Shown here: positions 1 to 56,520 of the stretch, one piece after another | Layout: each line of letters opens with the position of its first letter | Numbering within the stretch: position 1 is the stretch's first letter | From: Candidatus Hodarchaeota archaeon | GTDB taxonomy: Archaea; Asgardarchaeota; Heimdallarchaeia; Hodarchaeales; Hodarchaeaceae | Direction: 5' to 3' | Assembly (NCBI GenBank): GCA_029856365.1 | Contig: JAHQWW010000012.1 | Span: 1 to 56,520, forward strand | Length of the DNA: 56,520 nucleotides | Position numbers and translations under genes: made by a program | Notes under the pieces: generated by a model | Told to the model about the DNA's origin: nothing | Databases searched by the model: none | What the model saw: the letters and a program-made list of their open reading frames with translations, nothing else

Positions 1-17
1 GGACGTTAGGCGCATTA

Positions 18-1070
18 CTATGACGTTTTTTTCCTCCTGATAAGTGCAAATACAGTTAGAATTAAGGGTATCACCATGAATAAATCCCAACTGGCTGATT
101 TAGTACTAATTATCGAATAAAACCGTAGTTCCGATGTATCTGAGTCGTATTTAAGAATTGAGAATTGTGTATGGTGTCCTACAAGGTAGGCATAAGTTCC
201 ATCATAATACAAGCCATGAGAGCTAAAATCTTCTGGAGTTATTTTAAGACGACTAGGCTGAGCGGGATTACTGACATTTAAAACTTCAATTCTACCATAA
301 AAATTACCTACATAAAGAATATCATGGTCACCAGCGAGTGCATATACATCACCATCACTTGGGTATGCGCTGATAACATTCGGGATAGTGGGGTTGGTTA
401 TATTGATAATTCTGACTCCATTTGAATGGCATCCGAGATAAAGAAGGTTATCTACTCGCCATATATCCCATGCTCCTATGATTGGTAAAGTGTTGATGAT
501 TTGCGGATTAGATGGTTCTGTCCCATTAATTACTTCTAACCCTCTGTCTGGATCTGCTAGATAAAGTGTGGTGCCGACTACTTCGACATCCAAATCTCGA
601 TTACCAAGGTTGAACTGACCAACTAGAATTGGATTCATTGGATCCTGAACATCGATAATTTCTAAACCACCATTCATAAATGTAAGGAATGCAAGACTAT
701 TATTGATGGCTATTTGGTTACCTCCTCCTTTATTATACTCTCCAATAAGAGATGGATTTTCTGGATCATCACTTAAATCGAATATTTTCAGTCCAAATCC
801 TCCACTCACGTAGAGGAGATCCTTAACAATACTTACACCGAACGCTGTTTCATCGAATGGGAGATGGGTTAATTTTCTTGCATTTAGTTCAGGGAGAATT
901 TTATATATGGCTAAACCTCTAGTATTTGGAACATAGGCGATATCGTCCTTTATATCCACATCGGAACTTGGAATTGCTTTATTTTCGGAAAATAGTAAAA
1001 TTAATCCCAAAGTAGATGTGATTAAAGTCATTGTGATAACTAACGCTATTATGATCTTCTTAAAGTCCAT
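18..1070 (-). CDS. LVIVD-repeat beta-propeller surface protein with N-terminal TM/signal and C-terminal membrane anchor
   Basis: Repeated LxIxDVSDPxNP motifs (GLKIFDLSDDPENP, GLEIIDVQDPMNP, IEVLNVSNPAQP). C-terminal hydrophobic helix followed by RRKK. Start placed at MDFKK (ORF track starts at 1082). Confidence 0.85.
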   Translation of the reverse strand: MDFKKIIIALVITMTLITSTLGLILLFSENKAIPSSDVDIKDDIAYVPNTRGLAIYKILPELNARKLTHLPFDETAFGVSIVKDLLYVSGGFGLKIFDLSDDPENPSLIGEYNKGGGNQIAINNSLAFLTFMNGGLEIIDVQDPMNPILVGQFNLGNRDLDVEVVGTTLYLADPDRGLEVINGTEPSNPQIINTLPIIGAWDIWRVDNLLYLGCHSNGVRIINITNPTIPNVISAYPSDGDVYALAGDHDILYVGNFYGRIEVLNVSNPAQPSRLKITPEDFSSHGLYYDGTYAYLVGHHTQFSILKYDSDTSELRFYSIISTKSASWDLFMVIPLILTVFALIRRKKTS

Positions 1071-1240
1071 TTTATTCCACACAGAAATCGCAGTTAGGAG
1101 GTAATTTTATTAACATCTCTTCCTGCAACAAATACCCCCTCTCCTTAAACAACTGAGAAAAGAAGAGTAGGACGGGTCGAAAAAAATTAAAAGGGGTATT
1201 TAATATTAAAGAAATCCTAAGTATGAATGTGGTGACATAA

Positions 1241-2110
1241 TTGGTATTGTTTGATACAATCTGGACAGAAGTACTAAGGGATTTGTTTCCTTGGGCAAAG
1301 GATATTCTCAAACTGATCACTGAACTAGGATCGAACACTATTTATCTGGCAGTAATTCTTGTGATTTTCTGGGGAATCAATAAAAGATTTGCCAAAACAA
1401 CCGCCTTTGTCGTTGTAGGCTCGACAATATTAAATTATTGGCTCAAAGCTATCTTGAAACATCCTCGACCTAACCCCAGTCTGTGGTTAACTAGTACATC
1501 AAATTATAGCTTCCCCAGTGGCCATGCGCAGAGTTCAACTACATTCTATGGGTGGCTCAGTATAAAAATTAAAAAATGGTGGATGTTTATTGGGGGAACA
1601 TCATTGATTATCCTTATTGGGATTTCACGTATCTATTTAGGAGTGCATTGGCTAGGAGATGTGCTACTTGGGTGGGGAATTGGAATAGCGATTGTCATGT
1701 TGGTTTGGCGATTTGAACATCCCATAAGGAATTATCTCTCCCATTATAATACTTATTATTTATATATGGGACTAGCTCTATTAGGAGGAGTTGCGATTAT
1801 TCTTACGGAATTAATTCTCCCAGTTCCCACTGATAATTTTGGCGGAAGTGGAGGAATTGTTATTGGCTTAGCACTTGGATTAGCCCTGGAGAAGAAATTT
1901 GTTGATTTCAAAGTCAAAATTCCAGAGAAAAAGACATGGAAAATCATGTTGCGAATACTTATCGGGTTAATCCTAGTCCTAGTTTTGTACTATGGTTTAT
2001 CTCCATTCTTACCTTCTGAAGAGGTGCTACCGACAGCCCTCCGCTATTTTCTTGTTGCTTTAGTTGGAGCTTTTATTTGGCCTCTAATTTTTTCAAAGAT
2101 AGATCTTTAG
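1241..2110 (+). CDS. PAP2-family membrane phosphatase
   Basis: KxxxxxxRP (KAILKHPRP), PSGH and SRIYLGVHW motifs; multiple TM helices. Confidence 0.92.
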   Translation: MVLFDTIWTEVLRDLFPWAKDILKLITELGSNTIYLAVILVIFWGINKRFAKTTAFVVVGSTILNYWLKAILKHPRPNPSLWLTSTSNYSFPSGHAQSSTTFYGWLSIKIKKWWMFIGGTSLIILIGISRIYLGVHWLGDVLLGWGIGIAIVMLVWRFEHPIRNYLSHYNTYYLYMGLALLGGVAIILTELILPVPTDNFGGSGGIVIGLALGLALEKKFVDFKVKIPEKKTWKIMLRILIGLILVLVLYYGLSPFLPSEEVLPTALRYFLVALVGAFIWPLIFSKIDL

Positions 2111-2232
2111 GTAAATGTCACAGTATATTCTCCAGATCAACATAAAACTAATCAATTATTTTTAAAATGACATAAAGATTGATCTCAGCTGGTTTAGATT
2201 ACAAGAGTATATAGTAAACATGTCGTGTTTTT

Positions 2233-2760
2233 ATGAACAGCCGAAAAATCATTCAAACGTTAATATGGGAGTTAGAAAGGGGATTTCAAGAATTGATACA
2301 AACATTAATGGAAATTTCTAAGGAGGAGGCAAAATGGAAACCCACTGCTTGTTCTAGAACATTAGAAACAATTAGGCAATGGAATGAACAAGGAAATGAA
2401 TGGATTTCATCACAATCTCTTGACCCCATCTCTAACATCGAATTTAAAGTAGTCCACTTAGCACAATGTAAGCAAATGTATGATGAATATGCTTTTAGAG
2501 AGGGAATACTGACTTGGCATGATCTCGAATGTCCAGAGTGGCCACACTGCATTGATTATTTGAAAGAAACTCAAAAAAGATTAGTTGAAAGTCTTCAAAA
2601 TCAGACAGATGAACAATTGGATGACCTGGTTCGGACAAATTGGGGTGATATGTGGCCAATAAAACAAATAATCTCAACGATGACTCATCACGATATGTAT
2701 CATTTGGGTCAAATTTGTACGGTAAGGAACCTCTATAAAATGAGGAAAAATGGTAACTGA
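2233..2760 (+). CDS. DinB/YfiT-family protein
   Basis: N-terminal His (VVHLAQC) and C-terminal HHDMYHLGQI metal motif; four-helix-bundle size. Confidence 0.85.
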   Translation: MNSRKIIQTLIWELERGFQELIQTLMEISKEEAKWKPTACSRTLETIRQWNEQGNEWISSQSLDPISNIEFKVVHLAQCKQMYDEYAFREGILTWHDLECPEWPHCIDYLKETQKRLVESLQNQTDEQLDDLVRTNWGDMWPIKQIISTMTHHDMYHLGQICTVRNLYKMRKNGN

Positions 2761-2788
2761 AAAAAGCACTTAAACGCGTTCGGTCTCT

Positions 2789-2808
2789 TTTATCATCATA
2801 ATGATAAA
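2789..2808. promoter_or_regulatory. Perfect 8-bp inverted repeat (TTTATCAT-N4-ATGATAAA), possible operator next to a TATA-like box
   Basis: Palindrome lies directly before CTTAAATA (2811-2818), ~80 nt upstream of the tautomerase start. Confidence 0.35.
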
Positions 2809-2890
2809 GTCTTAAATATTTAGGAAATCAAGTAAGTAACAAGAGAATTGAAGATTAATATCGAACAATAAAGTTGATGAGGAGATATAT

Positions 2891-3097
2891 ATGCCTGTTG
2901 TCCATGTCCATATTTGGAAAGGGATCTCTGAAGAGAGAATTAAGGAAATAATTGAAGGTATTACGAATGTATTCGTGAAAATGGGGATTCCTACTCAAGC
3001 AGTAGAAGTCATTATTCACGAAATCCCTAAAGCTCATTGGGGTATTGAGGGGAAACCCGCAACTGAGTCCCGAAAAGATTCAAAACCACCAATCTAA
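2891..3097 (+). CDS. 4-oxalocrotonate tautomerase family (DmpI-like)
   Basis: Catalytic Pro after Met (MPVVHV), WGIEG motif, 68 aa, GAGGAG RBS. Confidence 0.92.
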   Translation: MPVVHVHIWKGISEERIKEIIEGITNVFVKMGIPTQAVEVIIHEIPKAHWGIEGKPATESRKDSKPPI

Positions 3098-3201
3098 TTC
3101 AGCTTAAGGAAAGATTTTAAACCGAAAAATGATTTTTTTAAATTCTTTTTAGAGCAGTAGCAGCTCTAACATTATAACTTGGTTAATAAGATAAACATAG
3201 T

Positions 3202-4029
3202 TTAGAAATTCTCAATTGATTGTTCAGAACGTATAGCTTGTATTACTGTGGCAAACTCCAGATCCAAATCTAATAAAGCTTTTTTTCCTCGCACTGTTAA
3301 ATCGCTAATAAATTGGAATTGATCACGAGCATCAATAGGATAAGCTTTCAGTTTATAATGTGTTCCCCAGGGCTTTTCCTTGACAATAATCTCAACGGGT
3401 TTTTTCAACTGTAGAAAAGGACTTGTTATAGCCACATCATATAGTATTCGCTTGATTAATGTAGCATCGTGTTTTGGGTTTAAGTAGAAATCTGTTACAG
3501 AAAGTAGCTCTCTACTTCCACTAGTGGAGTTAAAGATAGGACTATCCCACATTCTTAATTGTGGAATACGTACAATATTATCATCAGGTGTTCGGAGTTC
3601 TAGTGATCTTAAACCGATTGAAACAACCTCTCCATAAATTCCATTGATTTCGATCCAATCACCAGGCCGATAGGGCATTTCATACAGTGTCACAATACCT
3701 GCAATCAAACTACTAATGTATTCCTTAAGAGCGAAACCAAGAGCAATTCCCATAGCTCCCAAAAATGCAATAAGGTTTTCAGTTGTAGGAATGATGATAA
3801 GAGGGAAGATGATGATAAAAACACCGACAATTATAATTAAGCGTAAGATTGGCATGAGAGCCAATATATACAATCTGCGTTTTCCAGAAAATTTATTAGC
3901 TAAAAAAGGGATCCAATAACGATTTAGCTTCATAACAAGCCATGAAATGGTTAGGATTGCAATGATGAAGAGAATTTCAGTGCTTGTCAAAGATCTAAAA
4001 AATAAAATTTCCCCATTTTGATAAATCAT
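3202..4029 (-). CDS. mscS: MscS-family mechanosensitive channel
   Basis: GIALGFALKEYISSLIAG, PYRPGDWIEI and GEVVSIGLRS motifs. Confidence 0.92.
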   Translation of the reverse strand: MIYQNGEILFFRSLTSTEILFIIAILTISWLVMKLNRYWIPFLANKFSGKRRLYILALMPILRLIIIVGVFIIIFPLIIIPTTENLIAFLGAMGIALGFALKEYISSLIAGIVTLYEMPYRPGDWIEINGIYGEVVSIGLRSLELRTPDDNIVRIPQLRMWDSPIFNSTSGSRELLSVTDFYLNPKHDATLIKRILYDVAITSPFLQLKKPVEIIVKEKPWGTHYKLKAYPIDARDQFQFISDLTVRGKKALLDLDLEFATVIQAIRSEQSIENF

Positions 4030-4042
4030 CCTATTTTATCTC

Positions 4043-5293
4043 CTAGATATCATCAATTAAGTAACCTTCACTATTTAAAAATTCTCTTATCCTTGGGTAA
4101 GCTATGGCTGATACAATCCAATTATCTCCCCTATTTTCAATCAATCCTAAACGTTTCAATTTATTGAGACTTTGTGTCACTTCTTCTAGCGATATAGGTA
4201 AGATCTGGGATAATAATTCAATCGAAAGACCGTTATGGAGCAATACCGCGTGGAATACATGGGATTCATTTCTTTTAACGCTTTCAGGTATGATTGGGAG
4301 TTCAACTTTTTCCCAAGGCAACACCCAGATGGTTCGCCGCTTATTCCTTGGATCCATTTCCAACTCGTCTTCTTTCAATAGTAATTCTTCATCAGGATCT
4401 GTACGTAGACTGGTACGCCAGATTTCCCAACTAACGAGTGGAATACCAGAACTATACCCTGCTAAGTTCTTTAAGAAGTTATTATCATACCTAGGTTGCT
4501 TTTTTGCATCTTCTATTGGAACTTCTGAACTCAATACATATTTTCCTGTAGTTGTTTCCCTGAAAAAAAGATCTCTTCGTGTTGATTGCCTGAACAACGA
4601 TTTAAGCCATATATTCAATCTTTCATAATCAAGAGCTTTGAGTACCAATATTGTACGGGCATAAGTGTCAATTTTCATTGTATGTTTTAGATAAGTCCAA
4701 GCCCAACTATCTATTCCCATTACGCATTGACAAGAATTTGACCATAACCAGTCAAATAATTCTCGTATAAGTCTAAGTCCTTTTACATGACGTAAATAAT
4801 AGTGTTCAAGATTTGGTAAGACAAATGGAGTGTCCTTACCTTTGATATAATGCTCAATCCAATTCAAGTCATCGTTTAGAATTTCAGTTCTAGGTGGGGG
4901 ATCAAGGATTAACCAACATTGATCTTTTCCCCAAATTGTCAATATTTCTTGGGTGCCTCCAAATGGGTGACATAATACAACGGCAACATTACCTTTAGAA
5001 GCCCCAGATTTTACCCATTCGTCCAAAGCTAAGTTTAACGCATTTACAGCTCCAGTCCAATCTGGAGAGGGAACAATCCGGTCTAATTTCGTTAAAGGAA
5101 TTACGGTCAATTCCTTTTGAGTCAAAGGTAGGTCTGTACTCTCTTTAGTGGGCCATAATTTCTGAAATACTCCTATAATTCCTTGCCTTACCGTCTCTTC
5201 GAGTGGTTTTGGGGGTTTTATATATTGATTTATAGGTATAAATTGCCATAACTGTGTTGGATCTATAATTTGAACCTTGGAGTTAGTCATCAC
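4043..5293 (-). CDS. MscS-associated protein: degenerate P-loop/AAA-like domain with C-terminal winged HTH
   Basis: Walker-A-like site VVLCHPFGGTQEIL lacks GK[ST]. SSGIP helix motif. C-terminal wHTH (LSIELLSQIL..VTQSLNKLKRLGLIE). 13 bp upstream of mscS on the same strand. Confidence 0.55.
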   Translation of the reverse strand: MMTNSKVQIIDPTQLWQFIPINQYIKPPKPLEETVRQGIIGVFQKLWPTKESTDLPLTQKELTVIPLTKLDRIVPSPDWTGAVNALNLALDEWVKSGASKGNVAVVLCHPFGGTQEILTIWGKDQCWLILDPPPRTEILNDDLNWIEHYIKGKDTPFVLPNLEHYYLRHVKGLRLIRELFDWLWSNSCQCVMGIDSWAWTYLKHTMKIDTYARTILVLKALDYERLNIWLKSLFRQSTRRDLFFRETTTGKYVLSSEVPIEDAKKQPRYDNNFLKNLAGYSSGIPLVSWEIWRTSLRTDPDEELLLKEDELEMDPRNKRRTIWVLPWEKVELPIIPESVKRNESHVFHAVLLHNGLSIELLSQILPISLEEVTQSLNKLKRLGLIENRGDNWIVSAIAYPRIREFLNSEGYLIDDI

Positions 5294-5359
5294 GTAGGTT
5301 TCCCTAAAAACAACTTAAATAAGAAAAAATATGATAAGAACTTAGGTTAAGATTCGTTG

Positions 5360-5731
5360 TTACGTTTTCAGTCTTTTTTCAGTTTCTTTTCGTTTCTTCT
5401 CAGCTTCCTTCTTCACTTCTTCCTCCTCTTTTTTAGCTTTCTTCTCAGCTTCCTTACGTTTGTGTTCAGCTTCTTTCTTTTGTTTCTCCTCTTCTTTTTT
5501 AGCTTTCTTCTCAGCTTCCTTACGTTTATGTTCAGCTTCTTTCTTTTGTTTCTTCTCTTCTTCTTCACGTTTCTTGCTTGCTTCTTGTGCTTTCTTCTCA
5601 GCTTCCTTCTCTTTCACTTCTGCTTCTTTTCTTTTTTTCATTGATTTTTTCTCAAACTCTTCTGCTTCTTTCAGTTTTTTCATTGCTTCCTGCTTCTTTT
5701 TCTCCGCCTCTTTCTTCTTTTTTTCACTCAT
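5360..5731 (-). CDS. Lys/Glu-rich single-alpha-helix (ER/K) low-complexity protein
   Basis: 123 aa, nearly all K/E/A/R/Q; GGATGGTG RBS-like sequence upstream; internal repeat. Confidence 0.7.
   Translation of the reverse strand: MSEKKKKEAEKKKQEAMKKLKEAEEFEKKSMKKRKEAEVKEKEAEKKAQEASKKREEEEKKQKKEAEHKRKEAEKKAKKEEEKQKKEAEHKRKEAEKKAKKEEEEVKKEAEKKRKETEKRLKT
5430..5560. repeat. Intragenic tandem repeat, 66-bp period, ~2 copies
   Basis: TAGCTTTCTTCTCAGCTTCCTTACGTTT recurs at ~5434 and ~5500; encodes KQKKEAEHKRKEAEKKAKKEEE twice. Confidence 0.85.
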
Positions 5732-6020
5732 TCAAAAAACACCATCCTATTTAGTTCTAGGAAATTCATGTCATCATGGTATAAAAGCATTGTATATAAT
5801 TTCTCGTAGAAAATTAAGGAATTATGATTCTATATATCACTAATAAAGCTCTTAATTTCGGTATAGATGAGAAAGAAATATATCTATTTCTAAAATGCTT
5901 TTCTAAACTAAAGGAAAAAATTTTTTATGTATAATTTATGAGATTAAATCCTTGCTAGGATAAAATTTTTAAGAAAATAACATCTACTAGCCATTATATC
6001 AAAGAAGGATATGAACTCTG

Positions 6021-6449
6021 TTGGTGACAAATAAATTATTAGAGATGTTAAATGAGACAATCTCAAAGGAGATGCAAGTTTCTATTCAATACATGTGGCA
6101 ACATGTATTATGGAGAAGCCCAAAACATTATGCCATTAAGGAAGAGTTTAGAAAGATTGCTATTGAAGAAATGGGTCATGCTGAAAAGACAGCGGAAAGA
6201 TTATTTTATCTAGGTGAAGAACCAACAACAAAACCCGCTCCAATATCCTTAGGGGGAAATCTAAAAGAAATGCTCGAAAATAATAGTAATGCAGAAAAAA
6301 AAACAATAGAATTTAACAAGCGAATAATTAAACAAGCCCAAACAAACAATGATGTAACAACAGCTTTCATTTTTCAAGAAATTTTAGATGAGGAGGAAGA
6401 ACATCATGATACCTTCCAAAGTCTTCTTGAAGCGGATGATTCCATTTAA
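6021..6449 (+). CDS. Ferritin-like / bacterioferritin-type diiron protein
   Basis: ExxxxxQY, EEMGHAE and EEEEHH ferroxidase-type motifs. Confidence 0.9.
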   Translation: MVTNKLLEMLNETISKEMQVSIQYMWQHVLWRSPKHYAIKEEFRKIAIEEMGHAEKTAERLFYLGEEPTTKPAPISLGGNLKEMLENNSNAEKKTIEFNKRIIKQAQTNNDVTTAFIFQEILDEEEEHHDTFQSLLEADDSI

Positions 6450-6637
6450 AGAGATGAGTATAATATCTATCTATGTACCTACATTTCGATTATGCCAAAA
6501 TTATAATTGGAAATCGACAGATCGGACAAAAAGCAGGTCTCTTCTTCTTTTTAGTTAATTAAGAAATTTGATTTTGATTGAATGTTCTGACCCACAGATG
6601 AAGTTGAAAATAAATTTGGATAAGGAGATAAAATCTA

Positions 6638-7735
6638 TTGTTCCAAGTAGTTCAAACAGGACCAAAAAGAATTCCATCAATTCTAAAAAAAAGAAAAAAG
6701 AAAGTAGGTCTTCCTCCTGGTACTCCCATTTTTATTGGTCGTATAAAAACAGAAGAGATAAAGATAACTGTTTTAGATTATGATGAAATTAAATGTGAAG
6801 AAAAAGAAGTTAAGACAGTAGAAGAATGTTTACCTTTTAAGGCAAGACCAACTATAACATGGATTAATATTGATGGACTGCATGACATTACTACTTTAGA
6901 AAAGTTTGGAGAACATTTTAATTTACATCCTTTATTATTAGAAGATATTCTCAACACAGATCAACGGCCAAAAATTGATGATTATGAAAATCATCTCTAT
7001 GTAGTTTTAAAAATGCTTAATTACAACGAGGAACGAAAAAGTGTTATCATTGAACAAGTTAGTTTAATTCTTGGAGAAAATTACGTTTTGTCTTTTCAAG
7101 AAAGACCCGAAGATGTTTTTGATCCCATTCGTGAACGTATAAAAGGGAAAAAAGGGAAGATCCGATCCTATGGTGCAGATCACCTTTTTTACGCACTAAT
7201 TGATGTTATTGTCGATAATTATTTCTTAATTCTAGAAAAATTAAGTGAGCGAATTGAATTTTTGGAAGAAGAGGTGGTTAAAGCTCCAGGAACTGAGACT
7301 TTACAAATAATCCATTCTCTAAAAACCAATATCATTTTCATACGTAAGGCTGTGTGGCCCTTAAGAGAATTAATTAGCCGATTAGAACGTGGGGGATCAG
7401 TATTGATACAAGCTGAAACCTCAAAGTACATTAGAGACGTTTATGACCATACTATCCAAGTGATCGACACAGTGGAAACGCTCCGAGATATTGTTTCAGG
7501 TATGCTTGACATTTATCTTTCCAGTATTAGCAATAAAATGAATGAAGTAATGAAAGTGCTTACCATTATCGCTACAATCGTTATTCCAATGACAGTAGTT
7601 TCTGGAATCTATGGAATGAATTTTCAGCTTATGCCTGAATTAGCTTGGCCTATTGGTTATCCTATGGCTCTTTCTTTGATGTTATTGGTTGCTATAATCA
7701 TGTTAAGTTATTTCTGGAAGAAAGGTTGGTTGTGA
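6638..7735 (+). CDS. corA: Magnesium/cobalt transporter CorA
   Basis: GLPPG N-terminus, QRPK, YGMNF signature, MPEL loop, KKGWL C-terminus. Confidence 0.97.
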   Translation: MFQVVQTGPKRIPSILKKRKKKVGLPPGTPIFIGRIKTEEIKITVLDYDEIKCEEKEVKTVEECLPFKARPTITWINIDGLHDITTLEKFGEHFNLHPLLLEDILNTDQRPKIDDYENHLYVVLKMLNYNEERKSVIIEQVSLILGENYVLSFQERPEDVFDPIRERIKGKKGKIRSYGADHLFYALIDVIVDNYFLILEKLSERIEFLEEEVVKAPGTETLQIIHSLKTNIIFIRKAVWPLRELISRLERGGSVLIQAETSKYIRDVYDHTIQVIDTVETLRDIVSGMLDIYLSSISNKMNEVMKVLTIIATIVIPMTVVSGIYGMNFQLMPELAWPIGYPMALSLMLLVAIIMLSYFWKKGWL

Positions 7736-7778
7736 CTGACGTACATTGTCATGGAGTGACATTTGACTTTCTTTAACC
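7695..7778 (+). repeat. Direct repeat copy 1 (corA 3' end plus downstream flank)
   Basis: 84 bp; ungapped match to 16646-16729 with 8 mismatches. Confidence 0.92.
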
Positions 7779-7976
7779 ATCGGAACGGTGGATAAAACTA
7801 GTAGAGTAACAAAAAATTGTAATGAGTCTTAATTCAATAATTTTTAGAATATAGGTTCAGGATAAATCCATTTAATTCTTTTGGGAATAATTCTAAAACG
7901 GTTTAGTTATAGGGAAATTCTTGAAATAACTATTTGGTATCAATGAAATATTTTTAAGGGTACAAATAATCTAAAA

Positions 7977-8417
7977 ATGATCATGGCTAATCGTTTACGT
8001 GTCGCTTATTTAGAGAGATGTATAGGTTGTTATCAATGTGTGTTAGCTTGTGCTCGGGTGAACGAAAAATCATTATCTGTGGATAGATCATCCATAAAAG
8101 TCAAAACTATAGGAGGATATGAGGGTAGTTTTGCAATAATCGTATGTAGAGGATGCTTAGAACCTCCTTGTGTACCTGTATGTCCAATTGAAGGAGCAAT
8201 TCGTGCTAGGAGTCAAGGTGGAGGAATTTTGGTGAATAGGAAGATATGTGACTCGACAAAATGCCACCAAGAATGCGTAACAGCATGTCCAATCCCAGGT
8301 GCCATACATATTGACCAAGAGCTTAAGAATGCGATAGTATGTCGACAATGTAGTACCTGTACAAAATTTTGTCCTACTGGAGTATTAATAATGGAGGAAC
8401 CCAAACTCGGATTCTAG
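7977..8417 (+). CDS. 4Fe-4S polyferredoxin, small subunit of the adjacent AOR-family enzyme
   Basis: CIGCYQCVLAC, CRGCLEPPCVPVCP and CRQCSTCTKFCP Cys clusters; immediately upstream of the AOR gene. Confidence 0.92.
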   Translation: MIMANRLRVAYLERCIGCYQCVLACARVNEKSLSVDRSSIKVKTIGGYEGSFAIIVCRGCLEPPCVPVCPIEGAIRARSQGGGILVNRKICDSTKCHQECVTACPIPGAIHIDQELKNAIVCRQCSTCTKFCPTGVLIMEEPKLGF

Positions 8418-8428
8418 AGGATAAAACA

Positions 8429-10228
8429 ATGTCTTCCATACCTCAGGATATTTTAGAAATAAATCTGACCACCCAAGAAGTACAGCGATACTCAAGACCT
8501 GAATTATTTGAAAAATGGATCGGGGGATTAGGAGTTGCCATAAATCTCTTGAATGAACATGTTCCTCCTAATGCGGATTCTTTAGGTCCTGAAAATGCTG
8601 TTATTTTCGCAATTGGTTCGTTAAATACTTTTTTTCCAATTATTTCTAAAACAGTTGTTACCTTTAAAAGCCCTCTTACAGGCGACTTAGGAGAATCTTA
8701 TGCTGGAGGACGATTGTCTCTTGCCATGAGATTTTCTGGTCTTGGAGCTATCATTATTAAAGGTACAGCAGAAAAATCTAGCTATATTACAATCGTTGAT
8801 GATCAGGTTGAGATTAAGCGAGCGGGTCCTCTTGCATATATGTATACAACAACACTCGGGCGTGTCTTACGGGAACTTATACCCGTGGGACCAGGGAGAA
8901 GATCATCAATTCGTATTGGGCCAGCAAGTGAAAATCTCGTAAAATATGGCAATGTTGTAGTTGACAGCTTTCGTCACTTTGGGAGATTAGGATGTGGTAC
9001 AGTACTAGGTGCAAAAAAAATCAAAGCCATAGTGATAAGTGGTGAGAAAGATCTTTCCTTAGAAGAACTTATGCCTGATAGACGCGTCTATCTTAAGACC
9101 TATCAAACGATTTGGGATTCCTGCGTTAAAACTGATGTAATGAAGAAGTATCATGTCTTGGGGACTGCCCAAAATATATTACCACTAAATGAATTAAATG
9201 CTCTTCCGACGAGGAATTTCATGAAAGGGAGATTTGAGCATGCAATTGATATTTCAGGAGAAAAATTTGCTGAAGCCTATCTTGGAAGACGTGTCGCCTG
9301 TAATACGTGTCCTGTAGGATGTATTCATGTTGCCATTCTTCGTGAAAGATATGGAGTCGATTCACCTGCTGATATCCATTCTATTGCAGTTCCATATGAT
9401 CACGAACCTATAGGTATGTTAGGATCAACCTTAGAATTAGGTAACGGGATTCAAGTCCTTAAATTGATAGAACAAAGCGAAAAATTTGGTATTGATGCCA
9501 TAACAGTGGGAGTTATCCTTGGTTGGTTAGCAGAAGCCTATGAAAAAGGAATTATCAATGATTCTGATACAAATGCACAGCCTATTCGATTCGGGCATTT
9601 AGATGATTTTATTTCGGTTATTAAGAATATAGCTAATCGTGATCCTAATATAAAAGATCTTTATTGGTTGGCAGGAGAAGGACTGAATGCTTTAGTTGAG
9701 AGATATAGTGATGGAAAGCATTTTGCTGTTTGTTTTAATAATAATCCCCCTGCTGCATACTCTACTGGGCCATATAATGTAATTGGACATATAATAGGAG
9801 GCAGACATTCTCATCTGGACAATGCAGGGTATTCCTATGATCAAAAAACCATTGGAAAAACCGTTGAACCAGATGAAGCAATCTCTAAGTTATGTAAAGA
9901 GGAAGAATGGCGCAATATTCTAAATTCCTTAATAGTTTGTCTTTTTGCCCGAAATTTGTATACTCCTTCTCTCGTTTCCGAATGTTTAGGGAATCTGGGG
10001 ATCTTAAAAACAGAGAGAGAACTACTTAATCTTGGATTGGAAATTCAAAAAATAAGACTAAAAACTAAATTTCAATTTGGATATCAACTTCAAAGAATAC
10101 GAGATAGACTTCCCAGGCGAATTTATGAAATGCCAACTGGTCATGGCATTTTATCAGAAAACAGCATAAAAAAACTCTTGGATGCTTATGAAGATATGTT
10201 GAGAACACGTTATGAATTAAAAATATAG
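8429..10228 (+). CDS. Tungsten/molybdopterin aldehyde:ferredoxin oxidoreductase family (possibly GorL-like GAP oxidoreductase)
   Basis: KSPLTG, IGPASENLV, RHFGRLG, CNTCPVGC and HSHLDNAGYS motifs. Start moved to ATG 8429 behind GAGG. Confidence 0.9.
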   Translation: MSSIPQDILEINLTTQEVQRYSRPELFEKWIGGLGVAINLLNEHVPPNADSLGPENAVIFAIGSLNTFFPIISKTVVTFKSPLTGDLGESYAGGRLSLAMRFSGLGAIIIKGTAEKSSYITIVDDQVEIKRAGPLAYMYTTTLGRVLRELIPVGPGRRSSIRIGPASENLVKYGNVVVDSFRHFGRLGCGTVLGAKKIKAIVISGEKDLSLEELMPDRRVYLKTYQTIWDSCVKTDVMKKYHVLGTAQNILPLNELNALPTRNFMKGRFEHAIDISGEKFAEAYLGRRVACNTCPVGCIHVAILRERYGVDSPADIHSIAVPYDHEPIGMLGSTLELGNGIQVLKLIEQSEKFGIDAITVGVILGWLAEAYEKGIINDSDTNAQPIRFGHLDDFISVIKNIANRDPNIKDLYWLAGEGLNALVERYSDGKHFAVCFNNNPPAAYSTGPYNVIGHIIGGRHSHLDNAGYSYDQKTIGKTVEPDEAISKLCKEEEWRNILNSLIVCLFARNLYTPSLVSECLGNLGILKTERELLNLGLEIQKIRLKTKFQFGYQLQRIRDRLPRRIYEMPTGHGILSENSIKKLLDAYEDMLRTRYELKI

Positions 10229-10554
10229 AAGAAATGAGGAAAATTATTAAAAATTGGTGAATTCTAATATCTTATTTCTCAGGATATAATATATCTAAAA
10301 ATTAAAAATGATGCTTATCGTCATCTTGCGACTGCTTTCATTATTTTACCCTTAACTGTTACAGTTATGTTAACCTTAGATATCCCATTAGTTCTTCATT
10401 ATTTTGGAACTTTGGGTGATATATTAATCATTGTTGGGTCATTATTCGGTAAACGGGCAAAAACAAACCTCATTCAAATTTTACAGGTCAAGGAAATTTT
10501 AGAGGCAAAATCAAAATTATAATAATAGCAATTAAAAAAATTTGGGATAATTTA

Positions 10555-11532
10555 GTGATAAAAATGAAAAAAATTGGTGTTTTATGTTCTGGTGGGGACG
10601 CACCAGGTATGAACGCAGCTTTACGTGCTGTAGTCAGAAGGGGGATAGCAAAAAAATTGAAAATAATAGCAATATACCGTGGTTTTGATGGTATCTTTCA
10701 AGAATATTTTGAAGAAATGACAGCAAGATCAGTGGGAGACATTGTTCAAAGAGGAGGAACTATTATAAAGACAGCAAGATGTGAAAAGTTTTTTATAGAC
10801 GAAGGAGTTAGAGAAGCAGCAGAAATTTTAAAAAAGCATAATTTTGATGGTTTATGTGCTCTTGGAGGTGATGGAACCTTCAAAGGGTTATTAGCGCTTC
10901 AAAAACACTGGAATGGTCAATTAATAGGTATTCCAACCACTATTGACAATGATGTCTATGGAACGGATTATACCGTCGGATTTGATACAGCAATTGATAC
11001 TGCAATCCAAGCGCTTGACAAAATTCGAGATACCGCAGAGAGTCATGAACGAATATTTATTGTCGAAGTAATGGGACGCGAATCAGGTTATATAGCGTTG
11101 GAAGTGGGAATTGGAGCAGGTGCAGAAGAAATATTAATTCCAGAGGAAGCTCCCGTTGATTTTGCTGCTTTAGCAAACCGACTTCGTTCTGCTAGGGAAA
11201 GGGGTAAGAAGAGTATTATCATAGTTGTCGCAGAGGGAGCTGATGAAAGAGACATTTTCACGTTTTCTAAAGAGTTGATGAAATATTTGGATGTTAAAAC
11301 ATATCTTTCTATCCTTGGTCATGTTCAGCGAGGTGGTGCACCTAGTGCTTTGGATCGATGGCTTGCCACTCGACTTGGAGCATTTTCAGTTGATTGTTTT
11401 CTTAATGGGGATACTGGGATAATGGTTGGCGAACAAAACCATCAACTTGTCAAGGTTCCACTTATAGAAACCCAGAAGAAAAAACCAATTGAGAAGTATG
11501 CCTTCAGTCTTATTCAAGATCTAGCCATCTAA
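10555..11532 (+). CDS. pfkA: ATP-dependent 6-phosphofructokinase (PfkA family)
   Basis: SGGDAPGMN, GGDG (Gly at the ATP-specificity position), TIDND, EVMGR, LGHVQRGG. Confidence 0.96.
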   Translation: MIKMKKIGVLCSGGDAPGMNAALRAVVRRGIAKKLKIIAIYRGFDGIFQEYFEEMTARSVGDIVQRGGTIIKTARCEKFFIDEGVREAAEILKKHNFDGLCALGGDGTFKGLLALQKHWNGQLIGIPTTIDNDVYGTDYTVGFDTAIDTAIQALDKIRDTAESHERIFIVEVMGRESGYIALEVGIGAGAEEILIPEEAPVDFAALANRLRSARERGKKSIIIVVAEGADERDIFTFSKELMKYLDVKTYLSILGHVQRGGAPSALDRWLATRLGAFSVDCFLNGDTGIMVGEQNHQLVKVPLIETQKKKPIEKYAFSLIQDLAI

Positions 11533-11584
11533 TATTATATCATCAATTTCTCTTTATTTTTACCAGATTTCATTATCAAAGATA

Positions 11585-13768
11585 TCAAGAGGAATTTGAC
11601 AGGATTTTTGCATACAACTTCAGAGAATATTCTTTTAGCATTCTTCGTGCCGAAAAAAAAGGCAGAGTCGAACGAACTGCTTCACGCATCACTTTGATCC
11701 AATTAAATGGGATATTTTCGGGTTCAAAATCATAATATAATGGAATTATTTGATTTTCTAGAATGTTATAAAGACTCTGAACATCGGTCCAATCTTGGGC
11801 AACAATATTATTTTCCTCAATATTTTGAGGATTTATTGCCCATCCATTCAATCCATTATTTCCCTCAGCCCACCAACCATCAAGAATAGAGAGGTTTGGA
11901 ATGAAATTCAAGCATGCTTTCATTCCTGAAGTTCCTGATGCTTCATTATAGCGTCTGGGAGTATTTAACCAAACATCAACTCCTTGTAGTAGGATTTTAG
12001 CAGTTTTTAAATCGTAATTTTCAACAAAAGCAATGCGATATCCTAAATCGGGGTTTTTGGCATAATTATAGATTTGTTGAATATGTAATTTTCCTGCATC
12101 ATCGTTTGGATGAGCTTTTCCTGCAAAAATAAATTGAATTGGTTTATATGGGTCTTCGATCAATTTTTTCAATCTCTCGAAATCAGAGAAAAGTAATGTT
12201 GCTCTTTTATAGGTAGTAAATCGGCGCGCAAATCCAACTGTGAGTACGTCAGGATCTAGGAGAGCGCCACTTGCTAATGCTATTTCAGAATTCCAATAAC
12301 CACTTTTTTGATAATTTCTTGCATTTTCTCTAATGAATTTGAATAATCTACGTTTAGCAGCTAAATGATATTCCCAAATTTCATAATCGCTTATTGTGTA
12401 TTTATCCAATATCTTATCCCAGAAAGCGGGTTCATCCTGATGATCTCGCCAATTATCATCAACTATTCTAAACATTCGTTGGTAAATTTCTGATAAAAAG
12501 CTCAGGACATGCACACCATTTGTAATAGACTCCATAGGTTTAAAATCGGAGTATTTTGTTTTTAATTCGCTAATAAGAGGTTGGAACATCTTATTTGCAA
12601 CTTCTAGATGGAGTTTTGAAACTGCATTTGTATAATAAGCTGTTTTTATCCCTAATACAGTCATATTGAACCCATCTCCCCTTCCAGAACCAAAATCATA
12701 AGATCCAAGTGAATAAAAAATCTCCATTCCAAATTCATCTATTATTTCCTTAAAATAAGTATTGATCAACCAGAATGGGAAAACATCATGTCCCGCTGGA
12801 ACTGGTGTATGGGTTGTGAATAGAGTCTTTGAGCGGACTTCGTTTAGCGCATTATCAAAATTTAAACCTTTATTTACAATTAATTGCCTTATCCGTTCTA
12901 TTGACGAAAAACTACAATGGCCCTCGTTCAAATGAAATAACAAGGGTTTAATTCTTAGTTTGTTGAACAAACGAACCGAACAAATTCCCAAAACCATTTC
13001 TTGTTGTAATCTAAGTTCAGATCCCCCGCCATAAAGACGATCCGTTAGATCACGAAACCAAGGAACATTCTCAGAGATATTAGAATCAAGTAAAAAAAGT
13101 TTAATGCGTCCAACATTAACTTTCCAAACTTTTACATAAACCTCCATCTCATCCTTCATTTCTACAGAAATCAATAGAGGTTTTCCGTTCTCTAAATCTA
13201 TTACTTCTTCAATCGGCAAATTATCAAAATCGTATTCCCTAAATACTTCTTCTTGCCAACCATTACGAGTAGAACTGATTTTTTGCGTAAAATATCCTTC
13301 TTGATATAGGAATCCGACTGCTACAATTGGGACGCCTAGATCACTTGATTCTTTAAGATGGTCACCTGAAAGAATCCCTAAACCTCCCGAATAAATAGGT
13401 AAGGAATTATGTATACCATATTCCATACTTAAATATGCAATTTTAGCAGTTTTATATTCAGGAAAGGTCTGATTCCACCATAAATGGTCTGCATCTTTTA
13501 ACATCTCGGTTTTAAAATCCTTCATAACTTTATGATATAAAGCTAGAAAGCTTTTCTTGTTTGCCATTCTTTCTAAGCGTTCATCAGTCGTATAACGTAA
13601 AATAAAAATGGGATTATGATTCGAGTGCCAGAGAGGTGGATCTAGGATTTTAAACATCTCCCTAGCATCTGGATCCCAAGACCACCAGAGATTGTATGCT
13701 AGGTTCACTAATCCCTTCAAATTTTCCGGGACTTTTTTGTTAAGCTTTAAACGTATCATTTTTATCAT
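11585..13768 (-). CDS. glgP: Alpha-glucan (glycogen/maltodextrin) phosphorylase
   Basis: YSGGLGILSGD, NEGH, FARRFTTYKR and PLP-lysine motif EASGTSGMK. Confidence 0.96.
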   Translation of the reverse strand: MIKMIRLKLNKKVPENLKGLVNLAYNLWWSWDPDAREMFKILDPPLWHSNHNPIFILRYTTDERLERMANKKSFLALYHKVMKDFKTEMLKDADHLWWNQTFPEYKTAKIAYLSMEYGIHNSLPIYSGGLGILSGDHLKESSDLGVPIVAVGFLYQEGYFTQKISSTRNGWQEEVFREYDFDNLPIEEVIDLENGKPLLISVEMKDEMEVYVKVWKVNVGRIKLFLLDSNISENVPWFRDLTDRLYGGGSELRLQQEMVLGICSVRLFNKLRIKPLLFHLNEGHCSFSSIERIRQLIVNKGLNFDNALNEVRSKTLFTTHTPVPAGHDVFPFWLINTYFKEIIDEFGMEIFYSLGSYDFGSGRGDGFNMTVLGIKTAYYTNAVSKLHLEVANKMFQPLISELKTKYSDFKPMESITNGVHVLSFLSEIYQRMFRIVDDNWRDHQDEPAFWDKILDKYTISDYEIWEYHLAAKRRLFKFIRENARNYQKSGYWNSEIALASGALLDPDVLTVGFARRFTTYKRATLLFSDFERLKKLIEDPYKPIQFIFAGKAHPNDDAGKLHIQQIYNYAKNPDLGYRIAFVENYDLKTAKILLQGVDVWLNTPRRYNEASGTSGMKACLNFIPNLSILDGWWAEGNNGLNGWAINPQNIEENNIVAQDWTDVQSLYNILENQIIPLYYDFEPENIPFNWIKVMREAVRSTLPFFSARRMLKEYSLKLYAKILSNSS

Positions 13769-13787
13769 CTTACAATGAATTTTTTTG

Positions 13788-16367
13788 TTAAAATTGAACT
13801 CTCTGATAAAATATTTTCTTCAATCCTTCAGAAGTTATTATGTACACGATAATTATAAATGCTATATATAATAAAAATAGTAAAGGAATCTTTATAAATC
13901 CTAGAAACTCCCCTAACGGTGTAAAAGGAATTATAAGGGTGATAATGGCTATTACAATGCTTGTGATCAGTAAAGACTTGCTTGGTAGACTCTCATAAAA
14001 TTGTCTTTTAGTGCGAATGACAAAGAGAATGAATAATTCAGTTAAAATAGAGACCAAGAACCATCCTGTCCGAAATTCTGTTATTGAAGCTTGAAAAATC
14101 ACCAAGAGAACGAAGAAAGTAATGATATCGAAAAATGCACTAGCAAGCCCGAAAATAACCATGAATTCTGTAATGAATCGTATATCCCATCGTTTAGGTT
14201 TTTGAACCATTTCTTCATCAACACTATCTGTAGCTATAGTCATCGATGGGAAATCTGTTAGAAAATTGATAACAAGTAATTGTTCGGGTAATAAGGGGAG
14301 AAAAGGTAGGAATAAGGATGCTATTGCCATACTTACCATATTTCCTAAATTGGCGCTGATTGTAATCCAAATATACTTGATCGTGTTTATGAAAGTTCGT
14401 CTCCCTTCCTGTATTCCATTAAGAAGAACTGTTAAATCCTTTTCAAGAAGAACTATTTGAGCTGCTTCCTTAGCTACATCCACTGCGCTTTCAACTGAGA
14501 TCCCTATATCTGCAGCATGCAATGCAGAAGCATCATTAATCCCATCACCCATATAACCGACTACATTCCCAGATTTTCTTAAAGCCAGAATGATTCGCTC
14601 TTTCTGATTCGGTTCAACCTCTGCAAAAATATCTACATTAAGGGATTCTCTTAACAATGCTTCATTGCTCATCTCACGAATCATGTTGCCAGTAATAACA
14701 TTTGGTTGTGACCAACCGAGTTCTTTCCCAAGACTCTGGGCAATAAATCGGTTGTCTCCTGTAATAATTTTAAGAGATATATTTAGTTCTTTCAAATCTT
14801 TGATAATATTTTGGATATTACTCTTCGGTGGATCATAAAATATTAGAAAACCTAAAAATATCATTTTAGATTCCAGTTCTTTCGTTAATTCCGTTGATGA
14901 ATCCAAAAACCTATAAGAAACCCCTAAAGTCCGAAATCCACTACTACTGAGTTCTTTGTATTTATTTTGAATTAGTGCTTCTACTTTAGAAATATCAACA
15001 AGATTATCTTCAGAAATTTCTGTTGTTGTACATACTTGAAGAATATTAGGAACAGCTCCTTTAGTAACTATGAGTGATTGTTCTTTAAAGTCAACAAGAA
15101 TACTTAATCTTTTACGGATGAAATCATACGGAATTTCACTAGTTTTTCTAATATCATTTAAGTTAAAATTATATTGAGAACTAAGAGCTTCATCAATAGG
15201 ATTTTTGAATCCATCCTGAAAATAGGCGTTGATATAGGCAAATTTCAATAATCTCTCACTCTTCTCACCATAAATGTTTAATGCAGAGTGCAATTTCATT
15301 TTTCCTTCAGTAAGAGTTCCAGTTTTATCTGAACATAATATATTCATACTCCCAAAGTTCTCAATTGCGGTTGGCTTTTTTACAATAACCTTAACATCAG
15401 CCATTCTCTTTGACCCCCGAGTTAGGTTAACACTTATAACAGCAGGTAATAATTGCGGAGTTAGACCGACTGCAAGAGCTATTGCAAATAAAAAAGAATC
15501 AATCACAGGTCTAGAGACATAAACATTGATTCCAAATACAATTATTACTAATATTAATACTATTTCCATTAATACGTATCCAAAACGTTTAATTCCACGT
15601 TCAAAATCATTAATAGGTTCTTTTTGGGTCAAATGTTCAGAAATTTTTCCAAACTCTGTATTTAATCCAGTTTCAACGATAATAGCTTTTCCTCTTCCAC
15701 TTACTACATGTGTTCCCATGAATAGGGAATTTATACGTTGATTCAAGGGAGTAGTTTCATCCAATATGATATTAGTTTTTTCAGATGGAAATGTTTCCCC
15801 AGTTAAAGATGCTTCATCAACAAATAAATCTTTAGAATCAACAATTCGGGAGTCCCCAGGAATAACGTCCCCTGCAGACAGGATAACTAGATCACCAGGT
15901 ACTACATCCTCTATAGAAATTTGCTTCTGTAGCCCATCACGAATTACCGTTGTTTTAATGTGAACAATTGATAACAGCGCTTCAACTGCATTTGAAGCCA
16001 TTCTTTCCTCCCAAAATCCAATAAAACTACTTGCAAACACTATTGTAATAATAATTAAGGTATCTAACTTGTCTGCTGTGAGAAATGCTAAGATTGAGGT
16101 AATTATGAGGATTAAGATGATTGGACTTTTAAATTGAGCTAAAAATAGAAATAAAGAATCAGTTCTTTTCTTAGGTTTCAATTTATTATATCCAAATTTA
16201 ATTAACCGTTCCCTGGCCTCTGTTTCAGTAATTCCATTAGATGAGGTTTGTACCTTTTCCATTACTTCATCTATAGAAAGATTCCAAAATCCGTTGTTAA
16301 CTTGAAACTTTTGGACATCTCTAGGGTTAAAATCTCCAGATTCTTTATTTTCTATCAATATTCTCAC
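13788..16367 (-). CDS. mgtA: Mg2+-translocating P-type ATPase (P3B)
   Basis: DKTGTLT, TGET, GDGIND, AVGLTPQLLP, IPYDFIRKR and FRTGWF, typical of MgtA. Confidence 0.92.
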   Translation of the reverse strand: MRILIENKESGDFNPRDVQKFQVNNGFWNLSIDEVMEKVQTSSNGITETEARERLIKFGYNKLKPKKRTDSLFLFLAQFKSPIILILIITSILAFLTADKLDTLIIITIVFASSFIGFWEERMASNAVEALLSIVHIKTTVIRDGLQKQISIEDVVPGDLVILSAGDVIPGDSRIVDSKDLFVDEASLTGETFPSEKTNIILDETTPLNQRINSLFMGTHVVSGRGKAIIVETGLNTEFGKISEHLTQKEPINDFERGIKRFGYVLMEIVLILVIIVFGINVYVSRPVIDSFLFAIALAVGLTPQLLPAVISVNLTRGSKRMADVKVIVKKPTAIENFGSMNILCSDKTGTLTEGKMKLHSALNIYGEKSERLLKFAYINAYFQDGFKNPIDEALSSQYNFNLNDIRKTSEIPYDFIRKRLSILVDFKEQSLIVTKGAVPNILQVCTTTEISEDNLVDISKVEALIQNKYKELSSSGFRTLGVSYRFLDSSTELTKELESKMIFLGFLIFYDPPKSNIQNIIKDLKELNISLKIITGDNRFIAQSLGKELGWSQPNVITGNMIREMSNEALLRESLNVDIFAEVEPNQKERIILALRKSGNVVGYMGDGINDASALHAADIGISVESAVDVAKEAAQIVLLEKDLTVLLNGIQEGRRTFINTIKYIWITISANLGNMVSMAIASLFLPFLPLLPEQLLVINFLTDFPSMTIATDSVDEEMVQKPKRWDIRFITEFMVIFGLASAFFDIITFFVLLVIFQASITEFRTGWFLVSILTELFILFVIRTKRQFYESLPSKSLLITSIVIAIITLIIPFTPLGEFLGFIKIPLLFLLYIAFIIIVYIITSEGLKKIFYQRVQF

Positions 16368-16645
16368 CGATAGAAGATAGATATAAATTCATATGTCAAT
16401 TACTAAATCTTGTTTTGATAATAGTAGTTTTTTATCTTAATTAACTATAAAAAGTTATTCCCTTGAGAAAGGAAAGATTCTGAAAGAAGATAGTGTGAAC
16501 TTCTCACTCTTAATTTTTATCAATAGCATAACATATAAGTGAATTCTATTCACCTAACATCGACTTCAATTCGGATAAATAACGCCGAATTTCCGTGTTT
16601 ATCCAGTATATAGGAATGATATTTTCCACCCTACTAATTAACTTT

Positions 16646-16729
16646 TAATCATGTTAAGTTATTTCTGGAAGAAAGCTTGGTTATAACTGACGTAAATTGT
16701 CATGGAATGATAGTTGACTTTCTTTTACC
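16646..16729 (+). repeat. Direct repeat copy 2: orphan corA 3' end (MLSYFWKKAWL*) plus flank
   Basis: ~90% identical to 7695-7778, first 30 bp identical; no corA sequence upstream. Confidence 0.92.
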
Positions 16730-16768
16730 CTAAATCAAGAGTATAATTTTAAAGCAACGCTTTCCCTG

Positions 16769-17328
16769 TCAGCTGGCTTCTTCAAGAATCATATAGCCAG
16801 AAACTCCTACAGCTATTCTACCAATACCAGTGAGTAAAAATCCCCACGCTAACAGAAAGATCAAGGAAAGGTACCCTAGAGTTGGGAAGACTATCACGAT
16901 AAAAGAAAGAAAGATAGACAATACTCCAAGGATTATCAAGATGCTTCGGAACCACGTTGGTAAGTCAGTATCTGAGCCTCCAACCGTGATTCTGGCAATT
17001 CCCTGAAGCATCAATCCAATCGCAAGAATAAAGATCAAAATCTCAATACCTAAGTCAGGAAATATTACTACAACTATGCCCAATGTTAGTGCTGCTAAAC
17101 CAACAATGATATTTAACACACGCATCTTTTTGTGAGATGTTCATCAAAAAAACCATTGAAAATTCTGGCAAGTCCTGCAAAAATCATGATGAGTGATAGA
17201 ATGAAAATTAATGTTAGCGTGGCAAGTCCAAAGTTTAAAATTACAATGACAGAAAAAATTATGAATAACAATCCAGCTATAATGTTGAAAATTCTTAATC
17301 AAACCGGAATTTTAAGCGAAATAGTCAT
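16769..17328 (-). pseudogene. HdeD/DUF308-family membrane protein, disrupted
   Basis: ATG at 17328 gives MTISLKIPV*LRIFNIIAG... with in-frame TGA at 17299-17301 where paralog 21567 has Trp. A 1-nt loss in an A-run near 17127-17131 joins it to ORF 16769-17125. Confidence 0.8.
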
Positions 17329-17695
17329 ATTTTTCACCTACTAACCATCCTCTTTTCACATTATTTATTTAAAGCAAACCAGAGATTTTTAAAATTAATC
17401 TGATACTGCAGGGGAACATTGGGATATCATTCTGAATTATTCGTTGATTTTGTGGTTAAGCAGTTTTCATGTGATAAGAAGGAGGATTTTAAGACTTCAT
17501 ATTGTCATCCTAATTATTCTCTTCTCTCAAAGTTTGGATCCTCTCACCGAGAATAACATAAAAGACGTTCGATACGATAGAGGAGTCTGATAGACATGTG
17601 ATCTTTCATTCCTTATAATTTAAGTAGCTAATATTTTAAAAGAAGCTGTGTCAAGAACGATTACAGTGATATTTGTATTAAAAAAGTGAGAAACA

Positions 17696-18739
17696 TTGAT
17701 TACGCAAGCTTCGATTGAAGAACAAGCAATTATTGCATTTGCTTTCATAATTGGGGGATTGTTTCTTGGATTAATTCTGGAGATCATTGTTTTTGCTAGA
17801 TTTAGAAAAGTTATAGGTAAAGCAAAATGGAAAGGAGCCGAAATAATTGTTAAGGCTTTTCGTGGTATCCCTATCTTCTGGTTTATGATGATAGGCTGCT
17901 ATGGTGCTATTCTAACCATCGATTTCGTATATTTATTTGGTGTTGATACCTCAGATCTATTTATCAAGATTATATTCATTTTATTTACTCTTTCAATCCT
18001 TTTAATACTCGCTAGAGCTACCAGTGGTTTTGTAATCCATTATGCAGGTAAAACAGAAGGAGCTCTGGCAGCTACCTCCATCGTGACTAATTTGATGAAT
18101 TTCATTTATCTTTTACTCGGGTTTCTTATCATAATTCAATCATTAGGTCTTGATATTACTCCTTTGTTAACTTTACTTGGGGTGGGGGGATTAACTGTTG
18201 CGTTGGCACTTCAACCCACCCTTTCAAACTTCTTTGCTGGTGTTTATCTTCTTGCATCAAGAGAATTTAAGATAGGAGATTACATCAAACTTGATACTGG
18301 TGAGGAAGGATATATTACAGATATGACATGGAGACATACAATTATTCGCCCACCAGCAAGATATGATATAATTATCCCAAACGCTAAACTATCGACAGCT
18401 ATAGTGACGAATTTTGGGGTTTCTGATAAAGAGACTGCGTTAACCGTACCCGTTGGTGTTGGCTATGATAGTAATCTTAATCATGTTGAGCAGATAACTA
18501 TTGAGGTTGCTATGGAAACTATTCAGCAAGTACAAGGAGAACTACCGTCAATAAAACCGTATATTCGCTACCACACTTTCGCTCCTTCAAGTATTGATTT
18601 TTCTGTTAACATTTATTCTAAAAATTTACGTGATCGAGCCAGAATAAGGCATGAATTTATTAAAAACCTTTTTGAACGATACCAGCAAGAAGGAATTGAT
18701 ATTCCATTTCCTACATCTGTTATTATATCAAAGAAATAG
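17696..18739 (+). CDS. mscS: MscS-family mechanosensitive channel (5-TM type)
   Basis: LGVGGLTVALALQPTLSNFFAG, FKIGDYI and GIDIPFP. Confidence 0.95.
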   Translation: MITQASIEEQAIIAFAFIIGGLFLGLILEIIVFARFRKVIGKAKWKGAEIIVKAFRGIPIFWFMMIGCYGAILTIDFVYLFGVDTSDLFIKIIFILFTLSILLILARATSGFVIHYAGKTEGALAATSIVTNLMNFIYLLLGFLIIIQSLGLDITPLLTLLGVGGLTVALALQPTLSNFFAGVYLLASREFKIGDYIKLDTGEEGYITDMTWRHTIIRPPARYDIIIPNAKLSTAIVTNFGVSDKETALTVPVGVGYDSNLNHVEQITIEVAMETIQQVQGELPSIKPYIRYHTFAPSSIDFSVNIYSKNLRDRARIRHEFIKNLFERYQQEGIDIPFPTSVIISKK

Positions 18740-18881
18740 GTTTCTTGCGGAAATGGCTAGTTTACAAAACTGGATAATCTAGACAGTGTATTCCGTATTT
18801 AAATTAAGACTATAAATCACATGAAAACTTTTTAAAAATAAAAAATCTAAAAAGCCTGAAAGGTAATCGTTCAAATAACCT

Positions 18882-19796
18882 TTAACTTTTATATTTCTCT
18901 TTAATCTCGTCATAGTTCTTCGTCAACGCGGTCATAAAGTCCCCTGTTAAATCCAATATTTTGGTTGCACTATTTGAAATTAGATTAACTTGATAAATTT
19001 TATCAAGTCTATTTCGTGAATAAACATACCATGTAGTAGGTTCAGTCACTCTTTCATTAAAATCTTCACTAGTTTTTTGGATAGCTTCGACAGCCCATTC
19101 ATGTTTCTCGTCAGAATTAGCCCCCCACATCAAAGGGTAAACAAACCGCCTTTCTTGATCTTTTCTGAGGATTAAATGATCTTCGGTTGTTCTTGTATTA
19201 ATGATTGACTGCCCTAAAAACTTACCATTAGATACTAATATGGTATTACCAGTAGGTAATGTTATTTTAGTATAATTCACTGTGATTTCTTTAACACGTC
19301 CTTCCACTTTGCTATCAGGAAGAATAATGTAATCACCGATCATAAAAGGGCGTGCAGCCATGATGTAAAGCCCAGCCAAGAAATTACCCATGGTTGTTGT
19401 TGATGCGAATCCTATTGCTGTTCCTAAAATGGCTGAAATTCCTAATAATGTGCCTTGAAACGCAGGAAAGTTGTTTAAGTAGGCGATAATACAAAATGGT
19501 ACTATAATCATTCTTCCCAGTACTCTTAATGTGTTGATGACGGTTTTAGTCATTCTAGGAGTTAATGCTTCTAACATTGAGCCCCATATCAGTAACAACA
19601 CCGTGGCAATAAATATCCAAATAAGTAATTGAATGAATAATGTGAAAAGGGTAAGATATGTTCCTGGTTCTTTAGTTGTATCATCAACAACGGTAGCTAA
19701 AGGTTCATCAAAGCCAAGGTTGTGTATAGAAAATAGAATTAAAATAAAAATCAAAAAAATAAAGGAGAAAAAGAGTTGCTTCTTATTTATCTTCAT
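18882..19796 (-). CDS. MscS-family mechanosensitive channel (divergent)
   Basis: GTAIGFASTTTMGNFLAG, RPFMIGDYI and GRVKEITVNYT. Confidence 0.88.
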   Translation of the reverse strand: MKINKKQLFFSFIFLIFILILFSIHNLGFDEPLATVVDDTTKEPGTYLTLFTLFIQLLIWIFIATVLLLIWGSMLEALTPRMTKTVINTLRVLGRMIIVPFCIIAYLNNFPAFQGTLLGISAILGTAIGFASTTTMGNFLAGLYIMAARPFMIGDYIILPDSKVEGRVKEITVNYTKITLPTGNTILVSNGKFLGQSIINTRTTEDHLILRKDQERRFVYPLMWGANSDEKHEWAVEAIQKTSEDFNERVTEPTTWYVYSRNRLDKIYQVNLISNSATKILDLTGDFMTALTKNYDEIKEKYKS

Positions 19797-19812
19797 TTAC
19801 ACCACAATCTTT

Positions 19813-20196
19813 TTACAGGATTCCTACATTAAAGATGATTCGAACTGTATAGAGAACGGCTAGAAGTATAGTTGTGAGGAGGATTACCCTATTAAACTCA
19901 TGTTCCTTGATAATGTAGTAAATGATCAATGCAGTAATAGTATAAACAATAACTACTCCTACAGGATAAAACGTTCTGTCTTGAAATTCTAAGACCATGG
20001 CAATCACACCTACCGCGGGAAGTATCAAGACTATCAACACTGCTGAAAAAAGAATCTTCAACAGATAGCCAGTTTCCATTTCCTTTCGCTTTAATAAATA
20101 ATATTCGATAAGAACAAGCAAAAGCGTTATAAAAATAATTTCCAATATCCATATTAACACTTCTTCTGGTTGTACATCAATAATTATTTCTGCCAT
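19813..20196 (-). CDS. Hypothetical 4-TM membrane protein, co-transcribed with mscS
   Basis: Four hydrophobic segments; AGGTGA RBS; 16 bp gap to the downstream mscS. Confidence 0.7.
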   Translation of the reverse strand: MAEIIIDVQPEEVLIWILEIIFITLLLVLIEYYLLKRKEMETGYLLKILFSAVLIVLILPAVGVIAMVLEFQDRTFYPVGVVIVYTITALIIYYIIKEHEFNRVILLTTILLAVLYTVRIIFNVGIL

Positions 20197-20335
20197 GATA
20201 TCACCTTCTGACTACTTCTAAAATAGATTTATAAATTCATTGACAACAATATTGAAGAATTTTATGAGAAGTTTAAATAAGCTGACCCTAACCCTACTAC
20301 ACTAATTGAATCTATAACAAAGGGAAGATTCTATC

Positions 20336-20803
20336 ATGATAAAGGATTCATCCTCAAAAAAAGCGTTTAAAAAACAAACAAGGAATAAGAAGGCAGTAAT
20401 GATTCTTATAATATCAGGATTATTTGTTATTGAAGGAAATATGGTAGGGGGATCAGGAATTTTCGGTTTTCTGGGAGATATTATTGTAGAACAAGGATAT
20501 ATCACAGAAGCATATATGATTGATTTAATAACTACAGTTATCTTCGTATTTGGATTGATAGGAAGCCTAGGTGGGATTACTGTAATCATGGGGGCAGGAT
20601 TCATATTTTTCTATCGCAAAATACTGGGAAAACTTTTAGTTGCTTTAGGAACAGGGATGGGGTTAATTGGGCTTTTCATTCTATTTTTAACAACTTTTAT
20701 AACTGGAATTTATGCTTTTTTAGGTTTGATTTTAATCATAATTCATTCTATCGGTTGGATAGGTGTACTCTTGAGCATATATGGGACTAAAATCGTGAAA
20801 TAA
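20336..20803 (+). CDS. Hypothetical Gly-rich membrane protein
   Basis: About 4 TM helices with GxxxG patterns. Confidence 0.7.
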   Translation: MIKDSSSKKAFKKQTRNKKAVMILIISGLFVIEGNMVGGSGIFGFLGDIIVEQGYITEAYMIDLITTVIFVFGLIGSLGGITVIMGAGFIFFYRKILGKLLVALGTGMGLIGLFILFLTTFITGIYAFLGLILIIIHSIGWIGVLLSIYGTKIVK

Positions 20804-21219
20804 TCTTAAGGAAGAGTTTAATAGCAAAATATTGGTTAAATATATGATCTCATTCAGATCATCACATTGAAATTCTCTCATGGCTCATTAAGACATTTAA
20901 TCCTTGAAAACGATAGATATAAGGAATGTCTATCAAACTATATCTGAGCTGGATAATTAACGAATAACGAGGAAGGGAATAAGTAAAATCTCGAATGATT
21001 AGCAATATAAAACTGATTATTAATAAACTAGCAAGAAATATTATGATCTCAGTAATCTCAATTTGTAAATAAGTCATCATTGATTTTTTATTACAAACAA
21101 GATCAAAGCAAATCACCAATATGGATAAATCCTTAAGAACACTCCTCATAAATATAACTGGAAAGTCAATATGCAGATAGACTCATTATATCTTACTATT
21201 TCAGTACCAGAAATAAATT

Positions 21220-21245
21220 ACTCCTCCTTATGGAGGAGTCTTTTT
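21220..21245 (+). terminator. Perfect hairpin ACTCCTCC-TTAT-GGAGGAGT followed by a T-run
   Basis: 8-bp perfect stem plus CTTTTT; no obvious gene ends directly upstream. Confidence 0.45.
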
Positions 21246-21566
21246 ACTTCTGTCTCTAAGTTATTTCTTCCTAAAATGAATCCAATTATTCGATTTCTGG
21301 AAAGGAACTGAAATTTTACGAAGTTAAACACCTTCTGAAATATATATACCTGAATTTATCAATTTTTCAGATTGTAATAAAACTATAATTTGATGAAAAA
21401 TTGATTAGTTCACGAACTAAGTATTTTGTCATATATTACACTAGTTATTTTCGATAGAACAGAAGTAATTACTGAACAATTTATCAATCAAAAACCTTAT
21501 TAAAAAATCATGTGTATAATTCCATGTTTTCACAAATAAACCCTTTGGGAAAAAGGAAGATAACTG

Positions 21567-22154
21567 ATGACAAATGAAGTTGAAATTCCTTCTTGGTTAC
21601 GTTATTTAAACCTAATTATTGGTTTTTGTCTAATAATTTTATCTTTAATTGTTATTTTAAATTTCGGATTGGCAAAAACGACAATGGTCTTAATTCTTTC
21701 TTTTTCTTTAATAGCTATTTCTTTTACTAGGATAATAAATAGTCTGAAAGATGAATATCTTTCAAGTCATTTTAGAACTGCAAATGCTGTTGTGGGTGCC
21801 ATTGGATTAAGTATTGCAGCAGTGGCAATCCTTCCCCGCGACATTGAGATAACAACTTCAATATATTTTCTCGCTATTGGTTTGGGTTTACAAGGAGTCA
21901 TTCGAATTGCCATGGGAGGAGCTGACACAACTTTGTCTAACTGGTTACGAGGTTTTCTCATAAGTGTTGGAATTTTAACAATATTACTAACGCTTTTTGT
22001 CATGGTTTTTCCAAACATCAATGAGATGATCCTCATCGTTGTCTTGGCTTATGCATTTCTAGCAAATGGCTTAGCAAGAATTGCTAAAGGTCTAGCTGGA
22101 CACGATCTCTTCGAGGGAACATTACTTGATCGCAAACAACCTAAAAGTCAGTGA
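21567..22154 (+). CDS. HdeD/DUF308-family membrane protein
   Basis: Three repeated helical-hairpin units (WLR...G...GxxRI); six TMs. Confidence 0.8.
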   Translation: MTNEVEIPSWLRYLNLIIGFCLIILSLIVILNFGLAKTTMVLILSFSLIAISFTRIINSLKDEYLSSHFRTANAVVGAIGLSIAAVAILPRDIEITTSIYFLAIGLGLQGVIRIAMGGADTTLSNWLRGFLISVGILTILLTLFVMVFPNINEMILIVVLAYAFLANGLARIAKGLAGHDLFEGTLLDRKQPKSQ

Positions 22155-22548
22155 ATGGTCTCAGGATTCCCATTGAACTGTTTTTTATAAAAAATTTTTT
22201 CTCTATAAAAAATATATTAGTCAGATCTTAAATCTTCTTTATATTAGTATTGATCATTGTAAGAATTTTATTAAAAGAAGCATTATTAATCATAAATAAC
22301 TTCAAATGAGAAAATAATTAGAGAATGAAGTTTTTTATGAGTATTTGACGTTATCATGATAGAGGAAATCATCAACTAGTACAAAAAGAAAGTTGAAGGA
22401 ATTAAAACAAATGAGCTGAATTTTATTTATTTCCTACACAAAAATCTATCTTTTCTAAAATCTGATTGAAATATTTTCAAAAAAATATGATCGCACATCC
22501 AAAAAATTTTTATATTTTGATGACGCTGAAGTCTCAAACTTTTTCGGT

Positions 22549-23085
22549 GTGAATGAAATGGTAGTGAAATTAATTCTTGGGACTGCCTTTTTTCGACGAT
22601 CATCAGTCGAAGAGATTGAACAAACTGAAACATTAACCAAATATGCATGGTTTTTTCTAATTATCGAAGCAGTAATCATTTTTCTCTCTGCATATTTTGG
22701 GCCAGGAACAGGATTGAATCCCCCCTTAAATGAGGTCATTCAAGAGACTTTTTGGGCATTTGCTACTACTTTAATTCTTTATTTTAGTATCGCAATCATT
22801 GGTAACCTCCTTGGAGGTGAAACATCATTTGGTGAAATTTTAAGGGTCATGGGATTTACAGTACCAATTACATGGATTATTGCCTTAATATTCTATTTAC
22901 TACCTGACTTGTTGATAATATGGGTTATAATTCTATTATATCTTATCGCGGTCACGATTTATGTTTTAATGGTCGCGATTGGAAAAGGTGCTTTTACAGC
23001 GATTATTAGTGTTATTGTGGGAGTGATTATCACAATAATTCTGAGCTCCTTACTTTATTATGCCCTCACATTAATTATAGGATAA
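22549..23085 (+). CDS. Yip1-domain membrane protein
   Basis: LLGGETSFGEILRVMGF motif typical of YIP1; 5 TMs. Start may be ATG 22558. Confidence 0.75.
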   Translation: MNEMVVKLILGTAFFRRSSVEEIEQTETLTKYAWFFLIIEAVIIFLSAYFGPGTGLNPPLNEVIQETFWAFATTLILYFSIAIIGNLLGGETSFGEILRVMGFTVPITWIIALIFYLLPDLLIIWVIILLYLIAVTIYVLMVAIGKGAFTAIISVIVGVIITIILSSLLYYALTLIIG

Positions 23086-23106
23086 ATCTTTTAATAAAAA
23101 GAAGGA

Positions 23107-23272
23107 ATGAAGTTTGTAAAACAAAATGTTAGAATTATGGTGAAGAGATAAAAGATATGGCATTATTATCCCCCATATCTTTGGACTGATCATCTATTTC
23201 ATTCCTACTCCTGAGGGTGTAAATCAGACCGTTTGGCATCTACTTGCTATCATTCTTTCTTCTGATCCTTGA
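23107..23272 (+). pseudogene. N-terminal remnant of a DASS/SLC13 anion symporter
   Basis: Frame from 23156 reads YGIIIPHIFGLIIYFIPTPEGVNQTVWHLLAIIL, matching the PxPEG..WHLxAI start of DASS transporters. It is out of frame with ATG 23107 and truncated. Confidence 0.55.
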
Positions 23273-23569
23273 GCTCTTTCTTTCTCTCTATTTCTGCAGA
23301 TTTTCTTATTTTATCAGCTTCTTTTGTAGGGGGGACTTTTTTCCTCTTAGGAAACAATTTTTCCAAATCTGCATTTAGATCGGAACCTGGTATAAAATCA
23401 AGCTCTAATATAAGATCTTGAGTATAACGACTTCGAGCTAGTTGGATCTTTTTATTTTTATGGTGAAACGAAATTTTTATTTACGAATTATACCCTCCAT
23501 TTTTTTTATTCCATTTTGAAACATACGGCTGTTTAGAACTAATATTCGTTGGATAGTTTACATTTGCCA

Positions 23570-23773
23570 TTATGTTCTTGGCTTTTTCTTCTCTTCTATC
23601 TTTTTCAGAGCTTTTTCTTTTTCTTCTCCTGTTTTCTTTTTCATTTCTATCTTCATTGATGTAATTTTTTTTCGAATTTTTTCTACTTCTTTCTGTTTTT
23701 GAATAACCTCAAGATCTAAGTTTTTAGCTTGATTTTCTAATTTTTCTATTTCTCTACGGAGTTTTTCACTCAT
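23570..23773 (-). CDS. Small Lys/Glu-rich coiled-coil protein
   Basis: MSEKLRREIEKLENQ...; GGAGG RBS before ATG 23773. Confidence 0.65.
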   Translation of the reverse strand: MSEKLRREIEKLENQAKNLDLEVIQKQKEVEKIRKKITSMKIEMKKKTGEEKEKALKKIEEKKKPRT

Positions 23774-24147
23774 AAAGATTCCTCCAGAAGTAATTGCTTT
23801 GTTGAAATTATGATTTATAAAAGACATTTTCTCTTAAATTACTCCACTTTTTAGTCTTTTCTAGATATTCATTGTCTTTTATTTAATCTTCTAATCACAT
23901 CTAAATCCAGAATTCATCGGAGCTTTTTCAAAGAAATTAGAAATTTGTTGTTACGAAAGGTTCCATACTTTGATGGCCAAGTTGATTATTCCTGAGTACT
24001 TTATTGGGGTAACTAAAACAGTTTAGACTAATATCCGAAATAAAAATTGTAATAACATCTAAAGGTCTATCTTTAAATTAAAAATACTACAAATAAAAAT
24101 ATTTTTACATTCAGAGAATAACTGACTGAAAACCTCCCTTATGGTTA

Positions 24148-25533
24148 TTGAAAATGATGCCCTCGATTCAAGTTTTAAAAAAGCATAAAAAAAGACCCTC
24201 AGTTAAGATTCGCCGACCTTTTAAAGATTTCATTAAAACAGAAGAATTCAGTGGAATCTTATTAATTATGTGCACAATTATTGCCTTGATTATAGCAAAC
24301 ACGCAATTGGCAAACCAATATTTTGAACTATGGGAGACATATCTTTCATTATCTTTAGATGGATTTAACTTAAGTAAACCCTTGCATTTATGGATAAATG
24401 ATGGATTAATGGCTATTTTCTTTTTTGTTGTTGGCTTAGAGATTAAAAGAGAACTACTTGTGGGAGAATTAAAAAGTCTGAAAAAAGCAATCCTTCCTGT
24501 TTCAGCAGCTCTTGGGGGAATGATTGTTCCAGCTTTATTATATATGATCGTTAATATTAGTAATCCAAGCGCTTCACGTGGGTGGGGTATTCCTATGGCA
24601 ACTGATATTGCTTTTGTTATTGGCATTATGGCTTTGTTAGGAACCAAAGTTCCTTTTTCACTGAAAATTTTTCTTACAAGTCTAGCTATTGTGGATGACA
24701 TCGGTGCTGTATTGATTATCGCACTATTTTACTCTCATAATATCGAATTACATTATTTAATAGTTGCAGGTTGTTTTTTGGTAGGATTATTTCTAATTAA
24801 TCGGTTAGAAGTTCAAAATCACATGGTTTATGCCATAATTGGCTTCATTTTATGGTATTTTATCTTCATAAGTGGTATGCATGCTACCATCGCTGGGATA
24901 TTGATTGCAATCGCAATTCCTGCTAGAACAAGAATAAACCCTGATGAATTTGTTGCAGAAGGACAACTGATATTAGAAAGATTTAAGGCAGCTGGGCCTC
25001 GTGAAAGAGAGATTCTACTCAATCGTCAGCATCTTGCAGCACTTAAGACACTTGAATTATCATGCTTAAATGTACAGACTCCCTTACAACGATTTGAAAG
25101 AGGTCTTCATTATTGGGTGGCTTTTTCGATTATACCACTATTTATCTTTTCTAATGCTGGGATCGCTATAGAAGTTATTGAGCTGAGTATGTTTCTCCAG
25201 CCAATAACTCTAGGGATTATTATTGGATTGGTTTTTGGTAAACAAATGGGGATCTTTCTTTTCGCCTGGATTTCCATTAAATTAGGTTTAACGGAATTAC
25301 CATCTGGCTTGACGTGGGGACATATTTATGGAGGAGCATGGTTAGGTGGTATTGGATTTACAATGTCCCTATTTATGGCAAGTCTTGCATTAATTGATCC
25401 GAACAATCTTATCATGGCAAAAATCGGGATTATTACCGGGTCATTAATTTCTGGTATTGTTGGATATTTAATTTTAAGATATGTTCATATCAAATCTCAA
25501 AAATCAAATCCTACCCCCTCTAAGAGTACTTAA
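24148..25533 (+). CDS. nhaA: Na+/H+ antiporter NhaA
   Basis: WINDGLMAIFF, GLEIKRE, ATDIAF, LAIVDD and GIGFTMSLF. Confidence 0.97.
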   Translation: MKMMPSIQVLKKHKKRPSVKIRRPFKDFIKTEEFSGILLIMCTIIALIIANTQLANQYFELWETYLSLSLDGFNLSKPLHLWINDGLMAIFFFVVGLEIKRELLVGELKSLKKAILPVSAALGGMIVPALLYMIVNISNPSASRGWGIPMATDIAFVIGIMALLGTKVPFSLKIFLTSLAIVDDIGAVLIIALFYSHNIELHYLIVAGCFLVGLFLINRLEVQNHMVYAIIGFILWYFIFISGMHATIAGILIAIAIPARTRINPDEFVAEGQLILERFKAAGPREREILLNRQHLAALKTLELSCLNVQTPLQRFERGLHYWVAFSIIPLFIFSNAGIAIEVIELSMFLQPITLGIIIGLVFGKQMGIFLFAWISIKLGLTELPSGLTWGHIYGGAWLGGIGFTMSLFMASLALIDPNNLIMAKIGIITGSLISGIVGYLILRYVHIKSQKSNPTPSKST

Positions 25534-25662
25534 CTCAAATCCACAAGGAAATAAATTAAATCCTGCCACCAATAAAAAAATAAATATCTTATTTTCATTT
25601 CCATGGCAAACTAAATTACTTTTAGTAAATTTTACTAAAAGTAGATTTGAGTAGATTTGATT

Positions 25663-25959
25663 TTAATCTTCCAAGGATTTTTCCCAAGTATGCCAATCAA
25701 ATTTCTGAAAGGTATATACCTTCCTAATCGGCTCAATCACTTTCCAAGTGCATTTCAAACCTTTAGGAAATTGAACCAATGACCCACCTTTTACTTCAAC
25801 CTCCTCAATGGGTGTTTTTACGATGACCTTACCCTCAAACACATAGGCAGTTTCGTCTTCCTGATATTCCCAATCAAACGTAGATGGTTCACAATCCCAA
25901 GATCCCCAGTTTGTGGTGTCTACTTTTTCTTTTTCAATTTTTTTTTGTTTAATTTTCAT
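25663..25959 (-). CDS. Cupin (DUF861/EutQ-like)
   Basis: WDCEPSTFDWEY..ETAYVFEG..FPKGLKCTW. Confidence 0.88.
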   Translation of the reverse strand: MKIKQKKIEKEKVDTTNWGSWDCEPSTFDWEYQEDETAYVFEGKVIVKTPIEEVEVKGGSLVQFPKGLKCTWKVIEPIRKVYTFQKFDWHTWEKSLED

Positions 25960-25983
25960 TGCCCGTTCACCCTCAAAAACTAA

Positions 25984-26892
25984 TCAAGTCAAGGGTCTGT
26001 TAAAGATATCAAATCGAGAATAATGTCCACTTATATCAAAGTTTTGGCGCTCTTGAATTGCTAATATTGGATCGACATCAGCAAATATTATTCCTTCTTT
26101 GTCTATTAAAGAACCTGCAACAACCTCTCCAGTAGGGTCAACAACAATAGAACCTCCATCTTGCCAACTTTTCGAATGAGATTCCATAATGTCCTTCATT
26201 GGGAATTCAGATTCATTTAAATGTGAAAAATCTTCGGGTCGTAAAAGACCTGAAGTTGAAATAACCCACAAACGTCCTTCAAGAGCAATGAAGCGGGTAA
26301 TATCTTGAGTCAATCCAAGTGAACCAGGCCAAACTGCTACGTGGATAATTTCCTCTTGCAAATGAAGAGCAGCTCTAGCCAAAGGCAACCAATTTTCCCA
26401 GCAGTTTAATCCACCGACTTTTATACCTTTAAAAGGATGTGTTTTGAGGCCTGAACCGTCCCCATCTCCCCAAACTAAACGCTCCTCGTACGTAGGTTTG
26501 ATCTTTCTATGTCGTCCCAATACCTCTCCATTTTGACCAATAGTAAGAAGAGTGCAATATATTGATCCTCCAGATTTTTCAGCAACTCCTCCAATGAACA
26601 TCATGTCTAATTCTTTGGCTAATTCCTTCATTTCATCAATAATCCCACTATTTTCTATATAGATAGATTGATGCCAATATTTTCCATAAACAGTTTTTTG
26701 GTGTAAATCATTGAATTTAGATCCACATGAAGGAGAAAGCCAAATAGGATAACCAGGTATTAATGTTTCCCCCCAAGTTACTAAATCCGCACCTTTGGAC
26801 TTAGCTTCCCGAATATAATGTGCTAATTTTTTCCAAGTCTTTTGAGCATCAAGGAAAATTGGTGCAATTTGAATCCCAGCAACTCGAATCAT
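25984..26892 (-). CDS. Nitrilase (carbon-nitrogen hydrolase)
   Basis: Glu-Lys-Cys triad (GETLIPGYP, HRKIKPT, LNCWEN); FDISGHYSR. Confidence 0.92.
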   Translation of the reverse strand: MIRVAGIQIAPIFLDAQKTWKKLAHYIREAKSKGADLVTWGETLIPGYPIWLSPSCGSKFNDLHQKTVYGKYWHQSIYIENSGIIDEMKELAKELDMMFIGGVAEKSGGSIYCTLLTIGQNGEVLGRHRKIKPTYEERLVWGDGDGSGLKTHPFKGIKVGGLNCWENWLPLARAALHLQEEIIHVAVWPGSLGLTQDITRFIALEGRLWVISTSGLLRPEDFSHLNESEFPMKDIMESHSKSWQDGGSIVVDPTGEVVAGSLIDKEGIIFADVDPILAIQERQNFDISGHYSRFDIFNRPLT

Positions 26893-26955
26893 AACGGGAT
26901 AAAAGTAAGAAGAATATAAAAATCATTACCAGAGGTTTCTATCAAAGCGAAATCC

Positions 26956-28302
26956 CTATACATAACCAAGCAGCTGAGAAACAATCTCCTCGTAAATAGA
27001 TGAAAATTTTTTCATTGAAGCTAAATCAATAAATTCATCAGTTCCATGTATATTTCCACCTCTTGGGCCTAAATCAATGACTGGAATATCAGAGGCATAA
27101 CGTGCGTCTGATGCTCCTTCCTGTTCACAAGGATCTGAAGGTAATGAATGCTTTTCTAATACTTCTGACGCGATTTTAACAAGTGGATTTCCTATTGGAG
27201 TATGAAAATATCCTGATGTTCCTGGACAGGAAATTTCAGCTTCGGTAGCTAACTCATCCAATCGTTGTTTGAAGCTCTTTACTAAGATATTGGTCTTTTC
27301 AGAGGAAAGAAATGCTCTCACATCAAAATAGATTTCGGTTCCATTAGTATCAGAATATGAAACGACATTGGGATTGACAGAAATACCAAATTCACTAGGG
27401 ATCTCTGTAGGTAGGTCAAGTAATATTATACTCCGTATTTTCAGTAATATCTTTGTTAGATTTTCATCATATGACACTAGTGGAGATTCTAGTTTTTTTG
27501 TAAGCTGAACAATATTAGCTTCAACATAATCTGGTATCACATTTCCTTTTATCCAGGGTCCATCAATTTCTTTGACCATCCAGTCTCGATGAAGATGAAG
27601 AAGCTTGGAAAGAACAACCATTGCATGGGTGTCACAACCTTGCACAAAATAAGCACTGTGACGATTGTCATCTCCGAGTATACGCGTGTGACATGTTTGA
27701 TTTTGTAAATGACCAAAAGATTCGATAATTTTAGGTGGGATTTTTACTTTGATTCCAAAGCCAGCACGCCGTTTGTAAACTACACGAGGGCCTCCATCAA
27801 CGTTAATTACATATTTAAGTGGAATATTATGCTTTGTAACATAATTGAAAAAGATTTGGGCACCATTTTGACCACCAGTTTCTTCATCAGTAGAAAAAAA
27901 GAATCCAAGATGTTCTACTAGAGGATTGTTTTCTCTGCAAAACTTCTCTAACATGAGTAATGCTGAAACTACTGAACCTTTACAGTCTTTTGAGCCTCGA
28001 CCATATCCTAACCCTGAACCTGAATCAATTCTAAGAGTAAACGGATCTGATGTCCATCCTTTACTAACAGGAACTACATCAAGGTGCCCCATAAAGAGGA
28101 TGTCAACATTCTTTGGATCCAGTGCCATATAGAGAGAAGAATATCCTTGATTTTCCAATATTTGAGCTTGGAAATTTGGGATCCAACCTTTTACTACTTT
28201 TTGAATAAAATCCAAAATATTGGGATCAGGATGAATATCCTTTGTAGGATCATTTATTGTTTTATATTGTATTAATTCCTGAAGAAGAGTCTCAGCTTCC
28301 AT
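26956..28302 (-). CDS. M20-family metallopeptidase/deacylase (ArgE/DapE-like)
   Basis: GHLDVVP, GRGSKDCKG, DEETG, GASDAR and HGTDE. Start at MEAET behind GGAG. Confidence 0.9.
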   Translation of the reverse strand: MEAETLLQELIQYKTINDPTKDIHPDPNILDFIQKVVKGWIPNFQAQILENQGYSSLYMALDPKNVDILFMGHLDVVPVSKGWTSDPFTLRIDSGSGLGYGRGSKDCKGSVVSALLMLEKFCRENNPLVEHLGFFFSTDEETGGQNGAQIFFNYVTKHNIPLKYVINVDGGPRVVYKRRAGFGIKVKIPPKIIESFGHLQNQTCHTRILGDDNRHSAYFVQGCDTHAMVVLSKLLHLHRDWMVKEIDGPWIKGNVIPDYVEANIVQLTKKLESPLVSYDENLTKILLKIRSIILLDLPTEIPSEFGISVNPNVVSYSDTNGTEIYFDVRAFLSSEKTNILVKSFKQRLDELATEAEISCPGTSGYFHTPIGNPLVKIASEVLEKHSLPSDPCEQEGASDARYASDIPVIDLGPRGGNIHGTDEFIDLASMKKFSSIYEEIVSQLLGYV

Positions 28303-28334
28303 ATTAGTTTTAACTCCTTGAATACTAACCAATT

Positions 28335-29531
28335 TCACCGAATACGGGATAAGTATCGTTCTAATCGCTTCCCAATGCGATCAGATACTCCCTTCGGAAT
28401 CGGATGGTCACTTTCAGACCCAATCGCCATTAACGTTAAATCTAAAGCAGATTGTTGGGCATTAAAACCCTTCCTGATCAGTTCTTTGCTGAAATGGTCT
28501 TTGGTTGAAGCCCACCACGTTTGACATGAATGTTGGGCTTTAGCAACAGCTTTTAGTGCCATCTTAACCTCATAGTCTGTTTCATCCTTTTTCGATAACA
28601 ATAATTCAAGAGTTTCAGAAAGTAGATCGGAATGAAAATTCAATAACTCGTGAATACTATTACCTGGGTAAGCCCAAAGAGGAAAAGGAATATCTCGATA
28701 CAGATCCTCTTCAGAGGTGCTCCAACTGCTACTCCGGAACTCCACAATGGGTTGTTTTGGTAATTCCAAGATCTCAGAAACAGCCCTGGGCTCAGTTGAT
28801 TGGAGGATTTGAACTAAGAATTTTTCGTATTTGTGATGATGTTCCCCAAAAGTCTCTAAATCTGTTGCAAGTACTAATATCCCATTAGGTTGTAGTGCTT
28901 TTAACCTGTTGAAATGCTCTAAAGCATTTTGGATTGTAGCATATCGTCGAAAGGAAATATTATTTGAAACCTCACGATTTCGGTTAATGAGAAAAAGGTT
29001 TGGTGCACTTGGATGGACAAGTAATCGAGTAAGCAAAGGAGTTGGAAAAGGAGAATTTGAGCTAATAGAAACCTCTGGAACAATCATATACTCGTATCCC
29101 AAGGATTCCACAAGAGTAGTAAGGGTTTCAGAAACAGCAAGTTCAGGTGGCCATAATCCACGAGGTTTCCAAACAGAGCCAAAAATACGTGAGTTGATCT
29201 TTCTATTCATCTTAATCTGTTTTCGTGCTTCTCTTTGAGATATTAACGGGAGGATTGGGTGATAAGCTCCAGAATCGAGAAATTCGATCTGGTTATTTCG
29301 AGCTAACTCGGCATATTTCTCTATTACTATTAAATAATCGTCTTCTAGCATCTCTGTGAGACTAGCATTCATGTTCATGGTTATTTTAAAGTCAGGATTA
29401 TTTTGTAAAACCTGTGCAATCGGTAAATAGCATAGTTTCACGATGCGATCTAGAATGCTAACTTCTTGAGTGGGAGGCTGATAAGCATGCAATACTGCTA
29501 CAAAAGGAAGTGAAATATTATCTATAGACAA
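28335..29531 (-). CDS. Glycoside hydrolase family 57
   Basis: HAYQP, YHPILPL, WPPELA (nucleophile) and DLETFGEH (acid/base). Confidence 0.9.
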   Translation of the reverse strand: MSIDNISLPFVAVLHAYQPPTQEVSILDRIVKLCYLPIAQVLQNNPDFKITMNMNASLTEMLEDDYLIVIEKYAELARNNQIEFLDSGAYHPILPLISQREARKQIKMNRKINSRIFGSVWKPRGLWPPELAVSETLTTLVESLGYEYMIVPEVSISSNSPFPTPLLTRLLVHPSAPNLFLINRNREVSNNISFRRYATIQNALEHFNRLKALQPNGILVLATDLETFGEHHHKYEKFLVQILQSTEPRAVSEILELPKQPIVEFRSSSWSTSEEDLYRDIPFPLWAYPGNSIHELLNFHSDLLSETLELLLSKKDETDYEVKMALKAVAKAQHSCQTWWASTKDHFSKELIRKGFNAQQSALDLTLMAIGSESDHPIPKGVSDRIGKRLERYLSRIR

Positions 29532-29542
29532 TGTTCTTACAC

Positions 29543-30194
29543 CTATTGCGCCAAAATATATTTTCTCTGAATGATTTCAAGTAAGTTATTTAAATCACCT
29601 ATAAGCTCAAAATTCTCGCATAAGAGTCCTGATGTTAATGCTCCTTTTATTTCCTCAGGATCATGAGCGATGAATAAAGCCTTATTGGGTTGTATATTTA
29701 AGGTTGATAATATTCTGGAATACATCTGCTTATGAGGTTTACCCCAACATCCCGCGAAGATACTATTTTATGAACATATAGAGATAATTGAGATAGTACC
29801 TCACGAATGGTTCTAGAAGAAAGAGCACTATCAGTTAAGAGGCCAATCTTGTACCCAACCTGCCATAATTTAGATATCGTTTCAAAAATACATGGATCAG
29901 GGTTTTCCCACCATTTTTCAATTTCATATTCTTCAATTAATGAAATCTTGAATTCTGGTTCGGAGGATGAATTGAGTGAAACATGTTTAAATTTAAAATC
30001 AAAGCCCAATATTCGAACTTTTTCATATACTTGGGTATTATTTTTTACAAAAACTTTTGACCGTCTATTTTTGAGCTGCAAAAATGAGTTAAGAACTCAT
30101 TCCGAGCTTTTACTTGATCATCTGGAATCTTATGGACAAGACTATCCCCTGCATCGAAAATTATTGCAGAAATGGGCGTTCTAGAGGTTTCCAT
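29543..30194 (-). pseudogene. HAD-superfamily hydrolase split over three frames
   Basis: ATG 30194 gives METSRTPISAIIFDAGDSLV (motif I). The middle frame has GLLTD (motif II) and SSRDVG. The last frame has PHKQMY...FIAHD. Frameshifts near 30050 and 29740. Confidence 0.8.
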
Positions 30195-30247
30195 TTTTAA
30201 AGGAGCTCTTGTGTTAGTTTAAGGGATTATTAAAACTGCTTTTACAA

Positions 30248-31231
30248 TTAGAATCCACGTGTCAGTTCCCACAACCGTCGTCTTCTTTCAGCCCTCTCTT
30301 TTTCAATTGCAGCCCTTCTTTCTGCTTCAGTTGTCATTGGCTCCTTTCTAACAAATTTTGGTGTGGGTTCCAACTCAACTACTCGTTTAGGTTCAGGTTT
30401 GGGTTCAGGTTCAGGTTTAGATTTAGGTTTTTGCAAAAGATCCACAGTACGGTTTGTATCAAATTTACTAAAGAAAGACTCTGTTTTTAGGTCATCAGGA
30501 GTATAAATAACTTTAGTTTCTGGGTATTGTTCTGAAATTTCTTCAAGTTTTTGTTCTGATAAAGGTGAGCTATCTGTAGCGACCATCTCTTCCTTTTTCT
30601 GATCTTCTTCTAGAATCATTTCCAGAGGACTCTTCGAAACAGATTTTTGAAAGAAAGATGCTGTTTCAATATCTGTTACTAAATCCTCTAATGTTTCTCG
30701 GATCGGAACCGAATCAGGGGTAACAGGTTCCTCCTGTATCTTTTCAATATCAATTTCATCAGGAAGTTGAGGTTGTTCTTCAAATGAATCCTCAGTTTGA
30801 GAACTAGGTGTGATTTCAGCGTAAGTCTGCTCTGATTGTTTTAAGATCTGTATTATTTCCGAAGAGTCGGGGACTTCTGGGTGTATAATTTCTGCTGTCT
30901 CTGGTACAACTTCAGGTTCTACTGATTCTGCCATCTCAGATGCAATTTCAGGTGAGATTTCAGCTTCAAATGGATATTTCTCCTCAATTTCAGGAACTTC
31001 ATACGTAGGATATTTAGTTATTGGTTTAACTGGACTTGCAGCTGTCATCTGACTTAATATGTTAAGAAAATCTCTAGCTTCTTCATCCTCAAATTCTAAA
31101 ATGAAATCCTCGCTAATGATCTCAATTTTTCGATGTTGATCTTCTCTAGCAATAACTCGTAGACAAATCCGAGACCCATCCCGATCCAAACACCATGTAA
31201 CTACATATTTATTTTGATATTCTATTTCCAA
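30248..31231 (-). CDS. Hypothetical protein: small N-terminal beta-sheet/helix domain, long acidic disordered region, charged C-terminal helix
   Basis: E/P/S-rich middle, PEPK repeats, C-terminal ERRRRLWELTRGF. N-terminal domain aligns with ORF 31255-31476. Confidence 0.75.
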   Translation of the reverse strand: MEIEYQNKYVVTWCLDRDGSRICLRVIAREDQHRKIEIISEDFILEFEDEEARDFLNILSQMTAASPVKPITKYPTYEVPEIEEKYPFEAEISPEIASEMAESVEPEVVPETAEIIHPEVPDSSEIIQILKQSEQTYAEITPSSQTEDSFEEQPQLPDEIDIEKIQEEPVTPDSVPIRETLEDLVTDIETASFFQKSVSKSPLEMILEEDQKKEEMVATDSSPLSEQKLEEISEQYPETKVIYTPDDLKTESFFSKFDTNRTVDLLQKPKSKPEPEPKPEPKRVVELEPTPKFVRKEPMTTEAERRAAIEKERAERRRRLWELTRGF

Positions 31232-31254
31232 TAAAGTTCAGCTCCTAATAAATT

Positions 31255-31476
31255 CTAAATGCTTTCTAGAAAGTCATTGAATAGCGTTATAAAGTCAGAT
31301 ATTTCCTCTTGTTCAAGAGAAAGACTTTCATTACCTTTCTCTATTACTATTCGATTTGTTCCCTTATCCTGGCTTATCATGTGGATTTCAATAGTTGTTC
31401 CAGATTTCAGCTTTAATCGTGTTATTGAATCAATTGATTTTTCAGCAAGTTTCATTTTGCTATCACCCACTGTCAC
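31255..31476 (-). CDS. Small protein paralogous to the N-terminal domain of the downstream gene (PUR/PC4-like topology)
   Basis: GTTIEIHMI..RIVI..LSLEQEEISDFITLF aligns without gaps to GSRICLRVI..KIEI..LEFEDEEARDFLNIL. Confidence 0.7.
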   Translation of the reverse strand: MTVGDSKMKLAEKSIDSITRLKLKSGTTIEIHMISQDKGTNRIVIEKGNESLSLEQEEISDFITLFNDFLESI

Positions 31477-31660
31477 TAATTCATTTCGTCTAATTTTTCA
31501 TTTTTTTCAACACAAATTATTATAAAACCCTCAGAAACCACGAGATGTCTATATTAAAAGGGAATCCTTTCTGGGTTTCATGTTCACGGAATAGTATCGT
31601 TTTTTAGTTAAAATGACATATTGTTACTTGATTAAGTAAACTATCCCTTAAAAAAGCATG

Positions 31661-32701
31661 TTATATGATCTTTCTATTAATATTATTCTCTGGTTGAAAA
31701 GGAGTTGTATTTTTTAGTTCTGGAATTATAAGGGGGTTACTTCCATTTGATAATATTACTAAACGACTAATTTTAGATTCTCTAACGATTTTATAATTTG
31801 TTAATTTTACTAACTCTTGAGTAAAGGAGTAAATGCTATCATGGGATGGCATAACAGATCTAGGGAGCCTCTTTTCCGCAGCACCCACATGAACAACACC
31901 TTTGACCTCAATAAAGGATGGATTCATTGTTTCAATCATTTGGGCATAGCCTTGGGGATCTATGAGATTGAGTCCCTCAGCAACTGTTAAACGAGCAACA
32001 GTACGAAAAGGAACTCCTTTCCCAATCATGAAGAGTGTTTCCCAAATTTTCTTTAAAGCCAAATCTTTTTCTAAAGGACGATGTGTGCGAATAAAATTCT
32101 TAATCCCTGGAGCTGGAAGGGTAATGTAAAGTTGAGTTGGATATATTTTGGTGTCTAAAATGGATTGTAGTGTTTCAGGCACGCTACCATTAGTAACGAT
32201 AAAAACTGTCATGTTTCGCTCTCTTAATTCCTGAATTAATTCTGGAATCCACGGATAAAGAAAGGGTTCTCCTGTTAAACTCATCGTAGCGTGTTTAGGG
32301 TCCATAGCCTCCTTATATTTCTTATCATCAATATAGGGTTTATATCCACAGATAATCTTACGTTGGCCTATTAAGATACCTTTAACAACCTCCTTAGGTG
32401 AATCAAAGACTTCTCGTAATTTCTGGGAATTTGTAGCATCATAATCCTTGTACATGTTTCTTAAACCGAGATCAGATTCATGAATACGCCAGCAAAACAG
32501 ACAAGAAAAGTTGCATATTAGTGTGGGGGAGAATTGAACACATCGATGGGATTGAATTCCATAAAAACGTTTAAAACAGAAACGATCCTCCCTTAAAGCA
32601 TTATGCGTCCAAGTACACTTCTTGACAGCAGTATTTTTCCCATAAAGTTGATACTTTTGTTTCTTAAGAAGTGCTTGCATTTTATTTGGAGCAAATGACA
32701 T
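31661..32701 (-). CDS. taw1: 4-demethylwyosine synthase TYW1/Taw1 (radical SAM)
   Basis: AVKKCTW, CFKRFYGIQSHRC, CNFSCLFCWR, SLTGEP and FIEVKG. Confidence 0.95.
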   Translation of the reverse strand: MSFAPNKMQALLKKQKYQLYGKNTAVKKCTWTHNALREDRFCFKRFYGIQSHRCVQFSPTLICNFSCLFCWRIHESDLGLRNMYKDYDATNSQKLREVFDSPKEVVKGILIGQRKIICGYKPYIDDKKYKEAMDPKHATMSLTGEPFLYPWIPELIQELRERNMTVFIVTNGSVPETLQSILDTKIYPTQLYITLPAPGIKNFIRTHRPLEKDLALKKIWETLFMIGKGVPFRTVARLTVAEGLNLIDPQGYAQMIETMNPSFIEVKGVVHVGAAEKRLPRSVMPSHDSIYSFTQELVKLTNYKIVRESKISRLVILSNGSNPLIIPELKNTTPFQPENNINRKII

Positions 32702-32903
32702 GAATAAACCCCTTTAGAGAGAGGTTAAATTAGTTATTCGGAATAGTGGTCGTTGGCAATAGGAACTGGTCATGTCTCAAACTTACAAAGAACCCAAAAG
32801 TTTTCAAGAATGACATCTTTCTTGAAGTAAATACAGTCAATAATCAGAAAATTCTCAAGAACGACCCCATTCTCGAGATAAATCCCTAAATGAGATTTCA
32901 ACA

Positions 32904-33236
32904 TTGGAAATTAATCCCCTCAAGAAATTAGAAAAGGAATATTCTCTCCTGATAATGCAATATCTCCATTTAAATCCCAATGGTAGAACATTTGAACAGA
33001 TTTGTTCATCTATAGAACACCAAGCCTCTCCAAGTAAAGTGAAGTCTCGGTTGGAAACACTTCTTGACCTTGATTTAATCTTCAAAGTTCAAGGGAAAGA
33101 ATCACTTGAGGTTCTCTATGCTTTGACTGAACGTGGACGATGTGCAAGTGAAGTCGTATGGGATCTTTTCAGAATAATCTTAAATCCACGCGACGAGAAT
33201 AGGAATGGTAGTAATCTCCTTGATTTCTATAAATAA
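32904..33236 (+). CDS. Winged-helix DNA-binding protein (HxlR/MarR-like)
   Basis: RTFEQI..SRLETLLDLDLIFK..YALTERG. Confidence 0.7.
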   Translation: MEINPLKKLEKEYSLLIMQYLHLNPNGRTFEQICSSIEHQASPSKVKSRLETLLDLDLIFKVQGKESLEVLYALTERGRCASEVVWDLFRIILNPRDENRNGSNLLDFYK

Positions 33237-33343
33237 ATGTTGATGGTCTCATTTTAAAATCTTCCACTTTATTTAAAGGTCATATCACTAGAGTGATCAT
33301 GGAGTTAATTTACTCTCGTTAGGAAGGAATCATCTTTTCAAAA

Positions 33344-34810
33344 CTAAGTTTTTGGAAGTAAAATGGTGACTATAGTTCCTTTTTTCCTCCCTGGTGACAT
33401 GATCTTTATTGTGCCCCCATGAATAGATTCAACAATTTTATGCACTATTGATAGTCCTAACCCAGTCGAAGTTGAACCTGGCTCGAAACGGGCAAATGGT
33501 TCGAATACTCGTTTTAAATTCTTCTCATTGAATCCAAATCCGTTGTCCTTTATAGTAATTTTAATGGTCTTGTTACCCTTAATGGTTTGTTCTTCAGCAA
33601 ACAGTTCAATTTTCCCTTTCTTTTGAGGCGAGTATTTTACCGCGTTATCCAACACATTTTGCAAAACTCGTAACAAAAGTTCACGATTACCAACCATCTC
33701 TAATGAATCAGGAGTATAAATCTGCATCTCCTGATCCTTATGAATCATCTGTGGTAAGATCAACATTTTGGCGTCATGTATTATCTCGATTAAATCAAAA
33801 GTTTCTCGTTGAGTGACATAATCAGATTGATCATATCTCTCGTATTCCATAATGCTCTCTACCATTCGTGAGAGTCTCTTTGAGTTAGATACTATCATTT
33901 CCAGGTGTTTTTTCATCTCTGGAGTTACTTCCCCAGCTAATCCGTCTCTTAATATTTCAGCAAAGCCCTGAATCGCTGCTATAGGAGATTTTAAGTCATG
34001 ACTAACAGTTGAAAGCATCTGAGTTTTTTCATCATATCTTTGTTTGAGATCTCTATAATGTGATAAGGAAACTAAATCTGCTGGAACGCTTCCACGAGGT
34101 GTACCGTCAAGATCACTATCCATTTCTAGGAAAGTGGCTAAAGAAGACTCAAGAACATTGTTATGTGTAGTAAGTATAAATAATTCCTTATTTAAACGAT
34201 CTTGTTCAAGTGAACTCTTCTCTAGCTCCTCCATTAGGAGTTGAACAGGTTGATAAAGGTCTCGTAAGTTTGTGGGAAATTTGCCGCCAACTTTAGAATC
34301 ATAATAGAAATTAGGGTGAATTTGAGAATTTGTCAAGCATAAAAAAGGATAATTTAAGGCTAGTTGGTTTACCAACTTTTTTTCAATTTTTTTTTCAAGA
34401 AAAAGAGAGAAAATAGAATATTTTTCTATGTTATAATTGATAATCTTGTTCTCAAATGAAGATTCAATAAAATCAACAAAGCTTTTCGTTACATTTAAGT
34501 TTGTAAAATCAAGAAAGAAGTTTTGACGAATGGATGTTTTTGGAAACTCAGTAAAAAAATTATTCAATTGAGTTACAAATTCATTCTTTTTCCATTTAGC
34601 TGTAACCTTGATCGGAACCTTGATCGTTATAATTTTAAATCCATTTGTTAAAGAAGAATGTAATTTTGTGGAAGGTTTTTTTGAAGTTGAAAAACTGATT
34701 AGATGACGCTGAGCTTCAGTTTGAGCCAAAGCTGTATTCAAAAATGACTCAAAGTCATGTTGCTTCTCACAGAGGCAGAATACTCTAAAATTTTTCCCTA
34801 TTTTCTTCAT
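33344..34810 (-). CDS. Cytoplasmic sensor histidine kinase (degenerate MEDS-like N-terminus, coiled coil, HisKA, HATPase)
   Basis: H-box SHDLKSP, N-box NVLDNAVKYS, DNGFG and GLGLSI. The N-terminal part ends in HPNFYY as in MEDS domains. No TM. The ORF track starts at 34855. Confidence 0.9.
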   Translation of the reverse strand: MKKIGKNFRVFCLCEKQHDFESFLNTALAQTEAQRHLISFSTSKKPSTKLHSSLTNGFKIITIKVPIKVTAKWKKNEFVTQLNNFFTEFPKTSIRQNFFLDFTNLNVTKSFVDFIESSFENKIINYNIEKYSIFSLFLEKKIEKKLVNQLALNYPFLCLTNSQIHPNFYYDSKVGGKFPTNLRDLYQPVQLLMEELEKSSLEQDRLNKELFILTTHNNVLESSLATFLEMDSDLDGTPRGSVPADLVSLSHYRDLKQRYDEKTQMLSTVSHDLKSPIAAIQGFAEILRDGLAGEVTPEMKKHLEMIVSNSKRLSRMVESIMEYERYDQSDYVTQRETFDLIEIIHDAKMLILPQMIHKDQEMQIYTPDSLEMVGNRELLLRVLQNVLDNAVKYSPQKKGKIELFAEEQTIKGNKTIKITIKDNGFGFNEKNLKRVFEPFARFEPGSTSTGLGLSIVHKIVESIHGGTIKIMSPGRKKGTIVTILLPKT

Positions 34811-34871
34811 TGAAAGACCCCAATAAATCACAAAACAATTTTCAGTTGTCAGCAACTAATAAAACATATTT

Positions 34872-35402
34872 TTATATCTTTTCTGGTAAATAATCTTCTA
34901 GCAACTTCTCCAATTGAGAAAAATCAAGAAGTTTCTTCAAGTTTAATATAGGATATGTCTTAGAATTGATCTCGATATATGAATTTATTTGAAAGCAATT
35001 CAGCTCAGATGAGATGAGAATTTCTGAATTCGTCTCTCCTTCAGAAGTTTCATCTGGATAAAAACCTATAATTGCATCTATACCCAACCCTATAGTCATT
35101 GTATTAGAATCGAGGCTTGTCTCCTCTGAACTGCTTAGAAAAAGAATTCTGGATTGTAATGTTGCAACAAAAACTGATTTCGGACAATGAAGATACTTTT
35201 TCAAATTAATAATAGGGATGATTTTAGTATGAATGTAATAATTTCCCAAGTAGAATTCTGATCTCTTTCTTTCTTGAAATTTATTGTTGAATTCCCCTAT
35301 TCCATCAATTTGCCTAACTGAAACTGAAAATTCATTTGAATCCAATTTAACGATTAAATAAGCCTTTTTTTTATTGAATGATTTTACATCAAGTGAAACC
35401 AT
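34872..35402 (-). CDS. CheW-like domain protein (divergent)
   Basis: FSVSVRQIDGI, IIPIINLKKYL, IGLGIDAIIG and PILNLKKLL match the CheW pattern. Confidence 0.7.
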   Translation of the reverse strand: MVSLDVKSFNKKKAYLIVKLDSNEFSVSVRQIDGIGEFNNKFQERKRSEFYLGNYYIHTKIIPIINLKKYLHCPKSVFVATLQSRILFLSSSEETSLDSNTMTIGLGIDAIIGFYPDETSEGETNSEILISSELNCFQINSYIEINSKTYPILNLKKLLDFSQLEKLLEDYLPEKI

Positions 35403-35486
35403 TAATGGTTCCCTTATCCTGGGCTTCTGTTACTTGATCTTCTCTAAATTGCTTTTGGGAATTTATTCATTGCTAAAAAGAGTAAT

Positions 35487-36005
35487 TCACTCGAATATAT
35501 ATGGTTCTCCAAGCTTGTTATGATTACTTAATTCCGCTAAGGTTCTCTTATACCCTTGTGAACCCTCATCTGAAGTTTTTCCAACAGGGATCAGACCCAT
35601 CACTGTCAAGCGACTATCCATTACGCCTAGAAGTCTAGCAATAGTATCATGGTCAAAATCTACAATGAAATTACAACCCAAATTATTAGCAGTCGCAGCC
35701 ATCATTAATTGTGAACTTGATATAATAGCATCAATAATATTAACATCATCATCTTCTTCTTCAACAACTACAACAGCAAAAATTGCAGCAGCGTCTTTCA
35801 TCCACTTAAATCCCTCCGTTTTTGCCGCAACTTCCTGTATTAAATCTGAATCAATAATAATGAAAGTATAATTTTGAATGTCAGATAAAGTGGGAGCTAA
35901 TTGAGCACACGCTAATAGCTGTTTAATTTGTTCAGAAGTTAATGACTGATCCGGTTGAAACTCTTTGAACCGCTTATTCCTGATAATAACTTCAAAAAAC
36001 TCCAT
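35487..36005 (-). CDS. Nitroreductase-family protein
   Basis: MEFFEVI..RFKEF, AQLAPT..Q, LMMAATANNLG and IPVG. Confidence 0.88.
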   Translation of the reverse strand: MEFFEVIIRNKRFKEFQPDQSLTSEQIKQLLACAQLAPTLSDIQNYTFIIIDSDLIQEVAAKTEGFKWMKDAAAIFAVVVVEEEDDDVNIIDAIISSSQLMMAATANNLGCNFIVDFDHDTIARLLGVMDSRLTVMGLIPVGKTSDEGSQGYKRTLAELSNHNKLGEPYIFE

Positions 36006-36128
36006 ATCAAAAAATTCCTTGTATTAAGGGCTTACAAATTGTCAATTAAAACATTATGAGATTTAAGGGACAACCTCTTAAAAATAGTCTGTATCTTCCT
36101 AATATGAAAGTAACACTAAATTAACATT

Positions 36129-37103
36129 TTGTATTATTCACTTTCAGCTCTATTTCATCTTCCCTTAATCCTTTGGGAGACAATGAATATAAAAACCCAG
36201 AGTGGGCTGATTTTTTTGGCTACTCACAAAGATCAATTAAAATTGCATTATACACAGCGAAGAAATCTGATTGAAGAAATTAAAATAATGCGAAAAGAAC
36301 TTCAAAAGGAACAAAAACTAACTACACGTTTTAGAAAACAACGAGATAAATTTAAGGCAGAACGGCAATCTCTTCTTGCAAAAGCCGCCCCAGAGATCGA
36401 ATCCCGAGATTCACAAAAAGATTTACTTGAGAAACTAAAAAAGAGGAGAGGATTTCTCCGTCGGCAAGCTCAGCGAGCTGAAGGACCAGTATTCAAGATT
36501 CTAACTCCGACACAACTAGATCAGCTTACCTCAGTAGAGTTGAAATTTCACTTGTACGAGTTAGAGTTCAATCAACAAACCAGTTCCCTTTCGCGTGAAG
36601 ATGAAGAAATTCTCATTGAAGAGATTCAGCGGGTCGAAGAAAGAATTGCATTCCTAGAAAAAAGGAATGAGGCTATAGTAGCTGACTATTTAGGAAATGT
36701 GCCTGAAACAAAAGAAAAAATAGAACAAGAAATTGCTGAAATTGACCAAAAAATTTCACAAGAAGAAGCTGGCCGAATGGAGATTAGTGAAAAAGTCCAA
36801 CAGATGTACATTCGCATCAAACCGCTGAAAGAGGAAGAAGATAAAGCTCATGAAGATTTCGTGAAACATCTTCAGCGAATAGAAGAATTAAGAGTTGAAA
36901 TCCAAGCAAAACAGGAAGAACTTGACGCTTTGAAAGGAAAAATTGCCAATGTTAAAAAATTAATTGCAGATGAGACATATAAGCAAGTATTTGGGGAGAT
37001 TGAAGAAAAAATTGGCGCACTTCTCAAAAAACGTGATGAAGGGGAGGAGCTTACCCCTGAAGAACAGGAATTTCTAATGAGCTATGGTCATGTACCATTC
37101 TGA
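36129..37103 (+). CDS. Archaeal long coiled-coil protein (COG1340-like)
   Basis: LEFNQQTSSLSREDEE, ADKAHE-like EDKAHE and C-terminal GEELTPEE. True start uncertain. Confidence 0.75.
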   Translation: MYYSLSALFHLPLILWETMNIKTQSGLIFLATHKDQLKLHYTQRRNLIEEIKIMRKELQKEQKLTTRFRKQRDKFKAERQSLLAKAAPEIESRDSQKDLLEKLKKRRGFLRRQAQRAEGPVFKILTPTQLDQLTSVELKFHLYELEFNQQTSSLSREDEEILIEEIQRVEERIAFLEKRNEAIVADYLGNVPETKEKIEQEIAEIDQKISQEEAGRMEISEKVQQMYIRIKPLKEEEDKAHEDFVKHLQRIEELRVEIQAKQEELDALKGKIANVKKLIADETYKQVFGEIEEKIGALLKKRDEGEELTPEEQEFLMSYGHVPF

Positions 37104-37196
37104 AAATAAAATTGAAAATAAACCTCATTTTCTATCAATTATTTCATTTAACTTATCGAATAATAACGATTAAGAAACAGAAAATTAAAAATAAGA

Positions 37197-38435
37197 ATGA
37201 TTCTGATATTAATCGTGACCCCTTTGGGGATTGACCATTTGAATTTAAAACATTTAGAATACTACGATGAATTCTTCACATGCGCATACTGTGCTTATTG
37301 CGTTAATAATAACGCAGCATGCCCAACTTTTCTCTCAGTTCGGCACGAAATTGTGACTGGGAGAGGAAAAATGATAACAGCACGAAACCTCGCACAGGGG
37401 TTACTGAGAAAAGAAGAAGGCTTGAATGCTTTAGCTGAAGGTTTGTTTCAATGCACATTTTGTGGCGCATGCGAACAAGAATGTGTTGTAGACATTCCAT
37501 TAATGGAGGTTTATACTGAATTAAAAGGCTTATTACAGGATCGCTTACCTGTTGAAACTAGGAAAATCTTTCAGAACTTATCCAGTAAGTTCAATATATA
37601 TGGAATGGATCAGGCTGATCGGAACTTCTGGAATTTTGACGTTGAGGATATTTATGAAAGGATGGTAAACAAACCTGAAGAAGTTGGGTATTTCATTGGT
37701 TGTGTAGCATCATACATGGGGCGAGCTGCGGGAGCACCTGTAGCGATTCTAAAACTTGTAAGTCATGCAAACGAAAAAATCTCAATTTTTTCTCCAACAG
37801 AGAACTGTTGTGGAAATCCCTATTTATTAGGAGGATGTCAAGAGAAAGCTAAAGAACTTGCTAAACAAAATGTTGCTGAAATCAAAAAGTTAGGAATTAA
37901 AACACTTTTTGTTTCATGTGCTGGTTGTTACCGCGTCTTTAGCCAAGAATATCCTAAATTATTGGGGGAAGAGTTACCATTCAAGGTAATAACTCATATG
38001 GAATACATTTTGGGATTAATTAAAGAAGAAAAACTCAACTTATTAAGTCTTACTCCAATTAAGGTCTCATATAAAGATCCTTGCGAGTTAGGCCGCCACT
38101 GTGGTGTGTATGACATTCCCCGAGAATTAATCGACTCTCTTCCAGGGGTGGAAAATCTAGAATTACCTGACAATCGTGAAAATGCTCTTTGTTGTGGAGC
38201 AGGAGGGCTAGTCAAAGCAAATTACCCAAATATAGCAAAAGATGTTTCGTTTAAGCTTATTCAACAAATGGAAGAAACAGGAACAGAATTATGTCTTAAT
38301 GCCTGCCCTTCTTGCCAATTAAATATTGATCAATTTCTTCAAGAACAGCATTCAACAATTTTATCCATTGATATTTCTCAGTTAGTTCATAGATTATCAC
38401 AGAATTATATCAATTCTTTGGCAATTAATCAATAA
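37197..38435 (+). CDS. (Fe-S)-binding CCG-domain oxidoreductase (HdrD/GlpC-like)
   Basis: Two 4Fe-4S motifs plus two CCG domains (ENCCGNP, CAGC, DPCELGR, LCCGAGG, ACPSC). Confidence 0.9.
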   Translation: MILILIVTPLGIDHLNLKHLEYYDEFFTCAYCAYCVNNNAACPTFLSVRHEIVTGRGKMITARNLAQGLLRKEEGLNALAEGLFQCTFCGACEQECVVDIPLMEVYTELKGLLQDRLPVETRKIFQNLSSKFNIYGMDQADRNFWNFDVEDIYERMVNKPEEVGYFIGCVASYMGRAAGAPVAILKLVSHANEKISIFSPTENCCGNPYLLGGCQEKAKELAKQNVAEIKKLGIKTLFVSCAGCYRVFSQEYPKLLGEELPFKVITHMEYILGLIKEEKLNLLSLTPIKVSYKDPCELGRHCGVYDIPRELIDSLPGVENLELPDNRENALCCGAGGLVKANYPNIAKDVSFKLIQQMEETGTELCLNACPSCQLNIDQFLQEQHSTILSIDISQLVHRLSQNYINSLAINQ

Positions 38436-38455
38436 GGGATAGGAGCGTTCTTTAT

Positions 38456-39289
38456 TTGAAGTCATCTCACTTAAGAATTACGACTCTTCAACCAGATTTA
38501 AAAATTGATGAGTTTAATAATAACCTAAACCAGTATCAAAATCTTTTCACTGAATTTTCTACCACTCTTAATATTTCAGATGTGATTTGTTTCCCTGAAT
38601 ATTGGAATGGGATGAGAAAGGGAAGTTATACGGAAACTGTGCATGAGACATCCTTAGATTTTTTAAAAGAAGTAGCTATTCATTATTCAACATGTGTAAT
38701 TGGTGGGAGTCACTTAGTTAATGATGAGGATTCTTATTTTAACAGAGCGCATATTTTTGATCCATCAGGCCATTTAATTGGAACATATGATAAACGTCAT
38801 CCTTTTGGATATGAACAACTTCAAGAAATAACTCCGGGGGATAAGGACTTTATTTGGCAAATAAATGACTGGAAAGCAACAATTCGGATTTGCAGTGATC
38901 TGTGGAATATTAACGATTATTCCTCATTAATCAATAAAGATTTTGACATCATTTTTTCCCCAATCTTGACTACTATCCCCGATCGTTCCTTTACTAACTA
39001 TGGTCGGTTCATGTGGCATCATTTAGCAATAATTCGGGGAAAAGAAGCAGCGGCGGCTGTCATTGTTAGTGACACAGCTATGCAAGTCATTCGCGACCCA
39101 TATTGGTCTGCTGGAGCTAGCTGCATTGTTGACCCCTCGTGGCGCTTTACAAATGAGGAACCAATAGGAAAGAATATATTATCTTCGATTCCAGATGGTA
39201 GCAAGGGAGTAGTTACAGTAACCTTAGATTTAGACAAAATTCGTCAACAACGGCAATATCGAAAAGATATGGGATTACTCTTATCCTAA
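38456..39289 (+). CDS. Carbon-nitrogen hydrolase family protein
   Basis: FPEYW, YDKRHPF and ICSDL triad. Confidence 0.88.
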   Translation: MKSSHLRITTLQPDLKIDEFNNNLNQYQNLFTEFSTTLNISDVICFPEYWNGMRKGSYTETVHETSLDFLKEVAIHYSTCVIGGSHLVNDEDSYFNRAHIFDPSGHLIGTYDKRHPFGYEQLQEITPGDKDFIWQINDWKATIRICSDLWNINDYSSLINKDFDIIFSPILTTIPDRSFTNYGRFMWHHLAIIRGKEAAAAVIVSDTAMQVIRDPYWSAGASCIVDPSWRFTNEEPIGKNILSSIPDGSKGVVTVTLDLDKIRQQRQYRKDMGLLLS

Positions 39290-39327
39290 CGGAGAATATC
39301 AAAAAAAGAAAGAAAGGAGGGGGATTT

Positions 39328-41127
39328 CTAGACAAAAGAAAAAGCAAATCCAGAAATGATGAAAATAAGTCCTATTAGAACAACTATCCACATAAATAGC
39401 CAGTTAAGGCCTGACCAGCGGTTTTTATATGTCCTTCCATCTTCAGTAACAATCTTCCACACTGACATGATTGGGGTAGGAGCTCTATGATACCATCCAT
39501 AAGCTTTAACCATTCTTCCTTGTAAGCCAGGAACCCTGAATAGTGCAAATATCCATGACATGAACCCTAAAATAGGACTATAATCCAACGTGATTATCCC
39601 AGTCTTATCTTGAATTACTAGATCCTCACTTAACCAATATCCTGGTGTTCCTCGTCCCACGACACGTCCCTCAAAGACTGCTTTCTTACCTCGAAGAGGG
39701 GAAGCTTCATAATATGAGTTCTTCGTTTGATCAGTTAAACAATGAACAACTGTAACAGGTGGATCACTATCTCTTATCTTGGGGTATTTTTCATGGCGTC
39801 TCCATTTCCATATCAAGGCAAATAGGAGAAGACCAAGTCCTACAGCAATAGAGATCCAATCAAAACCTCCATAATCAAATCCAGTAAAAGCAACTATAGC
39901 AACAGCGAGGAGCGGCAAGACAAAGAAGAGTAGAGGTGCAATATAAGATAAGAAGAGATCAATTAGGAATTCATCCCACAAACTTTCAGGAAATTTTACT
40001 TTACCAATTCCAGGAAATTCTGGTCGTAAACCTCGTTCTTCCTGCATCTTATTCAGAGACCTTATCCTTTTGGCTGGAAGAGGATGAGTAGAAAAGAGTT
40101 CAAGAAAACCACCCCATGGGTTTGAAAGATCCCACTGGGCAGCTTTTGCGACAGTTTCTTCATTTAAATCGGATATCCCGCGTCCATATGCAGACATTGC
40201 TAAGTTCCGTGCTCCACTAACATCAAAAATTCCTAACGAGCGCATTCCAGTGTTAAAAGCGTGTTGTTTGGAGGCCTGTTTTCTCGCGGTTGGAGACACA
40301 CTTTCGTCACGCATTCTTTCTTGAGTTGCTGCGTCCTCCTTAACCATGCCATAAGCAATTTTTACTAAAGCTCTTGATAATGCCCCTGGATCGCCTGTCG
40401 CTTCCGCAGAGAAGCTATCAGCATAGTATTCTCGGACACGTGAAAGAAAAAGGACTAGAAAATGAGACACATAATATGCAATCCAAGCTCCAATTGCAAC
40501 AACAAGTGCAACAGCACTAACTTTAGCTGCGTCATCGTCTCTACTAGTTCGGGCTGAAACACGTGCAAAAGTCCAGAGACCTTGATAAAAAGAGTAACAG
40601 ATCAGTGGAATTGCGGCTGCAACAGTCATCCAGATGAAATCTCGATGAATTATATGCCCAGCTTCGTGAGCAACGACAGCAATTTGCTCTGATTCATCTA
40701 AGTAATTTAGAATTCCTTCAGTTATAGCCATACGTGCCCTTTTCTTGGTGTGTCCATAAGTGAACGCATTAGGATTGTTATCATGGATAATGGCGACCCA
40801 TTTGAGTGAGAAATTGTGCAGTTCCATTTGTTGATGCAGAAAATCGCGAATATGAGCTGGTAATTCGTCAACTTGATATTTGGTTGCTTGATATACCCAA
40901 GAAATTGTGATATCCATTATCCAAGGCGAAATCAAGAACTGTAATCCTACAATAAAGAATGCAAAGATTACAGGTAATATAATAATTAGATATTCATATC
41001 CGGCAGGGATAAATCCAGCTACCGAGATAAAATATGCTAAAACCATAGCAAGTACAAAAACTATCCCCCAGAGGAATGTTAAAATCCAAAATGATCTTAG
41101 ATATAATCTTGCAGGCATTTTTTTCAC
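39328..41127 (-). CDS. htpX: Long-form M48 zinc metalloprotease (HtpX family) with extra C-terminal TM/OB-like domain
   Basis: PNAFTYG, HEAGH, SRVREYYAD and STHPL..RI. Confidence 0.9.
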   Translation of the reverse strand: MKKMPARLYLRSFWILTFLWGIVFVLAMVLAYFISVAGFIPAGYEYLIIILPVIFAFFIVGLQFLISPWIMDITISWVYQATKYQVDELPAHIRDFLHQQMELHNFSLKWVAIIHDNNPNAFTYGHTKKRARMAITEGILNYLDESEQIAVVAHEAGHIIHRDFIWMTVAAAIPLICYSFYQGLWTFARVSARTSRDDDAAKVSAVALVVAIGAWIAYYVSHFLVLFLSRVREYYADSFSAEATGDPGALSRALVKIAYGMVKEDAATQERMRDESVSPTARKQASKQHAFNTGMRSLGIFDVSGARNLAMSAYGRGISDLNEETVAKAAQWDLSNPWGGFLELFSTHPLPAKRIRSLNKMQEERGLRPEFPGIGKVKFPESLWDEFLIDLFLSYIAPLLFFVLPLLAVAIVAFTGFDYGGFDWISIAVGLGLLLFALIWKWRRHEKYPKIRDSDPPVTVVHCLTDQTKNSYYEASPLRGKKAVFEGRVVGRGTPGYWLSEDLVIQDKTGIITLDYSPILGFMSWIFALFRVPGLQGRMVKAYGWYHRAPTPIMSVWKIVTEDGRTYKNRWSGLNWLFMWIVVLIGLIFIISGFAFSFV

Positions 41128-41264
41128 CTTTAATTTTATTCTTATGCATTAGGAGCTTTTAAGTATTTAGCTCCTCAGGGGGCGTTAGGCTAAAATACTT
41201 TTAGTTTGCAGAACATGATTATTTATCACTAGATATTCAATTTGGACAACGATTAGGTGATTTA

Positions 41265-42755
41265 ATGCTTCTAGGAATCAAAAATAGCTTACCTCCAATG
41301 AATATACTTAGCAATAACCAAATAGAAGAAATACACGAGGCAACGTTGAAAGTTTTAGAAAAAACCGGAGTACGTATTCTATCTCAACAAGCACTAGATA
41401 TTCTGAAAGAAGCTGGATGTACGATTGAGTCGAGAAAAGCATTTTTAGATTCAGAGCTTATTGAAGACGCGTTGAATAAGTGCCCTTCTTCATTTACATG
41501 GTATAGTGTTCATCCAGAATCGAAAAAGCACATTAAGTTAGAACCAGGACATGTTAACATTTCCATTAGCCATTCCCCAACCCATGTGATCGATCTTGAA
41601 GGAAATAGGCGGAGATCAACCTTTAGTGATGTCGCAGATATGACTCGCCTTGGAGATGCTCTCGAAATGATGCATCTGGGAGGCTCAGGGCTTTCTGGTA
41701 CAGTTGAAGAGATCGATCTACGATTGGATCTTATGACAGCTGCAGCTTATCGCTTTGTACATGAAGTTAAGAACACAGATAAGCCATTATTCATTCCACC
41801 TAGCGGAATGAGCCCTGATGATGGTTTTGAGTTCTTCAATCTCTTTCGTGAAGATCTCAGTGACTTGCAAAAGAAACCATGTTCGTGGGTTTGGGTAAAC
41901 ACTGTTTCCCCTCTAACGCATAATGAAACTATGACGGAATACGCACTTGGGTTTGCTATGTTTGGCTTACCAGTTCTTTTTCGTCCAGAAGTAATGGCCC
42001 ATGCTACTGGACCTGCAACATTAGGTGGCTCATTAGTTCAGCATAATGCTGAGATCCTCTCAGGTGTTGTGATGTGTCAATTAGCAAATGAATCTTATGG
42101 AATTGCACCACCACCGCCCATTGTTTATGGAACAGCCTCTTCAATTCTGGATCCTAGAACTGCTCAAATAACACTAGGAGCTCCTGAAGCAGGATTAATG
42201 AATGTCTTAACGGCTCAGATGGCTAACTATTATAACTTACCAACGAGGGGTACTGCTGGTTGTACTGATTCTAAAGTGCTAGATGCCCAAGCAGGGCAAG
42301 AATCAGCAATGAATGTTTTACTTGCATCAATGACTGGAATCAATCTCATAGTTAATGCTTTAGGAGGACTTGGTCCTGGAATACAGGTTGGTTCATATGC
42401 AGCAATGATTTTCCACGATGAGAATCTGAAAGCTATAAGTCGAGTACTAAAAGGCATTGAAATCTCTGATGAGGCATTAGCAATTGATGTTATTCATGAA
42501 GTTGGTCCTGGCGGTGAGTATTTTAGTCATCCCCACACGTTGAAACATTTCCGTTCAGAATTTTTCATGCCTAGATTATTTGATCGAACTGATTACGATG
42601 TGTTTGAAAAATCACAAAAGAAGGATATTTTAACTCGTGCTAATGAAAAAGCACATGAAATTTTGAAGACACATCAACCAGCAGAATTAGATGCCGATAT
42701 TGTTAAGACCCTAGATGAAATCTTGAAAAACATTCATAAAAAGTATATAGGATGA
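41265..42755 (+). CDS. Non-pyrrolysine MttB-superfamily corrinoid methyltransferase
   Basis: IHEATLKVLEKTG, TGPATLGG, TDSKVLDAQAGQE and EVGPGGEY; no in-frame TAG. Confidence 0.92.
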   Translation: MLLGIKNSLPPMNILSNNQIEEIHEATLKVLEKTGVRILSQQALDILKEAGCTIESRKAFLDSELIEDALNKCPSSFTWYSVHPESKKHIKLEPGHVNISISHSPTHVIDLEGNRRRSTFSDVADMTRLGDALEMMHLGGSGLSGTVEEIDLRLDLMTAAAYRFVHEVKNTDKPLFIPPSGMSPDDGFEFFNLFREDLSDLQKKPCSWVWVNTVSPLTHNETMTEYALGFAMFGLPVLFRPEVMAHATGPATLGGSLVQHNAEILSGVVMCQLANESYGIAPPPPIVYGTASSILDPRTAQITLGAPEAGLMNVLTAQMANYYNLPTRGTAGCTDSKVLDAQAGQESAMNVLLASMTGINLIVNALGGLGPGIQVGSYAAMIFHDENLKAISRVLKGIEISDEALAIDVIHEVGPGGEYFSHPHTLKHFRSEFFMPRLFDRTDYDVFEKSQKKDILTRANEKAHEILKTHQPAELDADIVKTLDEILKNIHKKYIG

Positions 42756-42758
42756 AAA

Positions 42759-44157
42759 TCACAACGAATTAATACGTTCTTTTTTACTTTGATGTAGTTT
42801 GATAATTCTTTCTTTAGTCAGTTTCACACGATCTTTTGTAAACAGATAGAAATAGAGATAAATAAAAGTAACTCCCAAGGCAATTGCTGGAAACAGAAAA
42901 ACCAATAATCTAAGGCCTAATATTACGTCAGCTTGTTGAAGAGTCTGAATCGGTTCATATTCTTCCCATCCTGTCGACACAAAGACAAGGGATACTGTAA
43001 CAACAGACAAAATCATCGCGAGCCGCATAAAAAAGTTGGTGATTCCAAAGAAGGTACCTTCTCGACGAACGCCAGTTTTTAATTCATCTTCATCGATGAT
43101 ATCTGCAATGATCAAATAAATAAAATATAACATACCCCCAAAACCTACACCCATTGTTATTACAGTTATGAACGCTGTTTCAAACGAATCAACTAATAAA
43201 AGGGGAATACTAGCAAAAAAATACACAATAATTGCGTAAGCATAAGATTTGCGGCTTCCAAACTTCACATCTAATTTCTTCCATAAAAACACTGTTATTA
43301 AACCAACAATAAACAGCATTCCGAGTAAGATTGATGTAAGGAATGTATCTGTTATATGTAGTACCTCTCTAGCAAATAATGGGACGGTAGTCCCTAGAAG
43401 AAGCAGGACATATTCATATAAAAAAAACATTACAGTATACAGGACGAATCCTCTGTTTTTAAAGGTGTATTTCAATCCCTGGAAAAAATTAAACGTATGT
43501 TGAGAGTCTAATTGAAATTCAGCACGTTCTATAACTCCCCACTTCAATGAAACTACGAGAGTAACAAGAATAATCCCCGTAGTTACAATACCATTTATTA
43601 AGTATCCTTCCATTTCATTCTGATCCCCGATGAAAATCCCTGGTACTAAAAACGCAACTATTAAACCTATCATTGAGAGGATTTGTTTAATAGTGTTCAC
43701 CTCGGCCCTTTCTTCGACTGAAGTATACAATTCTGGGAATAATGAATCATATGGTAGACTCACCATTGTGTAAAAGGTATCATAGCAAAATAGCATAGTT
43801 AAAAGATATAAAAAGTAATAAAATAATTATCTCCAACAGGAATAGGAGGAACCCATAAGATAATCTCAATAATCAAAATTGGTATTAATCCAATTATGAT
43901 ATATGGTTTTCTTCGACCAAAACGCGTATTAGTTCTATCTGACAAATATCCTATCAATGGATCATTAATAGCATTCCAAGCTGTCCACAATACAAATGCA
44001 GTCATAATGTGTTGGATTGGTAGTTTAACAGCGGCAAAATAGAATGTTAATACCAAGTGTTGAAAGCGCTATTAATGAACCACTGAGCAAAACTTCCTAG
44101 ACCAAAGGATCATTTCTGTAAACTCCCAAAGGACTGTCCCTGATACCTCTCATCCAT
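42759..44157 (-). pseudogene. GPH/MelB-family MFS sugar transporter, disrupted
   Basis: ATG 44157 gives MDERYQGQSFGSLQK*SFGLGSFAQWF with TGA at 44110-44112. 1-nt shifts near 44054 and 43800 link WNAINDPLIGYLSDRT..FGRRKP and DEDELKTGVRREG. Confidence 0.85.
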
Positions 44158-44289
44158 TTTTTATCTACTCTGTATATTTCGCTTGCAAATTTTGCGGAAT
44201 TTATATATTCAACGGTTTCGGTTTATAGAAATGAAAAGAGTTCCGAATCTAACATTCATCTTTTTAGTAAATTCCATTAGTGAATCATA

Positions 44290-44949
44290 ATGGCACGCGT
44301 GGACTTTCATTGTCACACAAAATATTCAAAATGTTCTAACCTTGAACCAGAGCTAATTTTAAAACTCTGCAAGAAACAAGGAATCCAAGGAGTCATGATC
44401 TGCGATCATGACACCATTAAAGGCACTTTAGCTTTTAAAAAGGTTCTTTCACTTAATGAAGATTTTATTTTCATTCCAGGTATTGAAGTTCTAACAGATC
44501 GTGGGGAAATCCTTGGAGCATGGATTGAAGAGGAGCTTTCAACCTCTTATTTTCCTGAGGTAGCGGAAGAAATCAAAGAAAAAGGGGGAATAGTTGTAGT
44601 ACCTCATCCATATGATGCAATTCGAGGTAAGAGATTTAGAGTGACTGAACCAGATTTGCCTTTTATTGATGCCATTGAAGTTTTCAATTCGCGATGTATA
44701 CTACCTAGAGCAAATAAAAAGGCTCTCAAGTTCGCTGAAAGATATGGCCTTAAACAAACTGCAGGTTCTGATGCCCACTTTGCTCCTGAAGTAGGCCAAG
44801 CATGGGTCTCTTTCAATGGTTCTACTATAGAGGAATTTCGGCATTCTCTCATGAGAGGAGAGACAAGAGTAGAGGGAAGACGCTCTCCATTTTCTGTACA
44901 TCTCCACACCATTAATCACAGATTAAATAGAATTTTTAGAAGAATCTAA
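44290..44949 (+). CDS. PHP-domain metal-dependent phosphoesterase
   Basis: DFHCHT, CDHD, PGIE, PHP and AGSDAH. Confidence 0.92.
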   Translation: MARVDFHCHTKYSKCSNLEPELILKLCKKQGIQGVMICDHDTIKGTLAFKKVLSLNEDFIFIPGIEVLTDRGEILGAWIEEELSTSYFPEVAEEIKEKGGIVVVPHPYDAIRGKRFRVTEPDLPFIDAIEVFNSRCILPRANKKALKFAERYGLKQTAGSDAHFAPEVGQAWVSFNGSTIEEFRHSLMRGETRVEGRRSPFSVHLHTINHRLNRIFRRI

Positions 44950-44967
44950 TTAGGAGAGACTGAAAAA

Positions 44968-45855
44968 CTAGACATTAAACCGAGAAGAATAGTTCTTAAT
45001 TAAAATAGTTCTACGCAACAAAATTATGCTAAGTAAAATACAAGCAAGACCGAGAATTTTTTCGATATATATTTGTTCAGTAAATATAAAATATGCCCCT
45101 ATAACGGGAATCAAGACCGAGATAGAATTTGTAATCGGGCTAACAATCGAGAGTCGCCCATTTTGAAATGCAAACTGTTGAGAAACAATAGCCACAATGT
45201 ATGTTAGCGAAAACATCACTATTGTGAATAACAATAAAGCAAAATTTGCATTAGGGGGGAATAGAATAAGGATGGCTTTAGTAAAAATCGCTCCCAGGCC
45301 ATAGAATACTCCTGCTGATATTGAATAGAAAAATTCTTGATTCTGAACTCGTTCGGTTATGATAAAGATACCTAGAAAAATAATTCCAGCTATCGTAAGA
45401 GGTAAAAGGCAGATTAAAGGAACTAATTCAACTATACCTGTTGATTCCCTTGTTACAATCCCCAAAAAGATCATTCCAATGATAATACCAAGTATTCCCA
45501 TCCATTCAGTCAATTTCAGTCGTTCTTTGAAGATAATATAAGCAAGAATGAATGTAAATGCGAGATTTGTGTTCACTAATGGTTTGACTATAGAAAGTTC
45601 AAAGTGTTGTAGTGCAAGTAGATACACACAAAATCCAATAATTCCAAGAATAGCCCCCGTAAGCCACACGGGAGTTGACAGTAATTTTAGAAACGTTTGA
45701 AGAAAGATTTTCCATGAGCGTTCAACTTTTAATCCACCAATTTGAATAATTCCCTTTTTTGATAAAACAGCAGAAACTCCTCCTAGTATTCCATAAAAAG
45801 TCATTAACGAGATGATTGAAACAAAAGAACCAATTTCAAATTGCATTATACCCAT
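44968..45855 (-). CDS. DMT/EamA-superfamily transporter (NIPA-like)
   Basis: About 9 TMs; WLTG..ALQHFELSIVKPL and FKERL motifs. Confidence 0.8.
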   Translation of the reverse strand: MGIMQFEIGSFVSIISLMTFYGILGGVSAVLSKKGIIQIGGLKVERSWKIFLQTFLKLLSTPVWLTGAILGIIGFCVYLLALQHFELSIVKPLVNTNLAFTFILAYIIFKERLKLTEWMGILGIIIGMIFLGIVTRESTGIVELVPLICLLPLTIAGIIFLGIFIITERVQNQEFFYSISAGVFYGLGAIFTKAILILFPPNANFALLLFTIVMFSLTYIVAIVSQQFAFQNGRLSIVSPITNSISVLIPVIGAYFIFTEQIYIEKILGLACILLSIILLRRTILIKNYSSRFNV

Positions 45856-45883
45856 GGAAAAATAAACTCCATTACATAGAAAC

Positions 45884-46939
45884 TTAAAATATTTTTAGAA
45901 AGGGAAGTAATCTCATAATAATGATTAACCATTCAATAAGAAAGAAGATGATCACAAGATTGTGTAATTTTCCAATAAAGATTCCAGGCTTTGCGACTTG
46001 CCACAAAGAAGAAGAACTAAGCCAAATATAAAGAAATATCACGAAACTTAATGGAATGAAAAGTAGAAGATGCCAAGTTATCTGACAAGACAGAAAAGCT
46101 ATAAAAATAAATGTAGATGCCATTATGACTAAAAAACTATCGAAAATGACGATTCCTCGTAAAGTAAGATAACTCTCTAATCCTCGATACCCAAATTGGT
46201 CAGCAATTTCTTTATCTTGGATCTTATAACTCAAATAACCTATTGCCAAAAGGAAAACAATCCCAATCAAAAAGAAATAAGGGGCATCCAATAATGGAAG
46301 GACTAATGTCCAACCAATAAGTATTCTGAAAAAATGGTTCATTGGCCCTGAAAAAAATAAGTTCAAAACTGTTTCTTTCAAACGAAATGGGGGAAAGGAG
46401 TACAAAATCTGGAATCCAACCATTACAAGAGCCAAGAAGAAACCGATTGGTGAAATGAAAGCTATTAAAGCAAGGCCTAAAAGAACGTGGATAGTAGCGA
46501 AAAAAATGCCCATTCTTTTTGAAACGCGTTGGGCGGCAATTGGACGATCCATTTTTGTTGGATGAATTCGGTCGAATTCAGCATCAAACACTGCATTAAA
46601 GGTGTATAACCCACCCCATAATAAAGGACCTATCGCAAAGCCAATCAAGATGTATTGAATAATAATTGTAGGAGCTTGGAACACCCATATGTTTGTCAAA
46701 AGAAGGCCAAATCCTATGGACACAAAATTCGAGACCCAGCCATAAGGTCGTATTAAGTTGATATAATCCCCAAATTCAATTTTTGGAAGCTCAAAAGCAT
46801 GTAATGCTTCCAATGATTCAACCTGTGAAATATAGAAAAGCATTACGGTCACAAATAATTGCGTCTTGATGTTTGAGAAATATTGAATACCACTTTGAAA
46901 GAATATCTTTACAGAATCAAACTTCGGTGAGCTTCTCAT
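45884..46939 (-). CDS. UbiA-family prenyltransferase
   Basis: YINLIRP, NAVFDAEFDRIHPTKMDRPIA, YSFPPFRLKE and QDKEIAD. Confidence 0.88.
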   Translation of the reverse strand: MRSSPKFDSVKIFFQSGIQYFSNIKTQLFVTVMLFYISQVESLEALHAFELPKIEFGDYINLIRPYGWVSNFVSIGFGLLLTNIWVFQAPTIIIQYILIGFAIGPLLWGGLYTFNAVFDAEFDRIHPTKMDRPIAAQRVSKRMGIFFATIHVLLGLALIAFISPIGFFLALVMVGFQILYSFPPFRLKETVLNLFFSGPMNHFFRILIGWTLVLPLLDAPYFFLIGIVFLLAIGYLSYKIQDKEIADQFGYRGLESYLTLRGIVIFDSFLVIMASTFIFIAFLSCQITWHLLLFIPLSFVIFLYIWLSSSSLWQVAKPGIFIGKLHNLVIIFFLIEWLIIIMRLLPFLKIF

Positions 46940-47196
46940 CAGATTCCCCAGAAAGAGCCATTTTTGTGGTTTTTTTAAAATTTATTGTTTGATTTGACTG
47001 ATATTTTCTTTCAACTATTCTGTTGAGAGGATGTTGAAGTGATCATGTTTTTACTATTTAAAAGATTTCATATAGGTTATCAAGTATTTTTTTATTCCTT
47101 TTTGTCGGCTATTTGGTGGTATTGTACTTTTTATTTTAAATAGGAAATGCAAAAGATTAAGTAATTATTTGAATACAATATTATGGGAGAAATATA

Positions 47197-48417
47197 TCAA
47201 ATCTGGCTTAATCCTTGCTCAAGATCGTTAATGATATCATGAACATCCTCTATTCCGACACTAAGTCTAAGCAACATTTCAGTTACGTCTGTAGCTACTT
47301 TAAGTTCATATTCGAGATCATAATGGGTCATAATATAAGGCCACTCAATAAGTGATTGAATATCACCGAGATCCATTGCTAATCGGATGATTTGTAACTT
47401 ATTATTCAACAAATCCCGAACCTTATCGTCATTCTCTAATTCAAAAGCCAGCATTCCCCCAAACGGATTCATTTGTTTTTGTGCAATTTTAAACTGAGGA
47501 TGGCTTGGTAAACCTGGATAATAGACCCGAGTTACCTTCTTATGCTCCTCCAGAAACTTCGCTACCGCTAGAGCATTCTTTGATTGTTGTTTTATTCGTA
47601 GACCAATTGTTTTTAATCCTCGGAGTATTAAATAAGAATTTAATGGCGATGGGGTTTGACCAAGGGTTTCACCTAACTGGCGACGAAATTCAGAAAGAGT
47701 TTCATTATTATTGGAAGCAATCACCCCTCCAAGAGCATCACCGTGCCCATTGATGTATTTAGAACTAGAATGAACCTCAAAATCAACACCTAACTTCAAG
47801 GGCTGTTGACATATAGGAGAGGCGAAAGTATTATCAAAAGTAACCATAGTTTCCGCATTATATTCATGAACCAGATCACATATAGCTCTGATATCATAAC
47901 AACGCGTTGTTGGATTAGCTGGAGATTCAAAATGTACCACTGAATACATATTTTTCTGTAGTTGTTTTTCAAGAACATTAAGATCACGAAAATCCAAATA
48001 ATCGCAACTAATACCTAATTTTGGTAAAATTTCCATCACGAATGAATTTGTACTTCTATAGAGAGAATCAGAAGCTAAAATCTTCGTCTTTGGTTTATAG
48101 TTCGCCAAGATAGCGAATGTAATTGCAGCCATACCAGAAGAAGTTGTTATTGTACCCCTACATCCAATAATAGATGCTAATTTGAGCTCAAGAGCATTTG
48201 TAGTAGGATTAGCAGTTCGTGTGTAAAAATAAGTAAATTCCTTTGGGTCTATTCCATATGCATTAACAGCTGCCTCAAAAAATTCCTCCATGCTAAGATA
48301 AGAAAAAGTATTGCTAGCATATATTGGAGTTTTTAGCGCGTGTGTTGACACATCTACCTTTTCTCCCCTGATTACTGCACGTGTATTAATACCAAATTTG
48401 CTTTCATTTAAATTCAT
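47197..48417 (-). CDS. PLP-dependent Cys/Met metabolism lyase (methionine gamma-lyase/cystathionine gamma-synthase family)
   Basis: YTRTANPT, SSGMAA, ESPANP, DNTF, HSSSKYINGHGD and LRLSVGIED. Confidence 0.93.
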   Translation of the reverse strand: MNLNESKFGINTRAVIRGEKVDVSTHALKTPIYASNTFSYLSMEEFFEAAVNAYGIDPKEFTYFYTRTANPTTNALELKLASIIGCRGTITTSSGMAAITFAILANYKPKTKILASDSLYRSTNSFVMEILPKLGISCDYLDFRDLNVLEKQLQKNMYSVVHFESPANPTTRCYDIRAICDLVHEYNAETMVTFDNTFASPICQQPLKLGVDFEVHSSSKYINGHGDALGGVIASNNNETLSEFRRQLGETLGQTPSPLNSYLILRGLKTIGLRIKQQSKNALAVAKFLEEHKKVTRVYYPGLPSHPQFKIAQKQMNPFGGMLAFELENDDKVRDLLNNKLQIIRLAMDLGDIQSLIEWPYIMTHYDLEYELKVATDVTEMLLRLSVGIEDVHDIINDLEQGLSQI

Positions 48418-49747
48418 TAATTATTACTCCATTTTTATTAATCATTGTTTTTGCTCGTCGTCTCAAGGTTCCCTGAATTTTCAAATTATCGTCATTAATA
48501 TGAGGTATGCTCATAGTCCAACAAATTGATGCGAATAGATAAAATACAAGGCTTAAAATGAAAACATCACTAAATCCATATGATAGAAGTAATACTGTTG
48601 AAAGCACAATTCCTATTACCTGTCCAAATTGGTCAGTTATAGAGAAAAACGCTCCTAAACTTCCTCTATGTTCTGGTAACGACACATCAAAAAGTAAAGA
48701 GGTTCGATTAGGACCTGAAGCTGCCCCAATAAAGCTACCAAGCCAAAAGAAAAGACTAAAGAGAACAAAGTTTAACAAAGAGGAATCTACAGCCATAAAA
48801 GCAAAGAAAAAAAATATTGCCTGACCTGCCATACAGATACTTGCAATTACTCCTCTTGCTTTCGATCCGTGCTTTTTTGCAAAATAATCCCCTAATCTAC
48901 CAAAGAAGGGGTACCCAACAGCTCTACCACTGGCAATGACAACAGCAATAACACTAGCGATTCCAATACTTGCTATATTAAGACTTTCTGAAGAACTCAG
49001 AAAAGCAACAAGCCATAATGTAAAGATAGTACCTGGAATAAGAGCAAAAAATCCTTGAACCAGAAGCCAGAAGATTGTTTTTGATCTTAACAATTCAGGT
49101 AGCTGTTTGAGTTGTATCCGCCACGGATAATTATATTCTGTAATAAGTAAAAAAACAGGCTCTTGTTTCCCTCTTTTAGGAATCTGAATGAAAAATTGCC
49201 AACCGAGAATTAAAAATCCTAAAAGTGAGAGAAATCCAAAGGATAAGTTCCATTGAAAGTAGAATAAACCACCCAGTAAGATTCCAGCAGCACTTGATCC
49301 AACCCAAACGATGTTTAATCCTGCTGAAATCAATCCACGATCTTCATACTTTGCAAAATCGGCCAAAATTGAGTAAGCAATGGGAGAAAAAGCAGAAAGA
49401 CCTATCGCCATTCCCATTCGCCCCAAAAAGTATATAAAGAGAAATTCTGGAAAGACAAATATCAATAACGCAGGAAAAACCCAAATAAAATTAGCTATCC
49501 AAAGTAACTGCTTCCTTTCTAGTTTATCCACATAAAATCCCCAAACAAATAAAAAAATGGTAGAAATAATTACAAACATAGCTTCAATGAGACCTATTAG
49601 TTGAAAGTTATAGTAATCAGCAAGGTGAGTTAAGTTAGGAATGGGGAGTGTTGCGCCAATTCCATTTACTAAAATCAAACTAAATAAAAAGAAGAGAGAT
49701 AAAATGGAGTTTTGATGAAAGAATTTCATTGCCTTACGCCGTTTCAA
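48404..49747 (-). CDS. MFS transporter
   Basis: 12 TMs; WGFYVDKLERK, FGRLGD and LPEHRG. True start possibly MKFF at 49729. Confidence 0.88.
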   Translation of the reverse strand: MKRRKAMKFFHQNSILSLFFLFSLILVNGIGATLPIPNLTHLADYYNFQLIGLIEAMFVIISTIFLFVWGFYVDKLERKQLLWIANFIWVFPALLIFVFPEFLFIYFLGRMGMAIGLSAFSPIAYSILADFAKYEDRGLISAGLNIVWVGSSAAGILLGGLFYFQWNLSFGFLSLLGFLILGWQFFIQIPKRGKQEPVFLLITEYNYPWRIQLKQLPELLRSKTIFWLLVQGFFALIPGTIFTLWLVAFLSSSESLNIASIGIASVIAVVIASGRAVGYPFFGRLGDYFAKKHGSKARGVIASICMAGQAIFFFFAFMAVDSSLLNFVLFSLFFWLGSFIGAASGPNRTSLLFDVSLPEHRGSLGAFFSITDQFGQVIGIVLSTVLLLSYGFSDVFILSLVFYLFASICWTMSIPHINDDNLKIQGTLRRRAKTMINKNGVIINEFK

Positions 49748-51246
49748 AACCCAAATAATCCAACCAATGATCCCATACCAATTCCAATGAATGAAAGGGC
49801 TGCTCCAGCGTACCCTAACGCCTTAGCTCCAACTGACTTAGCATAATAAGCAATATCACGATGGACTTCAATGACCACTGAACGACCTATTATTATCCCT
49901 CTATCCGATTCATCAACAGAAATATTCAACACATGAGTACCAAATCTATTTGGTCGAAATTGGAGGTTAATTGCATCACCCACCTGCAATATATCGCTTA
50001 CTAACCTCAATATGTCAATTGGTACGGTAGTAGAGGAAAATTCTAAGACGGAACCTTCAGGAGGAAGCGATATTCTCCCTTCATCTAATAATAACGTTTG
50101 TGACGCATCATCTGGATCTAATGAGCTCATAGAGGTTTGAACTTGGATTCGAACTTTACGTTGTACGTTTTGTAAATTCAAAATGAAGACAATGATCTTA
50201 AAAGGATCAATATTTCCTATATGTGCAGCAGGGTGACAAACAGTCACAAATTCATCTTTGTTTTGGATGGAATTCAAATTATCCGTAACCAATACAAAGA
50301 TTCGTTGAACTAATTCGAAAATTTGAGGAATTTCATCCTCGATGTCACGTATTACAGCTGATAAGGTCTGAGAAGAAATACCAGAATGCTGACCTTTCAG
50401 AAACTCAATCAGATAATTAGGATCGATAATCTCAGTTAATTCTCTTTGAAAAATCTCCTCGGTCATTAATTCTGGAACAAATTCCTTAAGGTAAACTATA
50501 AGTAATATCTTTTCTCGAGCACGTTCTAATCTCGTTTGTATATCTAATTCGTTCAGATAATTTGGATTAAAATGTTCTAGAATGGATTTTGACCATTCAT
50601 CCATGCGAATCCGAGTAATTGGGTCAAGATGGGTGAAAATAGAGTCAGATAAAATATTATCCAACTTCAAATCCTCACTTTTTGGAGAATAGAATTTCAT
50701 TAAGCCCCCTGGTTGTAATGCTGATTTATCAGGAAGCCGTAAGAGGATTGATGCACCACTCGATATGGCTAAGAGACCAATACTTGCCACAAAAATAAAA
50801 ATTCGTGCAATAATTGGAGCTGTTTGATTTACTTCATCTGTTGGAGTCAATAAGAGAGCGGAAATAAATACAAGAAAAGAAATAATAACACTAATGGTTA
50901 TACTATATGAGCTACGATAAAGTAATTTAATAGAAGATTCTATCTCTTTAAATCCTTCTACTCCACGAATTAAGAGTCCTGTACTTGAGATTCTTTGAAT
51001 CTCCGCTTCAAATGTTTTTTCCATAAAGAAACCATTAAGAGAAAACGGAAAAGCGATTATTATCAGTGTGATGTAAAGGATGGTTGTTATTAAATGGACA
51101 AATCTGTATAGATCAGTAATTTCTAGAGGCGAAAGGGCAAGAATGATTAAAGTACAAGCCAAAACAATGGGTAATAGGCTTAAAAGCCAAACTCCAAATT
51201 TACGACAATAAAGATTTAAAAAAGAAGCGAGATCCATACCAACCAA
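49744..51246 (-). CDS. Hypothetical membrane protein (4 N-terminal TMs, helical domain, Ig-like beta domain, C-terminal TM)
   Basis: 500-aa ORF; hydropathy and strand pattern only. Confidence 0.7.
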   Translation of the reverse strand: MVGMDLASFLNLYCRKFGVWLLSLLPIVLACTLIILALSPLEITDLYRFVHLITTILYITLIIIAFPFSLNGFFMEKTFEAEIQRISSTGLLIRGVEGFKEIESSIKLLYRSSYSITISVIISFLVFISALLLTPTDEVNQTAPIIARIFIFVASIGLLAISSGASILLRLPDKSALQPGGLMKFYSPKSEDLKLDNILSDSIFTHLDPITRIRMDEWSKSILEHFNPNYLNELDIQTRLERAREKILLIVYLKEFVPELMTEEIFQRELTEIIDPNYLIEFLKGQHSGISSQTLSAVIRDIEDEIPQIFELVQRIFVLVTDNLNSIQNKDEFVTVCHPAAHIGNIDPFKIIVFILNLQNVQRKVRIQVQTSMSSLDPDDASQTLLLDEGRISLPPEGSVLEFSSTTVPIDILRLVSDILQVGDAINLQFRPNRFGTHVLNISVDESDRGIIIGRSVVIEVHRDIAYYAKSVGAKALGYAGAALSFIGIGMGSLVGLFGF

Positions 51247-51284
51247 TCCTACAAATCATTCGGTCAATAAGTCTCATATTAGTT

Positions 51285-51833
51285 TTAATCTTCTTCGTTG
51301 ATCGCTGATGACTCCCCAAAAATTCCAGATTTTGGGGAGTAACAAAGTGGAATAACATCTAAAGTAGATTTCGGAGCTGCTTGAGGATCAACATGTACCA
51401 CTTGCACCTCTCCAATAAAAATTGAATGTGTTCCGATATCAGTGAGAGTTTTCACAACTATGCATTCAATGTTAATCGGACATTCTTTTATAAGAGGTAC
51501 AGAAATTTTAGTTGCTTTTACGGGAGTGAAACCACAAGCAGCCCATTTATTTGTGTCTTTTCCTGTTTTACTCCCACATAATTTGGTTTCCTCTAATTGG
51601 GTGGACGTTGGGATATTTACAACAAATTCCCCAGAGTTAGATATTAATTTATAACTAAATCTTGATGGGCGAATAGAGACCGAAATTAACGGTGGTTGAG
51701 AACAAACAACACCAGTCCACGCAATTGTGATAATGTTCGCTTTTTCTCCGTTAGTACAGGATACTAAGACGACTGGAGCTGGAAACCATGCGACAGTTGG
51801 ATCATGAAGTTCTTTAATTTGATTCATTTTCAT
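51285..51833 (-). CDS. Flavin reductase (DIM6/NTAB, flavoredoxin-like)
   Basis: PVVLVS, NIITIAW, GEFVVNIP, ECPINIEC and GTHSIFIGEV. Confidence 0.92.
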   Translation of the reverse strand: MKMNQIKELHDPTVAWFPAPVVLVSCTNGEKANIITIAWTGVVCSQPPLISVSIRPSRFSYKLISNSGEFVVNIPTSTQLEETKLCGSKTGKDTNKWAACGFTPVKATKISVPLIKECPINIECIVVKTLTDIGTHSIFIGEVQVVHVDPQAAPKSTLDVIPLCYSPKSGIFGESSAINEED

Positions 51834-52054
51834 TTCTTTCCATAGAAATAGGGTAAAAGTTTTTCACAAATGTTTCATAACTATGTGTGATGTTGTCACC
51901 ACTAAATATTTTAGGTTCTTATTACTTTATAATATGTTATTCCTATAGCATCATTGGTGATTAGAATAAGCGTCTCTCACACAACTCATTAGTGTTTGCT
52001 GGAAATGACCAAAAAACATACTAAAATAGTAAAAGCAATGAAATAGTATCATAG

Positions 52055-53671
52055 GTGATTAGAATAAGCAACAAGTACATTATTGTAACAGGAGGAGTCA
52101 TGAGTGGATTAGGCAAAGGATTGTTAGCCGCGTCTCTCGCAAAACTCCTTAGCGCTTCTGGTTACTCTGTTTGCCCGATCAAATTTGACGGATATTTAAA
52201 TGTAGATGCTGGTACAATAAATCCCTTCAAACATGGGGAAGTGTTTGTTCTTGATGATGGCACTGAAACTGATATGGATCTTGGAACATATGAAAGATTC
52301 CTAAATATTTCACTCGATTCTTGGTCTTCTTTGACTGGTGGCCAAATTTTCCAAAATATAATTGAAAAAGAAAGACAAGGAGAGTTCCTTGGCCAAGATA
52401 TTCAGTTTATTCCCCATGTCACAAACGAAATAATTTCATGGATACGCCAGAAAGACGATGTTGTAGATGTAACGCTTGTTGAAGTAGGTGGAACAATTGG
52501 AGACATTGAGAACGCATATTTCATTGAAGCCCTACGTCAATTGGCGTTAACTTGTGATAAATCAGACGTCTGCTGGGTACATGTGACACTAATCCCATTC
52601 TTACAAGTAGTTGGAGAGCAGAAAACGAAACCCACACAAGCAAGTGTTAAAACCTTGCAAGGAATGGGAATACAACCTGACATTCTCCTTTGTCGCTCAG
52701 AGAAACCGTTGAATCCAGATGTACGCCAAAAAGTTGCTATGTTCTGCAACGTTTCCGTTTCCGATGTTATTAGTGGACACGATGTTCAGGTAATCTATGA
52801 GTACCCTTTTCAATTGTTAGAAGAAGAAATTCTGGCAAGTGTGTTCAAGAGATTACAAATGGGACCCAAGAAATTACCCTCTCTATCAACTTGGAGAGAT
52901 CTCTTAGATAAAATCAAGAATCCAATAGGAGAAGTGACTATCGGTGTGGGTGGTAAATATACAGCACTCGGAGATGCTTATGTCTCAATTGTTAAAGCAC
53001 TGACTCATGCAGGAGCTCATTTAGGTATAAAAGTAAATCCAGTATTTATTGAAACAACGAATATAGCTACTAAAGATTTGGATCATCATATCAAATCTTG
53101 CGATGGTATCATCATTCCTGGAGGCTTTGGATATCGGGGTATCGAGGGGAAGATATCACTGATCACAAGACTACGGGAGAATAAACTACCATTCTTAGGA
53201 ATTTGTCTAGGGCTTCAATGTGCTGTTATTGAGTTTGCTAGAAATATCTGTGGTCTTGAAAACGCCAACTCTACAGAATTCGATCCTGATACTCCTTATC
53301 CTGTTATTGATTTGTTACCTTCGCAACGTAGTGTATATCGCAAGGGAGGAACAATGCGACTTGGACTATATCCTGTGATAATTAGAGAAAGAACCCGAGT
53401 ACACGCTATATATGGTAAGAATGAGATAAAAGAGCGTTTTCGACACCGTTATGAAATCAATCCTGATTATGTTTCTCAGATAGTGGCGAATGGTTTTACA
53501 TTCTCAGGAATGTCTTCTGATAGTTCCGTAGTTCATATTGGAGAGCTGACAGATCACCCATTCTACGTTGGAACCCAATTTCACCCTGAATTTTTATCAC
53601 GTTTTGAACAACCAGCTCCACTGTTCAAAGCTTTTGTAAAGAGCTGTTTGAAGAATCAAAGTGGAAATTGA
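52055..53671 (+). CDS. pyrG: CTP synthase
   Basis: TGGVMSGLGKG, HGEVFV, KTKPTQ, GICLG, RHRYE and QFHPEF. Confidence 0.98.
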   Translation: MIRISNKYIIVTGGVMSGLGKGLLAASLAKLLSASGYSVCPIKFDGYLNVDAGTINPFKHGEVFVLDDGTETDMDLGTYERFLNISLDSWSSLTGGQIFQNIIEKERQGEFLGQDIQFIPHVTNEIISWIRQKDDVVDVTLVEVGGTIGDIENAYFIEALRQLALTCDKSDVCWVHVTLIPFLQVVGEQKTKPTQASVKTLQGMGIQPDILLCRSEKPLNPDVRQKVAMFCNVSVSDVISGHDVQVIYEYPFQLLEEEILASVFKRLQMGPKKLPSLSTWRDLLDKIKNPIGEVTIGVGGKYTALGDAYVSIVKALTHAGAHLGIKVNPVFIETTNIATKDLDHHIKSCDGIIIPGGFGYRGIEGKISLITRLRENKLPFLGICLGLQCAVIEFARNICGLENANSTEFDPDTPYPVIDLLPSQRSVYRKGGTMRLGLYPVIIRERTRVHAIYGKNEIKERFRHRYEINPDYVSQIVANGFTFSGMSSDSSVVHIGELTDHPFYVGTQFHPEFLSRFEQPAPLFKAFVKSCLKNQSGN

Positions 53672-53675
53672 AAAT

Positions 53676-54737
53676 TTACTCCTCTTCTGATATAAAAGGT
53701 TCGGGCTCAAACTTAGGTTCAGGTTCGGGAAGTGGTTCACCATCCGCATCTGTTAATGTTACAGATGTCATACCAAATCCCACTTCAACCTCTTCAATGA
53801 TCATTTGGTAAAATTTACCTTTGAAAAAAATGTTATAAAAGAATGAAACGAGAACCACGATTAAGGAAACGTTGATTAAGCAAAAAAGAACGAGGTCAAT
53901 CATTAGTTGGGCTCTAGTGTTCCAATCACTTAAAGCGTCGGCTCCTAAAGCAGCTAAAGAACCTAAAGTGATGAATCCACTAGTTAAATTTGCAACTTTC
54001 TTTCCAATTAACCAATTGAGTTTACTTGCTGAATTATAGGCCTTCAATCTTGCATCAATAAGCATCCACGCCAGTGGATATATTAATGTGAAGATAACGG
54101 GCACAAAAAAGAACAAAATGAGTGTCCGAAGTAGAAAGAAAAGTATATTCTCGCCAGGATTTAGTATTTGAGTGGGATCACCATCTGCTAAGAAAACTGC
54201 TAGAGTGTTCATTAAGAATGCTGAAACTGACACCCAAGCAAGTAATAATGCAATATATTTATTAAATATGTCAGGCATAGCTATTTTTCCTTTTTCAGGA
54301 GGAACATATTCGAGATAATGAATGTCTCCTCTAGTAAAGAATAATTTCAGCATTTTATTATCTACAAGTAAATGAGCTGCCTTAGGTGTTACTTTCAAAC
54401 CAAGGAGAAACCATAGAAAGATAACCAAGAATGCTATAACAAAACTAACTATAATTCCAAACCAGTTAAATGGGATTACGAAGCTAGCAAGTACAATTTC
54501 CTGATTCTCATCACCTAAAAATGCTGGTGCAATAAAAAAGAACAGGGAAACCAAGATCAATATTACAGTGATGACTATTCCAGAGAATGCAAATTTGAAT
54601 TCGGGATGTCTAAGGGTACGGAACATTTCTTTCAATGTTTCTTTCATATACCCTCCTAAACGCTTCATTTTGCTTTCAGGTAGCTGATCCGTAGGAACAG
54701 CTGATGTTTCATCAGATATTGGTGAACTCTCTTCCAT
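53676..54737 (-). CDS. Hypothetical polytopic membrane protein with acidic PEPE tail
   Basis: About 6 TMs; 353-aa ORF. Confidence 0.7.
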   Translation of the reverse strand: MEESSPISDETSAVPTDQLPESKMKRLGGYMKETLKEMFRTLRHPEFKFAFSGIVITVILILVSLFFFIAPAFLGDENQEIVLASFVIPFNWFGIIVSFVIAFLVIFLWFLLGLKVTPKAAHLLVDNKMLKLFFTRGDIHYLEYVPPEKGKIAMPDIFNKYIALLLAWVSVSAFLMNTLAVFLADGDPTQILNPGENILFFLLRTLILFFFVPVIFTLIYPLAWMLIDARLKAYNSASKLNWLIGKKVANLTSGFITLGSLAALGADALSDWNTRAQLMIDLVLFCLINVSLIVVLVSFFYNIFFKGKFYQMIIEEVEVGFGMTSVTLTDADGEPLPEPEPKFEPEPFISEEE

Positions 54738-54862
54738 ATTAAAGCTTCCTTTTGTTTTTCTTTCTCCTTTTAAAGTCTAATCCGCTTATTTTGGTTTAAA
54801 ACTCGAAGATGATTCTCATATTAAAGAAATGACTTGGATATTAATTCTCTCTCCAAGAACTA

Positions 54863-56520
54863 TTAATGTTTTCGTTTTCCCCAATCAATACCTGTCCAGT
54901 CGGATTTTCTCTCTCGAGGGGCTGTTTCCTCAACTATTTCTTCGATCTCTTCCTCGTCATCACTGTATTCTGCTAATCGATTCTTAATGTTCTTCTGCAC
55001 CTCGCCAAGTGAGTTTTCTAATGCTCTAGTATCAATTTTAAAGGATTGCAATTCTGGCACAACAAGTTCTTTGATTTGCTGAGTAACTGTTGCTAGATAC
55101 TCAGAAATTTTCATTAGATGATCGACATCAGTTGAGGAAATGACTTCAGGAGCAGATACCTCAGTTCCGACTTGTTCTGGTTCAATGGCAGTTGGTGGAA
55201 CATCGCTTGTTTCTATTGCTTCTAGCTCCTCTTCCACTGCTCCTGGGGCGAAAACTACTGTTGATGAAGGTTCAGCCACTTTCCCATCGATTATTTTTAT
55301 GGTTGGAGGAGGTACCAACTCACTTTCCATAACAAAAGTAGTTTCATAAATTTCGGTACTGTGAGCTACGGTGATAATTTTTTCAGGTTTTTCTTGCTTA
55401 TGAATACCTCGAATAGGTTCTGAATGTTTACATATTTCTTGGACACGAGTTATATGATGACCATCCATTTGCATAAGATATAAACGATTTTGAGCAGCAA
55501 AAAGCAGGAGTGAATTATCGATGACGTTTATTCGCTGGATAGAGGCATCAACTTTATGACTTGTAATTCTACGATTTGAGATTTTCTCCCAAAAGATTAG
55601 ATCACCGTTTGCATGACCAGTTACGTTATAATCGAATTCCAATGTTGTTCCAATCGATTTTATTGGTGATTTAGTTTCAACTGAGCTTATTAATTTTCCA
55701 TTACGTTTCCAAAACTTTATGAACCCATCATCACTCCCAGAAATAATGACTTCATCATTCATGAAGAACACTGAACTTATAAAATCGTCATGAGCTGCCC
55801 AAGTTGTTTGTTTTTTACCCTCTATTGAAAAAACATGTAATGAATAATCTCCACTACACGCTGCGACAAAGATATCCTCAGAGGGAGAGCATGCTAATCC
55901 TGTGACTAAAGGTACTTTTTTGATCCGTTTAACTTCTGACTGGTTTGTAAGATCCCAAATACTGATTGTATCATCATATGCTCCAGCAATTACAACATTA
56001 CGTGATGGAATGAACAAAACGGAGGAAATAGTTTCCTTATGCTTTGCTAATGTCTGATCGTGACCGGTTGAATAGTTTAAGTAATGGACTTGCTTATCTC
56101 CTGAAGCATAAATAATCATATTATCTCCCAAGAAGGAAACAAATTCTGCTGTATGAGAGTGGCCATCAATTTGAGATATTTTCTCTCCTGTAGGGGAGAA
56201 AATAGAAATATTACGCTCTCCAGTTCCTTTAATAATTCTGGAGTCCAAAGTAATAATAGCATTACACCCAGAAAGACTGTGATCATGACTTAAGAGCTCT
56301 CCTGTACTTGTATTGACAATAAGCATCTTTCTTTCACCAGCCACCACAACAAATCCCGCTTGGGCACTGTAATCTACAGAAAGGGGTGTGAAGTCGATTT
56401 TAAAACCAAATTGTGGATTAAAATCTAAATCCAAGATTTTACCTGTACCATCTTCAGATACAGTTACAATTCTATCCCCATCTCTACAAATAGAAGTAAT
56501 TAATCCATCATGTACAGGGA
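54863..56520 (-). CDS. WD40-repeat protein with acidic linker, coiled coil and Trp/acidic C-terminal tail (5' end beyond the window)
   Basis: GH/AH...D..I..W repeats (GAYDDTISIWD, SGSDDGFIKFW, GHANGDLIFW). The frame stays open to the window edge. Confidence 0.88.
   Translation of the reverse strand, partial: PVHDGLITSICRDGDRIVTVSEDGTGKILDLDFNPQFGFKIDFTPLSVDYSAQAGFVVVAGERKMLIVNTSTGELLSHDHSLSGCNAIITLDSRIIKGTGERNISIFSPTGEKISQIDGHSHTAEFVSFLGDNMIIYASGDKQVHYLNYSTGHDQTLAKHKETISSVLFIPSRNVVIAGAYDDTISIWDLTNQSEVKRIKKVPLVTGLACSPSEDIFVAACSGDYSLHVFSIEGKKQTTWAAHDDFISSVFFMNDEVIISGSDDGFIKFWKRNGKLISSVETKSPIKSIGTTLEFDYNVTGHANGDLIFWEKISNRRITSHKVDASIQRINVIDNSLLLFAAQNRLYLMQMDGHHITRVQEICKHSEPIRGIHKQEKPEKIITVAHSTEIYETTFVMESELVPPPTIKIIDGKVAEPSSTVVFAPGAVEEELEAIETSDVPPTAIEPEQVGTEVSAPEVISSTDVDHLMKISEYLATVTQQIKELVVPELQSFKIDTRALENSLGEVQKNIKNRLAEYSDDEEEIEEIVEETAPRERKSDWTGIDWGKRKH

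Follow-up and report, generated by a model that had tools for sequence, protein, structure and literature searches.

The window (the whole 56,520-nt stretch analysed) contains an 8.9-kb block of metabolic and transport genes at 7779–16645, which is an insertion between corA and its ancestral neighbours, the DUF308 gene and mscS. The block is bracketed by two copies of the corA 3′ end (Table 1), and its cargo is foreign and modular. We explain it as an old insertion of horizontally acquired ordinary genes, fixed in one Hodarchaeales species and brought about by homology-anchored host recombination, and we give this account about an even chance of being right. With the same evenly balanced confidence, the 84-nt direct repeat would be the scar of the insertion event, in which copy 1 would complete the working corA, and copy 2 would be a leftover corA tail and trailer still joined to its original downstream DNA.

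Table 1. Features of the corA locus and the inserted block (positions in the window)
Feature	Position	Strand	Remarks
Lys/Glu-rich repeat protein gene, 123 aa	5360–5731	-	Conserved marker left of dps-corA; orthologues adjoin corA in relatives
dps/ferritin-like gene, native neighbour	6021–6449	+	Pfam PF00210
corA Mg2+/Co2+ channel gene, intact	6638–7735	+	TIGR00383, 338 bits vs. cut-off 201
Repeat copy 1	7695–7778	+	Last 41 nt of corA and 43-nt trailer
Left spacer of block	7779–7902	.	No match to relatives or to other module copies
Ferredoxin-like 4Fe-4S subunit (sub-module A)	7977–8417	+	Pfam Fer4 families; 92–94% aa to L136/L137
Aldehyde:ferredoxin oxidoreductase-family enzyme, AOR (sub-module A)	8429–10228	+	PF02730, PF01314; 93–94% aa to L136/L137
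ATP-dependent 6-phosphofructokinase, pfk (sub-module B)	10564–11532	+	NF002872, 373 bits; 87–96% aa in L135–L137
Alpha-glucan (glycogen/maltodextrin) phosphorylase, glgP (sub-module B)	11585–13768	-	TIGR02094, 748 bits; 84–91% aa in L135–L137
MgtA-type Mg2+-importing P-type ATPase (sub-module C)	13788–16367	-	TIGR01524, 774 bits vs. cut-off 611
Right spacer of block, upstream region of mgtA	16368–16645	.	No match outside this species
Repeat copy 2, orphan corA tail and trailer	16646–16729	+	No corA upstream; L126/L127 homology starts exactly here and continues into DUF308
DUF308/HdeD-like membrane protein gene, ancestral right neighbour of corA	16769–17271	-	PF03729
MscS-family channel gene, native	17696–18739	+	Directly follows corA in most relatives

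Empty sites were observed in eight related species or populations, where corA ran straight into DUF308 and/or mscS. In G009, G011, G015, and G019 corA was followed by mscS, and another five MAGs belonging to the G011 species had the same empty site. The best-preserved empty site (L126/L127) showed the order corA, trailer, DUF308 remnant, and mscS, the remnant coming directly after corA. Its homology to the window jumped from 7754 to 16646. As this homology starts exactly at the left edge of the orphan copy and runs into DUF308, 7779–16645 is the inserted DNA. The empty sites matched, in collinear order, the DNA left of copy 1 and the DNA right of copy 2, and filled and empty sites both came from the same sediment metagenome. 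A preliminary description of this DNA had proposed a cassette that entered at the corA 3′ end and left the gene intact, and had named relatives with an empty site as the check. The relatives carried corA without the block and with a single tail copy, which bears out both points.

The flanking genes were also compared. The dps/ferritin-like gene, which only some relatives have, was present in G011 and G019 and mostly deleted in L126/L127. The DUF308 gene of the window was apparently split into overlapping frames (16769–17125 and 17113–17271). corA was single-copy in the genome, and the C-terminus of its product, KKGWL, agreed with the orthologues. The corA tree, meant to polarise gain against loss of the block, was an unresolved star. 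It showed no phylogenetic oddity of this species' corA relative to its neighbours, and ranking the relatives by corA, by mscS, or by the gene that follows gave the same order, which counts against the explanation that we favour.

Realignment of the two repeat copies gave 76 identical bases of 84 without a gap, as had been described, corresponding to a divergence of 9.5%. The corA part of the repeat ends with the stop at 7735. The repeat opened with a 30-nt stretch perfectly identical in both copies, and the mismatches were at repeat positions 31, 38, 40, 50, 62, 66, 68, and 81. The orphan copy translated as I-M-L-S-Y-F-W-K-K-A-W-L-stop, in agreement with the earlier reading MLSYFWKKAWL plus stop; relative to the gene copy it differed by a single Gly-to-Ala replacement, a single synonymous TTG/TTA change, and TGA/TAA in the stop codon. 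A BLAST search of the whole 4.24-Mb genome, the check suggested for the 84-mer, found no third copy (E = 4e-27 for the pair, E = 0.09 for the next match), so the 84-mer is not a dispersed repeat. Compared with the outgroups, copy 1 had three derived changes of its own and copy 2 had four or five. Trailer identity was 38/43 between the copies, and 36/43 and 34/43 against the nearest relative G009. The repeat showed no dyad symmetry or stable fold, and the block had no terminal inverted repeats, its best end-to-end inverted match scoring 16 where shuffled sequences averaged 18.5.

The block holds three sub-modules, fer4-AOR (A), pfk-glgP (B), and mgtA (C). Pfam and TIGRFAM profile matches confirmed the gene content reported between the copies (ferredoxin-like protein, AOR, PFK, phosphorylase, and MgtA). 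Assignment of the AOR-family gene as GAPOR was rejected, as the GAPOR model gave only 18 bits. A gap of 19 nt separated mgtA from glgP, which followed it on the same strand. For the suggested connection of a Mg transporter in the cargo with a Mg transporter at the target, adjacency was the only support. Homology to L137 and L136 began at 7903 and 7930, respectively. The left spacer showed no significant similarity to the corA–mscS spacers of relatives, and its similarity to the G009 spacer was not above that of shuffles. The three spacers contained no remnants of other genes by tblastx, and the right spacer matched no Rfam family, Mg riboswitches included. Riboswitch, tRNA fragment, and structured RNA were considered for the repeat and the spacers, and none was found.

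The fer4-AOR and pfk-glgP modules occurred in three other Hodarchaeota MAGs (L135; L136, GCA_048886445.1; and L137, GCA_048940615.1) at 84–93% nucleotide identity, in other contexts and orders. Module identity was 90–93% in L136, 91% in L137, and 83.6% in L135, whose backbone had only 66–70% nucleotide identity to this genome. In L137 fer4-AOR was inverted, in L135 pfk-glgP was present alone, and L136 had a different mgtA, inverted, and, upstream of glgP, a 55-nt remnant of the 3′ end of the mgtA found in the window. The genome's own paralogues showed nucleotide identities of 68% (pfk on contig C203) and about 70% (fer4-AOR on contig C179). The module is one that circulates between lineages. 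No glgP above 70% aa was found in any of the 21 other species of the genus, and IMG/VR had no glgP match. MgtA had no relative above 59% aa among 5.8 billion proteins, and the donor search via mgtA was thus empty.

In the explanation that we favour, the donor would be a related archaeon in which the module already lay downstream of corA, and host recombination machinery would have inserted the block. By one route, the left side would result from homologous crossover within corA and the right side from an illegitimate join 41 nt ahead of the stop codon of the recipient (homology-facilitated illegitimate recombination). By a second route, a circular fragment carrying a corA tail would have integrated through a single crossover (Campbell type). 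Either route would leave corA intact, place the cargo behind it, and leave a second, slightly different tail. One-sided insertion is expected to leave an orphan 3′ fragment downstream that is continuous with native DNA, and such continuity was observed, with L126/L127 homology extending from 16646 through DUF308. A related donor is consistent with the modules of the other Hodarchaeota MAGs. In L137 the fer4-AOR module adjoins an orthologue (76% aa) of the Lys/Glu-rich marker gene, so a lineage to whose corA locus the module is native is plausible. Against this explanation, no sampled genome had corA directly before the module, and with a copy divergence of 9.5% the junctions are too old for a microhomology search.

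Duplication in situ is a rather unlikely alternative, in which foreign DNA would have been joined into a staggered break, or template-switched, behind corA, an 84-nt target being copied on both sides before drift set in. This would account for derived changes that are scattered and roughly equal in number in both copies, and for trailers that are closer to each other than to G009, and it makes a donor corA unnecessary. However, 84-nt target duplications are unusual, and the mechanism would be a one-off, yet gene-tail duplications recur in this genome, which suggests a more regular process.

The preliminary description had compared the repeat with the att sites of integrative elements. A decayed or cis-mobilizable integrative element, for which a tyrosine or serine recombinase would have used the corA tail as attB and whose recombinase gene was later lost or acted in trans, is also fairly improbable. 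The layout is that of classic attL/attR sites, with a direct repeat of a gene 3′ end, a restored gene, and a single copy in the empty sites. The perfectly identical 30 nt at the start of the repeat agree with such an element, as does the incompleteness of the MAG (84% complete), since a recombinase may sit on an unbinned element, a point that also counts against the explanation that we favour. However, no integrase, transposase, excisionase, replication, or transfer gene was found in or next to the block, where every ORF was accounted for as metabolic or transport; the earlier observation of no recombinase there was therefore correct. The sole recombinase found in the 84% complete genome was XerA (NF040815, 282 bits), with no match to PF16795 or PF00239. 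The 84-mer was absent from the borders of the modules in L135–L137, and neither a duplicated corA tail nor use of the corA end as a landing site was found in other species, so no att core is seen to travel with the modules. The JGI contigs contained no circle junction or precise-excision product, by exact-pattern match only and thus a weak negative, and the block was not in IMG/VR. The repeat's lack of dyad symmetry or a stable fold also argues against an element of this kind. Of the earlier interpretation, the insertion behind an intact corA with no recombinase at the site stands, and the site-specific att reading is not supported.

A transposon, IS, or casposon would bring inverted repeats, a transposase, and a short duplication; neither of the first two was present, and the duplication was 84 nt. 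XerA/dif-type (IMEX-like) integration, judged by eye only, appears unlikely, as the repeat had no dif-like 11-nt dyad. There was no tRNA or Rfam match at the block. The block is not self-mobile, and since all five contigs of this species carry it, there is no sign of present movement.

One ancient gain of the block, followed by loss in a sister clade, is conceivable, as the species tree does not settle the branching order. A tandem duplication of the corA region, after which the second corA would have been largely lost and the gap filled, is very improbable. In its favour, the orphan copy is a genuine corA tail and points the same way as corA. However, no other local duplicate was present between the copies, and the interior genes are xenologues with their nearest copies in other lineages. 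No corA sequence was found upstream of 16646, and two complete corA genes were seen in none of the eight species or populations. This history also needs more steps. The tandem duplication with deletion that had been offered as an alternative is thus unlikely, since the interior is foreign DNA and not a local duplicate.

An assembly artefact is already refuted for the block itself, with next to no probability left. Contig L125 (ENA) spanned both junctions at 99.7% identity, and contigs L128, L129, and L130 (JGI) spanned the left junction at 99–100% identity. These four independent metagenome contigs, from other samples, showed the same structure (99–100%), and the eight differences between the copies were identical in every assembly; the repeat-bracketed block is therefore real, and misassembly, which had been named as a refutation, does not apply. 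The species occurs in the samples JGI 3300028897, 3300028917, and 3300027888 and ENA ERZ27275847. In favour of an artefact, the left 3.1–3.7 kb of the window contig resembled a chimeric join with another species. An interspecies mosaic around corA, considered because L126 had 95.8% identity to window positions 34–5794, was rejected. L126 identity was 100% as far as about 3700 and dropped to about 90% beyond that point, so the mosaic was dropped for a chimeric contig end.

Campbell-type 'pop-in' integration produces exactly the layout of the corA locus, with gene, homologous segment, insert, homologous segment, and downstream DNA in that order. Such integration is familiar chiefly from laboratory use and from plasmids. 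No natural circular carrier of the block was seen in JGI contigs or IMG/VR. Orphan 3′ ends from one-sided homologous insertion have been modelled for T6SS effector-immunity arrays of Vibrio cholerae and for Rhs and CDI loci (PMC5361080). As proposed for corA, the DNA in those systems is anchored by conserved-gene homology, the old 3′ end is displaced downstream as an orphan, and no recombinase gene is involved; unlike at corA, a variable toxin end is replaced and the events are serial. Here a housekeeping Mg channel was restored, metabolic and transport genes make up the 8.9-kb cargo, the event is single, and the host is archaeal.

ICE/IME families integrate in 3′ ends of protein-coding genes, such as ICESt3 at fda and SGI1 at trmE (PMC5704250, PMC7563491, PMC8409611). 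CIMEs are similar to the corA block in that a repeat of a protein-gene 3′ end brackets an island, the gene is intact, and the integrase is absent (PMC5704250, PMC7563491, PMC8409611). However, CIMEs are recognisable ICE/IME remnants sharing att cores with intact elements of the same species group, whereas no intact relative, shared att core, helper integrase, or site reuse was found for the corA block. Asgard elements described so far include aloposons and HeimM/HeimV (PMC8813620) and the integrated elements of Atabeyarchaeia (PMC11529989). The corA block shares with them an Asgard host and integrated DNA with cargo genes. For their integration those elements use tRNA genes or short motifs, and their gene content includes integrases, giant Otus/Ephialtes genes, ParA/ParB, or viral genes (PMC8813620, PMC11529989). 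An aloposon or other known Asgard mobile element was rejected, as the block had no tandem giant genes, MinD/ParA-like set, or tRNA target (definition in PMC8813620).

The corA locus is well bounded: it is known in filled and empty form, its cargo can be traced to other lineages, both of its junctions have been confirmed, and it lacks mobility genes. What the insertion placed after this housekeeping gene is ordinary metabolism, namely an additional set of glycogen-to-glycolysis genes together with an AOR and a Mg pump. Asgard genomes are large and contain much imported DNA, and its entry routes are poorly documented. Taken singly, the locus is no more than a common recombination scar; in combination with comparable cases it could contribute to defining a host-driven gene-capture route in the closest prokaryotic relatives of eukaryotes. 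We suggest tentatively, and consider it doubtful, that capture of accessory blocks downstream of conserved genes, in an integrase-independent, homology-anchored manner that leaves orphan tails of their 3′ ends, may be routine in Asgard archaea. If true, the corA locus would illustrate cleanly, through a single event whose empty site is preserved, a general path for heavy gene import in Asgards. This suggestion comes from further gene-tail duplications observed in this genome, on contigs C173, C125, C41, and C186.

The 3' end of corA occurred twice in the window. Copy 1 (7695-7778) and the orphan copy 2 (16646-16729) were identical at 76 of 84 bases without gaps, which is the same alignment as in the preliminary description. 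As corA ends inside copy 1, the repeat comprises 41 nt of coding sequence and 43 nt of trailer. The eight mismatches fall at repeat positions 31, 38, 40, 50, 62, 66, 68, and 81, and similarity was lost sharply beyond the repeat on both sides. In the orphan, the last 11 corA codons were readable, with one Gly to Ala replacement, one synonymous change, and a TGA/TAA difference. A search of the whole 4.24-Mb, 204-contig genome gave E = 4e-27 for the pair and, on the earlier proposal to search the genome with the 84-mer, no third copy; corA is single-copy. The trailer showed no fold better than shuffles. Near-identical proteins in public records bear names from the Asgard archaea (Promethearchaeota / Hodarchaeota), which puts the organism in that group.

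The block structure is not an artefact. ENA contig L125 (45.9 kb) matched window 3138-17735 at 99.7% across both junctions, three JGI contigs (L128, L129, and L130) matched at 99-100% across the left junction, and all four carried the same eight copy differences. Misassembly, named earlier as a possible refutation, was ruled out by these independent contigs. The block was present in 5/5 contigs of the window's species with no sign of polymorphism.

Coordinates of corA, its ancestral downstream neighbour, and the other gene-end repeats of the genome
Feature	Contig	Coordinates	Remarks
corA	window	6638-7735	stop inside copy 1; TIGR00383, 338 bits
DUF308/HdeD-like gene	window	16769-17271	apparently split: two overlapping frames, 118 aa + 52 aa
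Gene-end repeat	C173	1853-2000/8015-8164	150 nt, 85% identity
Gene-end repeat	C125	2987-3078/5124-5210	92 nt, 84% identity
Gene-end repeat	C41	2050-2227/8776-8952	178 nt, 89% identity
Gene-end repeat	C186	590-685/2167-2262	96 nt, 81% identity

Comparison with relatives showed that 7779-16645 (8,867 nt) is extra DNA, an insertion. Orthologues of corA were found at 87-90% aa in six species of the genus. In the genomes G009, G011, G015, and G019 the MscS gene directly followed corA, with the window's same next genes behind it, and corA was likewise followed by the MscS gene in five further MAGs of the G011 species. A single population, assembled as both L126 and L127 (99.93% identity), provided the most informative empty site, with the order corA, trailer, 68-aa DUF308 remnant, MscS gene; L126 and the filled contig L129 were obtained from one and the same JGI sample. 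Homology of this DNA to the window ran up to 7754, resumed exactly at 16646, and continued through DUF308 to 17093. This result indicates that the native left flank lies at copy 1 and the native right flank at copy 2. A recognisable homologue of the trailer was kept in G009, so the trailer is ancestral. The earlier claim of a cassette inserted at the corA 3' end was therefore borne out by the independent assemblies and by the empty sites in relatives, the comparison it had proposed. No duplicated corA tail was found in G007 or G014, whose corA neighbours differ: G007 had no MscS gene behind corA, and G014 had an unrelated MFS transporter, cyclophilin, MFS-OYE fusion, nitroreductase, and others. 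The DNA behind corA varies across the genus, without duplicated tails.

Between the copies lie genes for a ferredoxin-like 4Fe-4S protein, an AOR-family oxidoreductase, an ATP-PFK, an alpha-glucan phosphorylase, and an MgtA-type P-type ATPase, confirming the gene set described before. The G+C of the block (0.32-0.40) was close to that of the flanks. Among the 21 other species of the genus no phosphorylase exceeded 70% aa, and the best matches reached 63-71% aa for AOR and 29-42% aa for P-type ATPases. The genome has its own pfk on C203 (68% nt) and fer4-AOR on C179 (~70% nt), so the cassette genes are additional copies. mgtA, only 19 nt upstream of glgP, has had an evolutionary history of its own; in searches of 5.8 billion proteins and of the GTDB species set its relatives reached at most 59% aa, and the nearest ones were scattered over bacteria and archaea. 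The pairing of two magnesium transporters, corA and mgtA, noted earlier, had no support beyond their adjacency.

Close copies of the modules were observed in three Hodarchaeota MAG contigs outside the compared species set. L136 carried glgP-pfk-AOR-fer4 at 90-93% nt, with a DeoC-like gene and tRNAs on one flank and a different mgtA (56% aa), inverted, on the other. Between this mgtA and glgP, upstream of the latter (L136 2509-2878), 55 nt were left of the 3' end of an mgtA of the window's type (84% identity), which makes a second orphan gene tail tied to the same module. In L137 (1-5737), glgP-pfk was present at 91% nt and fer4-AOR stood in the opposite orientation to it. Directly beside this module was an orthologue (76% aa, 81% nt) of the window's Lys/Glu-rich gene, the one to the left of dps-corA, here with no dps/corA between; the flanking genes of L137 showed at best scattered 65-91% nt matches to the genus and no conserved synteny. 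L135 carried glgP-pfk alone at 83.6% nt, and its syntenic backbone genes were merely 66-70% nt identical to those of the window's genome. The block is thus a composite of three or more sub-modules, namely 7903-10381, 10421-13800, and mgtA, which have moved among Hodarchaeales lineages; the cargo is foreign and modular. The 84-mer was absent at the module borders in all three contigs.

The layout of gene, segment, insert, segment, and native downstream DNA would be the expected product of four routes (a-d). We favour host-driven capture, at roughly even confidence. In route (b), a circle bearing a corA tail would have entered through one crossover; in route (c), a linear fragment would have recombined homologously in corA and been joined illegitimately 41 nt ahead of the recipient's stop codon. 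This preference rests on four points: the cargo demonstrably circulates among related lineages without att sequence or recombinase, L137 has the module at apparently the same locus, the block holds no element-like gene, and one-sided homologous capture is documented to leave orphan 3' ends (PMC5361080). The orphan-tail scars that homology-facilitated illegitimate recombination leaves at T6SS/Rhs loci match the locus, including their key feature, an orphan continuous with native downstream DNA; no donor was found for the block.

A site-specific integrase (a), acting for an integrative element now decayed or mobilised in trans, is a doubtful origin. In architecture the block resembles islands that sit at the 3' end of a protein-coding gene, such as ICESt3 at fda or SGI1 at trmE, and also CIMEs, their integrase-less derivatives. 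With neither a recombinase nor a travelling att core, it does not belong to that class, and the proposed att-like role of the corA tail was not supported. All block ORFs were accounted for and none was element-like, in agreement with the earlier statement that no integrase is present; the spacers (198, 326, and 278 nt) held no gene remnants, and no terminal inverted repeats, tRNA, or Rfam match were found. The sole tyrosine recombinase in the 84%-complete genome was a XerA orthologue on C92 (NF040815, 282 bits); neither an SSV-type integrase nor a serine recombinase was found. When JGI metagenome contigs were scanned for exact patterns, the result was neither the circular junction proposed as a check nor a precise-excision site, and the phosphorylase had no match in IMG/VR. 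Known Asgard elements, i.e., aloposons, HeimM/HeimV, and the Atabeyarchaeia integrated elements, differ from the block in bearing integrases or giant genes and in targeting tRNA genes or short motifs (PMC8813620, PMC11529989).

In-situ duplication during repair (d) has a similarly small chance. The eight copy differences were polarised with G009, G014, and L126. Three changes (TTG, TGA, and one in the trailer) were derived in copy 1 and four or five in copy 2, interleaved, so both copies have drifted since their common ancestor. This pattern would fit in-situ duplication and two tails of closely related lineages equally. Tandem duplication followed by deletion, the alternative offered earlier, was judged highly unlikely.

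Comparing the genome with itself for direct repeats of gene 3' ends gave further cases (with flank) on C173, C125, C41, and C186, at 81-89% identity with the orphan copy 1.6-6.7 kb away. No integrase lay between the C173 and C125 pairs (the C41 and C186 intervals were scanned in part), and the genes scanned there were ordinary: solute-binding protein, radical SAM, transglutaminase-like. Taken by itself, the corA locus is an old recombination scar of an ordinary kind, and its cargo is ordinary too. Its value is that of a clean case in which an Asgard archaeon gained genes without an integrase. In the literature, as far as covered, we found no description of integrase-less blocks bracketed by gene tails in Asgard archaea.

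Window 34 to ~3700 was 100% identical to L126, of the empty-site species, and ~90% thereafter, and left of 3138 the contigs L125 and L128 of the window's own species carried quite different genes (histone, GGACT, MFS, others). At its left end the window contig probably has a chimeric join, made at a shared stretch, or else a very recent exchange. To the right of copy 2, a DUF308/HdeD-like gene precedes the MscS-family gene. L126 retains no more than 68 aa of it, and in G009, G011, and G019 none was found from corA to mscS; the gene is decaying across the genus. The Lys/Glu-rich gene (5360-5731), encoding a 123-aa protein made almost wholly of 7- and 14-residue repeats, is a single-copy corA neighbour kept across the genus. 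The dps/ferritin gene (6021-6449) is a further presence/absence difference right beside corA: tblastn found none adjoining corA in G009, only the last ~118 nt are left in L126/L127 (L126 5771-5815), and the gene is present in G011 and G019.
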